Sequence record: MW822008.1
Reading direction: 5' to 3' (one strand)
DNA length: 64,000 nt
From: Escherichia phage BF17
Shown here: piece after piece, positions 1-64,000 of the stretch
How positions within the stretch are numbered: position 1 is the stretch's first letter
How the letters are laid out: every line of letters begins with the position of its first letter
Program-made: the position numbers and the translations under genes
Notes under the pieces: generated by a model
Seen by the model: the letters and a program-made list of their open reading frames with translations, nothing else
Databases searched by the model: none
Told to the model about the DNA's origin: nothing

Positions 1-276
1 TTGTATATCCAATACGCTACGGTTGATGCTGGAGAATATCTCTACAGTGAAATCTATCGTTCGGTATGGATAAAGTTTTTGGATGAATTACATGAATATT
101 ACCATGATTTGTGCATAGTTCGTGATAATAAAATATACAAATTCCGCGATATTGTTAGTCATAGCGGTAAGCTACGATTGGAATTAAGTACTGATAGTGA
201 TGTTGATTGGATTGGTGTAAATTTACTGGAGTTGGAGAATGAAAAACAACTTAAAGGAAATACAAGTATTTTATAA
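1..276 (+). CDS. hypothetical small protein, possibly 5' truncated by the window edge; small-paralog family
   Basis: ORF track. TTG at position 1 may not be the true start. Size and C-terminal half resemble the neighbouring ~90-aa ORFs. Confidence 0.45.
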   Translation: MYIQYATVDAGEYLYSEIYRSVWIKFLDELHEYYHDLCIVRDNKIYKFRDIVSHSGKLRLELSTDSDVDWIGVNLLELENEKQLKGNTSIL

Positions 277-523
277 ATTCTTATACTTGTCATATGTAAA
301 AGATGAGTACTATGAAAGTGTGTATTATTTTTTATGGCAACATTACCGTACTATAGTAAGAGATTTATATATAGGAAAATCTATCATATCCAATGGTGAA
401 AAATGTATATGTACGGATGTAGTTAGTTTTAATGGTTCTTTAACACTGTGTTTCAGATGCGATAATAATAGTGGGTCATTTTCATTAAACGTATATCAGT
501 TAGAAGGAATAAATTTTGAATAA
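239..523 (+). CDS. small paralog-family protein (Y-I-G-K-x-I core)
   Basis: ORF track. Contains RDLYIGKSIISNG, a motif shared with ORFs at 709, 6308, 7781, 10748 and others. Confidence 0.6.
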   Translation: MKNNLKEIQVFYKFLYLSYVKDEYYESVYYFLWQHYRTIVRDLYIGKSIISNGEKCICTDVVSFNGSLTLCFRCDNNSGSFSLNVYQLEGINFE

Positions 524-716
524 ATGTCCATATTGTAACAGTACTCAATTAGCTCGTTTCCGTTTAGATTCAGACTGGGCGACTGGTGCTGGTGATTTCT
601 TCCCTATTAATGATGATGCGGAATACACCGAAGAACAGCACAAAGATTTTGATAAATCATGGCGACCTGACATTGAGTGCATTTATTGCCTTAATTGTGA
701 GCGTGTTCATGACTAA
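516..716 (+). CDS. small zinc-ribbon protein
   Basis: TTG start overlapping the upstream stop. Two CxxC pairs (CPYC ... CLNC). Confidence 0.55.
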   Translation: MNKCPYCNSTQLARFRLDSDWATGAGDFFPINDDAEYTEEQHKDFDKSWRPDIECIYCLNCERVHD

Positions 717-972
717 AGCTGAACTAATAGTTCATACATATAAAATGATATCAAGTACTGAGTTATCATATAGTGCAGATAATCCAGTACTGGATTATTT
801 TGTTGAATTATTGAAAGAGCATTATATTGGTAAATCACTGATTCTTAATAATATTAATTTCACGGTAAAGGATGTAGCACCTGGAAAAAACGTACTAATA
901 GTATGTGTTACTTCATCTGATAACCCAGTATACCCAATATCAATAATTTTTGAGATATTAGGAGATTTATGA
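709..972 (+). CDS. small paralog-family protein
   Basis: Internal ATG at 709 of track ORF 586..972, overlapping the upstream stop at 714..716. Contains motif EHYIGKSLILNN. Confidence 0.6.
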   Translation: MTKAELIVHTYKMISSTELSYSADNPVLDYFVELLKEHYIGKSLILNNINFTVKDVAPGKNVLIVCVTSSDNPVYPISIIFEILGDL

Positions 973-1259
973 ATATCATTTTAATGCAGAAAACATATGC
1001 TATATTGGTGAAAGATTATTCCATTACTTTCGATTCACAAGAAAGTGCTCTACATAACCTATACAAAAACGTAACACAAGAATACAGAAATATGTTTTCT
1101 GACTTAGTAGTAGGAAGGTATTTCAGTACTAGAAAATACCCAAAACTTCAAATAGTTGATGTTTCTTTTTATTTCAATGGTCATATTACTATTCATAGTT
1201 TAGACCAAGATTCAACAACGTACTTAAACTTTTCATTTGATGAGGTAACATTTTTATGA
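969..1259 (+). CDS. small paralog-family protein
   Basis: ATGA overlap with the upstream stop. Contains SDLVVGRYFS, a variant of the family motif. Confidence 0.6.
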   Translation: MNIILMQKTYAILVKDYSITFDSQESALHNLYKNVTQEYRNMFSDLVVGRYFSTRKYPKLQIVDVSFYFNGHITIHSLDQDSTTYLNFSFDEVTFL

Positions 1260-1432
1260 GAACAGTATTTTTTATCTGGAGTCTTTTTTCATTGGCAGTA
1301 CTGACAGTATGTGGGATTTGTTTCCTTTCATCAATTAATACTTGGTATATCAATTTACTATTTCCATTTGTCGGTGTTGGTTTAGGGTTTACTTTGCATA
1401 GTGTATGTAAGGATTACAATGAGAACAAATGA
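1256..1432 (+). CDS. small membrane protein (58 aa, below the track cutoff)
   Basis: My own translation: MRTVFFIWSLFSLAVLTVCGICF...FPFVGVGLGFTL, giving two hydrophobic segments. ATGA overlap with the upstream stop. Confidence 0.55.
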   Translation: MRTVFFIWSLFSLAVLTVCGICFLSSINTWYINLLFPFVGVGLGFTLHSVCKDYNENK

Positions 1433-1697
1433 AGTACTTATTGCTGAAACAATGAAGATGATTTACAATATCACGTCAGCACAGAATATGCCCTATCCAA
1501 CTAAGTCTTTATTGAGGACTGTGTATCTGGGGATAGTACAGGAGTACTACAAATCCAAGCACCGAAGCATTATTAGTGTTTATCGTGATTATGAAAGGAT
1601 TCGTATTTTATTCTGGAACAAGAATCGAGTACGTTCTGAATGTGACCTAGTGGACTTTAAATTAGAGAATCTTTATTGCTATAAACAGGGACAATAG
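1419..1697 (+). CDS. hypothetical small protein
   Basis: In-frame ATG at 1419 of track ORF 1401..1697, overlapping the stop of the 1256 ORF. Confidence 0.55.
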   Translation: MRTNEVLIAETMKMIYNITSAQNMPYPTKSLLRTVYLGIVQEYYKSKHRSIISVYRDYERIRILFWNKNRVRSECDLVDFKLENLYCYKQGQ

Positions 1698-1715
1698 TTT
1701 AATTCATGATATAAT
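1687..1715 (+). promoter_or_regulatory. promoter: AGGGAC-N17-TATAAT with a TG extension
   Basis: -35-like element at 1687..1692. TGATATAAT at 1707..1715. Gene start at 1756. Confidence 0.55.
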
Positions 1716-1755
1716 AATGGGTAAGGAACAATAATTAACACAAGGAGTGTGTGAA

Positions 1756-2484
1756 ATGCTTGACCGTATCCGTTTCGCTACAGAGATGGCGAATGAATTA
1801 AACATGGCAAATTTCCAAATGTTAACATCAGTAATGGCTGAACATGCATGTGCTTATTCTGTAAGTGGTGTGCAGTGTGGTCAGGAGAATATGTTAGCAG
1901 ATGTTTATAGTGAAGTGCAAAGTAAGCAATATAGTGTGAAGACATATAAGGATAAGTTTGTTAGTCTTTATATGAACGAAGATATTGCCGAAGACCGCAA
2001 ATTCACTGATTTTATTATTGAACGCCGAGTATCAGGTGTATCTAATCCTAATGCATCAAGCGAGGAAGTTTTTGCAGAAGTACTGAAAGATATATACGAA
2101 AATGAATTAAAAAGTAAGAATCATTACAATGTACGTGAAACTAACACAGTGCTCTTGGGATATGATGAAGACGAAGAATACTATTATTTTCGTATGACTG
2201 AAGTTCCTTTTGAATACAAATCTCCATATACAACTACAGTGAAAGAATTTACTGAAAAAAGTAAAAACTTCATGAAGCATGAAGGAAATCGTTGTAGTAT
2301 AAATGGTTATGACGAAAATGGCATTCACATTTATGAGTGGGTTCACCCAAATTGTCAGACATACACTCGTTGCTTGAAAAAACGTTATAATTTAGAAGAG
2401 CATGAATCATTCTATTTTAAAGTTAAGAAGCAAGGTTATACTCGCCCCGCTGATTCTGAATTGTTGGGTATGATATATTTCTAA
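1756..2484 (+). CDS. hypothetical protein
   Basis: ATG at 1756 preceded by AAGGAG. Promoter-like element at 1687..1715. No domain recognised. Confidence 0.7.
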   Translation: MLDRIRFATEMANELNMANFQMLTSVMAEHACAYSVSGVQCGQENMLADVYSEVQSKQYSVKTYKDKFVSLYMNEDIAEDRKFTDFIIERRVSGVSNPNASSEEVFAEVLKDIYENELKSKNHYNVRETNTVLLGYDEDEEYYYFRMTEVPFEYKSPYTTTVKEFTEKSKNFMKHEGNRCSINGYDENGIHIYEWVHPNCQTYTRCLKKRYNLEEHESFYFKVKKQGYTRPADSELLGMIYF

Positions 2485-2494
2485 GGAAACGGCT

Positions 2495-2776
2495 ATGGAT
2501 TTTTATCTACACACATGGACATACGAACAATATATTACATTATATCTTGAAATTATTAACACAGAACCTAGGTGTGGTTGTTGGTTCGCAGATATCATAA
2601 AAGAGTATGCTGACGAGTTCGAGTTTGTGTATCTTGGGTCTGATATATTTGTAAAAAGTGTAGGTAAAACCGGACGAATCACTGATATAGATTACGACAC
2701 TGTTAGTGTTAATTTCTATGTTGATTTTCCTGATACTGGCGTTGATGGTGTATATTGTCTTTATGAAATAATTTAA
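2495..2776 (+). CDS. hypothetical small protein (paralog-family-like)
   Basis: ORF track. Followed by an intrinsic terminator at 2784. Confidence 0.6.
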   Translation: MDFYLHTWTYEQYITLYLEIINTEPRCGCWFADIIKEYADEFEFVYLGSDIFVKSVGKTGRITDIDYDTVSVNFYVDFPDTGVDGVYCLYEII

Positions 2777-2783
2777 ATTCTTA

Positions 2784-2807
2784 GGCCAGCGTTTGCTGGT
2801 CTTTTTT
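2784..2807 (+). terminator. intrinsic terminator
   Basis: GGCCAGC-GTTT-GCTGGTC followed by T6. Confidence 0.7.
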
Positions 2808-2820
2808 CGCAGGTACAAAG

Positions 2821-3123
2821 ATGTTCAGTATAGATTTAATTAACAGTACTATCAAAATGTTGGCTGATTTGGTGAGACAATCCAATGGAACTTTATATCC
2901 ATCAATGTATAAAATGTTTGACCGATACATCAAGGATTGTAACATATCATTATATGGACTTACTGTTGATATAGACGATTACTATGGAATTAATACTTCA
3001 TATAAAACAGGAATTTTAATTGGTATTAATATAAAGATGGGGTATTTCCCTTATTACTGTATAGGATTACCAGATAATACTTTGGTAGAATATCCAGCCA
3101 GTACTATTAAATTAAGAGGATAA
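2821..3123 (+). CDS. hypothetical small protein
   Basis: ORF track. No domain recognised. Confidence 0.6.
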   Translation: MFSIDLINSTIKMLADLVRQSNGTLYPSMYKMFDRYIKDCNISLYGLTVDIDDYYGINTSYKTGILIGINIKMGYFPYYCIGLPDNTLVEYPASTIKLRG

Positions 3124-3130
3124 AACTAAA

Positions 3131-3709
3131 ATGAATGTATTAGAATTAAGTACTAAGCTGATTAGTATGCGTAATGAGTGGTACGATTGGTTTTATAATG
3201 GTACTGATATGAATTTTTCAAAATATCCATTTATGGAATCAGGATGTGATTCAAGATACCGCTGGTTGAGCAAAAGTGATTCTGGTTTACATATTAGAAT
3301 CGATGATAGTGGTCGAGGAATTATACACGATTTACTTCAAGTTGATCAATTCGTCCATGACAATTGGTGTGATAACGATCCATACCTTGGAAATATGATT
3401 TATATAAGTGAAGATGATTGCGTATTCGTTATCCAGCGACATGGTAATTCTATGTTTTATGTAGCAGACAGCAGTACACCAGAAGGTGCAGCAGCCGATG
3501 GACTTATGCCTAAGATTGATATATTGGAATTTGGATTACCTGAGCACTTCCAGATTAGTACTTTATACGATATTCCACCACTTGAGTTCTTTGAAGAATT
3601 TAAATTGTACTTCAATGATCTTCAAAAATTGAGTACTGATAGACGCATTGAAATAACTGTTAAGTACATGGACGGAACGAAATTAACCGATACGGGGATA
3701 GAATTTTGA
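3131..3709 (+). CDS. hypothetical protein
   Basis: ORF track. No domain recognised. Confidence 0.65.
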   Translation: MNVLELSTKLISMRNEWYDWFYNGTDMNFSKYPFMESGCDSRYRWLSKSDSGLHIRIDDSGRGIIHDLLQVDQFVHDNWCDNDPYLGNMIYISEDDCVFVIQRHGNSMFYVADSSTPEGAAADGLMPKIDILEFGLPEHFQISTLYDIPPLEFFEEFKLYFNDLQKLSTDRRIEITVKYMDGTKLTDTGIEF

Positions 3710-4395
3710 TTAAAGATTTAGATAGAATTTTATATGTACTAAGGGGTGTAATTACATTACATCCACAAATCAATCGAATTGAAAGTACATTTCAGTTGGA
3801 GTCAAGAGAAACTCCATATTCACATATATCAAATGTAGTTGGTTCACTCAGTACTGAAGACTCGTCTTACGATATTTGTGTATGTGAAGTACAACCAAGT
3901 TCGGATCTTGGATTTGCTATTTTTGATAAAAATCAAAATCTCATTAGTATGTTTCAGTGCAATAATCCTTTTTGGAAAACATGCCTGTATCCAGAGTGGG
4001 CTATGCTTGATCCAACCAAGAGTACCATTAAAGTTTATGACTCTAAAAATGATGAAGTCGTTATTGATTTAGATGAGTCAATGTCAGAGGAAGAACACTT
4101 TCAGCTAATGATGATGCGTGCTATGCCTGAATACAATGCAATGATTAACACAGTGCAATACATTAAGGATACCATGCCAGCGTTGCGTACACATGAGTTT
4201 TGTCATCCGGTATTGTATGAACATCTAGATTTAGACTTCAGTACTATTAAATTTAAAGATAGTGTTAAAAAATATATTCAAGAGAATGTTAAATTTGATT
4301 TTATTAGTACTATGAACAATAATCCAAAAACTAATTTTAGGCATCAGTACAATGAATCTTTGTCTAATGGACGTGATACCAGTTGGTGGAAATAA
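3706..4395 (+). CDS. hypothetical protein
   Basis: TTG start overlapping the upstream TGA. The alternative-frame ORF 3839..4072 was rejected. Confidence 0.6.
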   Translation: MIKDLDRILYVLRGVITLHPQINRIESTFQLESRETPYSHISNVVGSLSTEDSSYDICVCEVQPSSDLGFAIFDKNQNLISMFQCNNPFWKTCLYPEWAMLDPTKSTIKVYDSKNDEVVIDLDESMSEEEHFQLMMMRAMPEYNAMINTVQYIKDTMPALRTHEFCHPVLYEHLDLDFSTIKFKDSVKKYIQENVKFDFISTMNNNPKTNFRHQYNESLSNGRDTSWWK

Positions 4396-4396
4396 T

Positions 4397-4660
4397 ATGA
4401 ATATTCAAGATAGATTACAATTACTGTACACACTTGAACAGGCTGCTTATGATCTTGTTCGAAAAATCTCAGATGAACTACCTAAAGGAACTAAAGTTCG
4501 TGTACGTGAGATGAATTATTTTTCTGGAGTAATTGAAGAACAAGTACTAACAGTGAATAAAGTAACATACTATGAATCTGAGTTGTCTATTCAGTGTGAA
4601 TCTGATGATGGATTAATATCATATTATGGAACTGATGTAGATATAGAGGTAATAAAATGA
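4397..4660 (+). CDS. small paralog-family protein
   Basis: ATG at 4397 after GGTGGA. Contains LPKGTKVRVREMNYFSGVIE, a variant of the family core. Confidence 0.6.
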   Translation: MNIQDRLQLLYTLEQAAYDLVRKISDELPKGTKVRVREMNYFSGVIEEQVLTVNKVTYYESELSIQCESDDGLISYYGTDVDIEVIK

Positions 4661-5799
4661 CCCTTTTGCAAATATATGAAGATTTAATGCACTTATGTAA
4701 TACAAACGATGCATTCTTTTATGTGGATCATAAAAGTCCTGCTGGTGGCACGTATCGTGTATTCAGTTATCGTCTAGCATCATACACTGATTTCATGCAA
4801 CCAAATGCGTTGGAAACCCGTGGCTCTATGTGGGAAATTGATGAAGAAGGTGACATGATACGTTGTGCAGCACGTACAATGAAAAAGTTCTTCAATGCTT
4901 ACGAGAATCCTGCTACAATGTTCCCTGCTAACACCACATGCGATGACATTGCGGTAGTGATGCCTAAGTTGGATGGCTCGATCATCAGTACTTATCGTGA
5001 TAATGATGGTGAGATTCGTTGTAAATCACATACTGCATTGTATTCTGACCATGCGATTAACAGCACTCGACTTATTAACGAGAACCAGAATTTGTATCAG
5101 TACATCGACGAAGCGGAACGTTTAGGTTACACAGTTAATATGGAGTATACAAGCCCAGAGTACCGAATTGTATTACCATATCAGGTAGAACAACTGTTTG
5201 TACTGAACGTTCGTCATCGTGTGAGTGGTGAGTTGCTTTGTGGTAAAGCACTACGTGATAAGTTTCCATGTCTTGCACAGTACAGTACTAATATGACTGG
5301 AAAAGATATTCATCACACTTTTCCGGTACGAAATACCTTCCGTGAAAGCGTGGAGGAAGTTCATAAAATGCTTGATATTGAGGGTTTTGTGTGCATCCTA
5401 AATAATGGGACAATGTGTAAAATAAAGACTGACTGGTACAGTTCATTACATCTTACAAAAGATAGTATTATTATTGATTCTCATTTATATGAAGCAGTAT
5501 TAAATGGTTCAAGTGATGATTTAAAACAATTGTTCAGTACTGATGAATATGCTATGCAAAAGATATTAAGAATGGAACAATTGGTATTTTCGTGCTATAA
5601 TGCATTACAAGATGAAGTAGAAAGCTTCGTCAAGGAACACAAGCACTTGGAGCGAAAGGAATTCGCAATGAAGGTTCAGGAGTGTTTAACTAATGAACTG
5701 AATCGTCAGGGCTTGGCCTTTGCAATGTATAACAATAAGAAAGTTGATTACAAAGAGACTCTTATAAAATACATGAAAATTGTACTAAAGGATTTTTAG
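4657..5799 (+). CDS. rnlA: RNA ligase 1 (T4 RnlA-like)
   Basis: N-terminus aligns with my recollection of T4 RnlA (YRVFSYRLASYTDF, ETRGSMWE, KKFFNAYENP). Also has the nucleotidyl-transferase motif I KLDGS and a later KIKTDWY motif. Confidence 0.88.
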   Translation: MTLLQIYEDLMHLCNTNDAFFYVDHKSPAGGTYRVFSYRLASYTDFMQPNALETRGSMWEIDEEGDMIRCAARTMKKFFNAYENPATMFPANTTCDDIAVVMPKLDGSIISTYRDNDGEIRCKSHTALYSDHAINSTRLINENQNLYQYIDEAERLGYTVNMEYTSPEYRIVLPYQVEQLFVLNVRHRVSGELLCGKALRDKFPCLAQYSTNMTGKDIHHTFPVRNTFRESVEEVHKMLDIEGFVCILNNGTMCKIKTDWYSSLHLTKDSIIIDSHLYEAVLNGSSDDLKQLFSTDEYAMQKILRMEQLVFSCYNALQDEVESFVKEHKHLERKEFAMKVQECLTNELNRQGLAFAMYNNKKVDYKETLIKYMKIVLKDF

Positions 5800-5829
5800 T
5801 ACTATCTAGCCTAAGCACAAGGAGAAGTG

Positions 5830-6084
5830 ATGGCTAAACCTAAGTATAAAAATGACGGTTCCCTTTCTCCGACTGAGTTCAGGAAAATACAAGAAGAAAT
5901 CGATGAATTACAGCACAAACGCTCAATGAAAGGTGTGAAGATAAGTAAGAAACGAATCGAGAATACCTTCGGATGTAGTAGTACTGAATACAAGAAGAAA
6001 AGGAAACCAAAAGGTGTTAAGCCGAGAATACATGATGTAACTCGCTATACATCGAAACGTGAAAATAAATTTGATCCACTATAA
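5830..6084 (+). CDS. small lysine-rich basic protein
   Basis: ATG at 5830 after AAGGAG. Highly basic composition. Confidence 0.6.
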   Translation: MAKPKYKNDGSLSPTEFRKIQEEIDELQHKRSMKGVKISKKRIENTFGCSSTEYKKKRKPKGVKPRIHDVTRYTSKRENKFDPL

Positions 6085-6093
6085 GGAGTTCAT

Positions 6094-6330
6094 ATGAAAG
6101 TTGAAGTTCAGCATAGTATTGTTCAGGATATGTCAGTAGTTAAATTTCTTTCTCTGAAAGATTACTTCAGATGTATCAAGTTCCTAGAAGAATCTCAATT
6201 ACAGTGGACCCCATTAAAGTACAGTTCATCCAATGATACTGCTAGTATTCGTTGTGATGAATCTGTACTTGTGAAAATCTCCAAGCGATTTGGAGTTGGG
6301 AAATATAATGATAAACAATGCACAAAGTAA
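6094..6330 (+). CDS. hypothetical small protein
   Basis: ORF track. AGGAG lies upstream. Confidence 0.6.
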   Translation: MKVEVQHSIVQDMSVVKFLSLKDYFRCIKFLEESQLQWTPLKYSSSNDTASIRCDESVLVKISKRFGVGKYNDKQCTK

Positions 6331-6619
6331 TTTACTATATATAAAGTCAGTAGAAGCTGAAATTAAAAATTCAGTACAAACTATCGTCGATGAAATGATT
6401 GACAAATACAAGAGCAATCTTATTGGGAAGAAAGTCAGATGTTGGGATTACACATTCAAACACTGGTACGATTCCGAGATTGTGAAAGTTGATGTGAATA
6501 CTGATAGTAATGGTCTAATTAATGGTATTGCGTATATTGGTGTTTTAATACGCAAGGGAACACCACAGGAATGGCTAACTTATCATAATATAGAGCATGT
6601 TAAATTTTTAGAGGATTAA
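6308..6619 (+). CDS. small paralog-family protein
   Basis: ATG at 6308. Contains motif KSNLIGKKVRCWDY. Confidence 0.6.
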   Translation: MINNAQSNLLYIKSVEAEIKNSVQTIVDEMIDKYKSNLIGKKVRCWDYTFKHWYDSEIVKVDVNTDSNGLINGIAYIGVLIRKGTPQEWLTYHNIEHVKFLED

Positions 6620-6622
6620 AGG

Positions 6623-7555
6623 ATGCCAACTATCACACTAACAGTTGGATTGCCTGGGTGTGGTAAAACTACATGGGCAGTGCAAGAGATTAAAAACGCC
6701 AAATCCAAGACTATCAACATCAACCGTGATGATATTCGTGAATCTATGGCTGGGTCACATGATGCTTACAAATTCAACGATGCTAATGAGCAGTACGTAA
6801 CTAATTTACAGTTCAGTGCAGCAAATTCAGCAGCAGAGAATGGTTGGAACATCATCATATCCGATACAAACCTTAAACAACATTTCCGTAATCTCTGGAA
6901 AGTATGGGCTAAAGATAATGGTTATGATTACAAAGAAAAGAACTTCTATGATGATTTTGTACCTAATGAAGACCGTGGTGCAGATGTTCATGAATTCTTT
7001 AAGATTAAAGAGTTCGTAAAACTTTGTAAGAAATATAACCTCCAGCGTGAGCGTTCAGTACAAGATGATATCATTGACACAATGGCAGATACGTACTATT
7101 ATAGTAAGGCATTACACATTGGTTACTATGGTAATTCACGCGAAGCTGCTATCATCGTTGATATCGATGGAACTCTTGCTCATAAATGGGGTCGTAATCC
7201 TTACGATGAAAGTACTGTTCTTCAGGATACACCTGATGAAGAAGTTATTTTGTCTATTATCGCTGAAGCAGTTTTTCATAAACGCAAGATTATCGTCATG
7301 AGTGGGCGTACTGAAGGGTGTCGTGCTGATACCGAACAGTGGCTTAAGAATTGGGGTGTTCCTTACGATGCATTGTTTATGCGAGATATCGATGATAAAC
7401 GTCCTGATGATGTTGTAAAATTCGACCTGTACATGAAAAATGTGGTTGATCATTACGATGTTAAAAAGGTATATGATGACCGCGATCAAGTTGTATTCAT
7501 GTGGCGTAAGCTACTTGGGTTGAAAGTTTTCCAAGTGGCTGAAGGAAATTTCTAA
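6623..7555 (+). CDS. pseT: polynucleotide 5'-kinase / 3'-phosphatase (T4 PseT-like)
   Basis: N-terminal P-loop GLPGCGKTT, then the HAD phosphatase motif DIDGTLA. Size matches PseT. Terminator follows at 7563. Confidence 0.88.
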   Translation: MPTITLTVGLPGCGKTTWAVQEIKNAKSKTININRDDIRESMAGSHDAYKFNDANEQYVTNLQFSAANSAAENGWNIIISDTNLKQHFRNLWKVWAKDNGYDYKEKNFYDDFVPNEDRGADVHEFFKIKEFVKLCKKYNLQRERSVQDDIIDTMADTYYYSKALHIGYYGNSREAAIIVDIDGTLAHKWGRNPYDESTVLQDTPDEEVILSIIAEAVFHKRKIIVMSGRTEGCRADTEQWLKNWGVPYDALFMRDIDDKRPDDVVKFDLYMKNVVDHYDVKKVYDDRDQVVFMWRKLLGLKVFQVAEGNF

Positions 7556-7562
7556 TACAAAA

Positions 7563-7590
7563 GGGATCATATATTGGTCCCTTTTTCTTT
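7563..7590 (+). terminator. intrinsic terminator after pseT
   Basis: GGGATCA-TATAT-TGGTCCC followed by TTTTTCTTTT. Confidence 0.7.
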
Positions 7591-7622
7591 TAAGGTACAT
7601 TATAGTGAATGTAACAACACAG

Positions 7623-7781
7623 ATGTTATTACAAAAAGACTACTTAGAAAATATAGAACGATACTATAGATTGTCTTTGTATGAAAATAAGCATAAAAAT
7701 TATAGTTTTGATAAACTACTAAATTCCAGTACTGATGATTATCTATTTTCATCAATGTTTTATGTGAGAGGTTTATTATAA
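7623..7781 (+). CDS. hypothetical small protein (52 aa, below the track cutoff)
   Basis: My own translation: MLLQKDYLENIERYYRLSLYENKHKNY... Its TAA stop overlaps the next ATG (TAATG). Confidence 0.4.
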   Translation: MLLQKDYLENIERYYRLSLYENKHKNYSFDKLLNSSTDDYLFSSMFYVRGLL

Positions 7782-8041
7782 TGGATAAATTTCACACAGA
7801 TATAACACAGATAGGTAATCTTATCAATAGTCTAATTACTGATTTAGAAGAAAAGTACTTAGGTCGAAATGTATACGTAGAAATGTATGAAACATATGGT
7901 GTTATTGATATGATTTATTACAGTGCATTGAAGTGTGAAATACGTTTAACAGTATGTTTGTTTGAAAAAAATACATTCAACAGAAGTACTGCAATTCGCC
8001 AAGTTGGAGTTGATGATATAGAATTATACGAGGAACAATGA
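7781..8041 (+). CDS. small paralog-family protein
   Basis: Contains motif EEKYLGRNVYVEMYE. Confidence 0.6.
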   Translation: MDKFHTDITQIGNLINSLITDLEEKYLGRNVYVEMYETYGVIDMIYYSALKCEIRLTVCLFEKNTFNRSTAIRQVGVDDIELYEEQ

Positions 8042-8292
8042 TGTTTGAGCAGGACTTAGAGATATTCAAAAGTCATATTGATTACTTGACTATATTAGAA
8101 AATGATTTAACTACAAAGTACAAAGGCATTCGTGTTCTGTGCTGGTATGATGATTGGGATTATAAACGTGAACTCACGATTGATCGAATTTATTTCAGTG
8201 ACGGTGTACTAAATGTACATGGTGTAAATGATTTTGGTCATTCATATACATATTCTAATAATGCTAAATTTAAAAGGATCTACAATGAATGA
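8038..8292 (+). CDS. small paralog-family protein
   Basis: ATGATG overlap with the upstream ORF. Contains motif TTKYKGIRVLCWYDD. Confidence 0.6.
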   Translation: MMFEQDLEIFKSHIDYLTILENDLTTKYKGIRVLCWYDDWDYKRELTIDRIYFSDGVLNVHGVNDFGHSYTYSNNAKFKRIYNE

Positions 8293-8587
8293 ATATTATC
8301 ATAATTTATTCGATTACATAAAACTAATAGATGATCTTTCTTTTGAATTTCTCAGTACTGAAAAAGTTCTTGAACCTCTCTATTATGATTGTATTAGTTC
8401 ACTATGTTTAGATGAAAAAGAGATATTAGCAAACAACTTACCATCCACGGTCTGTACAATCAATGGTTCCAAGGCATTAGTGTGCGAGGTTAATTTTCAT
8501 AAATCACTTAATACAATTGTTTACAAGTTCGATAACACTTGGGTAAATCATGTAACCAGTAATATTAAATCTGTGAGATTTTTATGA
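8285..8587 (+). CDS. hypothetical small protein
   Basis: Internal ATG at 8285 of the track ORF, overlapping the upstream stop. Confidence 0.55.
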   Translation: MNEYYHNLFDYIKLIDDLSFEFLSTEKVLEPLYYDCISSLCLDEKEILANNLPSTVCTINGSKALVCEVNFHKSLNTIVYKFDNTWVNHVTSNIKSVRFL

Positions 8588-8880
8588 ATATAAAAAAATT
8601 ATTTGAACAAGTAAATTTATTGTACTGGTGTTCAGACGGTTCAGATAAGGAATATAGTGAAGTTTATTTAGAACTGTTTAGAACTGAAATTCATCAAATT
8701 CGAAGATACCTAATTGATAACAAAACTAAAGTACAAGTAAGATACCATAACGGTACTTTAAAGAATGGTGTAATTATTGGATTGATAGTTACACGAATGT
8801 CTAATAATATTAAAGTTGCAGTTAGATTAATGACTGATGATGGTGTCTACACAATAGAAGCTAGTGAGATTATATATTAA
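8584..8880 (+). CDS. small paralog-family protein
   Basis: ATGA overlap with the upstream stop. Contains the KTKVQVRYHNGTLKNGVIIG core. Confidence 0.6.
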   Translation: MNIKKLFEQVNLLYWCSDGSDKEYSEVYLELFRTEIHQIRRYLIDNKTKVQVRYHNGTLKNGVIIGLIVTRMSNNIKVAVRLMTDDGVYTIEASEIIY

Positions 8881-9186
8881 ATGGATATACAAACATTCAA
8901 TAAACTTAAGTACTATGATGATGGTTTTGCATTAATAATTAACGAACTTGATGGAATACCATACGAATATCATAATCAAGTAATGAAGATAATAAAATGT
9001 ATATGTGAAGAATTAAAAAGTATATTTAAAAATGAATATGTTTATGATTTAGGTAATAATAGCAAAAAACTATACATAAAGAAATTCTGGGGAACGCATT
9101 GCGGTTTGATGGTCGATTTAGGTTTAAGTTTAGACGATAATTCTGAATCATGTTCATTATATATAGATGAAATGCGAATATCATGA
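8881..9186 (+). CDS. hypothetical small protein
   Basis: ORF track. Starts immediately after the upstream stop. Confidence 0.6.
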   Translation: MDIQTFNKLKYYDDGFALIINELDGIPYEYHNQVMKIIKCICEELKSIFKNEYVYDLGNNSKKLYIKKFWGTHCGLMVDLGLSLDDNSESCSLYIDEMRIS

Positions 9187-9212
9187 GACGTATCAGAATT
9201 CGGTGATATAAT
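9184..9212 (+). promoter_or_regulatory. promoter: TGAGAC-N17-TATAAT with a TG extension
   Basis: TGATATAAT at 9204..9212. Gene start at 9244. Confidence 0.55.
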
Positions 9213-9243
9213 TTGATTACATCACCAATAGGGAGAAGTTGAA

Positions 9244-9570
9244 GTGAATGGTTCGTTTTTAACAATATTAGAAAAGACAACCGAGATGCTTTCTAGCTCG
9301 TTAATGCAGATTTTCAGTACTAATAATTTATACAATACCCAGGTGTTAGATTCAATTAATAATAACTATGTGGTAAGTATATCTGATGAAATATGTCCAT
9401 TTAATGCGTATTCAATTTATAGTGTAGAAGAGTTTCATATATCCGAGATTCGATGTGGTTTTGGTGCTTGGTTAGTTCTAAATGAACGTTCAGGGTTGTC
9501 TTTATACATCGAAGAAGTTAGTAAATTTATATACAAAGGAGTAGAATATGTTAACCCCAATTATTCTTAG
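9244..9570 (+). CDS. hypothetical small protein
   Basis: GTG start after GGGAGAAG. Promoter at 9184..9212. Confidence 0.55.
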   Translation: MNGSFLTILEKTTEMLSSSLMQIFSTNNLYNTQVLDSINNNYVVSISDEICPFNAYSIYSVEEFHISEIRCGFGAWLVLNERSGLSLYIEEVSKFIYKGVEYVNPNYS

Positions 9571-10201
9571 CAGTGCATATGTAATCGGTATTATTATTTC
9601 TGGTATGCTTGCATATAACTATAACCGAAGTGTTCTAGGTTATGTAGTACTTGGTACAGTACTAAGTCCAGTGATTGCCATTGGTCTTCTTGTTATGCTA
9701 GGTGAGAAAAATACAAGCTTCTTTATTACTAAAGAACTTGATAAAATCACTCCAGCACCAGAAACAGTTATTCCAGAAGTTAAAGAAGAAGTTAAAGAAG
9801 AAGTTAAAGAAGAAGTTAAAGAAGTTGAAGTTCAAATGCAAGTTAAAGTGTATAATACACTTGAAGAAACTGATCCTAAAGTTGTAGTGAATGTAGTTCC
9901 AGTCGTTGAAGATGTGAAACCAAAAGCTCCTAAAGTACAGAAAAATACTAAAACTGCAAAGAAAGCTCGTTACACTAAAGGTAAGAACAAAGGTAAATCT
10001 AAGGATGAACCACAACTAGGTGTTCATGACCATACTGCACAAATTGCAACGGCAGCGACCGCAGCAGCAATCGTAACATCACCAATCTACAACAATGATG
10101 ATTACAGTGATTATAGCCGTCACAGCAGTTCTTCCTCTGATTCTTGTTCCTATGATAGCTCTAGTTCTGATTCAAGTTCATCGTCTGGAAGTTGTGATTA
10201 A
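9548..10201 (+). CDS. membrane protein with an EVKE repeat and a Ser/Cys-rich tail
   Basis: Two N-terminal hydrophobic helices. Contains (EVKE)n and a lysine-rich stretch. The C-terminus is SSSSSDSCSYDSSSSDSSSSSGSCD. Confidence 0.65.
   Translation: MLTPIILSSAYVIGIIISGMLAYNYNRSVLGYVVLGTVLSPVIAIGLLVMLGEKNTSFFITKELDKITPAPETVIPEVKEEVKEEVKEEVKEVEVQMQVKVYNTLEETDPKVVVNVVPVVEDVKPKAPKVQKNTKTAKKARYTKGKNKGKSKDEPQLGVHDHTAQIATAATAAAIVTSPIYNNDDYSDYSRHSSSSSDSCSYDSSSSDSSSSSGSCD
9776..9823 (+). repeat. 4 x 12-bp tandem repeat GAAGTTAAAGAA (codes EVKE)
   Basis: Read directly from the sequence. In frame within ORF 9548..10201. Confidence 0.9.
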
Positions 10202-10530
10202 TGTCAATGAAACCACTAATTCAACATAATATTTTTTATAGGTCATTATTCAAAATTCAAGATGATTTTTATCAGACGTTGAGTAATGATCTTATAGGTA
10301 AAACTGTACGATATTCGGAACAATACATCAAACGTATGACAAGTGAGTATATTGACCCTGAATACGAATACGACATTGAACACATTAATCCCAATACTAG
10401 AATGAAAATCATTGAGATATTTAAGAATGGGAGAACTATAGGTGCTGAAATTGAGTACTTGAATTGTGATTGTTACATAGATACCGAGTTAAGTTTGGAT
10501 TATCTTGTTTTAGTGGATGATGAGGAATAA
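10201..10530 (+). CDS. small paralog-family protein
   Basis: Contains motif SNDLIGKTVRYSEQY. Confidence 0.6.
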   Translation: MSMKPLIQHNIFYRSLFKIQDDFYQTLSNDLIGKTVRYSEQYIKRMTSEYIDPEYEYDIEHINPNTRMKIIEIFKNGRTIGAEIEYLNCDCYIDTELSLDYLVLVDDEE

Positions 10531-10532
10531 TT

Positions 10533-10748
10533 ATGATAACATTTTTTGCAATATATGGTTTTGTAGCATTTGTTACATTTATAACCAACTTTCTAGTACT
10601 TAATTGGGGTTGTTTTAAAGATGAAATCATGATTATCATGAATCTCCAAACAGCAGCACTGATGGCTATTATTTGGCCTGTAACATTAGTATATATTTTT
10701 ATTTCACTTACCCAAGATATTATTAACAAATATAAGAGAAAGAAATAA
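10533..10748 (+). CDS. small membrane protein
   Basis: Two hydrophobic segments (FFAIYGFVAFVTFITNFLVL; AALMAIIWPVTLVYIFISL). Confidence 0.6.
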   Translation: MITFFAIYGFVAFVTFITNFLVLNWGCFKDEIMIIMNLQTAALMAIIWPVTLVYIFISLTQDIINKYKRKK

Positions 10749-10999
10749 TGTTCAACACTGACTTATCACATTTGCGATATCTTATGTCTTTGGCTGATGA
10801 TTTTATAAATGATCTGAAGCCAAAATATATTGGTCAAGAAGTACGATTAATAAACTCCAGAGGGTATGGAAAGTATATTATTACTGATATGTATATTAGT
10901 GGTGGTGAATGGCGTTTTAAAATTAATACTTATCTTAAAGATGGTTCTTTTGCTGGAACACAAGTTACTAAACACACTAATATTATATGGTTGGAGTAA
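10748..10999 (+). CDS. small paralog-family protein
   Basis: Contains motif KPKYIGQEVRLINSRGYGKYIITDMY. Confidence 0.6.
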   Translation: MFNTDLSHLRYLMSLADDFINDLKPKYIGQEVRLINSRGYGKYIITDMYISGGEWRFKINTYLKDGSFAGTQVTKHTNIIWLE

Positions 11000-11001
11000 T
11001 A

Positions 11002-11745
11002 ATGAAACACTTCTTAGAAGTAACTGTACCTGATGATAAAGATTTATACATTGTAGGTGATTTGCATGGTAATGGTAAACTATGGGATGCTACAGTGAAA
11101 GAATTTGGTATTACACACAATGATTATGTTTTCAGTGTAGGTGATATTATCGACCGTGGAGAACAAAATTCAAAGCTCCTTTTTGAATTTTTGTTCGGAG
11201 AAAATCGTTACATGATTGCGGGTAATCATGAGATGATGTGCGTTGATTCGGAAACACTTCGAGATTGGTATCATTGTTGGATAAGTAATGGTGGTGATAA
11301 ATTCCTTGATGAAGTTGGAGGAACAGGCATTCAATTCTTTCGTCAGTACTTAAAGGATCTCCCTATGATTATCCAAATCAATCACCGAGGATTGAAGATT
11401 GGGTTAGTTCATGCTGGAGTTCCGTTGGAATATACAACATGGGAACGATTTGTTAATGGGACAAAATCACTTAGTGCTGATATAATTGATAAGTGCTTGT
11501 GGGATAGAAAAACATTCGATTATTGTAGAACTAATAATACATATTATGCACCTAAGTTAGATGGAGTGCATTGTGTCTTTAGTGGACATACAGCAGTTAC
11601 AGACCCACTCATTTACGGTAATCGCATTTGGATTGATAGTCAGTTCTTGACGGGTGACTTAACTCTCGCTACTCCACAAAGTGGTGGGATGAGATACTTA
11701 CGTAAAGAAAAAGATGAGTACTCATTCAATCGTTTCAAAAGGTAA
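11002..11745 (+). CDS. Ser/Thr protein phosphatase (lambda PP-like metallophosphoesterase)
   Basis: Contains motifs GDLHGN, GDIIDRG and GNHE. ATG at 11002 follows GGAG. Confidence 0.8.
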   Translation: MKHFLEVTVPDDKDLYIVGDLHGNGKLWDATVKEFGITHNDYVFSVGDIIDRGEQNSKLLFEFLFGENRYMIAGNHEMMCVDSETLRDWYHCWISNGGDKFLDEVGGTGIQFFRQYLKDLPMIIQINHRGLKIGLVHAGVPLEYTTWERFVNGTKSLSADIIDKCLWDRKTFDYCRTNNTYYAPKLDGVHCVFSGHTAVTDPLIYGNRIWIDSQFLTGDLTLATPQSGGMRYLRKEKDEYSFNRFKR

Positions 11746-11750
11746 TAATT

Positions 11751-12020
11751 ATGCATGATGTAGTTAAAAAATATTTGAATGATAGATATATTATGAAAAA
11801 ATCTATTAATTCTATCCTAAAAGACCATGCAAATCAAATACGTGAGATTCTATCAAATAAACTTATTGGTTGTTCAGTTGAGTTCAACTACAAAAAGAAT
11901 GTCGTGAAGGTTGGAGTTATTAAACGTGTAGTTGCTGTTTATGACCAAGATGTATATGTTGAAATAGAATATGATGGTAAATTATCACAATTAAGTACTG
12001 AAGATTTAACATTTTTATAA
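11751..12020 (+). CDS. small paralog-family protein
   Basis: Contains motif SNKLIGCSVEFNYKKNVVKVGVIK. Confidence 0.6.
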   Translation: MHDVVKKYLNDRYIMKKSINSILKDHANQIREILSNKLIGCSVEFNYKKNVVKVGVIKRVVAVYDQDVYVEIEYDGKLSQLSTEDLTFL

Positions 12021-12030
12021 GGAAATAGAA

Positions 12031-12258
12031 ATGAAAGTAATTCAAGTTATGGTAGAAAAATACCAAACTGAAGATGGTCGTATTTTTGATTCAGCTAAAC
12101 AAGCTGAACACCATGAACGTATTATTTCTGGTGCACGTAAAGTATGTCCTACATGTAATGGAACACAACAAGTACCGTCAGAAGATTACCGCAGCTTTTA
12201 TGCTTGTCCACACTGTGATGGGAAAGGCTACGTAGAAAAACAAGAGGTATGGAAATGA
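12031..12258 (+). CDS. small DnaJ-type zinc-finger protein
   Basis: Contains CPTCNGTQ and CPHCDGKG, both CxxCxGxG-like repeats. Confidence 0.6.
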   Translation: MKVIQVMVEKYQTEDGRIFDSAKQAEHHERIISGARKVCPTCNGTQQVPSEDYRSFYACPHCDGKGYVEKQEVWK

Positions 12259-12668
12259 AATTGTATTGCTTAACTAATATGTACTGCCAAGGTGTCCAAG
12301 CTGGTATTCAAGCATTCCATGCTGGTGTTAAACTAATTAAAGAATATGAAGGTACTGCTTTCAGTACTATTATTGATGAATGGTACTATGAACACGAAAC
12401 TATTGTAGTACTAAATGCTGGTGGACATGATAAGTTAAATTCTTATTATAACAACCTTAGCAAACAGGGAAAAGTTCCGTTTGCCAAATTCAATGAAGCT
12501 GGATTGAATGATGCTATTACCTGTGTAGCAGTACTGTGTACGTCTGAAATGATTGAAGACATGGCTGTTATGCGTATGAATCTTCCTGCTGGTGATCAAC
12601 TAATGCAAGTAAAATATGGTGCATTGTTTGACACATTAAAAGCAATCAGCACAATGAGGACAATTTGA
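12249..12668 (+). CDS. peptidyl-tRNA hydrolase 2 (PTH2)-like fold protein
   Basis: Pattern recalls PTH2: QGVQAGIQAFHAG...W...ETIVVLNAGG...DAITCVAVL. This is similarity by eye only. Confidence 0.45.
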   Translation: MEMKLYCLTNMYCQGVQAGIQAFHAGVKLIKEYEGTAFSTIIDEWYYEHETIVVLNAGGHDKLNSYYNNLSKQGKVPFAKFNEAGLNDAITCVAVLCTSEMIEDMAVMRMNLPAGDQLMQVKYGALFDTLKAISTMRTI

Positions 12669-13867
12669 TGGATTTTCCAGAGAAGTTATTTGTTGCACGT
12701 TCCTATGTAAACCACAACCAAGTTGATGGTTTTATTATCGATGCAACAAAATCACATACAAAAGCGTTTGAAACAAAGAAAGAGAGAGCAGAGTACTGGG
12801 CAAAGAAGAACAATCTTCCATCGTTATATATTGACAACGTTCCAACTACGGGATTTTGTGTAGTTGATAAATTAACAACTCATGCACGAGAAACATATTT
12901 CACGATCCGTCACCCAGAAGGATTTGAATTTATGATTAGTGCAAAAAACATGAATGATTTAATTATCAATAACGATATAATCAAAGGTGTTTTTGTAGAC
13001 CCAATGTTTTTCAACAATAACTTAGAATTAATTAATGGTAAAACAAAAACGTTTGCTAAGTTAGTTGAAAAAGAAAATAAAAAAGAACAACAAAAAGAAA
13101 CTGTAGCAGGTCTTAAAGTTGGTGATGGTTTCACTTATCTTAAAGAAGATTACTATTACTGCGGTAAAGTACATGCAATTTGTATAAAGAAAACTAAAGA
13201 ATTTGCATATCCCGACAAAAGTTCAGTTTATCATTTACTTTTTAACAGTACTCGTGGAACTTATGCATTGAATCAACGTTTGGATAATTACAATCTTGAA
13301 CCTCGTGCACTCTTGAATAAGAAGACTACGGCAGATGAAGAAATTAAACTTGCTAATGAATTTTGGCAAAGCTATAGAACAAACAGACATAACCCATTAG
13401 GTGAATCTAACATTCCAGTACTGGTACACAATAAATCATTTAAAGCAAAAGACCTTAAAATTAAATACGAAGAAATAAATGTTGATGATCTTATGAATAA
13501 TGGACGTTTCAACGAGAACGTACCATTTATGACTAAAGATAATGAACAAACATATCGCGTATTTTTTGGTGTAAGTAATAATACAACGCGTAGTTATTAT
13601 GGGCGTAGTGGAGATTATAATATCCATTATAATGATAAATTTGAACGCTTTAGTGCATATCCAGTTCAAATTGATGATAATGGGATTATGGTAATGGATG
13701 TTGATATTAATGAACACTCATCATTTAGTACATGGAATGGCTATCGTTCCCCATTCTTCCCACCAAATGAACGCAAAACATCAAGCACTCGTTACTACCA
13801 AGACAAACCATGTCACGTTCAACTATCAATTAGTAATCCACTTTATATTGGAAAGTATTATCTATAA
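12668..13867 (+). CDS. hypothetical protein (about 400 aa)
   Basis: TGATG overlap with the upstream ORF. No domain recognised. Confidence 0.65.
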   Translation: MDFPEKLFVARSYVNHNQVDGFIIDATKSHTKAFETKKERAEYWAKKNNLPSLYIDNVPTTGFCVVDKLTTHARETYFTIRHPEGFEFMISAKNMNDLIINNDIIKGVFVDPMFFNNNLELINGKTKTFAKLVEKENKKEQQKETVAGLKVGDGFTYLKEDYYYCGKVHAICIKKTKEFAYPDKSSVYHLLFNSTRGTYALNQRLDNYNLEPRALLNKKTTADEEIKLANEFWQSYRTNRHNPLGESNIPVLVHNKSFKAKDLKIKYEEINVDDLMNNGRFNENVPFMTKDNEQTYRVFFGVSNNTTRSYYGRSGDYNIHYNDKFERFSAYPVQIDDNGIMVMDVDINEHSSFSTWNGYRSPFFPPNERKTSSTRYYQDKPCHVQLSISNPLYIGKYYL

Positions 13868-13878
13868 AGGAATATACA

Positions 13879-15297
13879 ATGAGCATTTTAGCAATTCTTG
13901 AAAGCATTAAAAATACTAGCAGTACTCTGGGCAAAAAGGCTATTCTTGAACAAAATAAAGATAATGTAACTTTACAAAAAGTACTGAAATATACTCTAGA
14001 CCCTTCTATCGTTAGTGGCTATAAGAAGCTCCCTGCCGCTGATGACGTATATCAACATATGACGTTAGATGAAGCAATTGATAAGCTAGAATGCATTTAC
14101 AAGCGTGATGTGACAGGAAATGCGGGGCGTGATTTCATTGCTTCAGTACTGGGTTCTGTATCTGAAGATGATCAGGAAGTTCTACGTAGAATGCTCACTA
14201 AGAACCTTGATTGTGGTATTCAGGAGAAGAACTGCAATGATGTGTTTGGTAAAGGATTCATCAAAGACGAACCATATATGCGTTGTTCTTTGATTGACAA
14301 AAAGACTGCAAAGAACATCAACTTCAAAGATTATGGTTACGCTATATCAGAAGTGAAAATGGATGGTCAGTACTTAAACCACGTTGTCATTAATGGTTCA
14401 TTAACTTCTACATCCCGTAATGGTAAACTATACGACTTCCTGGGTTGTCGTGATGGTGAGATGGCAGGTCTTGCTCACATCATCCAAAGTAAAGATGAAC
14501 GTTTTAGTAGTGGTGTAGTCTTTATGGGGGAAGGTGTAGTACTGGACAATGATGGAGAAACCATTCTCCCACGCACTACTGGCAACGGTATAATTCAGAA
14601 AGCTGGTAAAGATAGCATCAGTCAGAATGAAGCAATGCGTACTGTATTCGTTCTATGGGATGTTGTTCCATATGATGCATTTTGTGAAGGTGTATGGGAT
14701 GTAAAACGTAAAGAACGTCGCGAGATCTTAGTAGATGCAATTAACGAACTCAATAGTGATTTTGTTCGTATGGTTGGATTCCGTAAAGTTCTAAACATCA
14801 AAGAAGCATTTGAGTACAATAGTGAACTAATGAACGAAGGTGAAGAGGGTTCAGTACTGAAATGTGAAGATGGTATCTGGAAATCTCATACTTCACCTAA
14901 GCAGTTGAAAATGAAATTGAAAATGCAACTGGACTTACGTATTGTTGGTTTCAATGAAGGTGAAGGTAAACGTAAAGGAAGCCTAGGTTCTTTACAACTG
15001 GAAAGTGCTTGTGGTTCATTGAAAGTTAATGTGGGTACTGGTATCAAAGAGAAAGATGCTGAATGGACATTTAAAACCATTTGGGAAAGAATGCAAGAAC
15101 TTATTGGTAAAGTGGTTACAGTTGAGTGTAATGACATTGTATTCGACAAGCGTACTGGTGAGCCATCACTGTTCTTACCAGTGTTTATTGAATTTAGATT
15201 TGACAAAAACACTTGTGATGATTATACTCGTATCTTAGAAATTCGTGAGAGTGCTGTTGAAGTGTTCTCAAACAGTATTATTGACGCATTAGGTTAA
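13879..15297 (+). CDS. ATP-dependent DNA ligase
   Basis: Adenylation motif I SEVKMDGQY. Later motifs EGSVLK and KLKM, and the size, fit the T4 gp30 class. Confidence 0.85.
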   Translation: MSILAILESIKNTSSTLGKKAILEQNKDNVTLQKVLKYTLDPSIVSGYKKLPAADDVYQHMTLDEAIDKLECIYKRDVTGNAGRDFIASVLGSVSEDDQEVLRRMLTKNLDCGIQEKNCNDVFGKGFIKDEPYMRCSLIDKKTAKNINFKDYGYAISEVKMDGQYLNHVVINGSLTSTSRNGKLYDFLGCRDGEMAGLAHIIQSKDERFSSGVVFMGEGVVLDNDGETILPRTTGNGIIQKAGKDSISQNEAMRTVFVLWDVVPYDAFCEGVWDVKRKERREILVDAINELNSDFVRMVGFRKVLNIKEAFEYNSELMNEGEEGSVLKCEDGIWKSHTSPKQLKMKLKMQLDLRIVGFNEGEGKRKGSLGSLQLESACGSLKVNVGTGIKEKDAEWTFKTIWERMQELIGKVVTVECNDIVFDKRTGEPSLFLPVFIEFRFDKNTCDDYTRILEIRESAVEVFSNSIIDALG

Positions 15298-15316
15298 CCA
15301 TTTATTGGAGGTGATT

Positions 15317-16108
15317 ATGAAATTTGTTGTAACATCTGATGTACACGGTGGGACTGATTACCTCCATAGTGGTGATTACAGTGATACAGTACTGATTATT
15401 GCTGGGGACTTCGATGAAGTTAAACGCAGTCGTTACCGTACTGGTATAGAATCACTATGTAAGCAGTTTAAGAATGTAGTACTGGTTCCAGGCAATCATG
15501 AATATTATGGTTCCAATATCCACAAAACGCATAAAGTACTGTCCGATATGCAAGATGAGATTCCAAATTTCATCTTTTTGCAAAACAAATTTGTATGGCT
15601 GGACGGAGTACTGCTTGTTGGTAGTACTCTGTGGACAGACTTCGATAAAGGTAATTCTTTGACGAAGTTTGATGCTCGTCTGAAGATGAACGATTACAAA
15701 CATATCCGTCATGGAACAACATCAGAGCCTTGGCGTAAGAAACTGACACCAGATGATACTGAGTTTATGCATCACAAAGATAAACAATTTATCAAAAATT
15801 CTATTGACACAGTTCGCTTTATGCATGATAATGATTTCAAGGTCATCGTGGTTACCCATCACGCACCAAGTTATCAAAGTGTTTCACCAAAATATAAAAA
15901 TGATTCACTGAATGGTTGTTACTGTTCCGATATGGATCAGTACATTGAAGATTTGGGTGCTGATGTTTGGATTCATGGTCATGTTCATAGTAGTTTTGAC
16001 TACCACATTGGTAAGACACGTATCATTTGTAATCCACGAGGCTATGAATCATACAGTGGAGCTTGTGAGAATTTTGATTACAATCCTAAATTTGTATTTG
16101 AAATTTAA
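15317..16108 (+). CDS. calcineurin-like metallophosphoesterase
   Basis: Contains SDVHG, AGDF, GNHEYY, THHAP and GHVH. ATG at 15317 follows GGAGG. Confidence 0.8.
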   Translation: MKFVVTSDVHGGTDYLHSGDYSDTVLIIAGDFDEVKRSRYRTGIESLCKQFKNVVLVPGNHEYYGSNIHKTHKVLSDMQDEIPNFIFLQNKFVWLDGVLLVGSTLWTDFDKGNSLTKFDARLKMNDYKHIRHGTTSEPWRKKLTPDDTEFMHHKDKQFIKNSIDTVRFMHDNDFKVIVVTHHAPSYQSVSPKYKNDSLNGCYCSDMDQYIEDLGADVWIHGHVHSSFDYHIGKTRIICNPRGYESYSGACENFDYNPKFVFEI

Positions 16109-16120
16109 TGAGAGGATATT

Positions 16121-16504
16121 GTGTCATTAATTTATTTTGAACTGCCAGAATATACCAATTATCCAAGCCGAGTTATTTGCTCAGTTTATAGTAATGCATA
16201 TCATCACTTGTTAGTGAATAGTAATAAAGCTGTGCATTATTATCGAAATAAAGAACCACGTACATTAAAGAATCGTTATGGGTTTGACCCAACTAACACT
16301 GAAGTTGAACTCTGTGATCTGTTCGGGGAAGTAATGGTGGTATTGAAACGAGATATTCATCTTTTCCATACATACAAACTTAATCAGTACTTTATGGAAA
16401 CACTGTCTATACGTTCCCATGCTCCGATGATTAAAGTTGATTTGAATTATGTTGATGATAAATTGAAATATGATTTCATTAATTCACTTGTTTATTTGGA
16501 GTAA
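16121..16504 (+). CDS. hypothetical protein
   Basis: GTG start after GAGAGGA. No domain recognised. Confidence 0.55.
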   Translation: MSLIYFELPEYTNYPSRVICSVYSNAYHHLLVNSNKAVHYYRNKEPRTLKNRYGFDPTNTEVELCDLFGEVMVVLKRDIHLFHTYKLNQYFMETLSIRSHAPMIKVDLNYVDDKLKYDFINSLVYLE

Positions 16505-16505
16505 T

Positions 16506-16910
16506 ATGAATATACGTTCAGTACGAATATTTTCATTTGTTGATATGAATAAAAAACACTCTTATGTGTTTGAAAATGTCAATAAGTTAAATCCTCATAC
16601 GGCAAAAATGATTGAAACCATGAAGAACTTGAGTTTACATATAGAAGTTTACTATCTTCATGACGATTCTGTTTATGTATATGATGATGGATGGTATGAC
16701 GGTGTGTTTTATGATGACATTAGCACTACTGCTGATTACTACTTTCTAGTGAGTAATCCACTATTCAGTACTAAAACTTTGTTTGACATTACCGATACAA
16801 GCGTGTATGATACAAGTCATGTTGAGTTACTTAAGTTTGATCCAGTATTATTCAACAAAGAGACGGCGTATTGGATGACTGATTTCTTTTCAAATATTCC
16901 AGTAAAATAG
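16506..16910 (+). CDS. hypothetical protein
   Basis: ATG at 16506 after GGAG. No domain recognised. Confidence 0.6.
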   Translation: MNIRSVRIFSFVDMNKKHSYVFENVNKLNPHTAKMIETMKNLSLHIEVYYLHDDSVYVYDDGWYDGVFYDDISTTADYYFLVSNPLFSTKTLFDITDTSVYDTSHVELLKFDPVLFNKETAYWMTDFFSNIPVK

Positions 16911-16911
16911 T

Positions 16912-16940
16912 TTGGACATTTTAAATCTTAGTGATATAAT
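16912..16940 (+). promoter_or_regulatory. promoter: TTGGAC-N17-TATAAT with a TG extension (clpP)
   Basis: TGATATAAT at 16932..16940. clpP ATG at 16975. Confidence 0.6.
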
Positions 16941-16974
16941 ACTCACAACAACGAAATAATAGAGGAAATTAATA

Positions 16975-17670
16975 ATGGTTGAACAATTCATGTTTGGTGG
17001 TTATGCTAATGGCGAAGTACGTAACATTTCTATTCCTTACGTAGTTGAGAAAGTTAATGGTTCAGAACGTACATATGATCTAGCATCTCGTATGATGCAA
17101 GACCGTATCATTTTCCTTGATACTGATTTCAATGATCAAATGGCACATATCATCAAACAACAATTGGTATGGTTAGACTCACAAGGTGATTCCCCTATTA
17201 CATTCTACATTAGTTCACCGGGTGGTTCAGTACACGCAGGTTTGGGTATTGCAGATGTTGCTAAGTCTTGTATTTCGCCAATTCGCACTGTAGTAATGGG
17301 CTATGCAGCATCAATGGGTTGCTATACACAATCTGTTATTGGGACTAAAGGTTTCCGTTTAGGTGGTAAACGCTCATACTTCATGTGTCACCAAGTAAGT
17401 TCTGGTACACAAGGTCTAATTACAGACCAGAAGATTTCCCTACAACATTCTGATGCACTGAATACATTGTTGACCAAAGAAATTGCAGAAGCTGTAGGTG
17501 TATCACATGAACAATTACTAAAAGATGCTGACCGCGATTTGTGGTTAAATGCAGAAGAAGCACTTGAATATGGTGAACATGGTTTCATTGATGGTATTAT
17601 TCTTGGTCCACGTAACGAAGAAGGCAAGTACTTAGTTAAGCGTCGCGGTGGTGTAGAAGAGTGGGTGTAA
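16975..17670 (+). CDS. clpP: ATP-dependent Clp protease proteolytic subunit
   Basis: Contains RIIFL, YISSPGGSVHAGLGI, GYAASMGC (Ser) and CHQ (His). Promoter at 16912..16940. Confidence 0.88.
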   Translation: MVEQFMFGGYANGEVRNISIPYVVEKVNGSERTYDLASRMMQDRIIFLDTDFNDQMAHIIKQQLVWLDSQGDSPITFYISSPGGSVHAGLGIADVAKSCISPIRTVVMGYAASMGCYTQSVIGTKGFRLGGKRSYFMCHQVSSGTQGLITDQKISLQHSDALNTLLTKEIAEAVGVSHEQLLKDADRDLWLNAEEALEYGEHGFIDGIILGPRNEEGKYLVKRRGGVEEWV

Positions 17671-17679
17671 GATAGATTT

Positions 17680-17707
17680 TGATGCCTCAATATGGGGCAT
17701 CATCTTT
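17680..17707 (+). terminator. hairpin / weak terminator after clpP
   Basis: TGATGCC-N9-GGCATCA followed by TCTTTG. Confidence 0.45.
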
Positions 17708-17718
17708 GTGGAGATTAT

Positions 17719-18009
17719 ATGAAAGTACTAGTACGTAATAATACGGAAGTAGCAAATGTATTAGAAGATTCCGATTTTATTAATGTTGCGTTCGATCAAA
17801 TTAGTGCAGTAGCACTTGAATTAAAAAATGTAGATGAATCTGAGCGTGTGCTGAATGGTTTTGCAATTGTACTTGAATTAATGAATGAAGTACTAATTAA
17901 AAAGAACATTAATCCAGTTGATGCGGTTCAACATGCAGAAGCTGTGCGTAAAGAACACGGTACATTCTCTGACAAAAAATACATTCAAACTGATGAGGTA
18001 AAAGAATAA
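17719..18009 (+). CDS. hypothetical protein
   Basis: ATG at 17719 after GGAG. The upstream part of the track ORF overlaps a terminator hairpin. Confidence 0.6.
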   Translation: MKVLVRNNTEVANVLEDSDFINVAFDQISAVALELKNVDESERVLNGFAIVLELMNEVLIKKNINPVDAVQHAEAVRKEHGTFSDKKYIQTDEVKE

Positions 18010-18010
18010 T

Positions 18011-18457
18011 ATGTCCAATGCACAATATAAAGATGGTTATGACGCATACAAAGCAAAAGTAGTTCTAAGTGCTGAACAGCTAAAAATGCAGCATCCATTA
18101 TATCGTCAGGGCTATCGTGCAGCACAAGCAGAAGCAATGAAGAAAAATAATGTAACTTTCCCTACTACACTATATGATATTCCAAAACGTCCACACATTT
18201 TTAAAGCTGAATGGACTGATATTATGGCAGCGACAAAGCGTCCACGCTTTGCTAAATTACACACCGATGAAGGTCGCTGGTTGCTAATGGGGATTATGAA
18301 AGCAGTTGAGAATCAATCTCATAAGATTGTTCGTTATAAAGATGTTGTTGCTATGGTTGATAAAGCATTTGACCTTGTACTTCAATATGGTTATGATGAA
18401 GGTGTTCTAACTGTTTCTGATTGTGAAAAATATCAGTACACCCCATATCAAAAATAA
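18011..18457 (+). CDS. hypothetical protein
   Basis: ORF track. Followed by a terminator at 18468. Confidence 0.65.
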   Translation: MSNAQYKDGYDAYKAKVVLSAEQLKMQHPLYRQGYRAAQAEAMKKNNVTFPTTLYDIPKRPHIFKAEWTDIMAATKRPRFAKLHTDEGRWLLMGIMKAVENQSHKIVRYKDVVAMVDKAFDLVLQYGYDEGVLTVSDCEKYQYTPYQK

Positions 18458-18467
18458 TATTGTGAAA

Positions 18468-18499
18468 AGGAATCCTATCATGGGATTCCTATTTTTATT
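18468..18499 (+). terminator. intrinsic terminator
   Basis: AGGAATCC-N7-GGATTCCT followed by ATTTTTATT. Confidence 0.7.
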
Positions 18500-18583
18500 G
18501 CTGTATATCAATTTTCCATTGATCATATTTTGATCTATATGAGCTAAATACCCAAGGAATCATTGTTACTAGGGTAGGTGAAT

Positions 18584-19132
18584 ATGCAGCAATATAATTT
18601 AACTGAAGAACAAAGTGATATTTTTTACCATCATATGTTTTTAATTGATGAATTTGCTTTAAAAATTAATTCTGAAGCAATTGATATATTGAAGAAATGG
18701 TATAGTTGTTATAATAAAAACAAAAAGTGGTATTGGTTTAATAGAAATATAAAATCATTTCTAAAAACAATCACATACACTGATAGTATTGAGTTAATAC
18801 ATAGTTCTATTGGATATAGTTACTTAACTAAACACAACAGTACTATGATGTTATCAGGGTTTAAAGTTGAAAGAATTTCCAAGTTAACAGGTTTGTCATT
18901 AGAAACAATTCTATATGATATTGAGAAAATTTGGAAAACTATAGAATTAATGCATAAAAATATGTCATTCATATATAGAAATTATGATATATTCACTGAT
19001 GTACGACAATATCATAATAAACCGTATGTATTGGATGAAAAGTACTATAATCATATGGAAGTTTGTTCTAAACTCGTTGATGATTGGAATCTAGAGGGAC
19101 ATAATGAAATACACACACCTAAGTATAGATGA
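18584..19132 (+). CDS. hypothetical protein
   Basis: ATG at 18584 after AGGTAGG. No domain recognised. Confidence 0.6.
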   Translation: MQQYNLTEEQSDIFYHHMFLIDEFALKINSEAIDILKKWYSCYNKNKKWYWFNRNIKSFLKTITYTDSIELIHSSIGYSYLTKHNSTMMLSGFKVERISKLTGLSLETILYDIEKIWKTIELMHKNMSFIYRNYDIFTDVRQYHNKPYVLDEKYYNHMEVCSKLVDDWNLEGHNEIHTPKYR

Positions 19133-19628
19133 TACTAATATCTGGTTAGATAACATAATCAAGACATTAGAATTAATTAAACTTACATTACAAAAAACTA
19201 CTGATATTGAAATTAATATTAAACAAGAAATATTAAACTATTATCATAGAAACAAATATAGCACGTTTATCTCTAAATTAATTTATGGATTATATGATAT
19301 TGAAGATATTTGCATCGGTTACAGTACTGGTATTTGCTTCACAGTTAATGGTTTAAAAAATGATTTAAATTTCAGACTTTCCGATGAAGAGCAAGATTTT
19401 CGTAGATTTTGTGATAATATTATGGATACAGATAAAATTACATTTGTTATTGAATTAAATCAAACGTGGTCTACATATGCAGATAAACCATTTGAAATTA
19501 ATGAAACAGATGTGTTAAACTATATTCGAGTTATGAAAATTCATGATTTGTGTAAAAACGCATTGTTAAGTATTGGAGCTTATAATGAAACATACGACTT
19601 GGTTGAAGATAGCAGAAGTAGTTGCTGA
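19104..19628 (+). CDS. hypothetical protein
   Basis: ORF track. No domain recognised. Confidence 0.6.
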   Translation: MKYTHLSIDDTNIWLDNIIKTLELIKLTLQKTTDIEINIKQEILNYYHRNKYSTFISKLIYGLYDIEDICIGYSTGICFTVNGLKNDLNFRLSDEEQDFRRFCDNIMDTDKITFVIELNQTWSTYADKPFEINETDVLNYIRVMKIHDLCKNALLSIGAYNETYDLVEDSRSSC

Positions 19629-20064
19629 GGAAAGTAAATGTATTTCACAAAAAGTTGGTTGTGTTATTGTTAAAAATAACCGAGTATTGAGTACTGGATA
19701 CAATGGTACTCCATCAAAACAACCAAATTGTTGTGATGTGAATCAACACTTAGTCAATGATGGACGTTTTCAAGACTGGGTTAGTGATGAAGCAAAGCAT
19801 GAACATCATGAGTGGAGTAATATTCATGAAATCCATGCTGAAATGAACGCTTTACTCTATAGTTCTCCTACTGAACGTCAAGGTGCTACTCTTTACACAA
19901 CACTACAACCATGTTATACTTGTTCTAAGTTGATCGCAGGTAGTGGAATTTCACGTGTAATTTATCTCAAAAATTATCCTCGTACACCACCAGAAGCTAT
20001 TAAAGTACTGGAAGATGCTGGAATTATTGTTAATTGCATTTATGATAAGGGTCTTGATAAATGA
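19585..20064 (+). CDS. cd: dCMP deaminase
   Basis: Zinc motifs HAEMNAL and PCYTCSKLI. ATG at 19585 follows GGAG. Confidence 0.85.
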   Translation: MKHTTWLKIAEVVAEESKCISQKVGCVIVKNNRVLSTGYNGTPSKQPNCCDVNQHLVNDGRFQDWVSDEAKHEHHEWSNIHEIHAEMNALLYSSPTERQGATLYTTLQPCYTCSKLIAGSGISRVIYLKNYPRTPPEAIKVLEDAGIIVNCIYDKGLDK

Positions 20065-20318
20065 CAGTAATAATTATTATTGCTTTTCTAATAACAGTGT
20101 TTTTCATTTTTATGTTATATATAGTTGCTATGGATGAACCTAATACTTCTTTTCGAAATTATGAAGTTCGTTTTTCTGCACAAAATAATAAGTACTATAT
20201 TGTAAACTGTATACACCGTAGTGAGAAAAGGGTAACAAGTAGATTTGGATTTACCATTTATTATAAAGACCGAGTAGAAGCTGATATGATTTGTCAGAAG
20301 CTTAATACTGTAGAATAA
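20061..20318 (+). CDS. small membrane-anchored protein
   Basis: N-terminal helix VIIIIAFLITVFFIFMLYIV. ATGA overlap with the upstream stop. Confidence 0.6.
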   Translation: MTVIIIIAFLITVFFIFMLYIVAMDEPNTSFRNYEVRFSAQNNKYYIVNCIHRSEKRVTSRFGFTIYYKDRVEADMICQKLNTVE

Positions 20319-20347
20319 AAAAAAGGAGCCGTATGGCTCCTTTTTTT
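20317..20347. terminator. bidirectional intrinsic terminator between convergent genes
   Basis: A8-GGAGCC-GTAT-GGCTCC-T7. Confidence 0.8.
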
Positions 20348-20348
20348 G

Positions 20349-20726
20349 TTAACCAGGGAGGTTACAATAATACAAATCCCAAGGGTGATATTTCATCGCA
20401 CCAGTACTCAATTTAATTTTATGAAACTGGAATGATTCGGCAAATGCACTATCGTCAATCTTAATACAAAAAGTGTTTTTGGCTAGAGTTGGTGCAATTT
20501 CCAATGCTGTTTTAGATGCATCTAATCTAATTTTATCTTTATCATAACTAGTGATAGTTACAAAACGATAAACATTAAAATCAGTATCAATGAGATCGTA
20601 AACACAACTAGAACGTTGATTAAAGATGTTCAAGTTATATTTCAATTCACCGTTTATATTAGCTGCGGTTACACAAAACCCGCCGATATTGAATGGTAGT
20701 TTACCTTGTGCTGCGATAGCTTTCAT
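20349..20726 (-). CDS. hypothetical protein; the only minus-strand gene in the window
   Basis: ATG with AAGGAAA upstream on the minus strand. Convergent with the 20061 ORF across a bidirectional terminator. No domain recognised. Confidence 0.6.
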   Translation of the reverse strand: MKAIAAQGKLPFNIGGFCVTAANINGELKYNLNIFNQRSSCVYDLIDTDFNVYRFVTITSYDKDKIRLDASKTALEIAPTLAKNTFCIKIDDSAFAESFQFHKIKLSTGAMKYHPWDLYYCNLPG

Positions 20727-20795
20727 ATTTTATTTCCTTTTTAAATATAAGTATGAAATATATTTGTTTTTTACATCAGATGCACCATGAACTAG

Positions 20796-20824
20796 TTGAC
20801 AAAACATCAGTGGTATGATATGAT
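20796..20824 (+). promoter_or_regulatory. promoter: TTGACA-N17-TATGAT
   Basis: Lies in the 210-bp intergenic region after the minus-strand gene. Confidence 0.5.
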
Positions 20825-20886
20825 CTGTTATAAACTGTACACCTTAAGTTTTATTTTTAAAAATTTGAGTTAAGTACAGAAAAAGT

Positions 20887-20915
20887 TTGACTTAAGTGTT
20901 TAAGTACTATATTAT
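20887..20915 (+). promoter_or_regulatory. promoter: TTGACT-N17-TATTAT
   Basis: Second tandem promoter upstream of the 20951 gene. Confidence 0.5.
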
Positions 20916-20950
20916 TTATATCTTCCTAAACAAAATTGAGGACTTGTTAT

Positions 20951-21559
20951 ATGAAAAGACTATGGCTTGAAGTGATACAAGCAGCAATGTTTCTATTGTT
21001 AATAAATTTTCCAGCCAGTGCTGGTATTGAAAGTAAAAATGTGATAAAGTATAATCCTGAAACCCGAAATGTATATTTCATATCAGATATTACAGATGGG
21101 TCACTCAAGAGAATGATAGAGTTGTATGATAAAGAACACTATGATACCATCACAATTACATCTCCTGGTGGTGATTTTGATGCAGGTATTCGAATGGCAA
21201 ACTTTGTTAGAGACAATGGGATAAATTTAATTGTTTCTAGGTATTGCAATTCAGCATGTACTGTGGTATTCTTTAGTGTATCTCCCGAAAAGCGATATAT
21301 GACAAATCGCTCAGTACTGGGTCTTCATAACATTTCGATTAAAAGTAATGTTACTGATGGTGATAATTCATTTGTGTCTGTAAGACAGTTATCAACTTTT
21401 ACCGAAGAAATGGCAACAAAGGTAGGTTTCCTTTTTTCACTATATGCAGCAAATGGAATCCCACCAGAAGTTCTATTTAGAGTTAGTCGTTCTCGTGGTG
21501 AAGATGTTGTAATATTAACAAAACCAGAACTGGTTTTTTACGGTTCAGTCAAACAATAA
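20951..21559 (+). CDS. secreted ClpP/SppA-fold serine-protease-like protein
   Basis: Signal peptide MKRLWLEVIQAAMFLLLINFPASAG. TSPGGDFDAGIRMANF and CNSAC align with the ClpP motifs SPGG and ASMG. Confidence 0.6.
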   Translation: MKRLWLEVIQAAMFLLLINFPASAGIESKNVIKYNPETRNVYFISDITDGSLKRMIELYDKEHYDTITITSPGGDFDAGIRMANFVRDNGINLIVSRYCNSACTVVFFSVSPEKRYMTNRSVLGLHNISIKSNVTDGDNSFVSVRQLSTFTEEMATKVGFLFSLYAANGIPPEVLFRVSRSRGEDVVILTKPELVFYGSVKQ

Positions 21560-21629
21560 AAATAATTAAAATAACAGGATGATTATGATGTACTTCCTTT
21601 GTTATTAATTATATTGAGATTATATAACT

Positions 21630-21890
21630 ATGACAAACATCCAAAACTTGACATCTATTATTTTTTATGCTACTGTAGTAATGTATGCTACAGTTATTTT
21701 TCTAACAGTTTTCATTTACAAAGATTATCGTAATGGCTTTATTGATTCAACTACAATGAAGTTCAATTCAAAATTCGAAGCAATAATTTATTATGTACTA
21801 TCAACTTCATACTTGGTGTGCCTAATGTTGTTAGGAGCACTAATTTATATCTTATACACAACATTATTTGCAATTGGAGCTATTTTATGA
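21630..21890 (+). CDS. small membrane protein
   Basis: Two to three hydrophobic helices. Confidence 0.6.
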   Translation: MTNIQNLTSIIFYATVVMYATVIFLTVFIYKDYRNGFIDSTTMKFNSKFEAIIYYVLSTSYLVCLMLLGALIYILYTTLFAIGAIL

Positions 21891-22480
21891 CCTGTATTAT
21901 TGCACACACTAACGGAGTAAGTTCTTTTATTGCTGGGGATAAGTTAGGAAGCAATGGATTTACAAAAACTGTTCAAACTGAACCAAAGGTATTCGAGAAA
22001 GAATTTATCAAGTTACATGATGATGGACTAACTAGAACTAAAGAAGTAATGGCATTGGGTTATACTACATCATTTCGTATGGGTCAGTTGTTAAATTATA
22101 ACCTTAATTTACCTGAACAAGATGCTAGTCAAACATTTTCACAATATTTGGTTCTTAAAGTTATTCCAATTATTCGTCAAATGTTTAAAGAAGAATGGGG
22201 TGCACGAGATGCATCACAAGATGTAGGTGGTGGACAATTTATCATTCTCCACAATCATACAATCTATGAAGTTCAAGAAGACTTTTCAGTACTACAACCT
22301 AAAACAAGAATTACCGCAGTAGGTAGTGGGACATATCATGCAATTGCAGCAATGCAAGCATATATTGAAGTTGAGAACGAATCTAAAAAACCACTACACG
22401 AACGTATCAAATCAATTTTTAAAATTGTTAGTGATAATGTAACAAGCGTAAGCGAAGAGTTTGATGTTTTAAAATATTAA
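21887..22480 (+). CDS. Ntn-hydrolase / proteasome-beta (HslV)-like protein
   Basis: ATGA overlap start gives MTCIIAHT..., a Thr next to the initiator Met. Contains GDKLGSNG and AVGSGTYHAIAAMQA, matching the proteasome-type pattern. Confidence 0.55.
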   Translation: MTCIIAHTNGVSSFIAGDKLGSNGFTKTVQTEPKVFEKEFIKLHDDGLTRTKEVMALGYTTSFRMGQLLNYNLNLPEQDASQTFSQYLVLKVIPIIRQMFKEEWGARDASQDVGGGQFIILHNHTIYEVQEDFSVLQPKTRITAVGSGTYHAIAAMQAYIEVENESKKPLHERIKSIFKIVSDNVTSVSEEFDVLKY

Positions 22481-22507
22481 AAGTACTAATATTATAAGAG
22501 AGAATAG

Positions 22508-22702
22508 ATGATGGCATACACAATTTATGAATGGGTTTTGAGTTTTTTTATAGTTTTTTCTATTGTTGTAATTTATAACAATACTAAATGCTTATATAGG
22601 GACTTGAAATCCAATGGTTATCACAAAGATAATAATTTTATGTATGCCTATCATATTGGAATCATTCTGTTATTATCAATATATTTAATTGGTTTTTTAT
22701 AA
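22508..22702 (+). CDS. small membrane protein
   Basis: Two hydrophobic helices. Confidence 0.55.
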   Translation: MMAYTIYEWVLSFFIVFSIVVIYNNTKCLYRDLKSNGYHKDNNFMYAYHIGIILLLSIYLIGFL

Positions 22703-22711
22703 GGATTGAAT

Positions 22712-23464
22712 ATGATATCAGAAAAATTTATAAGCAATGAAGGTAAAAAGCGATTACTGATTATATCAGGTGCAGGACTTTCTGTTGAAAGTGGTATGGA
22801 ACCTTTTCGATTTGATGATGGTTTGTGGGATACATTTAAAATTAATGATGTATGTAACATTGCTAGTTTAACTACAAAATATCATGTTGTTCATTCTTTC
22901 TATAATACATTACGTGTAAAATTGGGACAATGCGAACCGAATGCAATGCATTATTTTATAAAATCGTTAGAAGATCAATATGGTGATTGCTTCCTTCATA
23001 TGACTTCTAACATGGACGATCTTTATACTCGTATTGGTGGTCATGAGCTTAAACTTCATGGAAACTTGTGCGAAGTTATTGAAAATTATAGTATCAATTC
23101 CGATGATTATAATGTTATTAACTGCGGATACGAACCATACATACCAAAACATGATGTTTTTGCTAAACCAAATGTAGTAATGATTGGAGAATATCATCGT
23201 TATGTTGATGGTATTCGCTTACCAATTTACGAAGAACGAAATAATGTGTTGAAATCTCTTAATGAAAATGATACAGTTATTGTAATTGGTAGTAGCGATA
23301 CAGTACTGGTATGGTCGAGATTAGCAGCAGCATTACCATGTTATAGTGTTAATGTTAACATTCGTAAAAATGATAATGATTTTTTGTTTAATGAAAAAGT
23401 TATCAAGCCAGCAACCAAAGCAATACCGCATCTAGAGACTATAATTAAGGAACGTATGAAATGA
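22712..23464 (+). CDS. Sir2-family NAD-dependent deacylase / ADP-ribosyltransferase
   Basis: Contains GAGLSVESGMEPFR (compare GAGISxxSGIPxFR), TSNMDDL (compare TQNIDxL) and the catalytic LHGN. Confidence 0.8.
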   Translation: MISEKFISNEGKKRLLIISGAGLSVESGMEPFRFDDGLWDTFKINDVCNIASLTTKYHVVHSFYNTLRVKLGQCEPNAMHYFIKSLEDQYGDCFLHMTSNMDDLYTRIGGHELKLHGNLCEVIENYSINSDDYNVINCGYEPYIPKHDVFAKPNVVMIGEYHRYVDGIRLPIYEERNNVLKSLNENDTVIVIGSSDTVLVWSRLAAALPCYSVNVNIRKNDNDFLFNEKVIKPATKAIPHLETIIKERMK

Positions 23465-24012
23465 GTGTTAAAGAAGTTCCCTTTGGTGAATATGGCACAC
23501 GTGCAAATTTTGTATTTTGTTATTTCTTTGCAAGAAAATGCAACCCTTACAAAAACTATGAGTTGAATGATATACCAGAAGTAAATTTAGTATTACTGCA
23601 ATTACGATGGGATGGTCTTCTTGGTGGATGTGGTGGAACCGTAGAAAGTACTGATATCTCACTAGAAGATGCGTTGCGTCGTGAAGTTCAAGAAGAAATG
23701 GATTACAATATTTTTGTTTCCCATCTTCGACCACTCAAAACTTTTGAAATTTACCCAGGTGCAAACAGTCACAGTTTTAGCTATGAAGTAACCTATGACG
23801 AGTTGAAACACATTAGAGATGGATACACTAATGCTAAACATGCAAGTGCAGAAGTTGCTGGTGTAAATTTATGTCATATTTCTCGTTATTCTAAGGGACA
23901 AAATCGAGAAGCGGGATATAATAATCTTATGACACAGAACTTCATCGGTACAGCAAAACAAGAATTGGAGTATCTGGTTCAAAAAGAAAACTTACTAATT
24001 AGTTATCTATAG
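23461..24012 (+). CDS. Nudix-family hydrolase (slightly atypical box)
   Basis: Contains GGTVESTDISLEDALRREVQEEMDY. The REVQEE core is present, but the upstream spacing is one residue longer than in MutT. Confidence 0.65.
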   Translation: MSVKEVPFGEYGTRANFVFCYFFARKCNPYKNYELNDIPEVNLVLLQLRWDGLLGGCGGTVESTDISLEDALRREVQEEMDYNIFVSHLRPLKTFEIYPGANSHSFSYEVTYDELKHIRDGYTNAKHASAEVAGVNLCHISRYSKGQNREAGYNNLMTQNFIGTAKQELEYLVQKENLLISYL

Positions 24013-24021
24013 GAGTTTAAC

Positions 24022-24342
24022 ATGTCTTACTCAATGTTTTTGGATGATATTCGTGATGCAAATCTATATTATCCAAACCAAGATATGGTGGTATGTCGTG
24101 ACTTTAAAAGTGCATGTGAATATGTTATTGAAAATGGAATTCCAGCATTTGTATCATTCGACCATGACTTGGGTGATGTGAGCGAAGACGAAAAGACTGG
24201 ATATTCTTTTGCTAAGTTTCTTATTGATTATATGTTTGATAATAATATTAAAGAACCGTTTGAGTACTTTGTTCACAGTAGTAATCCTGTTGGTAAAATT
24301 AATATTGAAACATACTTAAACAATGGATTTAACGCATTATGA
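24022..24342 (+). CDS. cyclic-phosphate-processing receiver (cREC)-like domain protein
   Basis: FLDDIR...SFDHDLGD...TGYSFAKFL...VHSSNPVG matches my recollection of the cREC_REC family. I could not verify this. Confidence 0.45.
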   Translation: MSYSMFLDDIRDANLYYPNQDMVVCRDFKSACEYVIENGIPAFVSFDHDLGDVSEDEKTGYSFAKFLIDYMFDNNIKEPFEYFVHSSNPVGKINIETYLNNGFNAL

Positions 24343-24641
24343 TTCAAACACACATCAAAAGTCTTATTTGTACTGTTCTGTTAGGTGCAGGAGTTCTTTG
24401 GTTCGGACAGTATCACGAGAACACTAAGCGTACCAACATTCACTACAATACCGCAGAAGTTGTTAGTTTAGGACAATGTAGCGAGTCCAAATGTTCATTT
24501 ATGTATAAAACCCAAAGTGGTGAAGTACGTAATGGACTATCAAGAGAACCAGTTTCAATTGGTCAACTTGTTTACCAGGAGTGCTGGGAAGAAAAGGTTC
24601 GAGGTTCACGTTGCTATGTTGAATACGAACCAAATATGTAA
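24339..24641 (+). CDS. membrane-anchored small protein
   Basis: N-terminal helix LICTVLLGAGVLWFG. ATGA overlap with the upstream stop. Confidence 0.6.
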   Translation: MIQTHIKSLICTVLLGAGVLWFGQYHENTKRTNIHYNTAEVVSLGQCSESKCSFMYKTQSGEVRNGLSREPVSIGQLVYQECWEEKVRGSRCYVEYEPNM

Positions 24642-24701
24642 TAATCCGAGTCAATAACATTAGTCGAGTACAAGGATGTACTCATAACTCAAGGATGTTT
24701 T

Positions 24702-26141
24702 ATGAAAAAATATACAATTGACACAAACGTACTACTATCTGACCCGAATGCATCTATTGCTTTTGATGGTGCTGCAATCATTCTACCATTTACAGTACTG
24801 GAAGAATTGGATTCAATTAAGAGTCGTAATGTAGATGTTTCACGCGATGCTCGTGTTGCTATTCGTAACATTGAAGCAATTATTGCAGATGCATCACATG
24901 ATGAGATTAGTAGTACTGGTGTTAATATTGCTGATGTTCATACCAATATGAATCCTGATAGCAAATTGTTTGTTATTACAAACGAAGAAGCTGAAGCACT
25001 AATTCGTACTAAAGGTTCAGAAGAGAAAGTTCAAACCCTTCTCAAAAGCACAGTACCTGATGATAAAATCATTCTGGTAGCTTTAGCAACAGAATCAGTA
25101 CTGGTAACTCGTGATATCAACATGCGTATCAAAGCACTAAGTTATGGTGTCGAGGTACAAGATTATCGCCATGATATTGTTATTGGTGATAGTGATTTGA
25201 TTCACATTGGTCAACACCATTTGGAAATTAATTTTTGGGAAGTATATAGCAACTTATCCAATACTAATATTCAATCCGAACAAGTTGGTCGTCGTTTGTA
25301 TCATTACATTTCTAAAAGCTTGATTGAACATTTGCTTCCACAAAATCTATGCATCGGTGATTATCTATATGATGATGCAGACGTATTATTTGTGTACGAA
25401 GGTCAATCAGCAATTGAGGAAGATGATGGAACACTAACACCAGAAGATATTTTGGTATTCCAAGATATTGGACAATCAGTAGCTTTACGTGCTAAAGTAT
25501 GGGATATTAAAGCAAAGAATATCCAACAAGCACTCGCCATCAACAGTATTCTCGATCCTGATGTACATCTAACAGTACTGCTAGGTTCTGCTGGTACTGG
25601 TAAAACACTAATTACGATTGCTACTGCATTAGAATTAGTACTGGAAAAACGTAAATACGACCGAATCATCTTCTCTAAAACTCAAGACTCACAGTTTGAA
25701 GATATTGGTTTCTTGCCAGGTTCAGAAGCAGAAAAAGTGATTCCATTCTGTGGAGCCGCAATTGACGCGTTAGAGTTTCTTCATAAAGATGATGCTAACC
25801 CACAAGGTAGTATTGAAGAGATTATGAAACGTAATGTTATTCAATTTAAAGCACTAAACTTTGTACGTGGACGTTCATTCACCAACACTATTCTAGTAGT
25901 TGATGAATTCCAAAACATTACACCTGCACAAGCCAAAACAATCTTGACACGAGCAGGATTAAACTGTAAAGTAGTAATTATGGGTAACTTGAGTCAGATT
26001 GACAGTAAGTTTATTAGTCCTGTTAACAGTGGTTTGACATATGTAACTGAGAAGTTTAAAGATTGGGCAGGTTGTCGTGTCATCGAACTTGAAGGTGTTG
26101 TTCGCTCACCACTAGCTGAATTTGCTGAAGAAAATATGTAA
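24702..26141 (+). CDS. phoH: PIN-domain + PhoH-like ATPase (PhoH2/YlaK type)
   Basis: N-terminal PIN domain (YTIDTNVLL...LEELD). C-terminal P-loop LLGSAGTGKTL and Walker B VVDEFQN. Confidence 0.85.
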   Translation: MKKYTIDTNVLLSDPNASIAFDGAAIILPFTVLEELDSIKSRNVDVSRDARVAIRNIEAIIADASHDEISSTGVNIADVHTNMNPDSKLFVITNEEAEALIRTKGSEEKVQTLLKSTVPDDKIILVALATESVLVTRDINMRIKALSYGVEVQDYRHDIVIGDSDLIHIGQHHLEINFWEVYSNLSNTNIQSEQVGRRLYHYISKSLIEHLLPQNLCIGDYLYDDADVLFVYEGQSAIEEDDGTLTPEDILVFQDIGQSVALRAKVWDIKAKNIQQALAINSILDPDVHLTVLLGSAGTGKTLITIATALELVLEKRKYDRIIFSKTQDSQFEDIGFLPGSEAEKVIPFCGAAIDALEFLHKDDANPQGSIEEIMKRNVIQFKALNFVRGRSFTNTILVVDEFQNITPAQAKTILTRAGLNCKVVIMGNLSQIDSKFISPVNSGLTYVTEKFKDWAGCRVIELEGVVRSPLAEFAEENM

Positions 26142-26148
26142 TATTGTA

Positions 26149-26178
26149 TGGGACATTATGTCCCATACATGATATAAT
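26149..26178 (+). promoter_or_regulatory. promoter: TGGGAC(A) ... TGATATAAT with an inverted repeat in the spacer
   Basis: GGGACATTATGTCCC at 26151..26165. TGATATAAT at 26170..26178. Nearly identical to the element at 51371. Confidence 0.6.
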
Positions 26179-26209
26179 GTTGTTATCATACTACAGAAGG
26201 AGATATAAA

Positions 26210-26398
26210 ATGGCTAAACAACCTAAGAAAAAAGAACCAGTAGCAAAAGTTAAGAAAGAGAAAGTTATTCAATCTAAAGAACAACGTATGTACGAACAAC
26301 GTAAGAGTGAAACCCTATCCGGTCTACAAGCTCTACGCAAACAAGGTGTACTAACTCGTGCACAGTACCGTGAACTAGTAGCTCAGAAAGGTTTTTGA
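26210..26398 (+). CDS. small lysine-rich basic protein
   Basis: ATG at 26210 after AAGGAG. The upstream part of the track ORF overlaps the promoter at 26149..26178. Confidence 0.6.
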   Translation: MAKQPKKKEPVAKVKKEKVIQSKEQRMYEQRKSETLSGLQALRKQGVLTRAQYRELVAQKGF

Positions 26399-26503
26399 TT
26401 CATTTGAAGACATATTGTGGAGTTCTTAATAAATACTTTTATAAGAATAATAATACTTTTTATTAAATTAAAAAGAACTCCATGTGTTATTTCAGTTTTT
26501 CGT

Positions 26504-26528
26504 CCCTGTCTTTTGGCAGGGATTTTTT
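26504..26528 (+). terminator. intrinsic terminator
   Basis: CCCTGTC-TTTT-GGCAGGG followed by ATTTTTT. Confidence 0.7.
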
Positions 26529-26624
26529 ATATCTATATCTTGACAAAAGGAACAAATCATGAGAACATGTATTAAAGGAAGAATGACTTTCCATTAGGTT
26601 ATTTTAACTTAAAGGAGATTTCAT

Positions 26625-27182
26625 ATGTTTTTTGACCAAACATTTACGTTGTATCACGATTCTGGTAAAGTTGAGATTATTGATAATCTGTTAGAGTACA
26701 TTGCGGAACATGACGGTATAGACCGTTTCCACAGTAAGATGAAATTCGATTTAGCTGAATTCAACAAAAAGAATCGTGAAACATTTTGGAAGAACCGTTT
26801 CTATTACGAAATGTATCCAGAAAAGTTCGTAGGTTATTATCTTTGTACTGAAAAAGGATTACTTGTATCTCCTGATTTACTTATGGGTGAATACATGATA
26901 CTCTATAATGAGTACTGGGAACATAAACGTAAAGCTCGTGATAAGGAATGGCGACATAAGCGTTCGTATATGTACAAACATAACCACTCCCGATACAAGC
27001 GTCCTAAGACTCAGCAAGAGCGTCGTATGGCTTGTGCAGTACTGAAGGATGAGGGGGAACCTGAAATACGTGGAAGACGTAAGATGCGTTCATTACCATC
27101 GTATTGGGACGATATCAGAACAAGACACAGTACTGGCTGGAAATACAGTACTAAACGTAAACATCAATACAAAGGGAGCTAA
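26625..27182 (+). CDS. hypothetical protein with a highly basic C-terminus
   Basis: AAGGAG upstream. No domain recognised. Confidence 0.65.
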   Translation: MFFDQTFTLYHDSGKVEIIDNLLEYIAEHDGIDRFHSKMKFDLAEFNKKNRETFWKNRFYYEMYPEKFVGYYLCTEKGLLVSPDLLMGEYMILYNEYWEHKRKARDKEWRHKRSYMYKHNHSRYKRPKTQQERRMACAVLKDEGEPEIRGRRKMRSLPSYWDDIRTRHSTGWKYSTKRKHQYKGS

Positions 27183-27209
27183 TGCTCCCTAATTTTATAG
27201 GTGAACTTT

Positions 27210-27539
27210 ATGAACAAAATTGACGTTACTGTAGTGATTGGTTATATTGAAATTGAACCGTGTGGCATTGATACCTTTATTGACACTCTTAATAAGTATC
27301 GTGCTGAATATAACGGTCCCATTAGTCTTTCACCCGACGGTGGTTACGGCGGTTTTCATGGATACAATGTAATTTGGACCAGAGAAGAAACTGACGAAGA
27401 ATATAATACACGAATTGAAGCTGAATCTAAAAAATGTGAAGAAATTGAACGTCAAGAAATGAAACACTTAATGAACAAGAAATCATTAAGTACCGAAGAG
27501 AAATCTAAACTGCTAAAATATATCAAGGATTACATGTAA
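27210..27539 (+). CDS. hypothetical protein
   Basis: ATG at 27210 within track ORF 27201. Confidence 0.6.
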   Translation: MNKIDVTVVIGYIEIEPCGIDTFIDTLNKYRAEYNGPISLSPDGGYGGFHGYNVIWTREETDEEYNTRIEAESKKCEEIERQEMKHLMNKKSLSTEEKSKLLKYIKDYM

Positions 27540-28189
27540 TGAAAAATGTAACTCAAGAAAAGATTCTGTACCTTGCAAAGTACAATGGTGGTTTCAATAT
27601 CATTAGCCGTGAGTACAGTGGTAATTTGGCTAAGTTGATTGACAGTTTGTTAGAATTTGATTTCATTAAATGGGAAACTAATGAACTTTGGTACGAATAT
27701 GCTGGTCAGAAATGGGAAAGTGATTATGATAATGCAATACATTCATACACTATCACCAAAGCAGGTGAAGTTCGATTAGCCATTATGCGTTGTGCATATA
27801 CTTACAAAAATCATAAAGGTGAAGAAAAACATATTCGCAGAAATGAAGAGCTATTACTTCTCATGGAAGCAGCAAAAGTTACAATGCATGATTTGTTCCA
27901 CCACCCACGTTGGTATGAAAATCTAACAAAAGCAGAGTACAAAGCTTTACGTTACATTGATGAACAAAACAACACCCCAGTTGAAGTTGATGATGTTAGT
28001 GATGATGAACTAAGCCTCAAAAATGTATTTGAAAGTACCAGTACTGAAAGTATTACAGACATTTCTGTACAGATGGCCCTAAAAGCAATGGAACTTTTCA
28101 AGACACAATATGAAGGACACAGTGCTGAAGAAGTAGAGCGTGAGTTCATCACACGCGTACAGATTGCATTGTTCCAATCGAAAAAGTAG
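27539..28189 (+). CDS. hypothetical protein
   Basis: TAATG overlap with the upstream ORF. Its C-terminal ~40 aa are repeated, in degenerate form, downstream. Confidence 0.65.
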   Translation: MKNVTQEKILYLAKYNGGFNIISREYSGNLAKLIDSLLEFDFIKWETNELWYEYAGQKWESDYDNAIHSYTITKAGEVRLAIMRCAYTYKNHKGEEKHIRRNEELLLLMEAAKVTMHDLFHHPRWYENLTKAEYKALRYIDEQNNTPVEVDDVSDDELSLKNVFESTSTESITDISVQMALKAMELFKTQYEGHSAEEVEREFITRVQIALFQSKK

Positions 28190-28202
28190 GATGATATGAA
28201 AT

Positions 28203-28397
28203 ATGAACATCCGTGATGGGTTATCATATAAAGAAGCAGGTAAAGATGGTGTCAAAGGTGAAGCTGTAGATCTTTGCATTTGTGCACTTGACATGTTCGC
28301 TTTGTAATGCGATAATATGAGTTCAGAAGAGATGGAACGTGAGTTCCTTACTTACATGAATGTTAAACTAGCCAAATGGCGTAAATCAATTCAATAG
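28203..28397 (+). pseudogene. degenerate duplicate of the 3' end of the upstream gene, interrupted by an in-frame TAA
   Basis: One frame reads MNIRDGLSYKEAGKDGVKGEAVDLCICALDMFAL*CDNMSSEEMEREFLTYMNVKLAKWRKSIQ*. The TAA is at 28305..28307. SSEEMEREF parallels SAEEVEREF in the upstream ORF. Confidence 0.5.
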
Positions 28398-28406
28398 GTA
28401 TTTTAA

Positions 28407-29378
28407 ATGAAAACTAAAATTATTTCTGAACAAAAAATTGGCAATACTACAGTACTGAATCTTGAAGTTCAAGGTCTTAGTAATGTTCGTTCTCTTACGG
28501 TTTGTACTCAGAGAGATGATTTGACTGATTTCTATAGCTCAGAATACATGTCAGAAGAACCTTGGGATATGGGATGGTTGGACGGTAGTAGTTATATCAG
28601 TTCACGTTATAGTTTTGGTTCTCATGAAAATATTGAACAATTAAAAAATGAGTATATTAAACTCAGTGATACTATTGAAATGAAAGAAGAAGATTGTGTA
28701 GAACTTTTCATTTTTGAATTCGATGCCGGAAATGGTAATTCATTACTAGTAAGTAATATTGAAGAACATTTAATGTATCATGAAATTGAAGATGTAGATT
28801 TTGAAAGTATTAAAAATGTTGTTCATATGGTTGGTGGTAGTATTACTGATGATTCAGATATCGGTCATAATATTTCACTGTGCTTAATTTCTCATCCAAA
28901 AACTCGTGGTTTTAAAGTTCCACAAGATGAAACTTACGTGTCTGAAACTGCTGATGAAGGAATTTATCCTTGGAATGATTATGTAGAATACTATGGTCAT
29001 TTCTGTTCTGATACAAAAGAACTGAAAAAAGGCGAACAATATTTTGATATGTTCCGTGCTGCACAGCGTTTAGTACTGAATAATACTGAACTATTTCCTG
29101 ATCGCGGCGAAGAAAATATGATTGATATTATCTTCAAGAACTATGATTATGTACAGAACATTCCTGATAATGTACATTTGGAATATGTTCACAGTTCTTC
29201 AAACAAATTCTATAATATTGAATTGAATGCTCCAGTGTGTGAAGTAATTATTGAGTACGGTGCTATTGGTAAAACCAGTACTACTGATGGTGAAGAATTC
29301 GAAACTATTGAAGAAGCACGTAAGTTCTTCGAGAAGAAAGTAATTTCCAAAATTAAAAGTGGTTATAGCCCAAAATGA
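28407..29378 (+). CDS. protein with a C-terminal WGR domain
   Basis: C-terminus is SSNKFYNIELN...IEYGAIGKTSTTDGEEFETIEEARKFFEKKVISKIKSGY, a WGR-like pattern with YGAIG in place of WGRIG. Confidence 0.6.
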   Translation: MKTKIISEQKIGNTTVLNLEVQGLSNVRSLTVCTQRDDLTDFYSSEYMSEEPWDMGWLDGSSYISSRYSFGSHENIEQLKNEYIKLSDTIEMKEEDCVELFIFEFDAGNGNSLLVSNIEEHLMYHEIEDVDFESIKNVVHMVGGSITDDSDIGHNISLCLISHPKTRGFKVPQDETYVSETADEGIYPWNDYVEYYGHFCSDTKELKKGEQYFDMFRAAQRLVLNNTELFPDRGEENMIDIIFKNYDYVQNIPDNVHLEYVHSSSNKFYNIELNAPVCEVIIEYGAIGKTSTTDGEEFETIEEARKFFEKKVISKIKSGYSPK

Positions 29379-29755
29379 AAATCACACGCTTTGGTAAAAC
29401 CTTTGAACTAAACATTGTTTCTGTTTATAAAAAAGGAAAATCAGGAAAGTTAAGCACTGATAATATTAGATTTGTTATTAGTGATTATTATGATATGTTT
29501 AATCAGGCATTTGAAGAAAATAAATTTGGTTTGATTTTATGTAAACCACAAAAACCGGAATTAGGTATTTTGGATTTAAGAACTGATAAGTCTGATTTTA
29601 TTGGTAATCTTGATATTATTGAATTTAAAGTTGATATATCAAAAGAACATTTTAGAGTTAAAAACTATAATTATTACAAAGTTGATATTAATTCTATCGA
29701 AGTACAAAACGTACTTGATGAACTTATCAGTAATAATTCGTGTTTTACTAAATGA
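29375..29755 (+). CDS. hypothetical protein
   Basis: ATGA overlap with the upstream stop. No domain recognised. Confidence 0.6.
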   Translation: MKITRFGKTFELNIVSVYKKGKSGKLSTDNIRFVISDYYDMFNQAFEENKFGLILCKPQKPELGILDLRTDKSDFIGNLDIIEFKVDISKEHFRVKNYNYYKVDINSIEVQNVLDELISNNSCFTK

Positions 29756-29767
29756 GAAAAAAATATC

Positions 29768-30001
29768 ATGAAAAATATATTCATTACATTAACAATATTT
29801 GTATCCATTATTCTCTGTGGTTGTGCTCCTAAAGTTGATGAGATGGATGCTGAAATCATCCGTCAAGGTTTAACAAAACTAAATCACCAAGGAACACTAT
29901 ACGCATGTCATACTATGCGTCATGGGCAAGATCTTAATCTCATGTGCAGGAAGATTGTGAATCGCAAACGTCTTAATACTGTTCCGAAGGATGCACAATG
30001 A
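29768..30001 (+). CDS. putative lipoprotein
   Basis: Signal-like MKNIFITLTIFVSIILCGC. The lipobox L-C-G-C is slightly atypical. Confidence 0.55.
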   Translation: MKNIFITLTIFVSIILCGCAPKVDEMDAEIIRQGLTKLNHQGTLYACHTMRHGQDLNLMCRKIVNRKRLNTVPKDAQ

Positions 30002-30168
30002 AAGAAGTAATTGACTACAAATGTAAAAATTGTGGCAAAGATAAGGGTAAGCATTCAGTACAAGGGATGGCTTGCCCGAATCCAGGTCGTGGTAATTTCA
30101 GCGGGTTCAGTACTGAAAAGTCTTACGAACCGGATCATACCAAACCTGTAATGGGTTATAAATTATGA
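29998..30168 (+). CDS. small Cys-containing protein (56 aa, below the track cutoff)
   Basis: My own translation: MKEVIDYKCKNCGKDKGKHSVQGMACPNPGRG... ATGA overlaps at both ends. Confidence 0.5.
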   Translation: MKEVIDYKCKNCGKDKGKHSVQGMACPNPGRGNFSGFSTEKSYEPDHTKPVMGYKL

Positions 30169-30524
30169 GTGATTATGTAGCATTTCTTCATCGCTTTGGA
30201 GAAGCTAAAGAAAAACATATTATCCGTATGCCATTATATGGTGAAAAAGACTGGTACAAAAGTACTATAAGTGTAGGTGCATTTCGTGACCGTGAAGCTG
30301 GATTCTTTCTGGGTAAGCAACATGAACGAGAGGTACTTTGCTCACTGTGGCGTTTGGATGAATGGGATAGTGAGAACGTAAGAACTGCTGAATCAATGCT
30401 GGCTATTGTTGGTATTGCGAACTATCAGCACCCATATGACCTATTACCTACATTTGAACATGCTTCTTTGTTTGATTTTTACAAAGCAGTAGGGTATGAT
30501 TATAAAAAGAAACGTTACATTTAA
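30165..30524 (+). CDS. hypothetical protein
   Basis: ORF track. Followed by a terminator at 30529. Confidence 0.65.
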   Translation: MSDYVAFLHRFGEAKEKHIIRMPLYGEKDWYKSTISVGAFRDREAGFFLGKQHEREVLCSLWRLDEWDSENVRTAESMLAIVGIANYQHPYDLLPTFEHASLFDFYKAVGYDYKKKRYI

Positions 30525-30528
30525 TATC

Positions 30529-30556
30529 AGTACTACCACAGTGGGCAGTACTTTTT
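30529..30556 (+). terminator. intrinsic terminator built from two AGTACT copies
   Basis: AGTACT-A-CCA(CAG)TGG-GC-AGTACT followed by TTTTT. Confidence 0.55.
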
Positions 30557-30570
30557 AATTGGAGATTACT

Positions 30571-31185
30571 ATGACTACATCTGAAAAGTACTGGTGGATT
30601 TTGGCTCATCCTAAATTCATAAACAAAGATATGGTTCCAGCTAGGATTGATATAGAACCTCATGATGTGTGTCCAATGACAAATCGAATTGAAGATTTCA
30701 AAGCATTGAATACAAAGACTCAATTTTGGGTAGAATTTCTTTCACCAATGTATATTGAGCAAGACGACGAATGGGTACAAGCACATGATTATCAATTGGA
30801 TTGTGGTGGTGATACGTATGAAGAGGCGATTGATAAATTATACAAAAATGTGCTAAACACATATGGTGATTACACCCAACAAGAAGCAGATAACACATTT
30901 AATAAGATCCATGCATTCAAATCTACTCCATCAATTTTTAATCCTACTAAAACTGTTTGGGAGGAACGACACAGTTGGAGTTCATGTGTAATCGATGAAG
31001 AAACCAAAGAAAAAATCATCGATGATATAAAAAATTTAAAAAATACGATAGAAGCCTTGCGTGAATTCATAATGTCTTGTACAATAGAACAACAGAAAGA
31101 GGCAAAGATACATTTGGAGAGTGAAGAATGTAAACTTTGGGTTCTAGAGAAATCTATTGAAAAGGGTATAGACTTAGACTTATGA
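30571..31185 (+). CDS. hypothetical protein
   Basis: ATG at 30571 after GGAG. Confidence 0.65.
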   Translation: MTTSEKYWWILAHPKFINKDMVPARIDIEPHDVCPMTNRIEDFKALNTKTQFWVEFLSPMYIEQDDEWVQAHDYQLDCGGDTYEEAIDKLYKNVLNTYGDYTQQEADNTFNKIHAFKSTPSIFNPTKTVWEERHSWSSCVIDEETKEKIIDDIKNLKNTIEALREFIMSCTIEQQKEAKIHLESEECKLWVLEKSIEKGIDLDL

Positions 31186-31550
31186 ATAGTAAATTGGAGA
31201 AACTAATCGAAGAATTACGCCAGATGCCACCTATTGAACAAGTAGGAAATTACAAACGGTATCGTGTTATTGCTCGTGCACTTGATAAAAAAGGTAGAGT
31301 ACTGGCAACTCGCACAAATTCTTATACACAGACTCACCCAGTACAGAAGGGTTTCGCCATTCGTGCTGGGCGACCGCAAGGTGAGTTTCTTCATGCTGAA
31401 ATTTCATGTTTACTGGCTGCTCGTGCTGATGTTCATACTTTACTGATTGCACGGATAAGTAAAGATGGAATTCCTGTTCCGGCTAAACCATGTGAAATTT
31501 GCTCATTAGCAATAAAAGAATATGGGGTGAAAGAGATTATCCACACATGA
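31182..31550 (+). CDS. cytidine/deoxycytidylate-deaminase-fold zinc enzyme (second deaminase)
   Basis: Contains HAE (FLHAEISCL) and PCEIC zinc motifs. The protein is compact at 122 aa. Confidence 0.7.
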   Translation: MNSKLEKLIEELRQMPPIEQVGNYKRYRVIARALDKKGRVLATRTNSYTQTHPVQKGFAIRAGRPQGEFLHAEISCLLAARADVHTLLIARISKDGIPVPAKPCEICSLAIKEYGVKEIIHT

Positions 31551-31768
31551 AAATTGAAAGATATGCTAAGCATACTGTTGGGTGTGTAAATGATATATTC
31601 TATTATTATATTTTTGCACCTGAACTACGTTTTCAAATCACAACATACAATGATGGCAGATTTAAAGATACAAACTTCCTCATAACCGACTTAGCAAAGT
31701 ATGCGAATACAGAACATTTTAATCATTTAGTATTTGTGTACTGTATACCAAACCCAAATAAAAAGTAG
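31547..31768 (+). CDS. hypothetical small protein
   Basis: ATGA overlap at 31547. Confidence 0.55.
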   Translation: MKIERYAKHTVGCVNDIFYYYIFAPELRFQITTYNDGRFKDTNFLITDLAKYANTEHFNHLVFVYCIPNPNKK

Positions 31769-31778
31769 GAGATTAAAA

Positions 31779-32138
31779 ATGGCTAAAACAATTTCTTTAA
31801 AAAATGAAAATGTAGGACAACGCAAAGATGGTTTCTTTGGTTTTTCTTGGACAACATTATTCTTTGGACCGTTCCCTGCATTGTTTCGTGGTGACTTTAT
31901 TACGTTCATCGGTGCATTCGTAATTTACTTCATCCTCAACGCAGTGTCATTTTGGATTGTGGGTACAATTGCAATGGTTGTATGGGCATTTCTTTATAAT
32001 AAGTACTACACCGTGAATCTCATCAAGAATGGGTATAAATTCAATGGCACACATGAAGAAAATGCTGAAGCTGCAATGGCTTTGCAAATTGATTTGAATA
32101 AAAACAACACAGTTGATAAAAATAAAGATCCTGAATAA
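31779..32138 (+). CDS. membrane protein
   Basis: ATG after AGGAG. Two hydrophobic helices (FGFSWTTLFFGPFPALF; FIGAFVIYFILNAVSFWIVGTIAMVVWAFL). Confidence 0.65.
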   Translation: MAKTISLKNENVGQRKDGFFGFSWTTLFFGPFPALFRGDFITFIGAFVIYFILNAVSFWIVGTIAMVVWAFLYNKYYTVNLIKNGYKFNGTHEENAEAAMALQIDLNKNNTVDKNKDPE

Positions 32139-32357
32139 ATGGAAAAATACGATATAATTTACGATTATTATGGTAAGGCTTATATGAAGTGTGGGCGTTA
32201 TGTTGAACTCTCTAATAGAGAATCAATAGACCCCCACACTCTTATAACAATTCATAATTCGTACTATAAAAAAGTTACAATAGCTAATTTTGCAACATAC
32301 GTAAATAATCCTTTATTTCCTTACATTATTCAGTACTACTGTAGAGTTATCAAATAA
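32139..32357 (+). CDS. hypothetical small protein
   Basis: ORF track. Confidence 0.55.
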   Translation: MEKYDIIYDYYGKAYMKCGRYVELSNRESIDPHTLITIHNSYYKKVTIANFATYVNNPLFPYIIQYYCRVIK

Positions 32358-32368
32358 GGTAAAAAGAA

Positions 32369-32779
32369 ATGTTAGCTGATGAATTTATGTCACTAAGTAT
32401 CAAGATATTTGATATACTAGGTGATGAAACAGATTTCAATCTAAGCGACAAAGATATTCCATTGGAAGATGGTGGATACTTTTTTGCGATTGGAACTACG
32501 TATAATCTGGATCTTTCAAAGCCTATCAGTGATGATAGTGATTATAATGCAACAACATATTTTGATTTCCAGCTTGATGGACATAAAGAGCGTTTACTAA
32601 CGTACAGACGTAAAGGTAGTTTCAATAGAACCGAGATTACAATAATGGATTTTGAAAAACGCATTGAACTAGCTAAGAAACATCCATTCATCAGTACTCA
32701 TACATTTAATAGACTAATCGATCTATTAGATAATTATCCATATACAATCCGAGGGTCGTTACGTTTAAATGCAGAATGA
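32369..32779 (+). CDS. hypothetical protein
   Basis: ORF track. Confidence 0.6.
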   Translation: MLADEFMSLSIKIFDILGDETDFNLSDKDIPLEDGGYFFAIGTTYNLDLSKPISDDSDYNATTYFDFQLDGHKERLLTYRRKGSFNRTEITIMDFEKRIELAKKHPFISTHTFNRLIDLLDNYPYTIRGSLRLNAE

Positions 32780-32954
32780 AATCTTCAAAAAAGAATACGA
32801 TGGTGAAAGTCTCTATGATATTCAAAGAGACGTACATGAAGCATTCGATTCAAGATTTAACCCATTAGCTGAACAAATCCCACAAGATGAGTTTGGTTTT
32901 CAGGAAGGCACTTTCACAGTGACTATTACATGGAGTCCAGATGAGACTAGCTAA
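32769..32954 (+). CDS. hypothetical small protein
   Basis: ORF track. Confidence 0.5.
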   Translation: MQNEIFKKEYDGESLYDIQRDVHEAFDSRFNPLAEQIPQDEFGFQEGTFTVTITWSPDETS

Positions 32955-33057
32955 ACTTGTCATAGGTTGTAGTGCACTTGCTGCATATATGCTTTTTTCC
33001 GCACCAACCAATGTATTACTGTTAATTTGGGCAGTTGTTATATTAGCAGTACTTTAA
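32941..33057 (+). CDS. very small hydrophobic peptide (38 aa)
   Basis: My own translation: MRLAKLVIGCSALAAYMLFSAPTNVLLLIWAVVILAVL. It ends at the terminator at 33057. Confidence 0.4.
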   Translation: MRLAKLVIGCSALAAYMLFSAPTNVLLLIWAVVILAVL

Positions 33058-33079
33058 AGCACCCTAGTGGTGCTTTTTC
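33057..33079 (+). terminator. intrinsic terminator
   Basis: AAGCACC-CTAGT-GGTGCTT with a T run. Confidence 0.7.
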
Positions 33080-33113
33080 TATTTGTGCAAATAAAAACCA
33101 ATGTGACTTTTCC

Positions 33114-33127
33114 TTGATATAGGTCAA
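33114..33127 (+). promoter_or_regulatory. FNR/CRP-family box TTGAT-ATAG-GTCAA
   Basis: Matches 9 of 10 positions of TTGAT-N4-ATCAA. Centred at 33120.5, which is 41.5 bp upstream of the start predicted from the -10 at 33150..33155. Confidence 0.55.
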
Positions 33128-33149
33128 GAGAAATAACCTGTTCTGACGC

Positions 33150-33155
33150 TATAAT
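33150..33155 (+). promoter_or_regulatory. -10 hexamer TATAAT of the nrdD promoter (no good -35)
   Basis: Perfect TATAAT. The -35 region is poor, as expected for an activator-dependent class II promoter. Confidence 0.5.
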
Positions 33156-33216
33156 GTTGTCTGGTGATATTAAATATCTTCACCCCCAGATGATTTCAAA
33201 ATACAAGGAATGTACA

Positions 33217-35022
33217 ATGCAATTAGATAAATTATATACTGACGTAACGAATTTCCTCAATCAGAGCAATACTGATCTTACCAACGAAAATGCGAACAAA
33301 GATGCGAAATGCGTCAATACACACAGGGATTTACTTGCAGGTATCCTATCTAAGCATTATTCACAAGATGTTATTCCAAATGAGCTAATGCAGTGGCATA
33401 ATGATGGTTATGGTCATATTCATGATTTAGACTACTATATCAGCCCATTAACCAACTGTTGCTTAGTTAACTACCCAGATATGCTAAAAAATGGATTTAC
33501 CATTGGTTGTGCCAAAATTGAAGAACCAAAGAGTTTTAGTGTAGCATGTACAGTACTGACACAGATTGTACAAGCTGTAGCTAGTTCCCAATACGGCGGT
33601 CAATCGTTGGCTCACATTGATGTCGGTTTAGAACCTTACGTTCAAAAGTCATGGGATAAGCTGTTAGAAAAACAAAAGAAATATAATCTAAGTGATGAGT
33701 TCATTGAAGAAGAATTACGAAAAGAAGTATACGATGGATGTCAAACATTACTTTACCAGACTAATTCAATGATTAGCACTAATGGACAAGCTGCATTCAT
33801 TTCTCTTAGTTTAGGGCTTAATACTTCTAAATTTGGTAAATTAATCACTGAACAGTACTTAAAAGTTCATGAGAATGGTTTAGGTAAAGATAAGATTACT
33901 CCAGTGTTTCCTAAAGTAATTTTCTTTTTACAAGATGGTATAAACATGAATACCAATGATAGTAATTATGACCTTAAACAGTTAGCTATGCGTTGTGCAT
34001 CAAAACGAATCTACCCAGACTTTGTTTCAGTTCCATTAAATCACAAAGTGACGGGAAGTAGTAGTACTGCTGTAACACCGATGGGATGTCGTTCATTCTT
34101 AGGAAAATGGGAAGATTCAAATGGAAATGAACAATACAACGGTCGTTTCAATTTAGGTGTGGTTTCTATCAATTTACCTCTAATTGCTCTTGAGAGTGAT
34201 TCTGATGGAGAGTTTTTTGATAAGATAGACGAGCATATGAATATTGCATATCGTGCTCAGATGAACCGTGTGGAGCGTTTAAAAGGCACTAAAGCGAAGC
34301 AGAATCCAATTTTGTTCATGGAAGGTGCATTAGCACGTTTAGGTGCAGAAGAAACCATTGACAAGCTATTTTACAATGGTTATGCTAGTATTAGTATTGG
34401 TTATGTTGGTCTTGTTGAATGTTCAGAAATCCTCACTGGTTCTATCAGTAAGGAGTTTTGTATGTCAGTACTGAATTATATGAAAGTAAAATGTGATGAG
34501 TTCAAAAAAGAAAGTAATATTGCTTTTAGTCTATATGGAACTCCAGCAGAGTCGCTTTGTTATAAATTTGCACGTTGCATTGAAGCAAAATATCCTTCAG
34601 TACTAAAACGTGATTACATCACAAATTCCTTCCATCAACCAGTATGGGTAGAAAGTTCTCCATTTGATAAATGGAGTTATGAAGAAGGGTTTGCTTACCT
34701 AAGTAACGGTGGAAACATCAGTTATGTTGAATCTCCAAACTTAGCAAACAACATTCAAGCACTTGAAACATTAGTTAACTATGCGTACACTAAGATACCA
34801 TATTTTGGTATTAACCAACCAGTTGACCATTGTTATGAATGTGGCTTCCAGGGTGAGTTCAGTGTAGATAAACATGGTTTCCACTGTCCTGTATGTGATA
34901 ATCGTAATGAGAAGACAATCTCAGTGATTCGTCGTGTTTCTGGGTACTTGGGTAATCCTTCTTCGCGTGGCTTCAATAAAGGCAAGCAACAAGAGTGTTG
35001 TGAGCGTATTCAGCACAAATAA
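33217..35022 (+). CDS. nrdD: anaerobic ribonucleoside-triphosphate reductase
   Basis: NENANKD...RDLLAGI...HIHDLDYY parallels the T4 NrdD N-terminus as I recall it. The C-terminus has the Zn site CxxC...CPVC and the glycyl-radical motif RRVSGYLG. Start moved to ATG 33217 (AAGGA upstream) because track start 33154 overlaps the -10. Confidence 0.9.
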   Translation: MQLDKLYTDVTNFLNQSNTDLTNENANKDAKCVNTHRDLLAGILSKHYSQDVIPNELMQWHNDGYGHIHDLDYYISPLTNCCLVNYPDMLKNGFTIGCAKIEEPKSFSVACTVLTQIVQAVASSQYGGQSLAHIDVGLEPYVQKSWDKLLEKQKKYNLSDEFIEEELRKEVYDGCQTLLYQTNSMISTNGQAAFISLSLGLNTSKFGKLITEQYLKVHENGLGKDKITPVFPKVIFFLQDGINMNTNDSNYDLKQLAMRCASKRIYPDFVSVPLNHKVTGSSSTAVTPMGCRSFLGKWEDSNGNEQYNGRFNLGVVSINLPLIALESDSDGEFFDKIDEHMNIAYRAQMNRVERLKGTKAKQNPILFMEGALARLGAEETIDKLFYNGYASISIGYVGLVECSEILTGSISKEFCMSVLNYMKVKCDEFKKESNIAFSLYGTPAESLCYKFARCIEAKYPSVLKRDYITNSFHQPVWVESSPFDKWSYEEGFAYLSNGGNISYVESPNLANNIQALETLVNYAYTKIPYFGINQPVDHCYECGFQGEFSVDKHGFHCPVCDNRNEKTISVIRRVSGYLGNPSSRGFNKGKQQECCERIQHK

Positions 35023-35030
35023 GGTAAATT

Positions 35031-35363
35031 ATGGATTTAAAGCCAATTGTGGTTAACAAATACAAAGAACCGTATGATGTGTATATTGGACGTGGGTCTA
35101 AATGGGGAAACCCATTTACCCATATTAAAGATAAACAAACCAAAGCCGAGTTCATTGTTAGTACAAGAGAAGAATCAATTGAAAAATTCAGAGAATACAT
35201 TATTGAACGTATTTCTTGTGGAGAAGTTAAGATTGATGAATTACTTGAACTCGCAGGGAAACGCCTTGGTTGTTTCTGTAAACCAAAATCATGTCACGGC
35301 GATGTTCTTGTCGAAATAGTGAGTGCAATATTAGATGAATTACCAGACGATAATCAAGGATGA
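35031..35363 (+). CDS. DUF4326-like protein
   Basis: YDVYIGRGSKWGNPF...LGCFCKPKSCHGDVL matches my recollection of DUF4326. Confidence 0.6.
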   Translation: MDLKPIVVNKYKEPYDVYIGRGSKWGNPFTHIKDKQTKAEFIVSTREESIEKFREYIIERISCGEVKIDELLELAGKRLGCFCKPKSCHGDVLVEIVSAILDELPDDNQG

Positions 35364-35805
35364 TTTAGTAAATGGAGAGGGCGTTCGCTGCTCTTTATTT
35401 GTTAGTGGGTGTTCGCACGGATGTGATGGTTGCTTCAATGAAGAAGCATGGGATTACAGAAGTGGTCAATTGTTCAGTACTGAAACAGTTGAGATTATAC
35501 TACAGGAACTAAAAAAACCATATGTTAGTGGTTTGTCACTTCTAGGCGGCGATCCATTAATGAAAAAGAATATAGATGAAGTTTTAAATCTATGCAAAGT
35601 AGTTAAAGAAACTTATCCTAGTAAAACTATTTGGTGCTGGAGTGGGTATACTTTAGATGAGATTATGAAAAATCATGCTAAAGATATACTTCAGTACTTA
35701 GATGTATTAGTTGATGGTAAGTTTATTGAGTCCGAAAAGAATTTAAAATTACCTTTCCGTGGTTCAAATAATCAAAGAATACTATATAAAAATAAAGATT
35801 TTTAG
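35335..35805 (+). CDS. nrdG: anaerobic ribonucleotide reductase activating protein (radical SAM)
   Basis: Contains DLVNGEGVRCSLFVSGCSHGCDGCFN, the CxxxCxxC cluster. Confidence 0.88.
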   Translation: MNYQTIIKDDLVNGEGVRCSLFVSGCSHGCDGCFNEEAWDYRSGQLFSTETVEIILQELKKPYVSGLSLLGGDPLMKKNIDEVLNLCKVVKETYPSKTIWCWSGYTLDEIMKNHAKDILQYLDVLVDGKFIESEKNLKLPFRGSNNQRILYKNKDF

Positions 35806-35809
35806 CATA

Positions 35810-35832
35810 AGCACCCGTTGGGTGCTTTTTTA
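35810..35832 (+). terminator. intrinsic terminator after nrdG
   Basis: AGCACCC-GTT-GGGTGCT followed by T6. Confidence 0.75.
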
Positions 35833-35881
35833 TTATGTATATAAATACATTAACTAATATCTAATTTATAAGGGATATATA

Positions 35882-38578
35882 ATGTCAAAGAAAATATATG
35901 GTGGCTTAGATGTCACACATAATGTGACAGTTAATGGTAAAAGAACAATTCAAGGAATAAATGAACAAGTTTTTGATTCCAACGGTAACTTGGAATTAGA
36001 TACTTATTCCAGAGATGAAGTACTAGATATAGTAAGTATGATGCCAATCTCCCATTATGGTTCACAAAACTATCTACCTGCGGGTGTTTCTGGGGATTTC
36101 AATGGTGCATCAGAAAACCAGTCACAACGTAGAAATAAAATTTTATTAGAAAACGATGGTACACTAGTACTTTTACGTAGTGGGACAAACGGTAGTGTTG
36201 AGGGATTATTTTATTCATATTTGGCTAACGCATTATCAGTTGATGACATGAGCCGTACAATTAACACTAGTCGTCAATACAAGCCTGGGTTTTTTGGTTC
36301 AAATAGAGTTGCGATTGGTTTATACAATACTGATCCAAATATTTTACTCGGTAGATATATTGATACTTCTAACAGTACTAATGGTTTGTTCATATCAATT
36401 ACCAATGGTACATTAGATGATAAATTGCATACTGGTTTTTTCGTTAACCAAGCAGATATATCACCTGAAGGTGGTATTGAATATGCTATGATGGCAGAAG
36501 ATGGTTCTATATATGTTTTTAACGTACTTAATGAAAATAACCAACTACAATTAGTTGTTGTAAAAGTTGTTTATAATATAAGCAATGGTACTTATACTGC
36601 AACTCGAATTACTGGATGGACTACTAAAACATTTTATAACACGACATATTCTGCACAAAATAATATGGTTATTACTAATCAGGTAACATCAACAAATATT
36701 GCTGATAAACCTTATGTGTATGTTCCACAAAATCTACGTGGTATTGGGATTTACATGACATCAATTGATTTATATGTTGCACAGCAGCCAGGAACGCAGA
36801 ATTTCCGCTTTAGAATGAACGGGGACGCTTGGTTTACAATGGCAACATATAATACACGTCCACAGCATAGTTACAGTTTTGTGTTCAATATGAGTACTAA
36901 ACAATGTACATTAGATGCGGGTAACGATATTGGTTCATATCAAGCACCATTAGTTATAACTAATACTGGTTCGGCATTAGTTCCTACTGGTAACGTTTTA
37001 AATAACGATCCATTGTATAACCATGCAAATGCAAGAAACATTTATAGTTCATATTTTTATTTGAATTCTGGTGAAGCTTTTTGTACTACATGTCCAAACT
37101 TAGCAGAACCATTACTTATGCAAAAAGCTAAGTTTCCTATTCAAATAGTTTATAGTATGCTGAATGTCCGTGCTGTACTTTCTACTGACTTCAAAGGTGG
37201 TATAGTTCGCCCGTCTTTTGGTTCAGCGGTTGGTTCATTTATTAATGGTGTAGAATTACTACCAGATAACAGTACTAAACAATATTCACGTGCATCAGGT
37301 AGTGGTGGATTTAGACCATCATATGCAGTTCATAAAAGTACTCCTAATTTTACATTTAAATCATTATCTTTAGGAACAATACAAGGTTATGAACCTACAG
37401 TTGAACGTGCTAATGTTGATGATAATGCAAATAATAGAATTTTTATTAGTAGTATTTCTGGGTCAACTGTCACAACCAATGGTGGTATTTTTATGGTTGG
37501 GCAACGTTATTCACAATCATTATCCTATGATAAAAACTTAAATGGCACAGGAATTATAAGCGTTACACAATCAGTACTGGACAATTTTAGAAATACTGAA
37601 TATGCCAAAGTTCTAAGTGATTGGAATTTATCAGCACAAGCATACCGTGATATGACACTATTTGTTCCACAACAAACAGACATTCCAGCTTTTGTTATGT
37701 TGAGTACAATTACTAATGATTATAGAAACTATATTAGAATTGCTGAAGTTAATGTCAATACTAGAGTTGGTAATATTACATCTATTACATTTAAGCGTTT
37801 AGTACTTGAGAATACGTATGGTGATAACTTTACACCAACTGGGAATGGTTCGATTGCATCTTCTTCTGTTGGTTTGACCATATATGATGGTGGTTCATTC
37901 TACTTCATTGGTGGTTCTGACCCATTATCACATCCAACAATAGGTAATACTGCAACTCATCAATTTAGAGCATATGTAACTAAATCAACTGCACAATTTA
38001 CAAGTTTTATAATTACTGGATCTCATGCCAGTTATGAACAAGGAAGTCAACCAGCAGCATTACCTGGTATTGGTTTTGGAATTTTTGAACCAATGGATTA
38101 CTCAAATAAAATGACATTCAAAAAATATGGAACAACGATTGCAGACTATAATAACTGGACTGCACAAGGTAGCCCAATTAACGTAGTATCCCAGGACGTT
38201 GCTCAAGGGTTTATTGTATATTTTACAGAGGAAACACCAGTTATTCTTTCAGGTAAGTCATTTTCACTACCAGTTTCAAATATTGATTTGAGAACTATTA
38301 AGTCTAATCCAGCAAATACAACATTTTATGTATATGTTAAATTGGAACAAGGATTGGCAAACTATTACATAACTACTGATGTTATTTCTGAAACAGGGAC
38401 AACTGCATATAATATTTTTTGGATAGGTACAATTCAAACTAATGCAATTCAAATCGAAACAATTAATATACAAAAACGTTCCCGTTTAGATATATTTGGT
38501 GCTTCACTTGAATCAGCAGGTTCATCGTTCCCAGTTAGCTACGGTCTACCATCACAAACAGGAACCATAAACTGGTAA
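35882..38578 (+). CDS. tail fibre protein (long paralog 1)
   Basis: 898 aa, rich in Gly/Ser/Thr/Asn. Shares N-terminal, sub-terminal and C-terminal modules with 38590 and 39194. Confidence 0.7.
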   Translation: MSKKIYGGLDVTHNVTVNGKRTIQGINEQVFDSNGNLELDTYSRDEVLDIVSMMPISHYGSQNYLPAGVSGDFNGASENQSQRRNKILLENDGTLVLLRSGTNGSVEGLFYSYLANALSVDDMSRTINTSRQYKPGFFGSNRVAIGLYNTDPNILLGRYIDTSNSTNGLFISITNGTLDDKLHTGFFVNQADISPEGGIEYAMMAEDGSIYVFNVLNENNQLQLVVVKVVYNISNGTYTATRITGWTTKTFYNTTYSAQNNMVITNQVTSTNIADKPYVYVPQNLRGIGIYMTSIDLYVAQQPGTQNFRFRMNGDAWFTMATYNTRPQHSYSFVFNMSTKQCTLDAGNDIGSYQAPLVITNTGSALVPTGNVLNNDPLYNHANARNIYSSYFYLNSGEAFCTTCPNLAEPLLMQKAKFPIQIVYSMLNVRAVLSTDFKGGIVRPSFGSAVGSFINGVELLPDNSTKQYSRASGSGGFRPSYAVHKSTPNFTFKSLSLGTIQGYEPTVERANVDDNANNRIFISSISGSTVTTNGGIFMVGQRYSQSLSYDKNLNGTGIISVTQSVLDNFRNTEYAKVLSDWNLSAQAYRDMTLFVPQQTDIPAFVMLSTITNDYRNYIRIAEVNVNTRVGNITSITFKRLVLENTYGDNFTPTGNGSIASSSVGLTIYDGGSFYFIGGSDPLSHPTIGNTATHQFRAYVTKSTAQFTSFIITGSHASYEQGSQPAALPGIGFGIFEPMDYSNKMTFKKYGTTIADYNNWTAQGSPINVVSQDVAQGFIVYFTEETPVILSGKSFSLPVSNIDLRTIKSNPANTTFYVYVKLEQGLANYYITTDVISETGTTAYNIFWIGTIQTNAIQIETINIQKRSRLDIFGASLESAGSSFPVSYGLPSQTGTINW

Positions 38579-38589
38579 AGGATTACATA

Positions 38590-39177
38590 ATGGCATATAA
38601 AATAAGAGCAGACCTTAAGGCAATGCAACAAGTTACAGTTCAGGGTAAAAGTACTGGTCTTGGTGTATTAGGTAATAATATGACTTATTACCCAACAAAT
38701 TCAAATGGGGAATGTACATTCCCCTCTATTACCAAAGATGAAGTTAACTTTATTGTCAATGGATTACCACTTACACAATACGGAGAATTGTATGATGACG
38801 CTAGTCTAAATATTACTTCATCAGGCTATAGTCTTACATTTAATAGACAGATACCATCATTTATTGGTGGTTATCTTTATAAATTTCCAGCAGTTTCTAT
38901 TTTTGCTTCAACTGTTTCATCTGGAACACAAACACAATACGTATATGCAACGTTAGTTCTCGGTGAACCAATTTATAAAATATCACCAACACAAATACAA
39001 GAATCTGAAATTATAATGTTTATTGGAACACTGACCGTTGGTACAAGTGGTATTACAAATATAAACATTAATAAAGTATCCAGATTTAGTACATATAGAC
39101 CTAGTGTTACACAAAAAGGTTCTTCATTCCCAGTCAGTACTGGAAAACCATCAGAAACTGGTACAATTGGTTGGTAA
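38590..39177 (+). CDS. short tail-fibre paralog (195 aa 'mini-fibre')
   Basis: N-terminus (ITKDEVNFIVNGLPLTQYGE) and C-terminus (SRFSTYRPSVTQKGSSFPVSTGKPSETGTIGW) match both long fibres. Confidence 0.6.
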   Translation: MAYKIRADLKAMQQVTVQGKSTGLGVLGNNMTYYPTNSNGECTFPSITKDEVNFIVNGLPLTQYGELYDDASLNITSSGYSLTFNRQIPSFIGGYLYKFPAVSIFASTVSSGTQTQYVYATLVLGEPIYKISPTQIQESEIIMFIGTLTVGTSGITNININKVSRFSTYRPSVTQKGSSFPVSTGKPSETGTIGW

Positions 39178-39193
39178 ATTAAGGAAAAGAAAG

Positions 39194-41923
39194 ATGTCAT
39201 CAAAACGAATTATAGGAAGTGCCGAGATCCTTGGGAACTTGGCAATTGGACAAAGGTACGCTATGCGTACTTTTAATGGAACCTCACCGAATGCCAATAC
39301 TGGAATTGTTCAATATCCAATATATAAGCGTTCAGAAGTTCAAAGTATTTTAGATATGTTGCCTATATCACGTGTAGGAGAAATGGATTACTTACCATTA
39401 AACGTAAGTGGGTCGTATGAAGGTGCTACACCTATGTCAAGTGACCAAGTAGTTCAGCCAACAATTATTGAAGATGATGGAACCGCCGTTGTTCTGCGTA
39501 GCGGAACCAATGGTAGTACTAAAGGTTTTTATTATTCATTTATACGAGAACTCCGAAATATAACTATGATTTCACAAGAAAGTGTTATTTCAACCAATTC
39601 AATGTATAAACCTTCAATTATGAGTAGTACTGAAAATATTAAGTATTTTATTGGCTCTAATGGTTATGAGATGCTTGGATGTTTAAGTACTGAAGATAAT
39701 TATATTTTTACTATAACCAATGGCACATTTAACGAAATATCACATATTCATGCTAAAGTGCCAAGTACTTCTTTTGGTAATGATATGCCAATATATACAC
39801 ATATTGTTGGGACAAAGGTTTATATTTGGTGTAAAGATAAAAGTGTTTCTAATTTAGGATTAGCACTTTCAATTTATACAGTAGAGCTAAGTGATGTGAA
39901 AGCAAGCTCAATGGCATCATTAACAAAAGTTACTGGGTTATCAGGTCAAACTGTTCGAAACACAAGTTATTCTGCATCTAATAACATAAGAGTGTTCGAT
40001 AAATTATATAGTGTTGGTACTAGCTCGGATTCATTATTCGAAGTTACATCACCAGTATCACGTGTAGAATTTTCAGACTATACAGACTTTAACATTCAAG
40101 CCAACGTTAGTCCTGATTTATCAAAAATACGTGTAACTTTATATCCAACACATCGAATGGTTACACCTTTGTATATTTCAACAGTTTATGGTACTGGAAT
40201 AAGTTTTGTTTATAATATAAACTCAAAATCTATGTCACTAGATGGTAGTGCTCGTGCACCTGCAACTGTTTCATATAATAATGGATTTCAAGTTTCTAAC
40301 CCATTTGAAATTAATATGGTCAACTTCACAGGGACAACTGCTGCTGGTGTATTAGGAAACGCAGGTGGTTTATGTCAAACTAAAGATGGTTTGGTATTTG
40401 CATCTAAATTTAGATGGAGTTCAACTGAATTTTATGGTCTACAACGATATAAGGTTAGTGGTACACCGTTTGATTCATGGGTTGCCAGTACTAGAACCGC
40501 AAGTAACGTTATAAATGCAAACGTTTTACCAGTTTTTGGTAGTGCTGTTGGTGCAAACCTTTTAGGTGTACGTTTCATCGATAATAGAAAAATATTATTA
40601 GCATGTTCTGGTACGTATGATGATGTAACATATAATTATAATAATACTGTTTTTTCTGAAATAGGTTCACAACCAACATATCAATATAACTCAGTTCAAA
40701 ATAATACTACATTAAATGGTTTTGCACCACAATCTAATCGTAAACAAATAGGCGATGATTTTACATACACTGCTATGATTTCTCTTGTTGATACCGATGG
40801 TAGTGTTAGATGCTATGGAACATCATTCATTGAAGGTGTATATAAAACAAGTGGTGGATTATTAAACCCAGATACTTTAGAATTTGATGAAACATATACA
40901 ATAGAACCAACGGTATTAGAATCATTAAAACAAGATATTTTTGCTAATATAGGAAACTCTGGCATTGTTGGCACACTATCTGGACAAATTGTATTATATT
41001 ATGTACCTGATAATACTTTTTCTAAATCCATCGCAGTAGTTTCAGCATATAATCTTAACAATAACCAAGGTTATGCAATCTATGCCGAAGTTGATGTTGT
41101 ATTATCTGGAACTAACATAACTTCAGCTACATTGGTGAGTACTAGATATGAGACACTTAGTTCTGTTACAGGAATTATTACTGAAGCATATATGAAACGT
41201 TGTACTGGTCTAACAGTTGCAAAATATTCAGGATTTGGTTACATTGGTGTTGATGCTGTTCATCAATTTTCACAACCAGGTAATGCACAATTTAAGATGA
41301 TGATAGCTAAAACAGTAGATGGTGTCATAACATCAAATCGTTTTTTATCATCTAGTTACATCCAACTTGGTGCAGCATATCAACATGGTGTTATTCCTGG
41401 TGTTGGTTTTGGATATTACAATTTTCAAGATTCTGACTATCAAACCAAATCTGTATTCAGCGTTTTTGGTACAACATCTGCTGAAATGGATGGTTTAATT
41501 AGTGGAAATGGTAGCGTTAAAGAAAAGATTGTGGTAGTATCACAAGACGTTGCACAAGGATTCTCAGTGTACTTTACACGTGAAGTTCCGGTGTTTTTAG
41601 GTGGAATTTTCGACAGACTACCTATACAAAGTGTTGATTTAAGTACTGTAAAAAGTAACCCAGCTAATACTACGTTCTATTTGTATATACAAATGAACAG
41701 GAATACTAAGAAAGCGTCATATGTTATTAGTACTGAAACAATTGATGAATCTTTAACTAGCACTTACATTGGTAAGATAGTTACTGGAACTTCAGGAATA
41801 ACTTCAATTGATACAGAAAAAGTAACTCGTTTTTTGACATATCGTCCAAGTACAACGAAACGTGGTTCAGCGATACCTGCCAGTACTGGTGTACCATCAG
41901 GTCCAGGTACACGTTGGAAATAA
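39194..41923 (+). CDS. tail fibre protein (long paralog 2)
   Basis: ATG at 39194 after AAGGAAAAG. VVSQDVAQGFSVYFT...SNPANTTFYLY parallels 35882. Confidence 0.7.
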   Translation: MSSKRIIGSAEILGNLAIGQRYAMRTFNGTSPNANTGIVQYPIYKRSEVQSILDMLPISRVGEMDYLPLNVSGSYEGATPMSSDQVVQPTIIEDDGTAVVLRSGTNGSTKGFYYSFIRELRNITMISQESVISTNSMYKPSIMSSTENIKYFIGSNGYEMLGCLSTEDNYIFTITNGTFNEISHIHAKVPSTSFGNDMPIYTHIVGTKVYIWCKDKSVSNLGLALSIYTVELSDVKASSMASLTKVTGLSGQTVRNTSYSASNNIRVFDKLYSVGTSSDSLFEVTSPVSRVEFSDYTDFNIQANVSPDLSKIRVTLYPTHRMVTPLYISTVYGTGISFVYNINSKSMSLDGSARAPATVSYNNGFQVSNPFEINMVNFTGTTAAGVLGNAGGLCQTKDGLVFASKFRWSSTEFYGLQRYKVSGTPFDSWVASTRTASNVINANVLPVFGSAVGANLLGVRFIDNRKILLACSGTYDDVTYNYNNTVFSEIGSQPTYQYNSVQNNTTLNGFAPQSNRKQIGDDFTYTAMISLVDTDGSVRCYGTSFIEGVYKTSGGLLNPDTLEFDETYTIEPTVLESLKQDIFANIGNSGIVGTLSGQIVLYYVPDNTFSKSIAVVSAYNLNNNQGYAIYAEVDVVLSGTNITSATLVSTRYETLSSVTGIITEAYMKRCTGLTVAKYSGFGYIGVDAVHQFSQPGNAQFKMMIAKTVDGVITSNRFLSSSYIQLGAAYQHGVIPGVGFGYYNFQDSDYQTKSVFSVFGTTSAEMDGLISGNGSVKEKIVVVSQDVAQGFSVYFTREVPVFLGGIFDRLPIQSVDLSTVKSNPANTTFYLYIQMNRNTKKASYVISTETIDESLTSTYIGKIVTGTSGITSIDTEKVTRFLTYRPSTTKRGSAIPASTGVPSGPGTRWK

Positions 41924-41929
41924 ATTTAA

Positions 41930-41957
41930 AGCTCGTCTATTGACGGGCTTTTCTTTT
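41930..41957 (+). terminator. intrinsic terminator after the tail fibre genes
   Basis: AGCTCGTC-TATT-GACGGGCT followed by TTTCTTTT. Confidence 0.7.
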
Positions 41958-41968
41958 ATGTGTATAAT
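41940..41968 (+). promoter_or_regulatory. promoter: TTGACG-N17-TATAAT with a TG extension, with -35 inside the terminator hairpin
   Basis: TGTATAAT at 41961..41968. Gene start at 41991. Confidence 0.55.
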
Positions 41969-41990
41969 TGAATAAAAATAGGAGGAAATT

Positions 41991-42557
41991 ATGGTCAAAT
42001 CTTTATTACCGCCACCAAAACGTCACAAAATCAAAGAAATGAAAGAACAACGTACATTAAAGATGTACATCAATTTAGTTAAGTTACTGTGTAAAAGTCC
42101 ATCGCTCAAAGCAGAGTTTAAAACTGATGATGACCGCAAAGCACTAATTGAGATGAAGTATATGCTCAGTAAAATGTCCTTTTACAAATTTGTAAAAGAA
42201 TACGCATCTGACCCATTTAGTCCTCGTTGGAGAGCCAAACCAAGAGAGTATTTTTACGGTGGTTCATATACGGATCTCATTCAAGACACAGTGATGGGAG
42301 TTGAATTTGAAATCGATTATGAGCCGAATGGTGTGGAAAGCTGGCCGATTGAGAAACGTTTACCAAGTGAAGAAGAAATTTATGTTTATGCAAGAAAACT
42401 TTCAAATTTCAGTTCAAGAATTACTCTAGGCAATTTAGATTCATTTATTATTTTCTATACACGTGTTGGTGTAGATAAAATGGTAACTAAACTCAATGAA
42501 CTTTCATTACAACAAAAACAGATTAATGCATACAAAGACATTACTGATTTATACTAA
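41991..42557 (+). CDS. tandem-paralog protein A
   Basis: AGGAGG upstream. Shares the (D/N)DxR(K/R)x(L/I)I(E/D)xKYxLSK motif with the next two ORFs. Confidence 0.65.
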   Translation: MVKSLLPPPKRHKIKEMKEQRTLKMYINLVKLLCKSPSLKAEFKTDDDRKALIEMKYMLSKMSFYKFVKEYASDPFSPRWRAKPREYFYGGSYTDLIQDTVMGVEFEIDYEPNGVESWPIEKRLPSEEEIYVYARKLSNFSSRITLGNLDSFIIFYTRVGVDKMVTKLNELSLQQKQINAYKDITDLY

Positions 42558-42563
42558 TGAGGA

Positions 42564-43085
42564 ATGGATATGTTTTTTGGATCAGTTGGAAAACAAAACA
42601 GTACTTTAATTTGGCATGAAATTATCTTTAAAATTATATCTAAAAGCTACTCACTAAAGGATATTATCACCACAGATAATGATAGACGTATCCTGTTAGA
42701 TGCAAAATATAAATTGAGCAAACACCCTTTACTTTCTTTAATCATTGATTACGTTAATGATTATGAATCTAGTCGTTGGAAGTGGGAAGACGGCGGTTTA
42801 TTTCGTGGAAAAACATTCTACGGTGCGGAACGATATGTTTTCAGTGATACATCAAATGGCGTTAAGTTTGCTATTAGAAACTTTAACTCCAAAGAAAATG
42901 ATTATCTTGAAAGTGGAGTGAAAGTATATATCGATAATAATAGCAATGTACTAACATATGACGAATCACTAATTATGTTACAAATAATGCGTGGAGTTGA
43001 AGGTGTAAGAAACAACCTTACTAAATTGAAAATCCAGCAAAATGATATACATAATAGACAGAAAATTAAGGGTTTATATAAATGA
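42564..43085 (+). CDS. tandem-paralog protein B
   Basis: Contains TDNDRRILLDAKYKLSK. Confidence 0.65.
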   Translation: MDMFFGSVGKQNSTLIWHEIIFKIISKSYSLKDIITTDNDRRILLDAKYKLSKHPLLSLIIDYVNDYESSRWKWEDGGLFRGKTFYGAERYVFSDTSNGVKFAIRNFNSKENDYLESGVKVYIDNNSNVLTYDESLIMLQIMRGVEGVRNNLTKLKIQQNDIHNRQKIKGLYK

Positions 43086-43591
43086 TTTCATTTTTCAAAA
43101 AGAAACAAAAAGTTGATGAAACCGGATTAGAATCGTTTCTGTGGACTCTTATCATCAAAAAAAGCCCATTGATGAAAGAATATGCTATCAATGATGCTAA
43201 TAGAAAAACTATCATTGAATACAAATATGAATTATCTAAATGTGATCCAATTGTTTATCACTTTGCGAAGTACTGTTCAAAAAATTTATCGGATATCACA
43301 ATCGACCACGAGTCAGTCCCGATGAGTTTTCCTTATGGTGATTGGGTAGATACTTTTGATATTTTTGATGGGTCAAATGGTTTCAGTTTCTTTTACTCGT
43401 CAAATAAAGCAAATGTTCGTATTAAAACAGACATAGGTTGGACACAGCATAGCTCAAATAAAGAAGATTATAATTTATTAGCTGACGTATACCGAAGTGT
43501 GAAGAATTCAAAGGATATTGATGAAAGAATTAAAAAGCAAAATCGTATATCTTTATCACTTGAAACATACAAGTCAAAGTATGGTGGTTAA
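43082..43591 (+). CDS. tandem-paralog protein C
   Basis: Contains NDANRKTIIEYKYELSK. ATGA overlap with the upstream stop. Confidence 0.65.
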   Translation: MISFFKKKQKVDETGLESFLWTLIIKKSPLMKEYAINDANRKTIIEYKYELSKCDPIVYHFAKYCSKNLSDITIDHESVPMSFPYGDWVDTFDIFDGSNGFSFFYSSNKANVRIKTDIGWTQHSSNKEDYNLLADVYRSVKNSKDIDERIKKQNRISLSLETYKSKYGG

Positions 43592-43593
43592 CT

Positions 43594-43995
43594 ATGACTA
43601 CAGTTGATGATATCTATAGCACTATACGCAATATGAGTACAGATAGAAAAGTATTTGGCGATAAAGAAAAATCTAAGTGTTATGGTATTGATTCTTTTGA
43701 TATAATTTCTTATGAGTACAATACAAGTGGAAATAGTTCACTGAATATCGTCTGTCCTCGTGACCCAGAAAATAATTTTATGTATGTTGAAATTAATAAT
43801 GATGGAATGTTTTTTACAAAAGTTTTCAAAGGTGGAATTAATTACGAACCTATTGAATGTATGAATGAAGAAACTTTCTTTCAAGAAGATACAATTATCA
43901 ATTTAGGTTTTAGTTTTGATGATTATAAAACATTAGAACATGACTTTAATCGTTATTATAATGGTTTCTTAAAGGAGTTAACAATTTATCTATGA
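43594..43995 (+). CDS. hypothetical protein
   Basis: ORF track. Confidence 0.6.
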   Translation: MTTVDDIYSTIRNMSTDRKVFGDKEKSKCYGIDSFDIISYEYNTSGNSSLNIVCPRDPENNFMYVEINNDGMFFTKVFKGGINYEPIECMNEETFFQEDTIINLGFSFDDYKTLEHDFNRYYNGFLKELTIYL

Positions 43996-45224
43996 ATAAC
44001 CAATATATTGAACAAACAATAGTGAAACACTTGGCTGGGTCACAAGCCTACGGAACCAGTACACCGGAAAGTGATACTGATTATCGTGGTATTTTTCTTG
44101 CTAATAAAGAATTTATTCTTACACCCTTCTATAAGGTCAAAGAGGTAGCTGACAAAAGCGAAGAAGATACTAAATTCTATGAGTTGAATCAGTATTTAAA
44201 ATTATACACTGAAGCTAACCCTAATATTCTTGAATCACTTTGGGTTGAACCTGAACACATTGTGGAAAGTACTGAAATTTATGACTATCTTCGTTCATTT
44301 AACCAAAAACTTCTTAGTTCCAAGATTGCATTTTCATACACTGGATATGCATATAATCAGATTAAGCGTATGACAAATCATCACGGTTGGATGGATAAAG
44401 AGCGTATTGCTGAAAAACGATTAAATGAGATTTTAGAAGAACACCCTGTCGATGAGGTTCTTGCGTGGATGTATGATTCATTCCCACAGTATCTTGTTGA
44501 ACGTTTAGATACATCCAACTTACATCCATTTAATGCTAAAAAGATTGATTTTGAAAAATATATGCGTGATACATCATTGCAGTTAGTTTCGAAAAATCCA
44601 TTAAAGCAATATCATTTCGTAAGATTAGTGCATAACTACACTACTGAAAAAATTCTTGATCGTGATTTCAATTTATTGAATTTTAATAATGGTTATGAAC
44701 TAATTCATTACGGAGAAAACATTTTTGCGATTGTTAAGAATCCTAATGAAAGCACTATTAACCATGATGGTTCATTGCGTTATTTTTCAAAAGAACGTAG
44801 TACTGAAGAGTTGAAAACCAAACCAGAACTAATTGTCAAATTTAACGAAAAAGAATATCAGGAAAATAGTGAGAATAGGAAAAGTTATCATAAATGGAAA
44901 GAAAATCGTAATGCCAAACGTGCTATTTTAGAATCACAACACGGATACGATTGTAAACATGCTATGCACACAATCCGACTTTTGAATAGTGCAGAAGAAG
45001 CGTTACAAAGTGGAATTATTCAAGTTAAACGACCAGATGCACAAATGTTGATGGATATTCGTAATGGTAAATGGAAGTATGAAGAAGTATTAGAATATTT
45101 CGATGATAAAGTACAATACATTCGTGATGTTCTATATAAGAAATCAGTACTTCCTAAAAAACCAAACATCAAGTTAGCATCAAAAATTATCATTGATATT
45201 AGAGAAATGCAATGGTATAAGTAA
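43992..45224 (+). CDS. Pol-beta-superfamily nucleotidyltransferase (RlaP-like)
   Basis: N-terminal LAGSQAYGTSTPESDTDYRGIF is the GS...D.D nucleotidyltransferase motif typical of the PF10127-type family. Confidence 0.65.
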   Translation: MNNQYIEQTIVKHLAGSQAYGTSTPESDTDYRGIFLANKEFILTPFYKVKEVADKSEEDTKFYELNQYLKLYTEANPNILESLWVEPEHIVESTEIYDYLRSFNQKLLSSKIAFSYTGYAYNQIKRMTNHHGWMDKERIAEKRLNEILEEHPVDEVLAWMYDSFPQYLVERLDTSNLHPFNAKKIDFEKYMRDTSLQLVSKNPLKQYHFVRLVHNYTTEKILDRDFNLLNFNNGYELIHYGENIFAIVKNPNESTINHDGSLRYFSKERSTEELKTKPELIVKFNEKEYQENSENRKSYHKWKENRNAKRAILESQHGYDCKHAMHTIRLLNSAEEALQSGIIQVKRPDAQMLMDIRNGKWKYEEVLEYFDDKVQYIRDVLYKKSVLPKKPNIKLASKIIIDIREMQWYK

Positions 45225-45233
45225 CATATACAA

Positions 45234-45262
45234 GTGTAATGGTACTAAAAATGCCATTACAC
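45234..45262 (+). other. 9-bp perfect hairpin between the nucleotidyltransferase gene and the next ORF (no U tract)
   Basis: GTGTAATGG-N11-CCATTACAC. Confidence 0.5.
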
Positions 45263-45301
45263 TCAATAAATACTCAATATAAATTAACACAAGGATTAAG
45301 T

Positions 45302-45430
45302 ATGGCACAACAAATTTTCACAGATATCCACACTACCGGAGTTATTAAATTTCAAAATAATTTTTCTGGTGCTACTGGTGTAGACATTAAAAATGATGGT
45401 TTTAACATTGTCAGTACTCGGATCTATTGA
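45302..45430 (+). CDS. short ORF, possibly the 5' part of a frame-split gene
   Basis: ATG after AAGGA. It stops after 42 codons. The downstream ORF overlaps it in the +1 frame and has no SD of its own. Confidence 0.4.
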   Translation: MAQQIFTDIHTTGVIKFQNNFSGATGVDIKNDGFNIVSTRIY

Positions 45431-45929
45431 TGGTGAAGATAGTTCTCTTAGTGATTCTGTGATTGCATCATTCGGAACTAATAAAAACAGTTCTTTTATT
45501 ATATCTGGATGGACTGGAATGACTGATTCTGAAAATAATGTTAAGATAAAAGCTAAAGCTACTAACGAGAATCATGAAACAGAATGGGTAACATTATATG
45601 ATAGTGCAAGTAATAAGTTATATAATGTATTAAGTTCTAATAATATTTTAATTAATCCACTGTCGGGCAATTCTGTTTTTAATATTAATTTATCTGATAG
45701 AAATACTACTATTTCGATTGGTGCGGCTCCTACTGAAGTTTATTCAATTACCATCCTATTAACACAACAAACAGGTTCAAACCTAGTTAATTGGGGTTCT
45801 AATGTTAAATGGTCATATAACAGACCAGTTGTTCTTTCTTATGAAATTGGTGAAAAAGATATTATTTCATTAGAAACATATGATAAAGGAGTTACATGGT
45901 ACGGTGCATTAATTAGAGCAGGAGTATGA
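45393..45929 (+). CDS. hypothetical (structural-like) protein, possibly continuous with 45302 through a frame change
   Basis: ORF track. No obvious RBS before ATG 45393. Confidence 0.5.
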   Translation: MMVLTLSVLGSIDGEDSSLSDSVIASFGTNKNSSFIISGWTGMTDSENNVKIKAKATNENHETEWVTLYDSASNKLYNVLSSNNILINPLSGNSVFNINLSDRNTTISIGAAPTEVYSITILLTQQTGSNLVNWGSNVKWSYNRPVVLSYEIGEKDIISLETYDKGVTWYGALIRAGV

Positions 45930-45930
45930 T

Positions 45931-48720
45931 ATGTTAAACAATAATATTGATAATATTGTACAACTTCTTTATGGGCATCACAAATTTATTGAAAGAAATA
46001 CTGGTGATACAATAGACCCAACAGTACAACATTATGTGGTGAATAATCAGGGTGTTTTGGCGAACAACCGTCATTTTATTAACTATTCTGCAATGGAAGG
46101 TCAACCAAACGGTGACGGGACAACAGAAGGTCAAAGTCTATTAATTTTAGGATACATTTATGCGTATCTGGCAACAAATGATCCAATGTTTTTAGATAAG
46201 GCAAAGTGGTACTGGGACGCATATCATCAGTACTTTTATGCTGGACGTGAATTACCAGATCCACCTACACCACTACAATGTAACTGGATAGTTAATGCCA
46301 AAGAACCTATATTGGCTAACTGGCCTTTAGCTGATGATGGCTGGCCCACACATGGTGGTTTCAAGGGAGTAGAATTTACATTTACTAATGGTCAATGTAA
46401 AATACCACATGGTGCACCATATTATGGTCAGTTCTTGGATAAAGTGACATTTGCATTCAAAGGTGCGTTAGCATGGAACCAAATAAATGCTTCAGTAAAA
46501 GCATTATTACCAGATGGTAGTGTTGATTGGGATACACCAGGTGAACAATATGATGTTGACTGGATTATCGATTTCATGGGTAGAAAAATCGACTGGGATG
46601 GTAATATTTTAGAAGAAGGTTTTGACGAATCTGAAAAAGGAACTGTTCAATTAAAGAATACAACAATTAATGGTGTATATAAATTAAATTTTGCAAATCG
46701 TCAACCAGTAGAATATGGTGGTGTGATAATTCAACGAAATGAAATGCAACACAACCGCCCTCTTCATGTTCCAATTGATTTGGAATTTGCTGATAACGCA
46801 TCAGATGCAGAATTATGGTTTAGTGATGCTTCTTATTTGTTATATAAAATAACAAAAGAAAGAAAACATTATTTGGGTTGGAAATGTTCACTACTAACGT
46901 GTTATGCTTATGGTGATATTGACTCCAGAGATAAATTTTTCAGACAAAGTACAATTGTAACCACACCATTCACTGATGGTATTTCCTATGAATATTTTTA
47001 TCCTAGTGATGCTATTGCTAAGTTTGGTAGAAATTCTCTAGGATATATTACTATCAGGCAAGACCAAAGTGCACAAAGTACTATGGAACAACAAGCTATT
47101 TGGTTCAGGGTCAATGCTGATTCTAAATTACTTGTAGACTATGGTGGTGTATGTGATGATGGTAAGCCGTTATCATTTAAACCAGTACTGGAATTGTCAA
47201 AAACAAAAAATGACCATGATGTTGTTCGTTATCGTTGTGGCTTACCGGAAAGTAAAGACCAAAATATCACACATTCATTAACACCTTTAAGTGCATTTGT
47301 TAGAGAAAAGAAAGCAGATGGTTCCCCTTATATAATTGCTGATAGTAGAATTGTTGTTCCTTATGGTGCAGCTACGTCCGAAATGATATATAGTACTGAT
47401 ATATTAGTTACACGCCGCGATACCATTAATCAGTTAGTTTGTGGTGAAGATGATGGTGCTGTTATTGGATTTTGGCTATTAGCAACAAATAAGTCTGAAG
47501 TTAAATCTTTTACCTATCGTTCATATGAAGATGATTACAATATAAGAATTGTAGATGATAATGGTTGGAGATGGTGGTGGATGATTCCTGCAACACACGG
47601 GGAATGGACTACAATCACACTAAGTTCCGATACATTACGTTTATCTGGGTATCAGCCAAATCATCCAAGTTCTGACCCAAGACCAGATGCACCAGTTTAT
47701 AGTGAACTAGAAGATATTACTATTTTACCTGATACAACCCCAGTAGATGGTGTTGCTGCAATAATTGATTGGTATTGTATTAATGACATTCCAGAATTAT
47801 ACACGGATGCTGACGGTGATGACTATACTATGACATTTTCAATAACAATTGCAGGTGAATCACCATATACTGCACAGTTAGGGGATTGTGTAATCAAGGA
47901 TTATTTGTTAAACTCATTGCATTACACACCAGGAACAATACCATTTTCTAACATCACTGACCCGTATGCGAACCAGTATTCAGGATGGCGTGGTTTACCG
48001 TATCCAGGTTATCAATATCCTGTGATATATTGTTTTAAAGACCAGCCAGTAGATAACACACGCTTAGGAAACATGTTAAGCTTTATGAAAGATTCCCAAA
48101 CATGGTTTACTCAACAATTCGGTACTGTTGGTCCGTGTGCACAAGCATATGTTTGGAACCGCTGGGATAACTTAAAATATGGTGAACCAGATACATTTAC
48201 TATGCTACATTGGGGTGATCAAGCATGGAGTGGGTATGAACCACGTGCGTTCTTTGGGGCTGCCAGAGCATGGCAAGAACTCGCAGAGAGAGGAATTGAA
48301 CCACCAGCAGATCTTGTTGAATTTTGTGAGAATTGGATTCACTTTTTAATTCAATTTCAAAAAGATAATGATGGTCGTTCACCAACAATCTTCAATAAAG
48401 ATGGCACAGTTGAAGGTCCAGATTGGGACTTTACAGGTCATATGTGTGGGTTGTGGTTAGCTGGGGCTTGTGCTGCTGGATTGGCTGGATGTAAAATAGA
48501 AGGTCTAACAACACTCGCTGATAACTTAGTTCTCGAACTTCAAAAGAATTATGTTATTGTAAATCCAGGTTCACCAATGAATGGTTCATGGAGTCCAGCA
48601 GTTAGAGAAGGTACTGATAATGGTATGTTTTTTGGTTTCTGGGCAGGTGAGATTATGCGTGGATTGGGATTATACTCAATGTACCGCTTAAACACACCAA
48701 ATCGTTTCCGTGATTTATAA
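45931..48720 (+). CDS. large (929 aa) protein in the tail-gene block; function unknown, possibly tail-associated or carbohydrate-active
   Basis: Long Trp/Tyr/Gly-rich ORF directly after fibre-like genes. No motif I can name. Confidence 0.6.
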   Translation: MLNNNIDNIVQLLYGHHKFIERNTGDTIDPTVQHYVVNNQGVLANNRHFINYSAMEGQPNGDGTTEGQSLLILGYIYAYLATNDPMFLDKAKWYWDAYHQYFYAGRELPDPPTPLQCNWIVNAKEPILANWPLADDGWPTHGGFKGVEFTFTNGQCKIPHGAPYYGQFLDKVTFAFKGALAWNQINASVKALLPDGSVDWDTPGEQYDVDWIIDFMGRKIDWDGNILEEGFDESEKGTVQLKNTTINGVYKLNFANRQPVEYGGVIIQRNEMQHNRPLHVPIDLEFADNASDAELWFSDASYLLYKITKERKHYLGWKCSLLTCYAYGDIDSRDKFFRQSTIVTTPFTDGISYEYFYPSDAIAKFGRNSLGYITIRQDQSAQSTMEQQAIWFRVNADSKLLVDYGGVCDDGKPLSFKPVLELSKTKNDHDVVRYRCGLPESKDQNITHSLTPLSAFVREKKADGSPYIIADSRIVVPYGAATSEMIYSTDILVTRRDTINQLVCGEDDGAVIGFWLLATNKSEVKSFTYRSYEDDYNIRIVDDNGWRWWWMIPATHGEWTTITLSSDTLRLSGYQPNHPSSDPRPDAPVYSELEDITILPDTTPVDGVAAIIDWYCINDIPELYTDADGDDYTMTFSITIAGESPYTAQLGDCVIKDYLLNSLHYTPGTIPFSNITDPYANQYSGWRGLPYPGYQYPVIYCFKDQPVDNTRLGNMLSFMKDSQTWFTQQFGTVGPCAQAYVWNRWDNLKYGEPDTFTMLHWGDQAWSGYEPRAFFGAARAWQELAERGIEPPADLVEFCENWIHFLIQFQKDNDGRSPTIFNKDGTVEGPDWDFTGHMCGLWLAGACAAGLAGCKIEGLTTLADNLVLELQKNYVIVNPGSPMNGSWSPAVREGTDNGMFFGFWAGEIMRGLGLYSMYRLNTPNRFRDL

Positions 48721-48721
48721 C

Positions 48722-48750
48722 TTGACATAGAAAAAGTAATTATGTATAAT
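48722..48750 (+). promoter_or_regulatory. promoter: TTGACA-N17-TATAAT with a TG extension
   Basis: Consensus hexamers. Predicted start near 48757 lies inside the 5' arm of the terminator at 48752..48782. Confidence 0.65.
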
Positions 48751-48751
48751 C

Positions 48752-48782
48752 AGAGAACTTCATATGGAGTTCTCTTTTTTTT
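48752..48782 (+). terminator. intrinsic terminator
   Basis: AGAGAACT-N8-AGTTCTCT followed by T8. Confidence 0.75.
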
Positions 48783-48795
48783 ATAAGGTGATAAA

Positions 48796-49215
48796 ATGTT
48801 AAATGAACGTATTAAAAATGCACTACATGTATTGAACCAAGAAGTCAATTCTATTCATAAAAGTACTGACCGTTATAAAGTAATGCATGAAATCAAACAA
48901 GAATTGGAATCTATTAATAAGGGAGAGTGGTGGTATCTTCAGCCCGAATATCAAACTCGTGAATTAAACGATGTTGAAAAAGAAATTGTCAAATTCATCA
49001 CTACTCGTTATTGTGATACATCAGAGAATGATGTATCAGCGAACTTCAATCTTACTAAATTGGAAGTCGAAGAAAAATTCCATTTTGATTGGCTTGATTG
49101 GATTGAAATGGTAATGGAACTAGAAGAAAAATTCAATGTTGAAGTTGATGAAAAGTTCGAGAATAATGAAACTAAGCTGTATGAACTAGTAGAACATATT
49201 CAAAAAATGTTGTAA
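48796..49215 (+). CDS. acyl-carrier-protein-like protein lacking the phosphopantetheine serine
   Basis: The C-terminal 75 aa align position by position with E. coli ACP. FHFDWLDWIEMVMELEEKFNVEV matches [23 protein letters not shown]. The DSL serine is Trp (TGG at 49090..49092). Confidence 0.65.
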   Translation: MLNERIKNALHVLNQEVNSIHKSTDRYKVMHEIKQELESINKGEWWYLQPEYQTRELNDVEKEIVKFITTRYCDTSENDVSANFNLTKLEVEEKFHFDWLDWIEMVMELEEKFNVEVDEKFENNETKLYELVEHIQKML

Positions 49216-49218
49216 AAC

Positions 49219-49232
49219 TATACAATTGTATA
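49219..49232. promoter_or_regulatory. perfect 14-bp palindrome TATACAATTGTATA upstream of the spanin genes
   Basis: Self-complementary. Overlaps the extended -10-like TGTATACT at 49227..49234. Confidence 0.35.
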
Positions 49233-49268
49233 CTCTAAATAATATCATCAACTATAGGAGATATTATT

Positions 49269-49643
49269 ATGAGTATGTTAGAAATAATTGTTTCAAAAAT
49301 TCTTATTCCATTTTGGAAACCAATTTCTTTTGTATTATTAATTGGCGGTTCAGCTTATGCTGGTTGGGAAGCTAATACTTATTACAGTGGATATCAACAA
49401 AGCATAGAGCAACAAATAGCTAAAAAAGTTGATACCGCCTTGGATAAAATGCAACAAGAAAATGCAAAAAATTACCTTGAAACTAAAAAAATCATGGAAG
49501 ATAATGCTAAAGTTATTGAAACAAAGGTTCCTTTTATTGTAGAACGTGAAGTTTATAAGAATGTATGTTTAGATGAAGATGGTGTAAAAGTACTGAATGA
49601 ACTAAAACAAAATTCTCAAGCAGCGAGGAATAAATTCAAATGA
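49269..49643 (+). CDS. i-spanin (Rz-like)
   Basis: N-terminal TM helix followed by a charged helical periplasmic part. Overlaps the downstream lipoprotein gene through ATGA. Confidence 0.6.
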   Translation: MSMLEIIVSKILIPFWKPISFVLLIGGSAYAGWEANTYYSGYQQSIEQQIAKKVDTALDKMQQENAKNYLETKKIMEDNAKVIETKVPFIVEREVYKNVCLDEDGVKVLNELKQNSQAARNKFK

Positions 49644-49948
49644 AAAAATTATTAGTTCCAATGATTTCTTTTTTAATTATAAGTGGGTGTGCCGAGCAAG
49701 TAAAACTACAATCCCCCGCACCAATTAAACAAGAAATTCTGTTAGAAAGATGTGATGATGATACACCTCTACCACAAAAAATTATGATTGACAAAAATGG
49801 TTTTAAAGGTTATGATGGTGCAGAAATTCTTAAAGTACTTACTCGTTGGGATGCAGTCTACAATGAATGTGCTTTAAAACACGACGCATTGATTAAAACT
49901 ATTCGTGATTTACAAGGTAAAGATATTAAAATCAATATCAAGGAATAA
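49640..49948 (+). CDS. o-spanin (outer-membrane lipoprotein)
   Basis: Signal plus lipobox MKKLLVPMISFLIISGC. Confidence 0.6.
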   Translation: MKKLLVPMISFLIISGCAEQVKLQSPAPIKQEILLERCDDDTPLPQKIMIDKNGFKGYDGAEILKVLTRWDAVYNECALKHDALIKTIRDLQGKDIKINIKE

Positions 49949-49949
49949 A

Positions 49950-50561
49950 ATGAACAAATATCATGTTTACTATACGACAAAATTATCACTTCTTGAAGAA
50001 TTAAATCAACGAAGTACTAAGATGAAACGCTACACTTTAAATGGTATTACTTTTCGATATTTCCCACAAAAAGTTCTTACTTTTGTTAAGAATCCAAAAT
50101 GCGTGGCATGTGGGATTGAAGCTACTGAAGTACGCATTGAACGTTCATTATGTTCTGATCCAGTATATGGTAAACCACATTTAAATGTATATGCTGTATG
50201 TGGTCTTTATGAAGTTTTAATGACAGTTGACCATAATCATCTGGCATCTAAGGGTGGACCTGATTTAGAGTCAAACTTTAATACTATGTGCTCCAGATGT
50301 AATCAACTACGTTCGAATAAAACTGAAACAGTTGATGAGTTTCTTGAGAAAGTTAAAGGTCGTAATCTTCTCCAAGAACATATGAATAATTTCTTTAATG
50401 TACAAAAAAAGAAAAATAACATTGACAAGTCGAAACTACTAGAAGAACGTAGGTTACGTCAAGAATTATGGGAAACCGATCATCTATGGCATGTTCGAGA
50501 GTTTGGTCGTCATATGAAAGCTTTGAAAAAAGAACAGAAGAAATTGAATAAACATGATTGA
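49950..50561 (+). CDS. free-standing HNH endonuclease
   Basis: Contains VDHNHLASKGGPDLESNFNTMCSRCNQLRSNK (HNH with Cys pairs). ATG at 49950 follows AAGGA. Confidence 0.75.
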   Translation: MNKYHVYYTTKLSLLEELNQRSTKMKRYTLNGITFRYFPQKVLTFVKNPKCVACGIEATEVRIERSLCSDPVYGKPHLNVYAVCGLYEVLMTVDHNHLASKGGPDLESNFNTMCSRCNQLRSNKTETVDEFLEKVKGRNLLQEHMNNFFNVQKKKNNIDKSKLLEERRLRQELWETDHLWHVREFGRHMKALKKEQKKLNKHD

Positions 50562-50572
50562 TATGATATTAT
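50544..50572 (+). promoter_or_regulatory. promoter: TTGAAT-N17-TATTAT with a TG extension
   Basis: Predicted start near 50579 lies inside the 5' arm of the terminator at 50574..50602. Confidence 0.55.
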
Positions 50573-50573
50573 A

Positions 50574-50602
50574 GGGACTTGAGTATTCAAGTCCTTTTTT
50601 TT
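50574..50602 (+). terminator. intrinsic terminator after the HNH gene
   Basis: GGACTTGA-GTAT-TCAAGTCC followed by T8. Confidence 0.75.
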
Positions 50603-50613
50603 GGAGAAAATAA

Positions 50614-50970
50614 ATGAAATCTAAAATCTTTTTACCACAATTAATGTGGCATCTAGCAGAGTTAGATGAAAATGATGAATATACTGACTATGGTGCATGG
50701 GATGACAGTACTGAAACTTTTAAACCAGATGTAAAATATAAAATCATCTGCAATGAAAGCAAAGGGCACAGAAGGTGGACTGAAGAATTTGATCTCGTAT
50801 TTCTTGACATGAGCACAAATAAGTTTTATCATTGTACTTATGAACGAGGTTTAACAGAAGATAGACCAGTACAACCATTCAGTACTGAAACTGATGGTGT
50901 TAAGTGCAATGAAGTTTCTGTTACCAGAGAAGAAATTATCACTTATCGAACTTTGTGGAAATATTTGTAA
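50614..50970 (+). CDS. hypothetical protein
   Basis: GGAG upstream. Promoter/terminator element at 50544..50602. Confidence 0.6.
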   Translation: MKSKIFLPQLMWHLAELDENDEYTDYGAWDDSTETFKPDVKYKIICNESKGHRRWTEEFDLVFLDMSTNKFYHCTYERGLTEDRPVQPFSTETDGVKCNEVSVTREEIITYRTLWKYL

Positions 50971-50971
50971 A

Positions 50972-51370
50972 ATGCTTAAAGAATTAGATTTTTCAAACTT
51001 AGAAATTATCAGTGCTGTAAAAAACATTTCCGATATGGGAGATGAGAAAGCAGTTCTTGTTACTATTACTTTTGTAAAAGAAAAAGATAGCTATAGCCAT
51101 TTAACTGGCATTGAAGAACTAATTCATAAAACCAATCTTGAGAATGATGGTAAACTCATCAAGCTTCAGGCTTCCTATACGCAAAAAACGTCAAATTTTA
51201 TAGACCTAAATAATGTAGTCAAGGTGGTATACAATCATCCTGAACACACATATAGGAACACGACAAGAAATGAAAATGTTGCTAACGATTCGAATATTAT
51301 CGAAGATGTTGAATTCATAAACACAATTTTTGATCGTTGTTCTAAGGATTTAAAAAAAGTATACATGTAA
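50972..51370 (+). CDS. hypothetical protein
   Basis: ATG at 50972, immediately after the upstream stop. Confidence 0.55.
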   Translation: MLKELDFSNLEIISAVKNISDMGDEKAVLVTITFVKEKDSYSHLTGIEELIHKTNLENDGKLIKLQASYTQKTSNFIDLNNVVKVVYNHPEHTYRNTTRNENVANDSNIIEDVEFINTIFDRCSKDLKKVYM

Positions 51371-51399
51371 TGGGACATTATATGTTCCAATGATATAAT
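51371..51399 (+). promoter_or_regulatory. promoter: TGGGAC-N17-TATAAT with a TG extension, driving the noncoding locus
   Basis: TGGGACATTATATGTTCCAATGATATAAT is nearly the same as the element at 26149. Confidence 0.6.
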
Positions 51400-51677
51400 G
51401 TATATAGAAAATGACAACGGACATTGAAAAATGGACACTGAGAACCTACTTCTCTTGAAAATGTAAAGGATAGATGAGCTTTACCGTTGTAGCGAACAGC
51501 AGAAGAAACCTGTTAGAGTACTGGCATTCAAACAAACACGATGTAAGACCACGAATCACGGCGACACGGCTGTATAAAGAACTCCGATAAGCATACAGAG
51601 AGTTCCTAGATAGATGTATAAGGTTCGCACCTTACCAGATTTGCTAAGGGAGTTCAAGAATAGCGGACGCAATTTTT

Positions 51678-51706
51678 ACAAGAAAGTTGCGTCCAAAATT
51701 TGAGAA
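51678..51706 (+). repeat. internal repeat module A of the noncoding locus
   Basis: ACAAGAAAG-TTGC-GTCCAAAATTTGAGAA. Matches 27 of 29 positions of 51830..51858. Confidence 0.85.
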
Positions 51707-51829
51707 CAAGTACTACTTTGATCGAATAGAGTTAGTACTGAGTGCTGTTGATGAAAAGACCAGCGACCGTTGCATATGACTGCGATAGAGAGAAACCGAG
51801 CAACCCGCTTTCGCTCTCTAAATTTTGGT

Positions 51830-51858
51830 ACAAGAAAGATCCGTCCAAAATTTGAGAA
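51830..51858 (+). repeat. internal repeat module B of the noncoding locus
   Basis: ACAAGAAAG-ATCC-GTCCAAAATTTGAGAA. Confidence 0.85.
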
Positions 51859-51894
51859 ATTCGCAATTCGATAATATCCGATGCCATCATCGTC

Positions 51895-51920
51895 AAGAGA
51901 GACTTAATTGTCTCTTTTTT
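51895..51920 (+). terminator. intrinsic terminator closing the noncoding locus
   Basis: AAGAGAGAC-TTAATT-GTCTCTTTT with a T run to 51920. Confidence 0.65.
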
Positions 51921-52060
51921 ATTACCTTCATTCCCCTGCGGGGGGATGTAATAGTCCTCAACAAATCCCGTCAAGTTTTTAAAGTACATTATCATTTTCA
52001 GAAGGAACTAGTTTACGAAGTAAACGCAGTGACTTCTTGAGTTACGAGAGAACGAAGTGA

Positions 52061-52489
52061 ATGAGTAACACAACGAAAATATCCGATAAATCCGAATTAA
52101 CACAAATGTTATTCAAAGAATATTTTGAGTTTCAGATAAAAGACGAACATCAATTACCACAGCAATATTTGAAAAGAATTAAAGATCCGTCAGTAATTAC
52201 TAAAGAAACTAATTTTTATAATAGTATTTTGGATTTCGTTAAATCAGTTCATACAACAAGACCTATTGTAGTTTTGTTTTTTGATAAATCTATTCCTTTA
52301 GTAGTTCCTGAAAATGTATTTTTTATTTCAGAAACTGATTTAAATAATCAAAGTACTGTAAGTAGATTAAGAAATTGCTTACTTGTAGTATGTGATTCTT
52401 CTTTGTATAATAACAGAATACTATGGGATAGAAGTAAACGCAATGCAGTTTCGGAAATGAATCCTGAAATTACCTTTATTATTAACTAA
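52061..52489 (+). CDS. hypothetical protein
   Basis: ORF track. Weak RBS. Confidence 0.55.
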   Translation: MSNTTKISDKSELTQMLFKEYFEFQIKDEHQLPQQYLKRIKDPSVITKETNFYNSILDFVKSVHTTRPIVVLFFDKSIPLVVPENVFFISETDLNNQSTVSRLRNCLLVVCDSSLYNNRILWDRSKRNAVSEMNPEITFIIN

Positions 52490-52521
52490 ATAATAAGAGA
52501 ATAACTCTAAGGAGAGATATT

Positions 52522-52962
52522 ATGGAAGATATTAATGATTTACGACACGTAATGGACTTTATCGGAAGTACTGAAGAAGATAATTCATATGATGAAGTAC
52601 TATTAACTTTTATTGAAAATAGTTTGTTTTTAAGTTCTGCTGCACATAACTGGCACTTACAATGTCATTTTTATACAAAGCATTTACAATTAGATGAACT
52701 ATATAAAGAATTACCAGAATATGTAGACGCATTTGTTGAAGGTATCATGAATAATCGTGGTGCTTTGCAAGTTGGGACTGGTAATAGTTATCGTTTTACA
52801 CCAATTGAAGATTGTGTACCAATTCTTGAAGAATATGTTGAGCAATGCAGAGCAATTCATGATATGCTTGAAGAATCGGGTGATTACGGCAGTGTAAACA
52901 CATTAGAAGATATTATGAGTTTTGTTGAAGGAACACTTTACAAACTTAAAGTTTTACAATAA
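52522..52962 (+). CDS. Dps/ferritin-like four-helix-bundle protein
   Basis: AAHNWHLQCHFYTKHLQLDELYKELPEYVDAFVEGI parallels the Dps pattern HW...F..LH..F.E.Y.EL....D..AERI. Confidence 0.6.
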   Translation: MEDINDLRHVMDFIGSTEEDNSYDEVLLTFIENSLFLSSAAHNWHLQCHFYTKHLQLDELYKELPEYVDAFVEGIMNNRGALQVGTGNSYRFTPIEDCVPILEEYVEQCRAIHDMLEESGDYGSVNTLEDIMSFVEGTLYKLKVLQ

Positions 52963-52969
52963 ACTATAT

Positions 52970-52999
52970 GGTGAGTCGCTATGACTCTCCTTTTCTTTT
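52970..52999 (+). terminator. intrinsic terminator after the Dps-like gene
   Basis: GGTGAGTC-GCTAT-GACTCTCC (one mismatch) followed by TTTTCTTTT. Confidence 0.6.
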
Positions 53000-53010
53000 G
53001 GAGAAATAAT

Positions 53011-53628
53011 ATGAAATCGCATGAGTTAGCAAAATTACTACTATCTCAACCAAATCTAGAAATTTATCATTATGATGCAGAGAGTGACTTGCATTATCAG
53101 AATTTTGATAATAGATTAATGGTTACACCATCTGGTATTTTCACAACGGTAAAACCTACATCAGTTTCTGAAAATGTACTTACACCATACGAAACCCCCC
53201 TCTTGGGTCATGTGCAAATTTTCTTTAAGGATGGTACTATTACTCCAAAATTGGAGGGTTCACATATTCAAACTGTTCTTAGCTTAGAATATGGGTTGGT
53301 ATTTAACATTCCTTATGAAAAGCCAATTGTTTTATTAGGTAAAAATAAATCAACACAATTCTCTAATCAACATGCTGTTTGTTATACATCTGATGATATT
53401 GATTTCATTTCAGTACTGACAGAATATGATCCTAATACTTGGCATGAAACATGGGAAAATATGTCATATGATGAAGCAATTGAATGTGGTAAAAATTTAG
53501 CCAAAATGTTATTTCCACCGAAAAAAGAACTTTCACAAGAACAAAATGAATCATTTTCTAAAGATTTTCCTGATTCTGAATTCAATGTTAAAGTATCACC
53601 TTCTATGATTGATAAAATTGAAAAATAA
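53011..53628 (+). CDS. hypothetical protein, paralog of 54364
   Basis: MKSHELAKLLLSQPNLEIYHY parallels MKAKDLAALLLQNPEMEVYHE. ATG follows GGAG. Confidence 0.65.
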   Translation: MKSHELAKLLLSQPNLEIYHYDAESDLHYQNFDNRLMVTPSGIFTTVKPTSVSENVLTPYETPLLGHVQIFFKDGTITPKLEGSHIQTVLSLEYGLVFNIPYEKPIVLLGKNKSTQFSNQHAVCYTSDDIDFISVLTEYDPNTWHETWENMSYDEAIECGKNLAKMLFPPKKELSQEQNESFSKDFPDSEFNVKVSPSMIDKIEK

Positions 53629-53640
53629 AAGAGGTTGAAC

Positions 53641-53994
53641 ATGAGTGATTACCGCGTAACATCTGGACTAATGGCACGTCTTATTGAAGCAGTTCCTGAA
53701 GATGATTATGAAGCTATTTCAGATCGTCTTTTTGACGCAGATTCTAAACTCCATATTACATATGATGGTGCATTGATTTACAGTACTGATATTGATATGT
53801 CTAGTTATGAATTTGAGATTTCTTTTGGTAACAAACTAACTACTGAAGAATTCGCTCGAAAATGTGAGCGTGAAGGATTCTGTATTGATATTAGTTCAGT
53901 TCAGCCATATACATCACTGTGGTATGATGGTGCTGATAGTCCAATGTCTACTACATCTTTACAGGATTTTCTAAATGCAAATCAAAAAGATTAA
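53641..53994 (+). CDS. hypothetical acidic protein
   Basis: ATG at 53641 after AGAGG. Confidence 0.6.
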   Translation: MSDYRVTSGLMARLIEAVPEDDYEAISDRLFDADSKLHITYDGALIYSTDIDMSSYEFEISFGNKLTTEEFARKCEREGFCIDISSVQPYTSLWYDGADSPMSTTSLQDFLNANQKD

Positions 53995-54367
53995 ATTCCA
54001 CCAGCATTGTTCTATACATGAATGTGATGATTGTGGTATACAAATGAGTGACATTTATACAGTTTCCTGTAAAGGTTTCAAATTCACTCACGGTGAACCT
54101 GCTTATTGTTATGGTACAGAAGAAGGTGATATCGAAGTAGTACTGAAAGAATTGTTCCAGTACTTGCAAAGTGTAGGTCATGATGTTACAATACCCACAT
54201 ATTATGAAGATGATTATGATGCACATGTAGAAGAAAATACATATTATAATCAATTCGTTTATGGTAATGGTTTTATCACATACCTACATGAGAATGGTAT
54301 TGAGGTAAAAACTAAGTACACCAGTGATGATTATGATGATGATAATTCTATGGAGATTGTAGATTGA
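53975..54367 (+). CDS. hypothetical acidic Cys-containing protein
   Basis: ORF track. Confidence 0.55.
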   Translation: MQIKKIKFHQHCSIHECDDCGIQMSDIYTVSCKGFKFTHGEPAYCYGTEEGDIEVVLKELFQYLQSVGHDVTIPTYYEDDYDAHVEENTYYNQFVYGNGFITYLHENGIEVKTKYTSDDYDDDNSMEIVD

Positions 54368-54951
54368 AAGCAAAAGACTTAGCAGCACTGTTGTTGCAGA
54401 ATCCTGAAATGGAAGTGTATCATGAGCACATGCACATTGATGACATGTGTGACGCTTACTATTCACCAGAAAATGTGTCTGGTATTGAAATTACCCCTAG
54501 TGGAGTATTCATCAGTACTGAACATATTGATTTCGATTCCCAGCAAGAAATCAAAACTCCACATAATAAGCCTCGCATTGGTGCTATTGACCTAGTATTT
54601 CATCAGGACCGTTTGGTGGAATATGATGAAGACGATGGTACTACCCGAACTGATGTTGAGAACATTGTTTTTCCTTTTTATAATGCATACGGAGACTCAA
54701 CAACAGGTGAAGATTTCTTCAGTGAACTATTAAATGATGGGGAAGTTTATGGTCAGAATGGAACAGTTTTTGTACTAGATCCTAATTATGAGCCAGACCA
54801 TAATACATGGCAATTCTACACACCTGAAGATGTAATGGAAGTTAAAGTACTTACAGATCTTGACGATAATTGGAACCCAGTATATACTTCAATGACATTT
54901 GAAGAAGCAAAAAACCATTTCGTTTCTAAACTAAACATTACAAAAGAATAA
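54364..54951 (+). CDS. hypothetical protein, paralog of 53011
   Basis: TTG start. The N-terminal alignment with the 53011 paralog supports this start. Confidence 0.6.
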   Translation: MKAKDLAALLLQNPEMEVYHEHMHIDDMCDAYYSPENVSGIEITPSGVFISTEHIDFDSQQEIKTPHNKPRIGAIDLVFHQDRLVEYDEDDGTTRTDVENIVFPFYNAYGDSTTGEDFFSELLNDGEVYGQNGTVFVLDPNYEPDHNTWQFYTPEDVMEVKVLTDLDDNWNPVYTSMTFEEAKNHFVSKLNITKE

Positions 54952-54964
54952 GGATTTGAAATTT

Positions 54965-55246
54965 ATGAAAATTGTCGCAAGTGCATGGATGAAACTACAA
55001 GATGGTACTACTGCTTTTGAAGAGTATGGTTTTGTTGAAAGTGTAGAAGAATTAAATCGTTTTAAACGTGAAAATGATGATGATGTATTTGACATTGTAT
55101 TCACCTATCACCATATTCCAAATGATACAGATTATGAACATTATTATTACAATCCAGATCTGCTGGAAACTCTAGTTTGCGACAATCAACATGAAATTGA
55201 TGAAAACACTGCTCTACTAATGCTGAGTACCGTATCTCCGGTATAA
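54965..55246 (+). CDS. hypothetical acidic protein
   Basis: ATG at 54965 within track ORF 54956. Confidence 0.55.
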   Translation: MKIVASAWMKLQDGTTAFEEYGFVESVEELNRFKRENDDDVFDIVFTYHHIPNDTDYEHYYYNPDLLETLVCDNQHEIDENTALLMLSTVSPV

Positions 55247-55254
55247 GGAGTTAT

Positions 55255-55734
55255 ATGTATAACCTTACAATTATCCGCGAACCAAATGATTATGAAGGTA
55301 ATACAATCTATGGTGAAGTTTTGGTATTTCAAAGTACTGAACAAAGTGGTATTGAACATAAATTAAAAGATTATTTACGTGATCATTTATATCTGCACCG
55401 TACTGATGCAAATTGTAATTATGGTGATATAATGTTTATTGTAACGCACAATGGTGCGGTAATTGAACATGTGAACATGACAAATGTAATGGATTTTTAT
55501 AATTACACTGACACTTCTTTTCCATTGGATAACTATTTCAGTACTGTTTTTGATGCGTTACGTAAGAACGTTGCTAAAAATGATAGATTCTGTACTAATT
55601 TTAGATTATTAGAAACAAATACAAGAAAGAATCTTTCTAAGAAGTATGATGAAGAACATAAGAAAAATCAGGAAATTCAACGTTTACATGAGTTAATGAA
55701 GAAATATCCCAACGAGGTCAAATATGGCTCTTAG
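55255..55734 (+). CDS. hypothetical protein
   Basis: AGGAG upstream. Confidence 0.6.
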   Translation: MYNLTIIREPNDYEGNTIYGEVLVFQSTEQSGIEHKLKDYLRDHLYLHRTDANCNYGDIMFIVTHNGAVIEHVNMTNVMDFYNYTDTSFPLDNYFSTVFDALRKNVAKNDRFCTNFRLLETNTRKNLSKKYDEEHKKNQEIQRLHELMKKYPNEVKYGS

Positions 55735-56062
55735 AGGACAAACTCAATATAAGTGTATTGAAGAAATCAGAAAGAAAGATGGAACACTTTTTGACAGGAA
55801 ATTAAAACAAGAATATAAAGACCTAAGAGATGTTATCCGAAATGAAAGTTTCGGTGGGAAGCGTAGGCAGAAGATTTATGAATTTCTGAAGAATGGTGTA
55901 GAAATTCAAGTCAATGGTCTTCATTGTGTACAAACCAAAAACGATCCAGATATTTTACGTCTTTTAAAAGAGGGTAAAATAGAAATGTTCAATATCCCAA
56001 TTTCATCCTATGGTAATAGATTAAAATGTAAGCACACGTACTTAAGGATTAAAAATGGGTAA
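55724..56062 (+). CDS. hypothetical basic protein
   Basis: ORF track. Confidence 0.55.
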   Translation: MALRGQTQYKCIEEIRKKDGTLFDRKLKQEYKDLRDVIRNESFGGKRRQKIYEFLKNGVEIQVNGLHCVQTKNDPDILRLLKEGKIEMFNIPISSYGNRLKCKHTYLRIKNG

Positions 56063-56639
56063 ATTAGTATATTACTATGGTAGTATGTCTAGTGGTAAAA
56101 GTACTCATCTTTTACAAAAAGCATATAACCATAAGAAAAATGGAATGAAGGTAATTTACTTAACCAGTGCACTTGATGATCGTTATGGAACAGGAAAGAT
56201 TACTTCAAGAATTGGCATCGAAGCTGTGGCTGAAGTAATTCCAAAAAATGACATTAGTGTTCTTCTTAAAGTTAAAGAAACACTCAAAAATGACGTTGAC
56301 ATTAACAGTATCTATGTTGATGAATGTCAATTTTTAAACAGAGAACAGATTGACCATTTAGCTGATATAGCAGATAATTATGGTGTTGATGTTTCCTGTT
56401 ATGGAATACGAACAGATTTTGAATCCAATCTATTTGAAGGTTCACAAAGACTGTTCGAAATAGCTGATGACATACATGAACTTAAGAACGTGTGTGAGAA
56501 TCAGAAGTGTGGCAAAGAAGCCACGATGAATGCCCGTATAGTTGAAAGTACTGATAAAGTCTTTATTGGTGGTGATGAATCATACAAGAGTCTATGCAGA
56601 ACTTGCTATATGGATTATATGAGGAATAAAAATGGTTGA
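56055..56639 (+). CDS. tdk: thymidine kinase
   Basis: P-loop GSMSSGKST, Walker B YVDECQF, and C-terminal Cys pairs (CENQKC ... CRTC). Confidence 0.88.
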   Translation: MGKLVYYYGSMSSGKSTHLLQKAYNHKKNGMKVIYLTSALDDRYGTGKITSRIGIEAVAEVIPKNDISVLLKVKETLKNDVDINSIYVDECQFLNREQIDHLADIADNYGVDVSCYGIRTDFESNLFEGSQRLFEIADDIHELKNVCENQKCGKEATMNARIVESTDKVFIGGDESYKSLCRTCYMDYMRNKNG

Positions 56640-56856
56640 TTCATTTATGAAACGCGTTTTGAATGATGTACTATCTGGATTTAAAAAAGCGACTAGTCTT
56701 ATTTTTAGTTCAGTAGTGATGGTTATTACCGTAATGGCATTTGCACTTGTACTGCATTTTGTACCATTCTGGTTAGTATTCATTGTACTCATTGTTCTTC
56801 TAGGTACGCATGTTTATTATGTTTACCGTGAAGCTTTGGATGATGATAACGTTTAA
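56632..56856 (+). CDS. small membrane protein
   Basis: Two hydrophobic helices. Terminator at 56865. Confidence 0.6.
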   Translation: MVDSFMKRVLNDVLSGFKKATSLIFSSVVMVITVMAFALVLHFVPFWLVFIVLIVLLGTHVYYVYREALDDDNV

Positions 56857-56864
56857 AAGTGTTT

Positions 56865-56888
56865 GACCTCACTATGTGGGGTCTTTTT
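56865..56888 (+). terminator. intrinsic terminator
   Basis: GACCTCAC-TAT-GTGGGGTC followed by T5. Confidence 0.65.
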
Positions 56889-56899
56889 AAGGTATCTAT

Positions 56900-57343
56900 A
56901 TGCATAACGAAACTGAAGTCTTCAAACGTTTCATTGATATTTGTTTACACACGAATTTGGTATATTTGGGTCCAGGAGCAAACTTCAGAACTTTATCTTC
57001 AATTTTAGGATACACTGAACCATCATGCTTATATTGCGATGGGAACATGATCCATCTCACTGATGGTGATTTTAATGTTCAGTACATTTCACAATGTGAT
57101 ATGTATGTGTTTAATACGCCAGAATATAATATTATTATTGAAGAACGTACTAAAGATAATTACCCAACCCAATATGTAAGTTGGGATAGAACAGATTGCG
57201 TATATGCCACTGGTCCAGTACAGAAACCTATGAACTATCCTACTATTCATTTGAATGTTATCCATGATGAATTGAAAGATTACTGTAACAGTATTTCAGA
57301 TTCGGAAACAAAATACTTTCCTATTATATTTTTTAAGGTTTGA
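56900..57343 (+). CDS. hypothetical protein
   Basis: ORF track. Confidence 0.6.
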   Translation: MHNETEVFKRFIDICLHTNLVYLGPGANFRTLSSILGYTEPSCLYCDGNMIHLTDGDFNVQYISQCDMYVFNTPEYNIIIEERTKDNYPTQYVSWDRTDCVYATGPVQKPMNYPTIHLNVIHDELKDYCNSISDSETKYFPIIFFKV

Positions 57344-57345
57344 TT

Positions 57346-57735
57346 ATGAGATGGCGTAAACGACATGTAACAAGATTTAATAAAATAATCAAAAAGTATT
57401 TCTCGCATAAGTTAGATCCAATCATACTTCAACTAAGAAGTAGTATGTTTGATAGACGTTTCCCACAGTGTTTAGAATCGTACAGTCGTAGACGTTCCAA
57501 GAATGAATACCTGGTATATCGTTATGATTTATCAGAATTCTTTTTGAATACTCGTGTATCTGTACCCATAAAACTGTACTCAAGGGTAAAACGAAGTAGG
57601 ATTCAAGATATCACGTATGGTTATCTTATGCTTGAAATCAGCGAACTAAATGAAAAAACAGGTAGAAATTTCAGTACTTTATGTCTGGAAAACAATGATA
57701 CCATAAAAAGAATTATAGAAGATTTGGGCAAGTAG
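57346..57735 (+). CDS. hypothetical basic protein
   Basis: ATG at 57346 (TGATTATG). Confidence 0.55.
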   Translation: MRWRKRHVTRFNKIIKKYFSHKLDPIILQLRSSMFDRRFPQCLESYSRRRSKNEYLVYRYDLSEFFLNTRVSVPIKLYSRVKRSRIQDITYGYLMLEISELNEKTGRNFSTLCLENNDTIKRIIEDLGK

Positions 57736-57753
57736 GATTTTTTATGCTATAAT
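57725..57753 (+). promoter_or_regulatory. possible promoter: TGGGCA-N17-TATAAT with a TG extension
   Basis: Good motif, but the predicted start (about 57760) would remove the GGAG RBS. The message would then be short-leadered or leaderless from ATG 57759. Confidence 0.35.
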
Positions 57754-57764
57754 TGGAGATGAGT

Positions 57765-58109
57765 ATGAAATACATCGACAAAGGTACAGTTGAAACGCAG
57801 TACTGGAATATTCATATTGCTGGTGATATCCAAACAGCAAGAGAGTACACAAGAAAGTTCACATTCAATCTTGGTTTTTGTGTACAATTGATTCCGTGTG
57901 AATACATCTACACGGGTGGTCTTGAAAGTGGAATGTGTGCTCGTATTATTCAGTACCCACGCTTTCCAAAAGAAGAAGTATATCTCAACCGAGATGTATT
58001 AAACTATGCTAAGGGTTTAGCTGAAGAGTTGTGTCAAAAGAGTTTTACTATTGAGCGAAACAATGATACAATCTATTATGAAAGTGCCAACCCTTTACAC
58101 AAGAAATGA
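57765..58109 (+). CDS. hypothetical protein
   Basis: ATG at 57765 after GGAG. Alternative in-frame starts at 57753 and 57759. Confidence 0.6.
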   Translation: MKYIDKGTVETQYWNIHIAGDIQTAREYTRKFTFNLGFCVQLIPCEYIYTGGLESGMCARIIQYPRFPKEEVYLNRDVLNYAKGLAEELCQKSFTIERNNDTIYYESANPLHKK

Positions 58110-58120
58110 AAGGAAAATAT

Positions 58121-58252
58121 ATGAATGGACTAAAAAAGTTTGGTAAAGATTTTCTAAAGTGCATCCGTTATACATACGATGCCAACCCTGAAATGACTGC
58201 CATCGTGGGTGTGTTTATTACACTCGTTGTATTAAGCTTTATTGTGGTGTAA
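58121..58252 (+). CDS. small tail-anchored membrane peptide (43 aa)
   Basis: My own translation: MNGLKKFGKDFLKCIRYTYDANPEMTAIVGVFITLVVLSFIVV. AAGGAAA upstream. Confidence 0.5.
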   Translation: MNGLKKFGKDFLKCIRYTYDANPEMTAIVGVFITLVVLSFIVV

Positions 58253-58255
58253 AAT

Positions 58256-58459
58256 ATGATTGAAATTAATGCTGATGTATATTGTAGTGCATCACCCAAC
58301 TACTTCATTTATGCACTAAGTACATTTGGGGAAACTGAAGGTGAAACTTTTGTTTTAGTAGATAATACTACATGGTACAAAACAAGTAATAAAATTCCGA
58401 AAGATGTTTTGGAAACTTATGTTCGTATTGAAAATAAAAACATATATGTAAATTTATAG
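58256..58459 (+). CDS. hypothetical small protein
   Basis: ORF track. Confidence 0.55.
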   Translation: MIEINADVYCSASPNYFIYALSTFGETEGETFVLVDNTTWYKTSNKIPKDVLETYVRIENKNIYVNL

Positions 58460-58466
58460 GTAAAAT

Positions 58467-58877
58467 ATGATTGAAATGGAAGGAACTCTGGTGTATGATC
58501 CAGATCGTGGCACTATGAAAAAGAAGAAGGACTTCTGGTTAGTACTACAACTTCCATTGCAGTTGGTTCGATACTACCAGTACTTCATCAGAACTAACTT
58601 ACATATTGATATTAAAGACCCACAATGGGGAGCACATGTCAGTATCGTTCGTGGTGAAGTGCCACCAAATCCAGAGTACTGGAAAAAGTACGATGGAATG
58701 AAAGTTAAGATTAAGTTCGATCCTTTCATCGAAGAAGTAAAAGACAATAAGAAACCTGGGTCATTCTTTATCATAGAGTTTGAAGATGATTTCATTGCAC
58801 AAATTCGTGATGAACTTGGTTTAGCATCTAAATATTTCAAATATCACATCACCATTGGTAGAACATACTACGATTAG
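58467..58877 (+). CDS. 2H-phosphoesterase superfamily protein (LigT/cyclic-nucleotide phosphodiesterase-like)
   Basis: Two H-x-[ST]-x motifs with appropriate spacing: GAHVSIVRG and KYHITIGRT. Confidence 0.6.
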   Translation: MIEMEGTLVYDPDRGTMKKKKDFWLVLQLPLQLVRYYQYFIRTNLHIDIKDPQWGAHVSIVRGEVPPNPEYWKKYDGMKVKIKFDPFIEEVKDNKKPGSFFIIEFEDDFIAQIRDELGLASKYFKYHITIGRTYYD

Positions 58878-58900
58878 TGTGGATATTTGGTAAATAGGTC

Positions 58901-58929
58901 TTGATATAACTAAAAAGTATGCTATACTA
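58901..58929 (+). promoter_or_regulatory. promoter: TTGATA-N17-TATACT (endolysin, ~110-nt leader)
   Basis: Hexamers with a 17-bp spacer. Confidence 0.5.
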
Positions 58930-59044
58930 CTTAAATGTTCCAAAGAACAACTGAGTACTGTAGAAAGTCCAATGAGGCTTTTGCAAATGGCCTCTTTGCC
59001 CTCTTTGTGATTGCTCATTGTTAACAACCAACAAAGGAGGCGTT

Positions 59045-59971
59045 TTGAAAAAAGCGAAAAAAGCACTGAAAACTAAAATTGCCATAGGCGTGTTAGTTTC
59101 ATCAGCCCTATTCGCTGCGATTGGATTTTATGGTTTTTCTCAAAGTGATCGTGCATCATCATTAGACGAAAGTCAGGTGCATAATTTAAAACCACAAGTT
59201 ACGCAAATTCAAAAGCAGGAACTACCACAGGTATCAGTACCAAAAGCAGTTCCAAGCAGCGAGAAACATTATACGGTTCAACCTGGAGATAGTTATTATT
59301 CTATTGCACAGAAATTTAAACCTAAAAATGTACAGATTGAAGATTATGTCATTTTGTTGAAGAACATCAACTTAAATGCAACTCTTCATACTTCTCAGGG
59401 TATCTTTATCCCAACAAAAGAGGATTTGAAGAACGTATTGTTACCAGATGTGACTGTACTGTTTGATTATAAAGATCCAGAAATTGTCAATCACATCAAA
59501 GAAGCTGAAGGTTCTATTGAATTTCAGTCCAAGAACAAACGACGTTTACTTGGTGGGAAAGTTGGAGTTCCTTTCCACAATTCTAAATTTCATCCCTATA
59601 AGGACATGAAAGGTAATTATACAATTGGTTATGGGCATTATTTGGGTAAGAAAGATTCTGATGCAATGAAGTACAGAAACGGGATTACCAAAGCACAGGC
59701 CAACAAACTTTTAATGCAAGATATGAAAAGGACTTACGAGGACTTTACACTATTGATGCAGAAGAAAGATGCAGTTAATCTGACAAAAGAACAGCAGCGT
59801 ATCCTGTTTGAAATGTCATACACAATGGGCGTTGATAAGTTGGCAACATTTAACAAACTATGGAAAAGTGTTAAAATGGATAACCCTAAGAAATTCAAGA
59901 AAGAAATCATGAATTCCTTGTGGTATCGCCAAGTTACAAACAGAGCGGATTTGTTGTTAAGCTCACTCTAA
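59045..59971 (+). CDS. endolysin with N-terminal signal-anchor, LysM and GH24 (T4-lysozyme-like) domains
   Basis: TTG at 59045 is 4 nt after AAGGAGG. TM helix IAIGVLVSSALFAAIGFYGF. LysM HYTVQPGDSYYSIAQKF. Catalytic KEAEG and YKDMKGNYTIGYGH. Confidence 0.8.
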   Translation: MKKAKKALKTKIAIGVLVSSALFAAIGFYGFSQSDRASSLDESQVHNLKPQVTQIQKQELPQVSVPKAVPSSEKHYTVQPGDSYYSIAQKFKPKNVQIEDYVILLKNINLNATLHTSQGIFIPTKEDLKNVLLPDVTVLFDYKDPEIVNHIKEAEGSIEFQSKNKRRLLGGKVGVPFHNSKFHPYKDMKGNYTIGYGHYLGKKDSDAMKYRNGITKAQANKLLMQDMKRTYEDFTLLMQKKDAVNLTKEQQRILFEMSYTMGVDKLATFNKLWKSVKMDNPKKFKKEIMNSLWYRQVTNRADLLLSSL

Positions 59972-59986
59972 AAAGGTAGGTAAATT

Positions 59987-60319
59987 ATGCTAAATCTAGT
60001 TATCCAAGGTAATGTTGATATTACTCCAGCAATCAATGACGCAATTCATGCTGAAGCAAATGCACTAACGAAGTTTAGTGATTCTTCAGTACTGCATATT
60101 GGTGTTCATGTGAAGAAAGAGCATAAGAATCAATATTTCGTAACTTTAACATCAGGCGGTAAGAGTGTTACAGCCGATGATGCAGATTTATACAAAGCAA
60201 TTGGTGATTCATTTGAAAAAATGGAAACTGTCTTAGGTAAAGACAAAAGCATCAAATTGTATCGCCGTAACCACCCCGAACATCCAGTTCAAGAAGACTT
60301 GACTGAAGACGAAGAGTAA
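59987..60319 (+). CDS. hpf: ribosome hibernation promoting factor / RaiA family
   Basis: MLNLVIQGNVDITPAINDAIHAE...LYKAIGDSFEKME aligns with E. coli HPF (MQLNITGNNVEITEALREFV...MYAAIDGLIDKL). Confidence 0.8.
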   Translation: MLNLVIQGNVDITPAINDAIHAEANALTKFSDSSVLHIGVHVKKEHKNQYFVTLTSGGKSVTADDADLYKAIGDSFEKMETVLGKDKSIKLYRRNHPEHPVQEDLTEDEE

Positions 60320-60327
60320 GATATAAT
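60299..60327 (+). promoter_or_regulatory. promoter: TTGACT-N17-TATAAT, overlapping the hpf stop
   Basis: Predicted start near 60334 lies inside the 5' arm of the terminator at 60331..60358. Confidence 0.55.
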
Positions 60328-60330
60328 AAA

Positions 60331-60358
60331 GGGACAGAGATTATTCTGTCCCTTTTCT
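60331..60358 (+). terminator. intrinsic terminator after hpf
   Basis: GGGACAGA-GATTAT-TCTGTCCC followed by TTTTCTT. Confidence 0.7.
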
Positions 60359-60373
60359 TATGGAGTTTTAATT

Positions 60374-60790
60374 ATGAATTATGTTTGGGCAGATGTAGTA
60401 AAATCTCTCGTATCAACACATGATGTTGATTTACCAGATAGTCTGGTATTTAACAGATGGTACTATCCAAACCCAGAGGACTGTAACGTTGGAATTGGAT
60501 TTTTTATTAATGATAAATCTAATTTGTTTGGATTAATTGAAGATGAGACAAAATCCAACCTTATATTCTCGATTGAGTTGAATGCTGATCACATAAAATA
60601 CTACACCAATAAAATGGACGAAGACGATGGAGATGTTATAATCCCAGCAGAAATAGACGAAGCTTCATTTTTTCAGTTATCATTGATTTATGATCTATCT
60701 AACATTACTTATGATAATGTGAAAGACCTTTTTATATTGTACAATAAAATGTATAATTACTTTTTAAGACCTTTTTATATTGTACAATAA
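60374..60790 (+). CDS. hypothetical protein; C-terminus altered by a 43-bp tandem duplication
   Basis: GGAG upstream. The last 7 codons (RPFYIVQ) come from the second repeat copy read out of frame. Confidence 0.6.
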   Translation: MNYVWADVVKSLVSTHDVDLPDSLVFNRWYYPNPEDCNVGIGFFINDKSNLFGLIEDETKSNLIFSIELNADHIKYYTNKMDEDDGDVIIPAEIDEASFFQLSLIYDLSNITYDNVKDLFILYNKMYNYFLRPFYIVQ

Positions 60791-60809
60791 AATGTATAAT
60801 TACTTTTTA
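60724..60809 (+). repeat. perfect 2 x 43-bp tandem duplication
   Basis: AGACCTTTTTATATTGTACAATAAAATGTATAATTACTTTTTA occurs at 60724..60766 and again at 60767..60809. Each copy carries TGTATAAT. Confidence 0.95.
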
Positions 60810-60825
60810 TAACAGAGGAATTGTA

Positions 60826-61011
60826 ATGGAATATACCATATGTGTAATTGTATGTATCATAGCCTTACTCGCAGGAGTTGGTGTGATGATTTACTGTGAT
60901 GCGGAACCAAGTACTGAAGTAGGTACAACCATCACACTTAAACCTGGTGTTAAAATTAATGATACCTATTGCTACAATCCAAACACAAACCGCTATGAGA
61001 TTTGTTTATGA
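60826..61011 (+). CDS. small membrane protein
   Basis: GAGGA upstream. Helix ICVIVCIIALLAGVGVMIY. Confidence 0.6.
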   Translation: MEYTICVIVCIIALLAGVGVMIYCDAEPSTEVGTTITLKPGVKINDTYCYNPNTNRYEICL

Positions 61012-61415
61012 GAACATTCAACATTGATTATATAATTGATTCGATTGCAGAACATATGAAAAACATAAGTAAAAACGAGCCTGGTTTTTACTTCAACTTA
61101 GATAAACTCCATCGCAATACCAATGTATCTAGTTTTAATCGTGCTAAGAAACTTTACATCCGTATACATAACCTTTGGTACAGTGACGATACGTTGATGA
61201 TAGATATTACTGTTGATGAAGACATAACATTAAGATACATTGACGATTTTAAATCAGATGATATTCGTGCTGGATCATTACCAATTGATGCTTCATATGA
61301 AGAATATCTGCAATACCAGTTCATTGATGACACATTTGGATTTGACTTTGATCTATATAATAGTATAATGAACGTATACCATATATACGAAAGGAATTTG
61401 AATGGACATTCGTAA
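61008..61415 (+). CDS. hypothetical protein, paralog of 61402
   Basis: ATGA overlap at 61008. QFIDDTFGFDFDLYNSIMNVYHIYERNL parallels MFIDDTFSIDYPSFQCILAIHKKYYDRL. Confidence 0.6.
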   Translation: MRTFNIDYIIDSIAEHMKNISKNEPGFYFNLDKLHRNTNVSSFNRAKKLYIRIHNLWYSDDTLMIDITVDEDITLRYIDDFKSDDIRAGSLPIDASYEEYLQYQFIDDTFGFDFDLYNSIMNVYHIYERNLNGHS

Positions 61416-61824
61416 AATACCAAATTTCCACAGTACATTAAGGTTCTTTTCTGAACAAGAAATCAGTACTGAAAGACGTGGCTTGATTTCATACAATCAT
61501 CATCGTGTTATGTACACTAATCATTTCCAGGGTACAGTTCGTATTAAATTTCGTAATGCACTCGACGACAATGATGAATTGTTAATTTTACTACGAAAAA
61601 GTAAGATAGAATTGACATACGCAACTCACCATATTGAAAGTGAGTTGATGTGGCACACACTATCAAAAAAAGAAGGGTCATTACCAGTTGATGATAATGG
61701 ACCAGAAACACTTGATCAGTACATGTTCATTGATGATACATTTAGTATTGACTATCCATCATTTCAGTGTATACTAGCTATACATAAAAAATATTACGAC
61801 CGTCTACGTGACAGATTAATTTAA
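61402..61824 (+). CDS. hypothetical protein, paralog of 61008
   Basis: See the 61008 entry. Confidence 0.6.
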   Translation: MDIRKIPNFHSTLRFFSEQEISTERRGLISYNHHRVMYTNHFQGTVRIKFRNALDDNDELLILLRKSKIELTYATHHIESELMWHTLSKKEGSLPVDDNGPETLDQYMFIDDTFSIDYPSFQCILAIHKKYYDRLRDRLI

Positions 61825-61835
61825 TTGGAGGCATT

Positions 61836-61958
61836 ATGATTGCTATGTTAGAAGAAGATTGGGGTGTTTCCGAGCAAGGCACTGATGAATATGAATACCC
61901 AGAATATAAGCCTAAAGGCTTTTGGGAACGTTTGCGTGATTGGTTGATGGGGGAATAA
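61836..61958 (+). CDS. small acidic peptide (40 aa, below the track cutoff)
   Basis: My own translation: MIAMLEEDWGVSEQGTDEYEYPEYKPKGFWERLRDWLMGE. GGAGG upstream. Confidence 0.45.
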   Translation: MIAMLEEDWGVSEQGTDEYEYPEYKPKGFWERLRDWLMGE

Positions 61959-61959
61959 C

Positions 61960-64000: not shown

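Follow-up and report, generated by a model that had tools for sequence, protein, structure and literature searches.

Phage, window and relatives

Between positions 48718 and 48798 of the DNA analysed here, a stretch of 64,000 nucleotides from Escherichia phage BF17 (MW822008.1) that is referred to below as the window, a tail-fibre gene is separated from a gene encoding a 139-aa protein with a weak acyl-carrier-like match by a sigma-70-type promoter sequence, a hairpin with a T run and a ribosome binding site. This region (S1) shares its plan with two others further downstream (S2 and S3), and in a fourth region (S4) comparable elements are arranged in a partly different order.

Nucleotide comparison of positions 47000-52000 gave 99.8% identity to phAPEC6 and 97-99.6% identity to G17, PBECO4 and 121Q, all four being Asteriusvirus jumbo myoviruses of ~350 kb each. 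Judged by its sequence, the source of the window is a jumbo coliphage of the genus Asteriusvirus (121Q/phAPEC6 group). It has a G+C content of 33.6%, ARAGORN found no tRNA in it, and an Rfam search of the window matched no family. The phages of this group encode their own RpoD-family sigma factor (gp066c in phAPEC6), which could be an alternative to the host holoenzyme at the regions described here.

For the analysis of conservation, the orthologous intergenic regions of G17, EC22.5-2, A4, TH47, Turkey5, fEgEco12, vB_Ec-M-J, ph0011 and Ecwhy_1 were used. Scans of IMG/VR with the proteins flanking S2 and S3 returned phage 121Q alone and did not extend this diversity. Mosaicism was seen elsewhere in the window. 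The protein encoded directly after S3 (60374-60787) is 98% identical to its homologs in vB_Ec-M-J, WPEC5 and EC.P1 and 79% identical to those in phAPEC6 and 121Q, and the gene at 56055-56639, a thymidine kinase according to the annotation of the relatives, is missing from EC22.5-2.

Organization of S1, S2 and S3

An initial annotation had proposed promoter/terminator composites at 48722..48782, 50544..50602, 60299..60358 and 41930..41968, and both reading of the sequence and consensus scans confirmed the elements at all four sites. S1, S2 and S3 follow a common plan, in which the -10 of a sigma-70-type promoter ends 0-2 nt before a 10-bp hairpin that is followed by a T tract and a ribosome binding site.

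S1 is located on the + strand, as are the other three sites. The TAA stop codon of the tail-fibre gene (48718-20) is separated by 1 nt from the promoter (48722..48750), which consists of the -35 TTGACA (48722-27), a 17-nt spacer and the -10 TATAAT (48745-50), a full 12/12 matches. By eye, the 20 nt preceding the -35 do not appear more AT-rich than the 66% AT genome. The hairpin and T run cover 48752..48782, with arms at 48752-61 and 48766-75 (AGAGAACTTC-ATAT-GGAGTTCTCT) and the T run extending to 48782. The ribosome binding site AAGGTGA (48785-91) and the ATG (48796) of the next gene follow within 48785..48798.

The S2 promoter (50544..50572) has the -35 TTGAAT (50544-49), a 17-nt spacer, a TG at 50564-65 and the -10 TATTAT (50567-72), and its spacer contains the stop codon of an HNH endonuclease gene. 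The hairpin and T run (50573..50602) comprise arms at 50573-82 and 50587-96, the loop GTAT and a T8 run at 50595-50602, directly followed by GGAG (50603-06) and an ATG (50614). The S3 promoter (60299..60327) has the -35 TTGACT (60299-304), a 17-nt spacer and the -10 TATAAT (60322-27), with 11/12 matches, and its spacer contains the stop codon of a gene encoding a protein resembling ribosome hibernation factors. The hairpin and T tract of S3 (60328..60359) are built from the core GGGACAGA (60331-38) and TCTGTCCC (60345-52), an AAA/TTT extension (60328-55) and TTTTCTT, and GGAG (60362-65) and an ATG (60374) complete the region. The gene preceding S3 (59987-60316) matches Pfam Ribosomal_S30AE (E = 3e-10) and adjoins a LysM-lysozyme gene (59018-59968).

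All three cassettes thus sit between the stop codon of one gene and the Shine-Dalgarno sequence and ATG of a co-oriented one. According to the initial annotation, the upstream stop precedes a good sigma-70-type promoter at each site. The first part of this description applies to S1, whereas the stops at S2 (TGA, 50559-61) and S3 (TAA, 60317-19) lie inside the promoter spacer, with the upstream ORF reaching across the -35 and into the spacer. The second part applies to S1 and S3; the S2 promoter, with 9/12 matches plus an extended -10 (TGa-TATTAT), is at chance level if judged by score alone. The space between hairpin and ribosome binding site has no room for another promoter at any of the three sites.

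The hairpins of S1-S3 have the sequence properties of intrinsic terminators, taken here as a G+C-containing stem of at least 5 bp, a loop of 3-8 nt and at least 5 T in the next 8 nt, and are therefore predicted terminators; the same hairpins are annotated as ARNold terminators in phage G17. When the three cassettes were aligned with each other, 26 of 78 columns were invariant, mostly at functional letters, so that the architecture is common and little of the sequence is shared. The stem sequences differ among S1-S3, and the idea of the palindromes as a shared operator was rejected on this ground.

S4 and related sites with the -35 inside the hairpin

At S4 (41928..41968) the order of the elements is partly reversed, as the initial annotation had noted, since the hairpin (41928-51) contains the -35. 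The latter, TTGACG (41940-45), occupies the loop and the 3' arm, and the T tract (41949-57) forms the spacer. The downstream part consists of the -10 TATAAT (41963-68), a predicted +1 at ~41975, the ribosome binding site AGGAGG (41980-85) and an ATG at 41991. The folding energy of the hairpin is -16.6 kcal/mol, with z -8.6. One stem pair, C-G here, is T-A in A4, a compensatory change that has also improved the -35 to TTGACA. Among these close relatives, covariation in the stems is thin, with this one clear compensatory pair, and it yields no covariance model.

Cassettes with the -35 inside the hairpin (AAGGGTTGACTTCGGTCAGCCCTTTTTGTTATAAT) occur as near-identical repeats in the early region of this phage group. 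In positions 1-50000 of phAPEC6, the stretches noted at 18685-32242 (minus strand), 40704-41669 and 1150-14220 concern this repeated cassette, the RpoD-family sigma factor and a family of RCC1-repeat genes, each of which has the hairpin GCCAGTAC...GTACTGGC and then a conserved TTAAATATAGTATAAT behind it.

Conservation of the cassettes and of their spacing

The distance between the -10 and the stem is invariant or nearly so in the 4-7 distinct sequences available per site. Measured to the stem core, it is 2, 2, 2 and 0 nt in the sequences compared at S1; at S2 six sequences have 2 nt and one has 1 nt, and at S3 it is 3 nt in six out of six. The -10 itself varies at positions 3-5 only, where constraint is weak. 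At S1 it reads TATAAT, TATAGT or TAAACT in the sequences compared; the -35 TTGACA is invariant, being kept in A4, Turkey5 and ph0011, and the stem GAGAACTTC...GGTTCTC is conserved. The -10 of S2 is TATTAT, TATAAT or TATGAT, with position 4 alone varying, and the TGn motif is found in 6/7 tabulated sequences, the exception being Turkey5. That of S3 is TATAAT or TATACT in all relatives and is always located 3 nt before GGGACAG.

The spacer of S1 (16-18 nt) is unrelated between the window, A4 and Turkey5. Furthermore, S1 is retained in Turkey5 although the downstream protein is only 37% identical. Hexamers and hairpins that are kept around a diverged spacer are the footprint that would be expected of working promoters held in register with the hairpins.

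S1 forms the 3' end of a module (45231..48795, + strand) in which a small ORF and two tail-fibre genes precede the cassette, and which is inserted into an operon that is contiguous apart from it. fEgEco12, vB_Ec-M-J, TH47 and Ecwhy_1 lack this block as a whole, with only 10 nt separating the nucleotidyltransferase gene from the post-S1 gene, and in EC22.5-2 and ph0011 the fibre genes have been lost and S1 has been kept. A stop-and-restart element would be expected at the 3' end of an inserted module, and the position of S1 thus fits the idea that it insulates and restarts transcription.

The tail-fibre module was observed in three states among the relatives. Near 140645-140654 of EC22.5-2 the genes corresponding to 45316-48692 of the window are deleted, apparently between 10-nt microhomologies. 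At the left end of the module, GTGTAATGG...CCATTACAC forms an inverted repeat of 9 bp and TATAAATT resembles a late promoter.

Frequency of coupled promoters and terminators

Promoters and terminators were counted in EC22.5-2, a complete close relative of 351,992 bp that is unannotated. Promoters were scored by their matches out of 12, with +1 for TGn; the terminator set consisted of 144 terminator-like hairpins with dG <= -7. Sites with score 12 numbered 51 versus 2.3 expected from Markov simulations and those with score 11 numbered 113 versus 44, and scores 9-10 were at chance level.

Using promoters with a score of at least 10, the layout of S1-S3, defined as a -10 ending 0-4 nt before the hairpin (class A), was found at 8 terminators versus 0.58 expected (Poisson P = 1.3e-8, computed on 9 promoter matches at the 8 terminators). 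Promoters with the -35 inside the hairpin (class B, the arrangement of S4) were found at 13 terminators versus 1.75 expected and promoters just after the T tract (class D) at 12 versus 2.9. As a control, promoters with a -10 ending 5-40 nt before the hairpin, from which the full terminator would be transcribed, were counted in the same genome, giving 0 versus 4.2 expected (P = 0.015). The window alone contains three sites of the S1-S3 type versus 0.04 expected (P ~1e-5). The juxtaposition of promoter and terminator in these cassettes is not a product of chance.

A coupled promoter is present at 34/144 of the EC22.5-2 terminators, or approximately a quarter. The layout of S1-S3 is the rarer variant, with ~4 clean class A cases per 352-kb genome, namely S1, S2, S3 and a site at 322397 in EC22.5-2 that corresponds to the phAPEC6 census site L003(-) 1577. 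The other hits with a gap of 0-4 nt would leave a stable residual hairpin (-11.3 at 237335 and -7.0 at 144921 in EC22.5-2) or have a poor -35, and on these grounds 237335, 210436(-) and 12477(-) of EC22.5-2 were not accepted as clean class A. A promoter-centred classification of neighbouring hairpins was dropped, as it proved over-sensitive to A-T extensions of the stems.

A hairpin at 52973-89 of the window, preceded by TTTACA-17-TAAACT, was likewise rejected as a clean class A case, the gap being several nt (4 nt between -10 and hairpin in EC22.5-2/vB_Ec-M-J) and -6 to -7 kcal/mol being left in the RNA. The possible nested promoter seems to be too far from the stem for escape. This hairpin and its T tract border a gene for a 205-aa protein (53011-53628) that is absent in vB_Ec-M-J, A4, Turkey5 and TH47, where the next gene comes directly after the equivalent hairpin.

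In a Klebsiella RaK2-like genome class B was abundant and some class A cases were present, exemplified by TTGACA-18-TGtTATAAT located 1 nt before AAGGGACTTTAAGAGTCCCTT. The same genome contains a few good promoters followed by complete terminators, and the exclusion zone seen in EC22.5-2 is therefore not universal.

These counts bear on a simpler reading, that S1-S3 are plain terminators, with hexamers that are vestigial or non-functional look-alikes in AT-rich DNA and with downstream genes that are expressed by read-through or from distant promoters. S2 falls in the range of 9-10/12 matches that is reached at chance frequency in a 34% GC genome; S2 and S3 have their -35 and spacer within coding sequence, where conservation could be partly protein-driven, and A4 has a -35 degraded to ATGTAA at S3 and a -10 degraded to TAAACT at S1. 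We consider this reading improbable, as scores such as the 12/12 of S1 and the 11/12 of S3 are 20-fold and 2.5-fold over the genome-wide expectation, promoters are strongly enriched exactly 0-4 nt before terminators, and the hexamers of S1 are conserved on either side of a non-coding spacer that has diverged. Furthermore, low read-through would be expected with 8-T tracts and stems of -13 kcal/mol. For S2, a plain terminator is a possible explanation.

Predicted transcripts and proposed mode of action

The sigma-70 holoenzyme starts transcription 6-9 nt after the -10, most often at position 7. The 5' arm of the S1-S3 hairpins begins 1-4 nt after the -10, and consequently no plausible start includes the whole arm; a start anywhere in this range of 6-9 nt shortens it by 4-8 nt. 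In agreement with the initial annotation, which had placed the +1 within the 5' arm, position 7 falls inside the arm at all three sites, the predicted +1 being A48757 at S1 and A60334 at S3. As position 7 of S2 is a T (T50579), the start there may shift to one of the nearby purines A50577, G50581 and A50582.

The complete hairpins have folding energies of -13.0 kcal/mol at S1 (z -3.9 vs shuffles), -13.0 kcal/mol at S2 (z -3.7 vs shuffles) and -17.6 kcal/mol at S3 (z -5.2 vs shuffles). RNAs that begin at 48757, 50579 and 60334 fold at -2.6, -0.6 and -3.5 kcal/mol, respectively, so that 4-5 bp are left and the range of -13 to -17.6 kcal/mol of the full hairpin is reduced to -0.6 to -3.5 kcal/mol. 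The corresponding RNAs fold at -0.4 to -3.9 kcal/mol in every relative. At S3 a start one base earlier (G, +6) leaves a 6-bp helix with -7.1 kcal/mol, and an RNA starting there might still terminate in part.

S1-S3 are probably composite promoter/terminator cassettes of a T4-related jumbo phage, which stop incoming transcription, restart it and allow the new transcript to escape. A polymerase arriving from the upstream gene would transcribe the whole inverted repeat, which would fold into a hairpin of 10 bp with a U tract behind it and cause termination. Within the same 60 bp lies a sigma-70-type promoter, the -10 of which ends 0-2 nt before the 5' arm, and which may be used by the host holoenzyme or by one containing the RpoD-like sigma factor of the phage. 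Initiation ~7 nt after the -10, inside the arm, would yield an RNA with loop, 3' arm and U tract in which the 3' arm has no partner to pair with; such transcripts should therefore not terminate. Polymerase would then continue through a U-rich leader of 35-40 nt and the ribosome binding site into the next gene. The net effect would be to uncouple downstream expression from upstream transcription, for example that of the post-S1 genes from that of the late tail-fibre genes, at a cost of ~75 bp and with a promoter that may overlap the end of the upstream ORF. In the related jumbo phage PA5oct the host RNA polymerase is used, and TTGAC/TATAATA promoters are found at starts seen by RNA-seq.

The initial annotation had suggested precisely such a fate for the two kinds of transcript, and geometry, conservation and folding energies agree with it, with a reservation for S3, where the helix left after a +6 start weakens the predicted escape. 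Its description of the sites as an insulator plus restart is half right. The placement of S1 at the 3' end of the tail-fibre module speaks for it; the promoter is located upstream of the terminator, however, and hence is run over by incoming polymerases from which nothing shields it.

This arrangement raises the possibility that the coupling itself is functional, either through polymerase interference, in which incoming complexes are blocked or dislodged or the promoter is occluded by late transcription, or as a portable joint for the exchange of modules. With the -10 abutting the hairpin, the cassette might then act as a transcriptional valve: incoming late polymerases would occlude the promoter and stop right behind it, and a promoter-bound polymerase would lie over the hairpin DNA and block those coming in. 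Downstream genes would in that case switch from being expressed from their own early promoter only to being off as upstream late transcription rises, and whole modules could enter an operon without rewiring. We regard this as an improbable extension. Coupled promoters in bacteria raise termination efficiency in a proximity-dependent manner, according to a 2026 preprint (bioRxiv 10.64898/2026.08.19.745784), and an open complex at S1-S3 would be expected to cover the hairpin DNA; the interference data published there, on the other hand, come from the reverse arrangement, in which transcription terminates ~10 bp before the start. Likewise, S1 ends an indel module, the hairpin at 52973-89 borders another indel gene, and the related elements of T4-like phages described below are located at indel junctions (PMC2839356; PMC4122927), whereas no junction was found at S2 or S3 in the comparisons made, and with 26/78 invariant columns recombination between S1, S2 and S3 is unlikely. 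A role for the coupling is compatible with the stop, restart and escape proposed here, to which it would add and which it would not replace, and it is partly supported for S1.

That the hairpin instead acts on the transcripts of its own promoter, as a promoter-proximal attenuator giving short RNAs and regulated read-through or as a 5' stabilising structure, is very improbable, even though 42 5' UTR terminators just downstream of promoters have been mapped in Pseudomonas phages (PMC10914365) and the Klebsiella relative has some promoters that precede complete terminators, since transcription of the whole stem needs a start 0-3 nt after the -10, outside the range of 6-9 nt, and the truncated RNAs fold so weakly. 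With a 5' UTR terminator, transcription starts before the entire hairpin; at S1-S3 the 5' arm begins upstream of any plausible start.

Comparison with known composite elements

Promoter-early stem-loop (PeSL) cassettes have been described in the T4-like phages RB49/phi1, T4/PST and KVP40/nt-1 (Arbiol et al. 2010, PMC2839356; Comeau et al. 2014, PMC4122927). According to these two papers, PeSLs are intergenic composites of a sigma-70 promoter and a stem-loop that are proposed to stop and restart transcription, and five sub-layouts are distinguished by the position of the stem-loop, one of them being "downstream of the -10". For PeSLs of RB49/phi1, the papers report promoter and terminator activity in lacZ fusions and propose a role in modular shuffling.

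S1-S3 resemble PeSLs in having near-consensus sigma-70 -35 and -10 hexamers, a spacer of ~17 nt and a stable stem-loop that abuts the promoter, all between a stop codon and a Shine-Dalgarno sequence. They belong to the known PeSL-type kind of composite element, in its least documented sub-layout. The class B cassettes (AAGGGTTGACTTCGGTCAGCCCTTTTTGTTATAAT) have essentially the same design as the nt-1 PeSL AAAAAGGGTTGACAGATGTCAGCCCTTTTTTGTATCAT. Of the other traits of PeSLs, many sequence-similar copies per genome, as found for class B, are not a feature of S1-S3. The picture for indel junctions is mixed, with one at S1 and one next to the 52973-89 hairpin and none at S2 or S3 in the comparisons made. 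An AT-rich tract before the -35, a further trait of PeSLs, is not apparent by eye at S1.

There are also clear differences. S1-S3 are located in an Asteriusvirus jumbo phage, whereas PeSLs were described in Straboviridae. In the hyperplastic region of RB49 the stem-loops have no T tracts and are located in the spacer or across the -10, whereas those of S1-S3 are canonical predicted terminators that span the predicted +1; no stem-loop starting after the -10 was found in the RB49 and nt-1 regions sampled. Escape from termination by a start inside the 5' arm is not mentioned in the searched passages of the PeSL papers or of the bacterial preprint, and the term 'start site' does not occur in the 2010 paper (PMC2839356).

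Promoter-coupled terminators of bacteria (Fletcher ... Grainger, bioRxiv 10.64898/2026.08.19.745784) are the second relevant comparison. As described in that preprint, in which phages are not treated, the termination site lies within 35 bp upstream of a start on the same strand, the start is ~10 bp after the termination site, the -35 lies in the DNA of the stem-loop and the T tract comes just before the -10. S1-S3 have in common with them that the same DNA would serve termination and initiation between tandem genes. S4 and class B fit the motif as it is described there, S4 as a prediction, whereas S1-S3 do not, their predicted start lying inside the stem, ~25-28 nt upstream of the termination point. 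Finally, the 5' UTR terminators mapped in Pseudomonas phages by ONT-cappable-seq (PMC10914365) are also found no more than a few tens of nt downstream of a phage promoter, but these are transcribed whole, giving short RNAs, whereas the 5' arm of S1-S3 is predicted to be missing from the RNA.

Our search of the literature found no description of such cassettes in this phage group. S1-S3 and S4 would extend composite promoter/terminator cassettes from Straboviridae to jumbo phages of the 350-kb Rak2/121Q type, which is a neat confirmation of the concept rather than a surprise. They also isolate a testable sub-layout, with the promoter first and the terminator second, in which the position of the start alone would save the transcript. 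When these genomes are annotated, a terminator should be checked for a nested promoter before it is taken as the end of an operon. The units of ~75 bp are, moreover, candidate stop-and-restart parts for engineering in E. coli.

Other features of the window

The stretch 51371-52060 is poor in ORFs and contains a promoter sequence, GGGACA-16-TGaTATAAT (51372-99), and a terminator hairpin (51896-51917). For the ~520 nt between them the folding energy is -130.7 kcal/mol (z -4.0), the stretch gave no Rfam match even at E <= 1, and three diverged copies of it (69-74% identity) are present elsewhere in the EC22.5-2 genome. It is a candidate for a family of structured non-coding RNAs.

The T4 late-promoter consensus TATAAATA is depleted in the window, with 2 matches versus 12.8 expected. 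The + strand copy (35840-47) is located directly after a terminator hairpin (35809-27) and before the next gene, and 35809-35847 may be a terminator coupled to a late promoter. At 20320-20345, where gene orientation changes, a symmetric hairpin (AAAAAGGAGCC-loop-GGCTCCTTTTT) with a T tract on either strand resembles a bidirectional terminator.

Follow-up and report, generated by a model that had tools for sequence, protein, structure and literature searches.

Acyl carrier protein (ACP) is among the most connected proteins of E. coli, and it serves as a small docking module in several cellular complexes. Phages also encode proteins of this type. The ACPs of ViI-like and phiCbK-like phages (phrog_5934 and phrog_4154) are single-domain proteins of ~80-110 aa, which are annotated as carriers. 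A second kind, with an N-terminal extension, occurs in jumbo phages; it includes, from Eneladusvirus, g153 of Yersinia phage fHe-Yen9-04 and gp158 of Serratia phage BF, and further CBB gp163, GAP32_159 and XbC2_157 (Mimasvirus), and gp181 of Salmonella phage Munch (Munch_181). All of these proteins retain the motif DSLD at the site of phosphopantetheine attachment, and their genes lie next to spanin genes. This adjacency was remarked on in an Eneladusvirus paper (PMC7760394); nothing beyond that one remark was found in our literature searches on phage ACP mimics or decoys and on the ACP-like gene.

Here we describe a gene of this second kind from a phage of the 121Q/PBECO4 group (Asteriusvirus), which are ~350 kb E. 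coli jumbo myophages. The whole stretch of DNA that was analyzed, 64 kb in length, is called the window. The gene product has the same sequence as gp510 of phage 121Q, gp313c of phAPEC6 and the CRJP21 copy, and positions 47800-50600 of the window are 100% identical to phage 121Q. The window as a whole is not phage 121Q; the complete identity is confined to this region, and over positions 40000-64000 the identity to the best records (PBECO4, UB, JP4, phAPEC6) is ~94%. The window coordinates also drift relative to NC_025447. Some GenBank records already name the gene 'acyl carrier protein', 'acpP', 'carrier domain-containing protein' or 'D-alanyl carrier protein 1', hence its ACP homology is not new. 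According to our literature searches, it is the missing attachment serine, the repeated loss of this serine across one phage branch and the loss of a partner gene that appear to be unreported. The gene and the parts of its product are listed here.

48796..49215, + strand: coding sequence of the N-extended ACP-fold protein, 139 aa; full-length match to phrog_18343 (E 1.3e-61)
48796..48927, + strand: N-terminal helical hairpin, aa 1-44, with helices 4-18 and 23-41; A9, L10, E16, S23 and Y27 are invariant ('STDRY' motif)
48928..48966, + strand: low-confidence linker, aa 45-57, pLDDT <50 at 45-53; its length differs among relatives
48967..49212, + strand: four-helix bundle of the ACP type, aa 58-139; loop I carries 5 inserted aa
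49087..49101, + strand: degenerate attachment motif D98-W99-L100-D101-W102, corresponding to D35-S36-L37-D38-T39 of AcpP; W99 is TGG at 49090-49092

A first-pass annotation, made from the letters alone, had taken this ORF for an ACP homolog, and profile searches bear this out. The 139-aa protein gave weak but significant matches to phrog_5934 ('acyl carrier protein', E 1.1e-7) and phrog_4154 (5e-6). In contrast to these two families, phrog_18343 is a separate PHROG with an N-terminal domain. Structural matches to other phage-encoded ACPs were obtained in BFVD. A single-sequence search found the ACPs of the PDB with an E value of 9e-4; with a 14-sequence family profile the value was 9e-8, and the match covered ACP residues 3-74. 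The curated profiles TIGR00517 (E 2.6e-5, 24 bits, cut-off 70.45) and PP-binding_2 (E 1.6e-3, 19.1 bits, cut-off 32) were matched below their thresholds, and PF00550, which the annotation had suggested as a check, gave no match at E<=10. BLASTP aligned the protein to E. coli AcpP with 15 identities in 31 positions between helix II and loop II (pairwise E 1e-6). The overall identity to AcpP is only ~25%, and a tblastn search of the 64-kb window with AcpP gave no match at E<=10. Judging from these searches, the similarity to ACP is beyond chance, yet it is apparent at the profile level only. The protein has the four-helix-bundle fold of carrier proteins and lies below the thresholds of the curated ACP families PF00550 and TIGR00517.

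The AlphaFold2 model has moderate confidence (pLDDT 78, pTM 0.55); it consists of the hairpin (4-41), a disordered linker (45-53) and a four-helix bundle (59-138). At this pTM the relative orientation of the hairpin and the ACP domain is not fixed by the model. The earlier description of a gapless alignment of the C-terminal 75 residues to ACP applies to residues ~92-137 (helices II-IV), but helix I can only be aligned with the 5-residue insertion in loop I. The N-terminal extension is present as described, but in the model it comprises ~57 aa and not ~65.

In every HMMER and BLASTP alignment W99 falls on the position of Ser36 in the DSL motif and is flanked by D98 and L100/D101, in agreement with the first reading of the sequence. 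Since Trp stands in place of the canonical serine, the protein cannot be converted to holo-ACP at that site. A second Trp, W102, occupies the position of T39. The acidic recognition helix II, which had also been reported as retained, is indeed kept: D98, D101, E104, M107, E110, E111 and F113 correspond to D35, D38, E41, M44, E47, E48 and F50 of AcpP. The net charge of the C-terminal domain is -14, compared to -15 in AcpP. We interpret the protein as a permanently apo, non-carrier member of the ACP fold with a cofactor-independent role, and give this reading a probability of about one half. Such a protein probably acts by binding other proteins.

The attachment site was compared among relatives, because conservation of the Trp had been raised as a check. 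The Trp is not kept; the site is occupied by S, W, T, N, R or E. Trp is present in the 121Q clade and the Ecwhy_1 clade, Ser in A4, UE-S1, P0008-11 and P0015, and Thr in P0040 and, separately, in the entire RaK2 clade. JNE01 has Asn, P0014 has Arg and P0016 has Glu. Among the 25 distinct family sequences Ser occurs in 10, six of them from the Asteriusvirus/Alcyoneusvirus branch and four from the outgroup. Column statistics over the same 25 sequences give an entropy of 2.04 and six residue types for site 99, while D98, D101 and F113 are invariant. In a tree rooted with the orthologs that keep DSLD, Ser is ancestral and was replaced at least 4-5 times independently (by T, E, N/R, W and again T). 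The Ser codon in A4 is TCA; Trp is one step from TCG. Because site 99 accommodates six residue types between the invariant D98 and D101, and because Ser is ancestral, we read the Trp from this comparison as one outcome of relaxed constraint. The view that the Trp is a designed or conserved feature was rejected on the same grounds. W102 is invariant only within Asteriusvirus/Alcyoneusvirus, which is the branch where Ser became variable.

It could be argued that the protein is still a carrier, and that loading takes place on an unusual residue or is done by an unusual transferase. We regard this as hardly credible. The sequence FDWLDW contains no Ser or Thr at or beside the attachment site, and the W, N, R and E of the various relatives are unable to accept a phosphodiester. 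A tblastn search with E. coli AcpS, which has weak sensitivity to distant PPTases, detected no AcpS-like gene in the jumbo-phage records or in the window. Pfam and PHROG scans were also made of the neighborhood, namely of four small ORFs plus the ORF of the RlaP nucleotidyltransferase at 41991-45224 (121Q gp502-506) and of the five downstream ORFs (gp511-515); no domain related to acyl groups, lipids or PPTases was detected.

The relationship to the N-extended ACPs of other genera extends over the whole protein. An hhalign comparison of the family profile with the Yen9-04 and CBB orthologs aligned both domains with a probability of 97% (E 1e-11). These two orthologs, the only ones scanned, pass the PF00550 cut-off of 20.8 bits (CBB gp163 35.6, Yen9-04 g153 39), while the members from Asteriusvirus/Alcyoneusvirus all stay below it. 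The gene is core and syntenic in at least five jumbo-phage lineages. The window protein is not an isolated innovation; its gene is the local form of one that belongs to the core of the >300 kb Enterobacterales jumbo phages. A scan of IMG/VR with the family profile returned only a 121Q contig. An exhaustive search of representative sequences gave only 9 matches, and the family is therefore small and restricted to phages, more precisely to jumbo phages.

The genera differ in what lies upstream. In RaK2, CBB, GAP32, XbC2, BF, Yen9-04 and Munch, which cover all non-Asteriusvirus genera examined, the 5' end of the ACP gene is overlapped by a gene of the family phrog_21561. Its product of 185-189 aa is 55-61% identical across four jumbo-phage genera and is far better conserved than the ACP. 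Searches by tblastn located the gene in 43 phage records, none of them from Escherichia phages, and it was not found in the 64-kb window. There the overlap is missing, and the upstream neighbor encodes a 929-aa tail protein; in Ecwhy_1, UE-S1 and the metagenomic contig L005 the ACP gene directly follows the RlaP nucleotidyltransferase gene. Compared to the orthologs of Eneladusvirus, Mimasvirus and Munch, the window protein has DWLDW instead of DSLD and is from a genus without phrog_21561. Asteriusvirus has thus lost phrog_21561 alongside the serine constraint.

The phrog_21561 family deserves some description in its own right. Examples are RaK2 ORF008 (L002:2441-3001), CBB gp162 (L008:2978-3544) and Munch gp180 (L016:963-1517), and distant relatives exist in ~95 kb Acinetobacter phages. 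The family has the invariant motifs HxDC.NDI.DDFEPETH, TSKVLH.CP and CQR.LIR.T.GFK; it is Cys-rich and contains an HxD...H pattern. It gave no match in Pfam or in a PDB profile search, and the annotation 'oxidoreductase', which is occasionally used, is a label only. From these motifs the product may be a metal-dependent oxygenase that works on a carrier-tethered substrate.

The loss of the upstream gene raises the question of whether the ACP-like ORF is a decaying relic, which persists without function after its carrier pathway was dismantled. The absence of phrog_21561 and the unconstrained Ser site would fit this explanation, as would the scores of the Asteriusvirus/Alcyoneusvirus members below the PF00550 cut-off. 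The gene also evolves faster than its neighbors; between the window and UE-S1 the whole protein is 70% identical, as opposed to 88-96% for the three downstream genes. A relic is nonetheless very improbable. The dN/dS ratio of the gene is 0.17 against PBECO4, 0.20 against Ecwhy_1 (a W-W pair), 0.29 against UE-S1 and 0.16 against A4, and the ORF is intact in ~50 matched phage records. Furthermore, both domains contain invariant residues, and the gene has its own conserved consensus promoter and ribosome binding site. On the available evidence these comparisons indicate that the gene is under purifying selection and still functional. Some records of Salmonella phages differ. In SD-15_S21 (P0004) the ACP-like ORF runs on into the sequence that follows and has 192 aa, and in SD-1_S14 and SD-6_S16 it is likewise fused or else truncated. 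Because the DNA in these records is ~99% identical to the window, the defects look like a frameshift or an assembly error.

The faster evolution concerns the ACP domain. In the comparison with UE-S1 this domain is 64% identical, while the hairpin is 89% identical, and over the family the mean column entropy is lower for the hairpin (1.32) than for the ACP domain (1.58). The hairpin is hence the better conserved part of the protein. A hairpin of ~55 aa with a (D/E/K)RY motif, fused to an ACP domain, is common to the window protein and its orthologs in Eneladusvirus, Mimasvirus and the Munch-like phages. The deposited start of GAP32_159 is an internal one (locus L013 position 1663); the ORF at L013:1501-1917 extends further upstream and gives 138 aa including the hairpin, so that the deposited annotation truncates the N-terminal hairpin.

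These features are relevant for a less likely alternative, in which the protein has no host target and serves another phage protein as adaptor or structural subunit; the ACP fold would then be an acidic docking module, and the hairpin would bind a second phage protein. This would explain why the best conserved part is the hairpin, which is specific to this phage clade, and why the gene is a core gene in so many lineages. The data on virions are divided. Analysis of Eneladusvirus virions by LC-MS/MS lists the ACP of this phage (PMC7760394), but the identical protein of phAPEC6, gp313c, is not in the list of 62 virion proteins, which does contain the adjacent tail fibre gp314c. The single obvious partner candidate, phrog_21561, is missing from the genus, and the cellular precedents for docking mostly need acyl-phosphopantetheine, which is impossible here.

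The sequence on both sides of the gene contains the following signals and genes.

48722..48750, + strand: predicted sigma-70 consensus promoter, TTGACA-17 nt-TATAAT; 12/12 match, the sole perfect one in the 64 kb window
48752..48783, + strand: terminator-like 10-bp stem-loop with T8 run, 2 nt past the -10 box, fold energy -13 kcal/mol; annotated as a terminator in UE-S1
48785..48791, + strand: Shine-Dalgarno sequence AAGGTGA, 4 nt before the ATG
49269..49643, + strand: i-spanin, 124 aa, with N-terminal transmembrane segment; phrog_1152 Rz-like, E 6.6e-29
49640..49948, + strand: o-spanin, a lipoprotein of 102 aa with lipobox IISGC; 4-nt overlap with the i-spanin gene
49950..50561, + strand: HNH endonuclease, 203 aa (PF01844, phrog_23285); last gene of the apparent transcription unit
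50573..50602, + strand: terminator-like hairpin with T-run at the end of the unit, abutted by a promoter-like site at 50544-50572

The first-pass annotation had given the gene its own strong promoter at 48722, and the 12/12 consensus match is in line with this; activity and timing of the promoter are deduced from the match only. Together with the hairpin the promoter forms a module, which PBECO4, UE-S1, A4 and JNE01 keep on the 5' side of the gene regardless of the identity of the preceding gene, and which is absent in Ecwhy_1. The hairpin at 48752..48783 presumably ends the transcript of the tail-fibre genes. The gene's own transcript is predicted to start ~7 nt after the -10 box, within the 5' arm of the hairpin, and would so escape termination. 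Similar arrangements, each with a near-consensus sigma-70 promoter and a hairpin with T-run 0-2 nt past the -10 box, recur at 48722-48783, 50544-50602 and 60299-60360. Because the predicted start is within the 5' arm of the hairpin, this recurring module could stop upstream transcripts and let its own through. Between the ACP-like gene and the i-spanin gene (49216-49268) there is no terminator-like site, and the next one after the start of the unit lies past the HNH gene, at 50573-50596. For this reason the ACP-like, i-spanin, o-spanin and HNH genes form an apparent transcription unit.

That the spanins adjoin the gene on its 3' side, as had been noted from the sequence, is supported by the i-spanin profile match and the o-spanin lipobox; 121Q and PBECO4 are also included in a published spanin census (PMC6139136). 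The position directly 5' of the i-/o-spanin pair is shared by A4, JNE01, RaK2, L005, Yen9-04, CBB, GAP32, XbC2, BF and Munch. An HNH gene directly follows the o-spanin gene in Asteriusvirus, RaK2, Yen9-04, Munch and L005, and CBB, GAP32, XbC2 and BF have none in this slot; the position is unusually stable for a gene type that is normally mobile.

The location suggests a further explanation, namely that the protein is a cytoplasmic accessory of the lysis or envelope-disruption module and works with the co-transcribed spanins or regulates them. The place next to the spanin pair is the sole invariant of the context in Asteriusvirus, Alcyoneusvirus, Eneladusvirus, Mimasvirus and the Munch-like phages, while the upstream side changes in three ways. 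The adjacency had already attracted comment in the literature, as mentioned above, and the window lacks a terminator between the genes. In addition, several lineages have a pair of Trp residues (W99/W102, or DTWDW / DSWDW), which are probably exposed and could suit a membrane interface. We still consider this explanation improbable. The whole region is collinear among the genera, so that the adjacency may be no more than inherited gene order, and Munch has an annotated terminator between the ACP gene and the spanin gene. The functional domains of spanins are periplasmic, but the protein has neither a signal peptide nor a transmembrane segment. Finally, the acylation of lipoproteins by Lgt and Lnt draws on phospholipid donors and not on acyl-ACP.

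To return to the reading of a permanently apo protein, the comparisons show the following course of events. The ancestors, in related giant phages, were ordinary-looking ACPs with DSLD that carried the N-terminal helical hairpin of ~55 aa. Constraint on the serine was then lost in the Asteriusvirus/Alcyoneusvirus branch and many replacements followed, in this phage by a Trp that is one step from the codon TCG. Purifying selection held the rest of the protein, and the genus also lost phrog_21561. What remains would be a function without phosphopantetheine, exerted through protein contacts of the helix II surface (DxxDW...E..M..EE.F) and of the N-terminal hairpin. The host-type consensus promoter suggests that the protein is synthesized early, from the first gene of a unit with the two spanins and HNH, and the phAPEC6 virion list suggests that it is not a virion component. 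The detection of the Eneladusvirus ACP in virions is hard to reconcile with an effector that acts only early and in the cytoplasm. Since 10 of the 25 family sequences keep Ser, the cofactor may still matter in some Asteriusvirus lineages.

The leading candidate target of such a protein would be one of the host enzymes that recognize helix II when they dock ACP; the phage protein could act there as a non-acylatable competitor. Apo-ACP of E. coli, which likewise has the ACP fold without the prosthetic group, is reported to be a stronger inhibitor of glycerol-3-phosphate acyltransferase than holo-ACP, and its overproduction halts growth (review PMC3896788). By this analogy a decoy of host ACP, as the first-pass annotation had proposed, is plausible; the partners that it might titrate include PlsB, LpxA and AcpS. 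The inhibitory effect belongs, however, to the unmodified protein of the host itself, whereas the phage protein is a distant homolog with an extra domain. SpoT, which the first-pass annotation had named among possible targets, does not bind apo-ACP (review PMC3896788) and is for this reason a weaker candidate. It must also be kept in mind that helix II is conserved in all ACPs for structural reasons too, and that its retention is no proof of partner docking. A more specific version is rather unlikely: a protein specialized as an AcpP mimic, unable to be acylated and synthesized as infection begins, would occupy the site where an essential host enzyme (PlsB, a lipid A enzyme or an enzyme of fatty acid synthesis) docks ACP and would shut down or redirect envelope lipid synthesis, with the putatively exposed W99 and W102 plugging the entrance of the pantetheine tunnel. 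If a host enzyme is indeed the target, the protein would represent a novel type of factor for host takeover and could serve as a starting point for inhibiting lipid synthesis.

The phage genera provide a natural series in which some have DSLD together with the partner gene, Alcyoneusvirus has Thr together with the partner gene, and Asteriusvirus has a variable site and no partner gene. This series is a clean natural experiment on the repurposing of a carrier protein. A stable ACP-fold protein without cofactor could also be used as a probe for those contacts of ACP that are independent of the prosthetic group. For the gene product described here, the public labels 'acyl carrier protein', 'acpP' and 'D-alanyl carrier protein 1' overstate its capability.

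Some further observations were made in the course of this analysis. Among the weak matches there were bacterial fusions of an ACP-like domain to other modules. The bacterial protein P0100 combines a TIR domain with an ACP domain that has Glu in place of the attachment serine (HADELD). In this protein, too, the ACP fold may be employed without the cofactor. In a second bacterial protein, P0019, a HigA-like HTH is joined to an ACP domain with DSLD. In the window, a tail-fibre cassette (45393-48720; a 178-aa and a 929-aa protein and a small ORF) is located between the RlaP nucleotidyltransferase gene and the ACP-like gene. Because this cassette is absent in Ecwhy_1, UE-S1 and L005, and because the Megablast coverage of several relatives begins only past it, it looks like a swappable host-range module. 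Further upstream, before the nucleotidyltransferase gene, the window contains three tandem paralogs of 169-188 aa at 41991-43591 (phrog_18641 and phrog_7868), which cross-match one another.

Follow-up and report, generated by a model that had tools for sequence, protein, structure and literature searches.

The analysed window comprises 64,000 nucleotides of Escherichia phage BF17 (MW822008.1), an Asteriusvirus jumbo phage, and is 100% identical to Escherichia phage PBECO4. Between positions 51371 and about 52060, the plus strand carries a promoter, a core of about 490 nt and an intrinsic terminator, and then a tail of about 140 nt that is conserved and in part structured. A gene on the same strand follows at 52061. 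The whole segment is non-coding. Its G+C content is 0.40–0.42 versus 0.29–0.33 in the flanks, and its folding z-score is −4.1, in agreement with the higher G+C and the dense secondary structure described in a first-pass annotation made from the letters of the sequence. That annotation had presented the locus as a large structured phage RNA, as the only long ORF-free stretch, and as ending at 51946. There are three other ORF-poor stretches of 357–409 nt in the window, and conservation continues to about 52060. The structured RNA itself is supported by its homologs, the covariation of 95 base pairs, the absence of a conserved ORF, and the absence of a corresponding Rfam family. It is almost certain that 51371 to about 52060 is a functional structured RNA gene.

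The promoter (51371–51399, plus strand) was recovered by a consensus scan where it had been annotated. A −35-like TGGGAC(A) at 51371–77 precedes an extended −10 element, TGATATAAT, at 51391–99. This is a sigma-70-type promoter (GGGACA-16-TATAAT with TG, 51372–51399) with 10 of 12 consensus matches. The spacing of 17 nt initially given after TGGGAC is correct as the distance to TATAAT; the distance to the TG is 14 nt. The motif TGRRAC-N14-TGnTATAAT occurs six times in the window, always on the plus strand, where 0.29 occurrences are expected. Transcription would start near 51406. In an alignment of 57 sequences of the family, an equivalent TG(G/A)(G/A)AC...TGnTATAAT is found at the same place before most copies, and the copies from genomic islands (see below) have the variant TGAAAT/C...TATACT. 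Near the 5′ end, the only promoter-like sites on the minus strand (51417→51390 and 51404→51377) are both directed away from the RNA, and no RNA I-like antisense promoter overlapping the RNA 5′ end was found in the promoter scan.

The intrinsic terminator on the plus strand (51898–51920), AGAGAC-UUAAUU-GUCUCU followed by a run of U, can be read directly from the sequence and is the last hairpin of the minimum free energy structure; it had been placed at 51895–51920. Its stem (51898–903/51910–15, helix 22 of the model) covaries in the family, with 86.7% pairing and covariation at five of five pairs. A simple terminator scan did not list it. The predicted RNA would be about 515 nt long, from about 51406 to 51920, and longer if transcription reads through into the conserved tail. 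The terminator is present in 28 of the 57 relatives and absent from 29; nine of the 57 have a terminator-like hairpin directly after the promoter instead of the 3′ terminator. These missing 3′ terminators and promoter-proximal hairpins are odd, and count against a simple stable-RNA gene; the conservation of the tail beyond the terminator is a further point against.

The tail (Part B, 51921–52060, plus strand) is delimited by the family alignment and by a match to the Part B profile from 51926. It begins with the hairpin CCCC-UGC-GGGG (51933–43), already annotated, in which CCCC and GGGG are invariant in 23 of 23 relatives. A second hairpin, GAUG...CGUC (51945–72), repeats the stem of the terminal hairpin Hi of the core and ends in AAAUCCCGUCAAG. 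The 3′ part of Part B contains an A+U-rich stretch and more hairpins, and has diverged in the window copy. Hairpin B3 covaries by eye (CAUUC/GAAUG, CAUAC/GUAUG, CAAUC/GAUUG). Part B is retained in the islands, where the next gene is convergent, and may be part of the same transcript. That Part B is a diverged duplicate of the 5′ part of the core was rejected by profile search; short motifs do repeat.

No conserved ORF was found across the family: the longest stretches free of stop codons have a median length of 67 codons and share no frame. The two ORFs of the locus that had been dismissed as genes are indeed not conserved. Nucleotide identity is about 70% across genera without a common reading frame, and conserved blocks contain single-base indels, which do not come in threes. 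The GenBank annotation varies by record: one to six "hypothetical proteins" overlie the element in several of them, and in UE-S1 it is annotated merely as "repeat_region". The alignment shows that the sequence is non-coding and that its base-pairing is under selection on the plus strand.

The structure model consists of 95 pairs in 22 helices, obtained by a covariation scan and hand curation, and was tested on 57 non-redundant sequences. RNAalifold run on raw MAFFT alignments, for the entire RNA as for Part B, recovered the structure in part only. The model pairs are formed in 86.3% of cases, versus 37–42% for slid partners. The double-change cells number 875 in the model versus 104–161 in the controls, and the covariation score is 0.426 versus at most 0.093; none of 500 shuffles matched the model values. 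Changes on both sides are seen for 73 of the 95 pairs. That the RNA is read from the plus strand follows from conserved G-U pairs, among them columns 470/481 and 547/568. The fold comprises at least 15 helices, invariant junction nucleotides, two loop-to-strand pseudoknots and probably a third. With more than 400 nt, compensatory helices, conserved junctions and no coding capacity, the RNA belongs, as a descriptive class, to the large ornate structured non-coding RNAs.

The core (Part A, 51406–51897, plus strand), defined by the profile match and by covariation, ends in an invariant CGUCA(A)G. Its 5′ subdomain (51414–51490) is closed by P1 (51414–21/51483–90), which is 94% paired with seven of eight pairs changed on both sides, and which encloses P1a and P2. 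P1a (51422–33) is a hairpin with a GNRA cap in 12 of 57 relatives. P2 (51446–48/51471–73 and 51452–56/51466–70) is 79–89% paired and presents a conserved loop, GAAAAUGUA. P3 (51496–500/51569–73) is 100% paired with three covarying pairs and P4 (51510–13/51558–61) is 99.6% paired and nearly invariant. Inside P3/P4 (within 51496–51573) lies the variable hairpin P5, which is long in the window copy; in others it is short or capped by UUCG. The hairpin P6 (51579–84/51600–05) is 97% paired and all six pairs covary. Its loop probably pairs with 51643–46, the four nucleotides that precede an invariant AAGGGAG, forming the tentative pseudoknot PK3; the best helices average 4.33 nt, versus 3.31 (maximum 3.70) with shuffled partners. 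P7 (51619–23/51630–34) is 65% paired in the family alignment because the length of the hairpin varies. The conserved CUAAGGGAG (51644–52) has a core, AAGGGA, that is invariant in the 57 sequences.

Px (51652–55/51704–07), 98% paired with all pairs covarying, closes the optional module 1, which only part of the family has. Module 1 is copy A of a 29-nt module, UACAAnAnAG..CGUCCAAAAUUUG, whose two occurrences had been pointed out and were recovered at 51671–706 and 51821–58 with 89% identity. A candidate helix R1 inside this module is 54% paired across the family; an H-type pseudoknot is unlikely there, as the loop lengths argue against it. The Ha/He hairpin (51709–14/51734–39 and 51716–19/51728–31) is 93% paired with nine of ten pairs covarying. 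Its loop (51721–27) pairs with 51866–72 in the Hc pseudoknot, which is 99.5% paired with seven of seven pairs changed on both sides. The 3′ pseudoknotted domain (51743–51872) consists of Hg, Hj, Hd, Hf and Hh, each with compensatory changes. Hg (51743–46/51762–65) is 95.6% paired, Hd (51781–85/51861–65) 99.6% and Hf (51788–92/51808–12) 100%. Hj (51769–73/51800–04), also 100% paired, is a pseudoknot that crosses Hd and Hf. Hh (51815–18/51854–57) is 92% paired and closes the optional module 2 (51819–53). The core terminates with the hairpin Hi (51880–83/51891–94) and the invariant CGUCA(A)G (element 51880–51897). Hi was mis-registered in the 57-sequence alignment and was counted by anchoring on CGUC: at least four of five pairs form in 51 of the 57 sequences, with variants such as GACGA/UCGUC and GAUGC/GCGUC.

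Among the helices that the first-pass annotation had read from the single sequence, only two were retained by comparison of the 57 relatives, CAACGG/CCGTTG (96% paired) and GAACTC/GAGTTC (97%). TAGAGAG/CTCTCTA is 67% paired, AACAG/CTGTT 54% and CTGTAT/ATACAG 45%, and the second CCGTTG was rejected as a partner. A pairing proposed to compete with the terminator, TCTCTTGA/TCAAGAGA (51451–58/51893–900), is 56.5% paired across the family. Since neither CTGTAT/ATACAG nor TCTCTTGA/TCAAGAGA was kept, the H-type pseudoknot and the terminator-competing pairing drawn from them both fail; the real pseudoknots are elsewhere.

Homologs were found in 71 phage records from nine host genera, and at about 100 further loci. 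The nhmmer family profile matches 51367–51972 of the window with E = 1.7e-112 and recovered every copy. There is no paralog inside the 64-kb window; the rest of the PBECO4 genome was searched, and PBECO4 has four copies, at about 38, 94, 195 and 305 kb, all on one strand and each in a long intergenic gap. Four co-oriented copies are likewise present in 121Q, GAP32, CBB, Yen9-04 and three uncultured genomes, which with PBECO4 make up the eight Rak2-like genomes that were mapped, and in each genome of about 350 kb they are dispersed, syntenic and co-oriented. The window locus is copy 1. GAP32 shares an insertion specific to copy 1, so the paralogs predate the genera. By these sequence comparisons, the four copies per genome are ancient paralogs. 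The neighbouring genes vary among copies and genera, and the gene after PBECO4 copy 3 is convergent. Four pattern matches were discarded: one from IMG/VR (L056) was excluded from the family by nhmmer, and three from Spirosoma and Oscillospiraceae (L119, L121, L126) are chance matches.

Small islands of Enterobacteriaceae with defence genes (Kiwa, PDC-M45) also have a single copy each, placed immediately after the integrase; E. coli LR-29-1 and Enterobacter chinensis 170198 are among the strains with such an island. The order in the islands is integrase, RNA, then (cI, ner), membrane protein, LprI and defence cargo, and the next gene after the RNA is a convergent cI. A complete E. coli island of about 11 kb has the RNA and no replication gene. 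The island proteins have no homolog in PBECO4, and the RNA is the only element common to jumbo phages and islands. Phage records probed with an island-type query gave matches solely in Rak2-like jumbo phages and none in temperate phages. Only two of 5,426 complete E. coli genomes have a match, as do none of 72,556 plasmids. A tree of the copies indicates at least two phage–island exchanges.

Rfam 15 gave no match to the whole window at gathering thresholds, and with E up to 10 the locus attracted only chance matches, to models such as those of snoRNA and miRNA; ten other family members had no match in common at E up to 1. GOLLD, ROOL, HEARO and OLE, named in the first-pass annotation as families to scan, and raiA gave no significant match with their covariance models. 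RNase P RNA, 6S and SRP RNA had no Rfam match, and ARAGORN found no tRNA or tmRNA gene in the window, in agreement with the earlier failure to recognise tmRNA, RNase P, 6S, introns or tRNA. A group I intron was rejected, as there was no match to RF00028 even at E < 10 and the element is intergenic in phages and islands. With a promoter and a terminator of its own and a position between genes, it has no exons and is not an intron. The RNA family is not described in the literature searched, in which no RNA-seq of these phages was found either. It is new, being absent from both Rfam 15 and this literature.

The closest resemblance is to GOLLD and ROOL (RF01998, RF03087), which are also RNAs of about 0.5–0.8 kb with many helices and pseudoknots, borne by phages or prophage-like elements as independent transcription units and found by comparative analysis; the function of neither is established. 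Their hosts are Lactobacillales or rumen and lake bacteria, whereas the new family belongs to jumbo myophages infecting Enterobacteria and to Enterobacteriaceae islands, lacks tRNA neighbours (none in the window), and has four divergent paralogs per genome. GOLLD, ROOL and OLE form RNA-only homo-oligomeric assemblies, which are cages for GOLLD and ROOL (PMC12286853). OLE RNA (RF01071) is similarly ornate, about 600 nt long, with highly conserved single-stranded nucleotides, and works as a ribonucleoprotein with partners. Unlike the new RNA, which has no linked protein gene common to its carriers, OLE is a chromosomal, single-copy RNA of Bacillota linked to oapA/B/C. Group I introns of T4-like phages are also phage-borne, pseudoknotted and several hundred nucleotides long with GNRA-capped peripheral hairpins, but the new RNA is free-standing, with its own promoter and terminator, and is also found in islands. 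The related jumbo phage PA5oct also has four ORF-free transcribed loci, defined by RNA-seq as lncRNAs of 236–619 nt, two of which make up 2–5% of the phage reads (PMC7318152). No structure is proposed for them, and the PA5oct region with ncRNA001 and ncRNA002, searched with the family profile (nhmmer --max), has no similarity to the new family.

We lean, somewhat beyond an even judgement, towards a trans-acting RNA that would work through its folded shape, comparably to GOLLD, ROOL and OLE. It would be transcribed by the host RNA polymerase and would act in trans by virtue of its three-dimensional shape, whether it binds a host component, self-assembles or is catalytic; this mode would exclude action as mRNA, antisense RNA, leader or DNA site. 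As phages and islands have no protein in common, a host factor is to be expected as its partner, unless the RNA acts alone. Among the alternatives, a new class of ribozyme, self-processing or otherwise catalytic, with the fold building an active site, is unlikely. The size, the pseudoknots and the invariant single-stranded nucleotides resemble those of large ribozymes, and the AUC-NN-CGUCA(A)G repeats (51886–97 and 51963–75) could be processing sites setting the 3′ ends of copies without terminator, which still require a defined end: an invariant CGUCA stands at the end of the core, and the tail has it a second time, joined to the same stem. The argument is only one of resemblance; the sequence indicates no cleavage, no Rfam ribozyme model matches, and the intergenic position is not that of an intron. 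A cis-acting leader is very unlikely, be it a riboswitch-like sensor of giant size or a signal for processive antitermination. Promoter, structured domain, intrinsic terminator and conserved downstream sequence have the layout of a classical attenuator, the fold would control read-through into the tail and downstream genes, and copy 1 precedes a same-strand gene. The put RNA of phage HK022 is likewise a promoter-proximal structured RNA followed by a terminator, but has only about 70 nt and two hairpins. Here the terminator is missing in 29 of 57 relatives, no conserved pairing competes with the terminator (the proposed 51451–58/51893–900 fails), neighbouring genes differ among copies and genera, and the next genes after PBECO4 copy 3 and in the islands (cI) are convergent. 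The probability of a decayed protein gene, or of repeated DNA without function at the RNA level, is negligible. The "hypothetical proteins" and the "repeat_region" label would suit it, but not the frameless identity across genera, the indels out of threes, the conserved promoter and terminator, or the hundreds of compensatory double changes by which pairing is preserved, strand-specific G-U pairs among them.

The four evenly dispersed, co-oriented copies, and the presence of the element in minimal islands that have no replication genes, would be explained by a cis-acting DNA function no less naturally than by a trans-acting RNA. The main rival is a transcription-primed replication origin, the alternative named in the first-pass annotation, although it is itself quite unlikely. 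Its transcript, as in ColE1 RNA II or T4 oriF/oriG, would be hybridised near its 3′ end (G6 run, A+T-rich stretch) and prime the leading strand. The four copies would be the phage origins, and the one copy of an island would serve for replication by an infecting jumbo phage (satellite) or for titration of the phage's replication factors (decoy). T4 relatives use several promoter-dependent origins per genome. ColE1 RNA II is also about 0.5 kb long, is transcribed from a promoter and depends on its folding, and both it and the T4 transcripts have a G-rich element near the RNA 3′ end; in the new family, the 3′ end of the RNA is followed by the conserved CCCC/GGGGGG hairpin and by an A+T-rich stretch. 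In phage CBB, promoters of this class were reported mainly upstream of DNA-synthesis genes (PMC5259590). The arrangement of copies in eight genomes of about 350 kb, the 11-kb E. coli island, and the RNA as the sole element shared by phages and islands also speak for an origin. Against it, half of the copies have a strong intrinsic terminator that would separate the RNA from the putative origin. The T4 origins are mutually non-homologous, unlike the paralogous copies of the new RNA, which, contrary to ColE1 RNA II, has no antisense RNA I partner and is absent from plasmids. The fold is also far more intricate and conserved: primer RNAs are not known to contain multiple pseudoknots and invariant junctions of this kind.

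The ancient paralogs, the dispersed co-oriented copies and the integrase-adjacent island RNA suggest a role in phage–host conflict or in jumbo-phage replication. That the RNA is either a replication or packaging RNA linking the conflict of jumbo phages and islands, or a new class of large ribozyme, is doubtful. If the conflict holds, the RNA could act in cis or in trans, as four origins or as a hetero-oligomeric machine of four paralogs. The islands would have captured it at least twice for amplification or mobilisation by an infecting jumbo phage, and would be the first satellites of jumbo phages; alternatively, the island RNA would be a decoy sabotaging the phage, beside other defence genes.

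Large RNAs whose fold is complex and conserved are rare, and nearly all of those that are understood are fundamental (ribosome, RNase P, introns, tmRNA). The orphans are few (GOLLD, ROOL, OLE, raiA) and under active study. The new family is such an orphan, found in tractable hosts (E. coli, Salmonella, Klebsiella) and cultured phages (PBECO4, 121Q, phAPEC6, GAP32, CBB), so that deletion, compensatory mutagenesis, pull-downs and cryo-EM are feasible. A consequence for annotation is that the "hypothetical proteins" over these loci are false in dozens of GenBank records.

The locus at 51371 to about 52060 is a member of a hitherto undescribed RNA family, whose large, pseudoknotted members occur in jumbo phages and defence islands, and the reading of the first-pass annotation, a large structured phage RNA, holds. 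Its description of the sequence agrees with direct reading. The 801 bases around the locus are identical in PBECO4 (NC_027364.1, minus strand; position 51400 corresponds to 38547) and 95–99.9% identical in about 30 other Asteriusvirus jumbo phages. A consensus scan recovered the promoter as GGGACA-16-TATAAT, with TG before the −10 box, at 51372–51399. With six occurrences in the window versus 0.29 expected, TGRRAC-N14-TGnTATAAT is a recurrent promoter type; every occurrence is on the + strand (the others at 1687, 5573, 9184, 16912 and 63080). The locus promoter matches the ‘divergent RpoD-like’ class of Rak2-like phages, which in CBB and GAP32 has the −35 element TGAAACG and lies mostly 5′ of DNA-synthesis genes (PMC5259590). 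A similar promoter, TGAAAT/C ... TATACT, is found in island copies. The terminator at 51898–51920, absent from the output of a simple terminator scan, was read directly as a stem (51898–903 with 51910–15) followed by a T run, and closes the MFE fold. The higher G+C content is real (0.40–0.42 within the locus versus 0.29–0.33 outside), the 29-nt module is duplicated as described, and the fold z-score of the 515-nt RNA is −4.1.

The locus had been called the only long ORF-free stretch of the window. Three others of 357–409 nt, with no ORF of at least 80 aa on either strand and no Rfam match, were found at 29756–30164, 32780–33153 and 58110–58466; leaving aside a spurious 87-aa minus-strand ORF, 51371–52060 is the longest. 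No conserved reading frame was detected across the family. The one to six ‘hypothetical proteins’ annotated over the element in public records differ between phages and are almost certainly false gene calls (51732–51995, minus strand, in the window; 121Q gene 516, L001 3431–3586, minus strand; L-numbers denote collected sequences holding family loci). In UE-S1, the annotation on copy 3, a paralog of the copy in the window (copy 1), consists only of ‘repeat_region’ and ‘terminator’ (L129 1474–1631 and 2152–2179). An HNH homing-endonuclease ORF (121Q gene 513) is located about 0.8 kb upstream of the locus (49905–50561, + strand); no link with the RNA was seen, and the other copies have different neighbours.

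Rfam 15 gave no match at gathering thresholds, nor any consistent sub-threshold match for the locus and ten relatives. Having no Rfam match, GOLLD, ROOL, OLE, HEARO, group I introns, RNase P and others were rejected as identities of the RNA; no tRNA or tmRNA was found. The related phage PA5oct has four lncRNAs defined by RNA-seq (PMC7318152); its ncRNA001 and ncRNA002 are not homologous. The RNA is undescribed in the genome papers on CBB (PMC5259590), phAPEC6 and UE-S1 and in a survey of about 10,000 viral RNA motifs, and literature searches found no description.

The structure was derived from an alignment (A2) of 57 sequences with less than 96% identity, drawn from 101 full-length copies. 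To find helices, every alignment column was scanned against every other for pairs that vary in sequence yet remain complementary, and the result was curated by hand. The 95 pairs retained are paired in 86.3% of cases, versus 37–42% when partners are slid by 1–3 columns, with 875 double-change cells versus 104–161 and a covariation score of 0.426 versus at most 0.093; none of 500 shuffles attained these figures. The best helices are P1, P3, P6, Px, Ha/He, Hg, Hd, Hf, Hh and the terminator (helix 22). Two long-range pseudoknots are very well conserved: Hc joins the loop of hairpin He (51721–27) to 51866–72, with 99.5% pairing and changes on both sides in all seven pairs; Hj joins 51769–73 to the Hf loop (51800–04), with 100% pairing, and crosses Hd and Hf. 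A third, more weakly supported loop-to-strand contact may link the P6 loop to the four nucleotides that precede the invariant AAGGGAG (best helix 4.33 nt on average, versus 3.31 with shuffled partners). Conserved G-U pairs identify the + strand as the one that folds. A GNRA tetraloop caps P1a in 12 of the 57 sequences. Two fixed sites, closed by the covarying helices Px and Hh, may hold the 29-nt module as an optional insert: some sequences have it at both, some at a single one and some at none.

Among the helices first proposed by eye, CAACGG/CCGTTG belongs to P1 and GAACTC/GAGTTC is P6, while TAAGGT/ACCTTA, of variable length, is probably correct as P7. TAGAGAG/CTCTCTA, AACAG/CTGTT, CTGTAT/ATACAG and TCTCTTGA/TCAAGAGA are only 45–67% paired and are not kept; GAGAG pairs instead with CUUUC, and CUCU with GAGA further downstream. 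The suggested H-type pseudoknot, which includes CTGTAT/ATACAG, and the long-range pairing said to compete with the terminator therefore fall, the latter not being kept in relatives.

A terminator (hairpin and U run) lies 5–15 nt past the invariant CGUCA(A)G in 28 of the 57 copies and is missing from the others. Nine of the latter, from paralog clades without the 3′ terminator, instead have a hairpin resembling a terminator immediately behind the −10 box (L041 7990–8060; also L029, L030, L032, L038, L042, L047, L108 and L116, at the 5′ ends of their A2 rows). Lying right where the predicted transcript begins, this hairpin is G+C-rich and followed by a T6 run, as in TATAAT-GTAT-AGGACGGTACAGTGTATCGTCC-TTTTTT. 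Conservation continues past the terminator with an invariant CCCC-N3-GGGG hairpin, a GAUGA...UCGUC hairpin whose stem repeats that of the last core hairpin and whose loop carries the P2 loop motif GAAAAUGU again, then A+U-rich sequence, a hairpin with a conserved loop ACGAAGUGA, and a last hairpin whose stem covaries by eye (CAUUC/GAAUG, CAUAC/GUAUG, CAAUC/GAUUG). The core segment AUC-NN-CGUCA(A)G (51886–51897) recurs in the tail (51963–51975) with the same hairpin stem, and GAAAAUGU (51457–65) and ACGAAGUG recur in the tail of most relatives. In the window the tail extends to the next gene start at 52061 and is more diverged. Island copies, which are followed by a convergent gene, retain the tail; it is therefore not a 5′ UTR.

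The non-coding core alone matched 71 phage records, all Rak2-like jumbo phages (hosts: Escherichia, Klebsiella, Salmonella, Erwinia, Yersinia, Cronobacter, Pectobacterium, Serratia, Xanthomonas), at three to five places per record and about 70% identity across genera. About 110 further loci came from pattern searches of IMG/VR, metagenomes and GTDB genomes, and a profile search confirmed 116 places. The whole PBECO4 genome holds exactly four copies (about 38.0–38.5, 93.7–94.1, 195.1–195.4 and 305.0–305.3 kb), on one strand and each within an unannotated gap of 0.6–0.84 kb; copy 3 is antisense to its neighbours, endonuclease VII and a baseplate-hub operon. Four copies, always co-oriented and at similar map positions, also occur in 121Q (90, 193, 248 and 327 kb), GAP32, CBB, Yen9-04 and three uncultured genomes of about 360 kb. 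The paralogs predate the genera, since an insertion specific to copy 1 is shared by the GAP32 copy at the syntenic site and the copies form four clades that cut across genera. In GAP32-like phages (L028, L020, L033, L110) the gene after clade-A copies, about 250–300 nt past the core, starts with MIDKENRAIGSLVGLAVGDALGTTLEF, an ADP-ribosylglycohydrolase-like signature; the PBECO4 gene at 52061–52489 is unrelated to it.

A subfamily resides in bacterial chromosomes, as a single copy immediately 3′ of an integrase gene. The Enterobacter chinensis locus runs ppdD-hofB, large serine recombinase, RNA, convergent S24/cI-type repressor; that of Enterobacteriaceae RIT714 runs cysQ-ytfJ-ytfL, tyrosine integrase, RNA. 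Eleven loci share integrase, RNA, cI, a Ner-like protein, a 286-aa membrane protein and LprI; their integrases and insertion sites differ, and the cargo includes the defence genes Kiwa (KwaB) and PDC-M45 (DuOB). E. coli LR-29-1 has a complete island of about 11 kb between ffs and ybaA, with the RNA, a resolvase and a distant homolog of the membrane protein, in which no replication or packaging genes were found. As homologs of the island proteins are absent from PBECO4, the RNA is the sole element common to phages and islands. In the tree, the sister group of the E. coli copy is one of the jumbo-phage clades; the Enterobacter copies group with those of a 349-kb metagenomic contig and lie closest to phage XaC1. 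This placement implies that phages and islands have exchanged the RNA at least twice. None of the plasmids searched or the sequenced temperate phages carries it.

The fold is non-coding, strand-specific and under selection; it has a conserved promoter to itself and, in many copies, a terminator. That it has no function as RNA is barely credible. With pseudoknots, junction nucleotides that do not vary and peripheral modules that are optional, the RNA resembles ribozymes, RNP scaffolds and GOLLD, ROOL and OLE, which self-assemble (PMC12286853), and is unlike antisense regulators or primers. We somewhat favour a trans-acting, shape-dependent RNA: host RNA polymerase would transcribe it, and it would act through its shape. 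The lack of a protein common to phages and islands suggests that the RNA either has a host partner or is active by itself. A ribozyme seems rather improbable.

The main rival to a trans-acting RNA is a transcription-primed origin, which fits neatly with four dispersed co-oriented copies and would explain the promoter class, the G-run and A+T-rich stretch past the 3′ end, and the presence of the RNA in islands without replication genes. Yet none of the plasmids searched uses the element and so intricate a fold would be unprecedented for a primer, and we consider an origin improbable. A cis-regulatory leader is distinctly unlikely: no antiterminator is conserved, many copies do without the terminator, and copy 3 and the islands have convergent genes downstream. 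The family joins the small class of large ornate RNAs without known function, and occurs in experimentally tractable systems.

The small integrative islands, present in Enterobacter, Buttiauxella, Silvania and E. coli (L125 1–8000, L123 1–8000, L063 1–14964, L127 7750–18650), seem uncharacterised as a type of mobile element. Tyrosine and serine integrases are interchangeable in them, the chromosomal sites are ytfL, ppdD and ffs, and they carry a cI/Ner switch, the membrane protein and LprI with Kiwa and PDC-M45 cargo.

Follow-up and report, generated by a model that had tools for sequence, protein, structure and literature searches.

The product of a plus-strand gene of Escherichia phage BF17 (58467..58877, 136 aa) was identified as a member of the 2H phosphoesterase superfamily, an assignment well supported by its sequence motifs and predicted structure, and it is probably an active, metal-independent phosphoesterase. 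We tentatively read it as a 2',3'-cyclic phosphodiesterase acting in RNA-end healing, a role to which we give a probability of roughly 0.45. Profile comparisons indicated that, at the family level, the protein is not a member of the Acb1 family. Two parts of this picture are already known, namely the 2H-SAK label, which Pfam and UniProt gave to this large, phage-only family before the present analysis, and the tie of jumbo-phage 2H proteins to RNA repair (Iyer et al. 2021). The window, by which we mean the whole stretch of 64,000 nucleotides that was analysed, is 99% identical to Escherichia phage vB_Ec-M-J and 88–98% identical to other jumbo coliphages of Asteriusvirus with genomes of ~350–380 kb (PBECO4, 121Q).

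The 2H gene begins with ATG, and a short AGGT lies six bases 5' of this start codon. Exactly as the sequence-only reading had claimed, the ORF encodes two His-x-Ser/Thr motifs about 70 residues apart. Motif 1, A-H57-V-S59-I-V-R62-G63-E64, occupies 58632..58658 (+; codons of H57-V-S59 at 58635–58643), and motif 2, Y-H127-I-T129-I-G131-R132, occupies 58842..58862 (+; H127-I-T129 at 58845–58853), the spacing from H57 in AHVSIV to H127 in YHITIG being 70 residues. Motif 1 did not vary among the close homologues of the BF17 protein. Among 129 family representatives at no more than 50% identity, H57 and S/T59 were present in all 129, R62 in 100 and G63 in 121; for motif 2 the corresponding numbers were 128/129 for H127, 129/129 for T/S129, 111/129 for G131 and 98/129 for R/K132. 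Further positions conserved in these representatives were G6, Y10, D11, P12, W24, Y36, Y37, P52, W54, W72, Y84, R114 and G118. The conservation counts also delineated an N-terminal strand with a conserved basic loop (G6, Y10-D11-P12, R14, K18, W24; 58482..58538, +), which is a candidate family-specific element that may serve in substrate binding or as a lid.

By itself, such a motif pair is weak evidence, because an H-x-[ST]-hydrophobic pair with a spacing of 55–110 residues occurred by chance in four unrelated ORFs among the 935 PBECO4 ORFs of at least 60 aa that were scanned. It is the conservation across the 2H family that makes the pair significant. PBECO4 gp373 (139 aa, HRSVG...HVSID), considered as a second 2H candidate, matched neither Pfam nor the family HMM and was rejected as a chance pair. 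An antisense ORF of 88 aa (58574–58840, −) lies entirely within the 2H gene and is probably not a gene; comparable antisense ORFs were seen in seven related loci. When the surroundings of the 2H gene were scanned for promoters and terminators, promoter-like sites were fewer than in shuffled controls and no adjoining terminator was found, a result that has no bearing on expression.

The AlphaFold2 model built from the close-homologue alignment had a mean pLDDT of 85 and a pTM of 0.77 (mean pLDDT 55 for residues 11–20), and the predicted fold was the bilobed alpha+beta fold of 2H proteins. The sequence-only reading had proposed 2H superfamily membership together with a structural comparison against Acb1 and LigT. 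In the Foldseek search with the model, the top match was Acb1 (7t26; probability 0.97, TM 0.44), followed by Usb1 and LigT, and the membership was borne out by the motif conservation (128–129 of 129 representatives) and the predicted fold. That the catalytic residues are so strictly kept argues for an active enzyme. The fold says nothing about the substrate, because viruses have repeatedly adapted the 2H fold to different messengers (PMC11410667).

PHROG 12204, labelled as unknown function, matched the BF17 protein end to end (E 2.9e-65). The nearest Pfam family, and the sole Pfam match at E ≤ 10, was 2H-SAK (PF22547; 23.5 bits, E 7.2e-5, residues 90–136), which has a gathering threshold of 27 bits. 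All of the 23 close homologues matched PF22547 at E ≤ 0.01 (best E 3.9e-10), many of them having a precomputed match to it, and UniRef already names the homologue in Yersinia phage fHe-Yen9-04 2H-SAK; most of the distant family members have no precomputed Pfam match of any kind. Homologues were found by tblastn in 76 phage records at 24–98% identity, all annotated as hypothetical. Nearly all of the tblastn matches listed were from jumbo phages, including enterobacterial RaK2-like phages, a Vibrio phage, Agrobacterium phage Atu_ph07, Bacillus phage G and Ralstonia phage RsoM2USA. When a profile was run against 1.84 billion representatives, 904 clusters were recovered at E ≤ 0.001; almost all of the profile matches listed were stand-alone proteins of 130–170 aa, and one family homologue is a 2H-YqeY fusion. 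Across 185,579 species genomes, a peptide pattern one residue longer than W[GD][AS]H[IV]S[VI][VI]R located three loci only, all on MAG contigs whose neighbour genes were like those of the viral loci. Because just these three virus-like loci turned up among so many species genomes, the family is essentially phage-restricted.

These data bear on the reading that the protein is inactive or purely binding, or that the ORF was mis-called. The Pfam score of the BF17 protein, 3.5 bits short of the gathering threshold, speaks for it, but we give it next to no credence: the ORF is conserved through the 76 phage records and ~900 clusters, the catalytic residues are kept in 128–129 of the 129 representatives, and the structure model is confident. 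The BF17 2H protein had no match in NCBIfam, the PDB chain sequences yielded no 2H entry when searched with the protein and two family profiles, and full-text literature searches on 2H-SAK, PF22547 or Swiss Army Knife in combination with RNA repair found no paper.

The phage family resembles 2H-SAK in that little of the domain remains beyond the second HxT motif; the match extends to position 122 of the 124 in the PF22547 profile. It differs in that the phage proteins stand alone at ~130–170 aa, whereas 2H-SAK is the 2H domain of multidomain Swiss Army Knife proteins. To our knowledge, the function of 2H-SAK is a computational prediction. LigT/ThpR enzymes were represented in the comparison by E. 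coli ThpR, P. horikoshii PH0099 and D. radiodurans CPDase. Relative to these, the 2H family lacks a C-terminal segment of roughly 50 residues and has an extra conserved N-terminal strand/loop as well as an Arg after both motifs; LigT_PEase gave no Pfam match to the BF17 protein at E ≤ 10, and hhalign against the single E. coli ThpR sequence gave 1%, an uninformative value. Like ThpR (pI 10.5), the family is basic (median pI 9.3), and the BF17 protein, with a pI of 6.8, is close to neutral and falls around the 10th percentile of the family. Another kind of RNA-processing 2H activity might be proposed for the BF17 protein, namely that of a Usb1-like 3'-5' exoribonuclease that trims RNA and leaves cyclic phosphate ends or, alternatively, that of a 2'-5' phosphodiesterase on RNA. 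We consider such an activity very improbable, as no Usb1/HVSL sequence similarity and no other Pfam match was found, and nothing specific favours exonuclease over cyclic phosphodiesterase chemistry.

Acb1, the best structural match, is an anti-CBASS nuclease known from phage T4 (gp57B) and Erwinia phage FBB1. The BF17 protein might be a separately evolved, Acb1-like counter-defence nuclease that degrades a host immune nucleotide signal, and candidates for this signal would be cyclic di- and trinucleotides, 2'-5'-linked species, cyclic-phosphate-terminated oligoadenylates and 2',3'-cNMPs. We regard this as possible, if rather unlikely. The Acb1 Pfam model PF23474 gave no match to the BF17 protein at E ≤ 10; it was carried by 67 of the 68 T4 Acb1 homologues found, and as a control the same Pfam library gave a true Acb1 72.4 bits. 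Alignment of the 2H family with the Acb1 family by hhalign reached a probability of 25.9% over 26 out-of-register columns, in which the C-terminal half of the 2H family was paired with the N-terminal half of Acb1 because the fold is internally duplicated; against the single T4 Acb1 sequence hhalign gave 1%, a value that is uninformative with single sequences.

The layout of the two families differs as well. Around 62 residues precede the first His and around 10 follow the second His in the 2H family (9 in BF17), compared with 43 and 39 in T4 Acb1 and 42 and 51 in ThpR. In Acb1, a C-terminal lid (residues 145–152, with W147 and E141) closes over the ligand (PMC9117128). This lid, including W147 and E141, has no counterpart in the 2H family, because the protein ends 9 residues past H127. 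The 2H family is mostly basic while Acb1 proteins are acidic (median pI 5.7), and it has the additional N-terminal strand and conserved basic loop (residues 10–24). Its conserved aromatic residues (Y10, W24, W54, W72 and Y84) gave no reliable residue alignment to the base-stacking Y12, W74 and F107 of Acb1. The sequence-only reading had offered an Acb1-like nuclease or an RNA-end enzyme as alternatives; the RNA-end role stands as the best reading, but membership of the Acb1 family did not hold up against the PF23474, hhalign and lid results.

With the Acb1 HMM, neither the window nor the complete PBECO4 genome (348 kb), in which the 2H family is single-copy, gave a match (best E 0.24). This lack of a canonical Acb1 in Asteriusvirus leaves room for an Acb1-like role of the 2H protein. 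It is distinctly unlikely, in our estimate, that the BF17 protein is the founding member of a second phage-specific, Acb1-independent family of 2H nucleases directed at a host immune nucleotide signal, a family that would widen signal coverage next to Acb1 in some phages and replace Acb1 where it is lacking, for example in Asteriusvirus. In an uncultured phage (L064), a true Acb1 (14796–15203, −; PF23474, 72 bits) is encoded together with a 2H family member (10001–10393, +), and the same holds for L065, the distance between the two genes being 4.4 kb in both. Yersinia phage fHe-Yen9-04 also has a family member and an Acb1, so named in BFVD. Because some phages encode both, Acb1 and the 2H family are not simple substitutes.

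In the window, the 2H gene lies within a long plus-strand gene array. Upstream of it are a thymidine kinase gene (56055–56639, +) and small ORFs without a Pfam match, and downstream is a LysM-lysozyme gene (59018–59971, +). The lysozyme gene is directly followed by that of an HPF/RaiA homologue, a ribosome hibernation factor (59987–60319, +; PF02482, E 3e-10), which occupies the same spot in eight related loci. Three kb downstream of the 2H gene is the gene for a CCA-adding tRNA nucleotidyltransferase of 371 aa (61960..63075, +), which matched only PolyA_pol and PolyA_pol_RNAbd at E ≤ 1, no HD domain being detected at this threshold. The C-terminal ~160 residues of this enzyme gave no significant Pfam match. 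No tRNA genes were found in the whole 64-kb window. Just past the window end, as read in the near-identical vB_Ec-M-J, are genes for a Nudix hydrolase, a glutaredoxin and a Macro-domain protein, the last ~5.5 kb downstream of the 2H gene.

Other genes of RNA repair are more distant. RlaP, an RNA-ligase-associated Pol-beta nucleotidyltransferase (43992..45224, +; PF10127, E 6.3e-16), is encoded 13 kb upstream of the 2H gene. No RNA ligase gene is close to it in the window, though its family is named for an association with ligases. The sequence-only reading had placed the 2H enzyme alongside RnlA and PseT. Both are indeed present, as a T4-type RNA ligase 1 (RnlA or Rnl1; 4657..5799, +; PF09511 and PF20819; ~53 kb upstream) and a T4-type polynucleotide kinase/phosphatase (Pnkp/PseT; 6623..7555, +; AAA_33 kinase and HAD_PNKP, E 8.6e-44; ~51 kb upstream), but at 51–54 kb they are not near the 2H gene. 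The adjacent Rnl1 and Pnkp genes are the classical phage tRNA-repair pair, found here in a jumbo coliphage. RNA ligases of the PF09414 type were absent from the window and from the whole PBECO4 genome.

To compare these surroundings with those of relatives, we analysed 68 IMG/VR loci (±10 kb) containing a 2H family member at 24–88% identity, most of them on contigs of >100 kb. ORFs were called, seeded with the family HMM matches, and clustered, and recurrent clusters were identified by Pfam and purpose-built HMMs. The loci were chosen with a motif-selected alignment subset and are biased to members having W[GD][AS]H[IV]S[VI][VI]R, and the clades were greedy identity clusters; single-linkage by synteny or 45% identity merged nearly all loci. 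PF09414-type RNA ligases, which fell into three subfamilies, were encoded no more than 7 kb from the 2H gene in 30 of the 68 loci, representing 9 of 25 clades at the 60% level and 5 of 11 at the 45% level. Their presence in 9/25 clades gave P = 0.002 against an assumed and generous chance expectation of 12%, which is not a genome-wide null. When RNA ligase, Pnkp, RlaP and the CCA enzyme were considered together, they accounted for 36/68 loci and 12/25 clades (38/68 loci with YqeY added), and the gene for the CCA enzyme was at most 7 kb from the 2H gene in 15/68 loci and 6/25 clades. NAD/ADP-ribose genes (NADAR, NAMPT, Nudix, Macro, Sir2) were found in 28/68 loci and 12/25 clades, and 25/68 loci had neither RNA-repair nor NAD-related neighbours. 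By comparison, the non-RNA neighbours in the window recurred in their own clade only, and replication genes were seen in 4–10 loci. An NCBI assembly locus carried SpoU, RlaP and Rnl1 within 7 kb. In L014–L025, which are of the RaK2/GAP32/CBB type, a 421-aa RNA ligase with a PHA02142 OB-fold (PF21189 and PF09414) is fixed ~3.2–3.7 kb upstream of the 2H gene; this ligase was lost from, or was never present in, the 121Q/PBECO4 lineage that includes the window.

The role in RNA-end healing matches what Iyer et al. 2021 predicted from comparative genomics, that jumbo-phage 2H proteins resolve 2',3'-cyclic phosphates for RNA repair, and is useful but expected because the prediction was the same (PMC7824862). 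That study also predicted a part for them in NAD-dependent RNA processing with Macro domains, and its example, QDH83605.1, is a jumbo-phage 2H protein not confirmed as belonging to the same family (PMC7824862). The targets in RNA-end healing would be broken RNA ends, namely tRNA halves or truncated tRNA 3' ends produced when metal-independent ribonucleases act as host effectors. With its pair of His-x-Ser/Thr motifs, the 2H enzyme would convert the cyclic phosphate into a monoester. Removal of the monoester would fall to a phosphatase, in this phage the HAD domain of Pnkp, and the 3'-OH end so produced could serve as substrate for an RNA ligase, for RlaP or for the CCA-adding enzyme. We infer that the protein is enzymatically active, that RNA is its substrate and that the steps follow this order. 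In the repair of tRNA 3' ends, the CCA-adding enzyme may be the partner that acts after the 2H enzyme. Its E. coli counterpart reportedly owes a cyclic-phosphodiesterase activity to its HD domain, as Yakunin et al. are said to have described in 2004. Since the 3-kb linkage to the CCA gene is conserved and the phage CCA enzyme has no detectable HD domain, the 2H enzyme might, as a variant of the same role, stand in for that activity.

Several results weigh against RNA-end healing. The rnlA and pseT genes are 51–54 kb away, and both the window and PBECO4 lack PF09414 ligases; the neighbourhood enrichment is without a true genome-wide null, with many loci related and 25 of 68 devoid of RNA-repair or NAD markers; the BF17 protein is near neutral at pI 6.8; and the best structural match is Acb1. 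In addition, the phosphatase of T4-type Pnkp reportedly heals 2',3'-cyclic ends unaided, a finding attributed to Das and Shuman in 2013, which may leave an additional cyclic phosphodiesterase superfluous.

Overlapping genes for a Sir2-family protein and a Nudt16-like Nudix protein (22706–23464 and 23461–24012, both +) may form an NAD/ADP-ribose module; taken with the Macro gene, they point to functions in the phage that centre on NAD. In another reading, the 2H protein would be a cyclic phosphodiesterase whose substrate is ADP-ribose 1'',2''-cyclic phosphate (Appr>p) or some related metabolite derived from NAD. Its step would precede those of the Macro-domain phosphatase and the Nudix hydrolase encoded nearby, on the model of the yeast/plant CPDase pathway. 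We hold this to be improbable. Single-sequence phmmer searches found no homologue of KptA/Tpt1, which makes Appr>p, in PBECO4, the window or the 68 loci, and this weakens the reading; the host E. coli encodes KptA. The T4-type Rnl1/Pnkp pathway creates no 2'-phosphate junctions, which also counts against it, as do the linkage to Macro genes, which with the seeds used was confined to one 45%-identity clade, and the lack of a Pfam CPDase match.

If the preferred reading of RNA repair is true, the 2H protein would be an accessory enzyme that heals RNA ends, one of the means by which jumbo phages counter host effectors that cleave tRNA or other RNA, and it may supply the cyclic-phosphodiesterase step of which the phage CCA enzyme, having no detectable HD domain, is incapable. 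If messenger degradation is true, the ~900 sequence clusters would make up a new family of anti-defence proteins. Whichever reading is true, the family is large and phage-restricted, and annotation is at stake across hundreds of phage genomes.

Other parts of the window yielded some further observations. A plus-strand ORF at 12665–13867 (400 aa) was rejected as an RNA ligase, having no Pfam match; the Rnl1-type ligase of the window is RnlA at 4657–5799 instead. This ORF lies directly upstream of genes for an ATP-dependent DNA ligase (13879–15297) and then a calcineurin-like phosphoesterase (15305–16108). At 28407–29378 (+), a 323-aa protein combines an N-terminal region of ~250 residues, which has no assignment, with a C-terminal WGR domain, and the product of 50894–51370 (+) matched DUF7325 with an E value of 1e-54.
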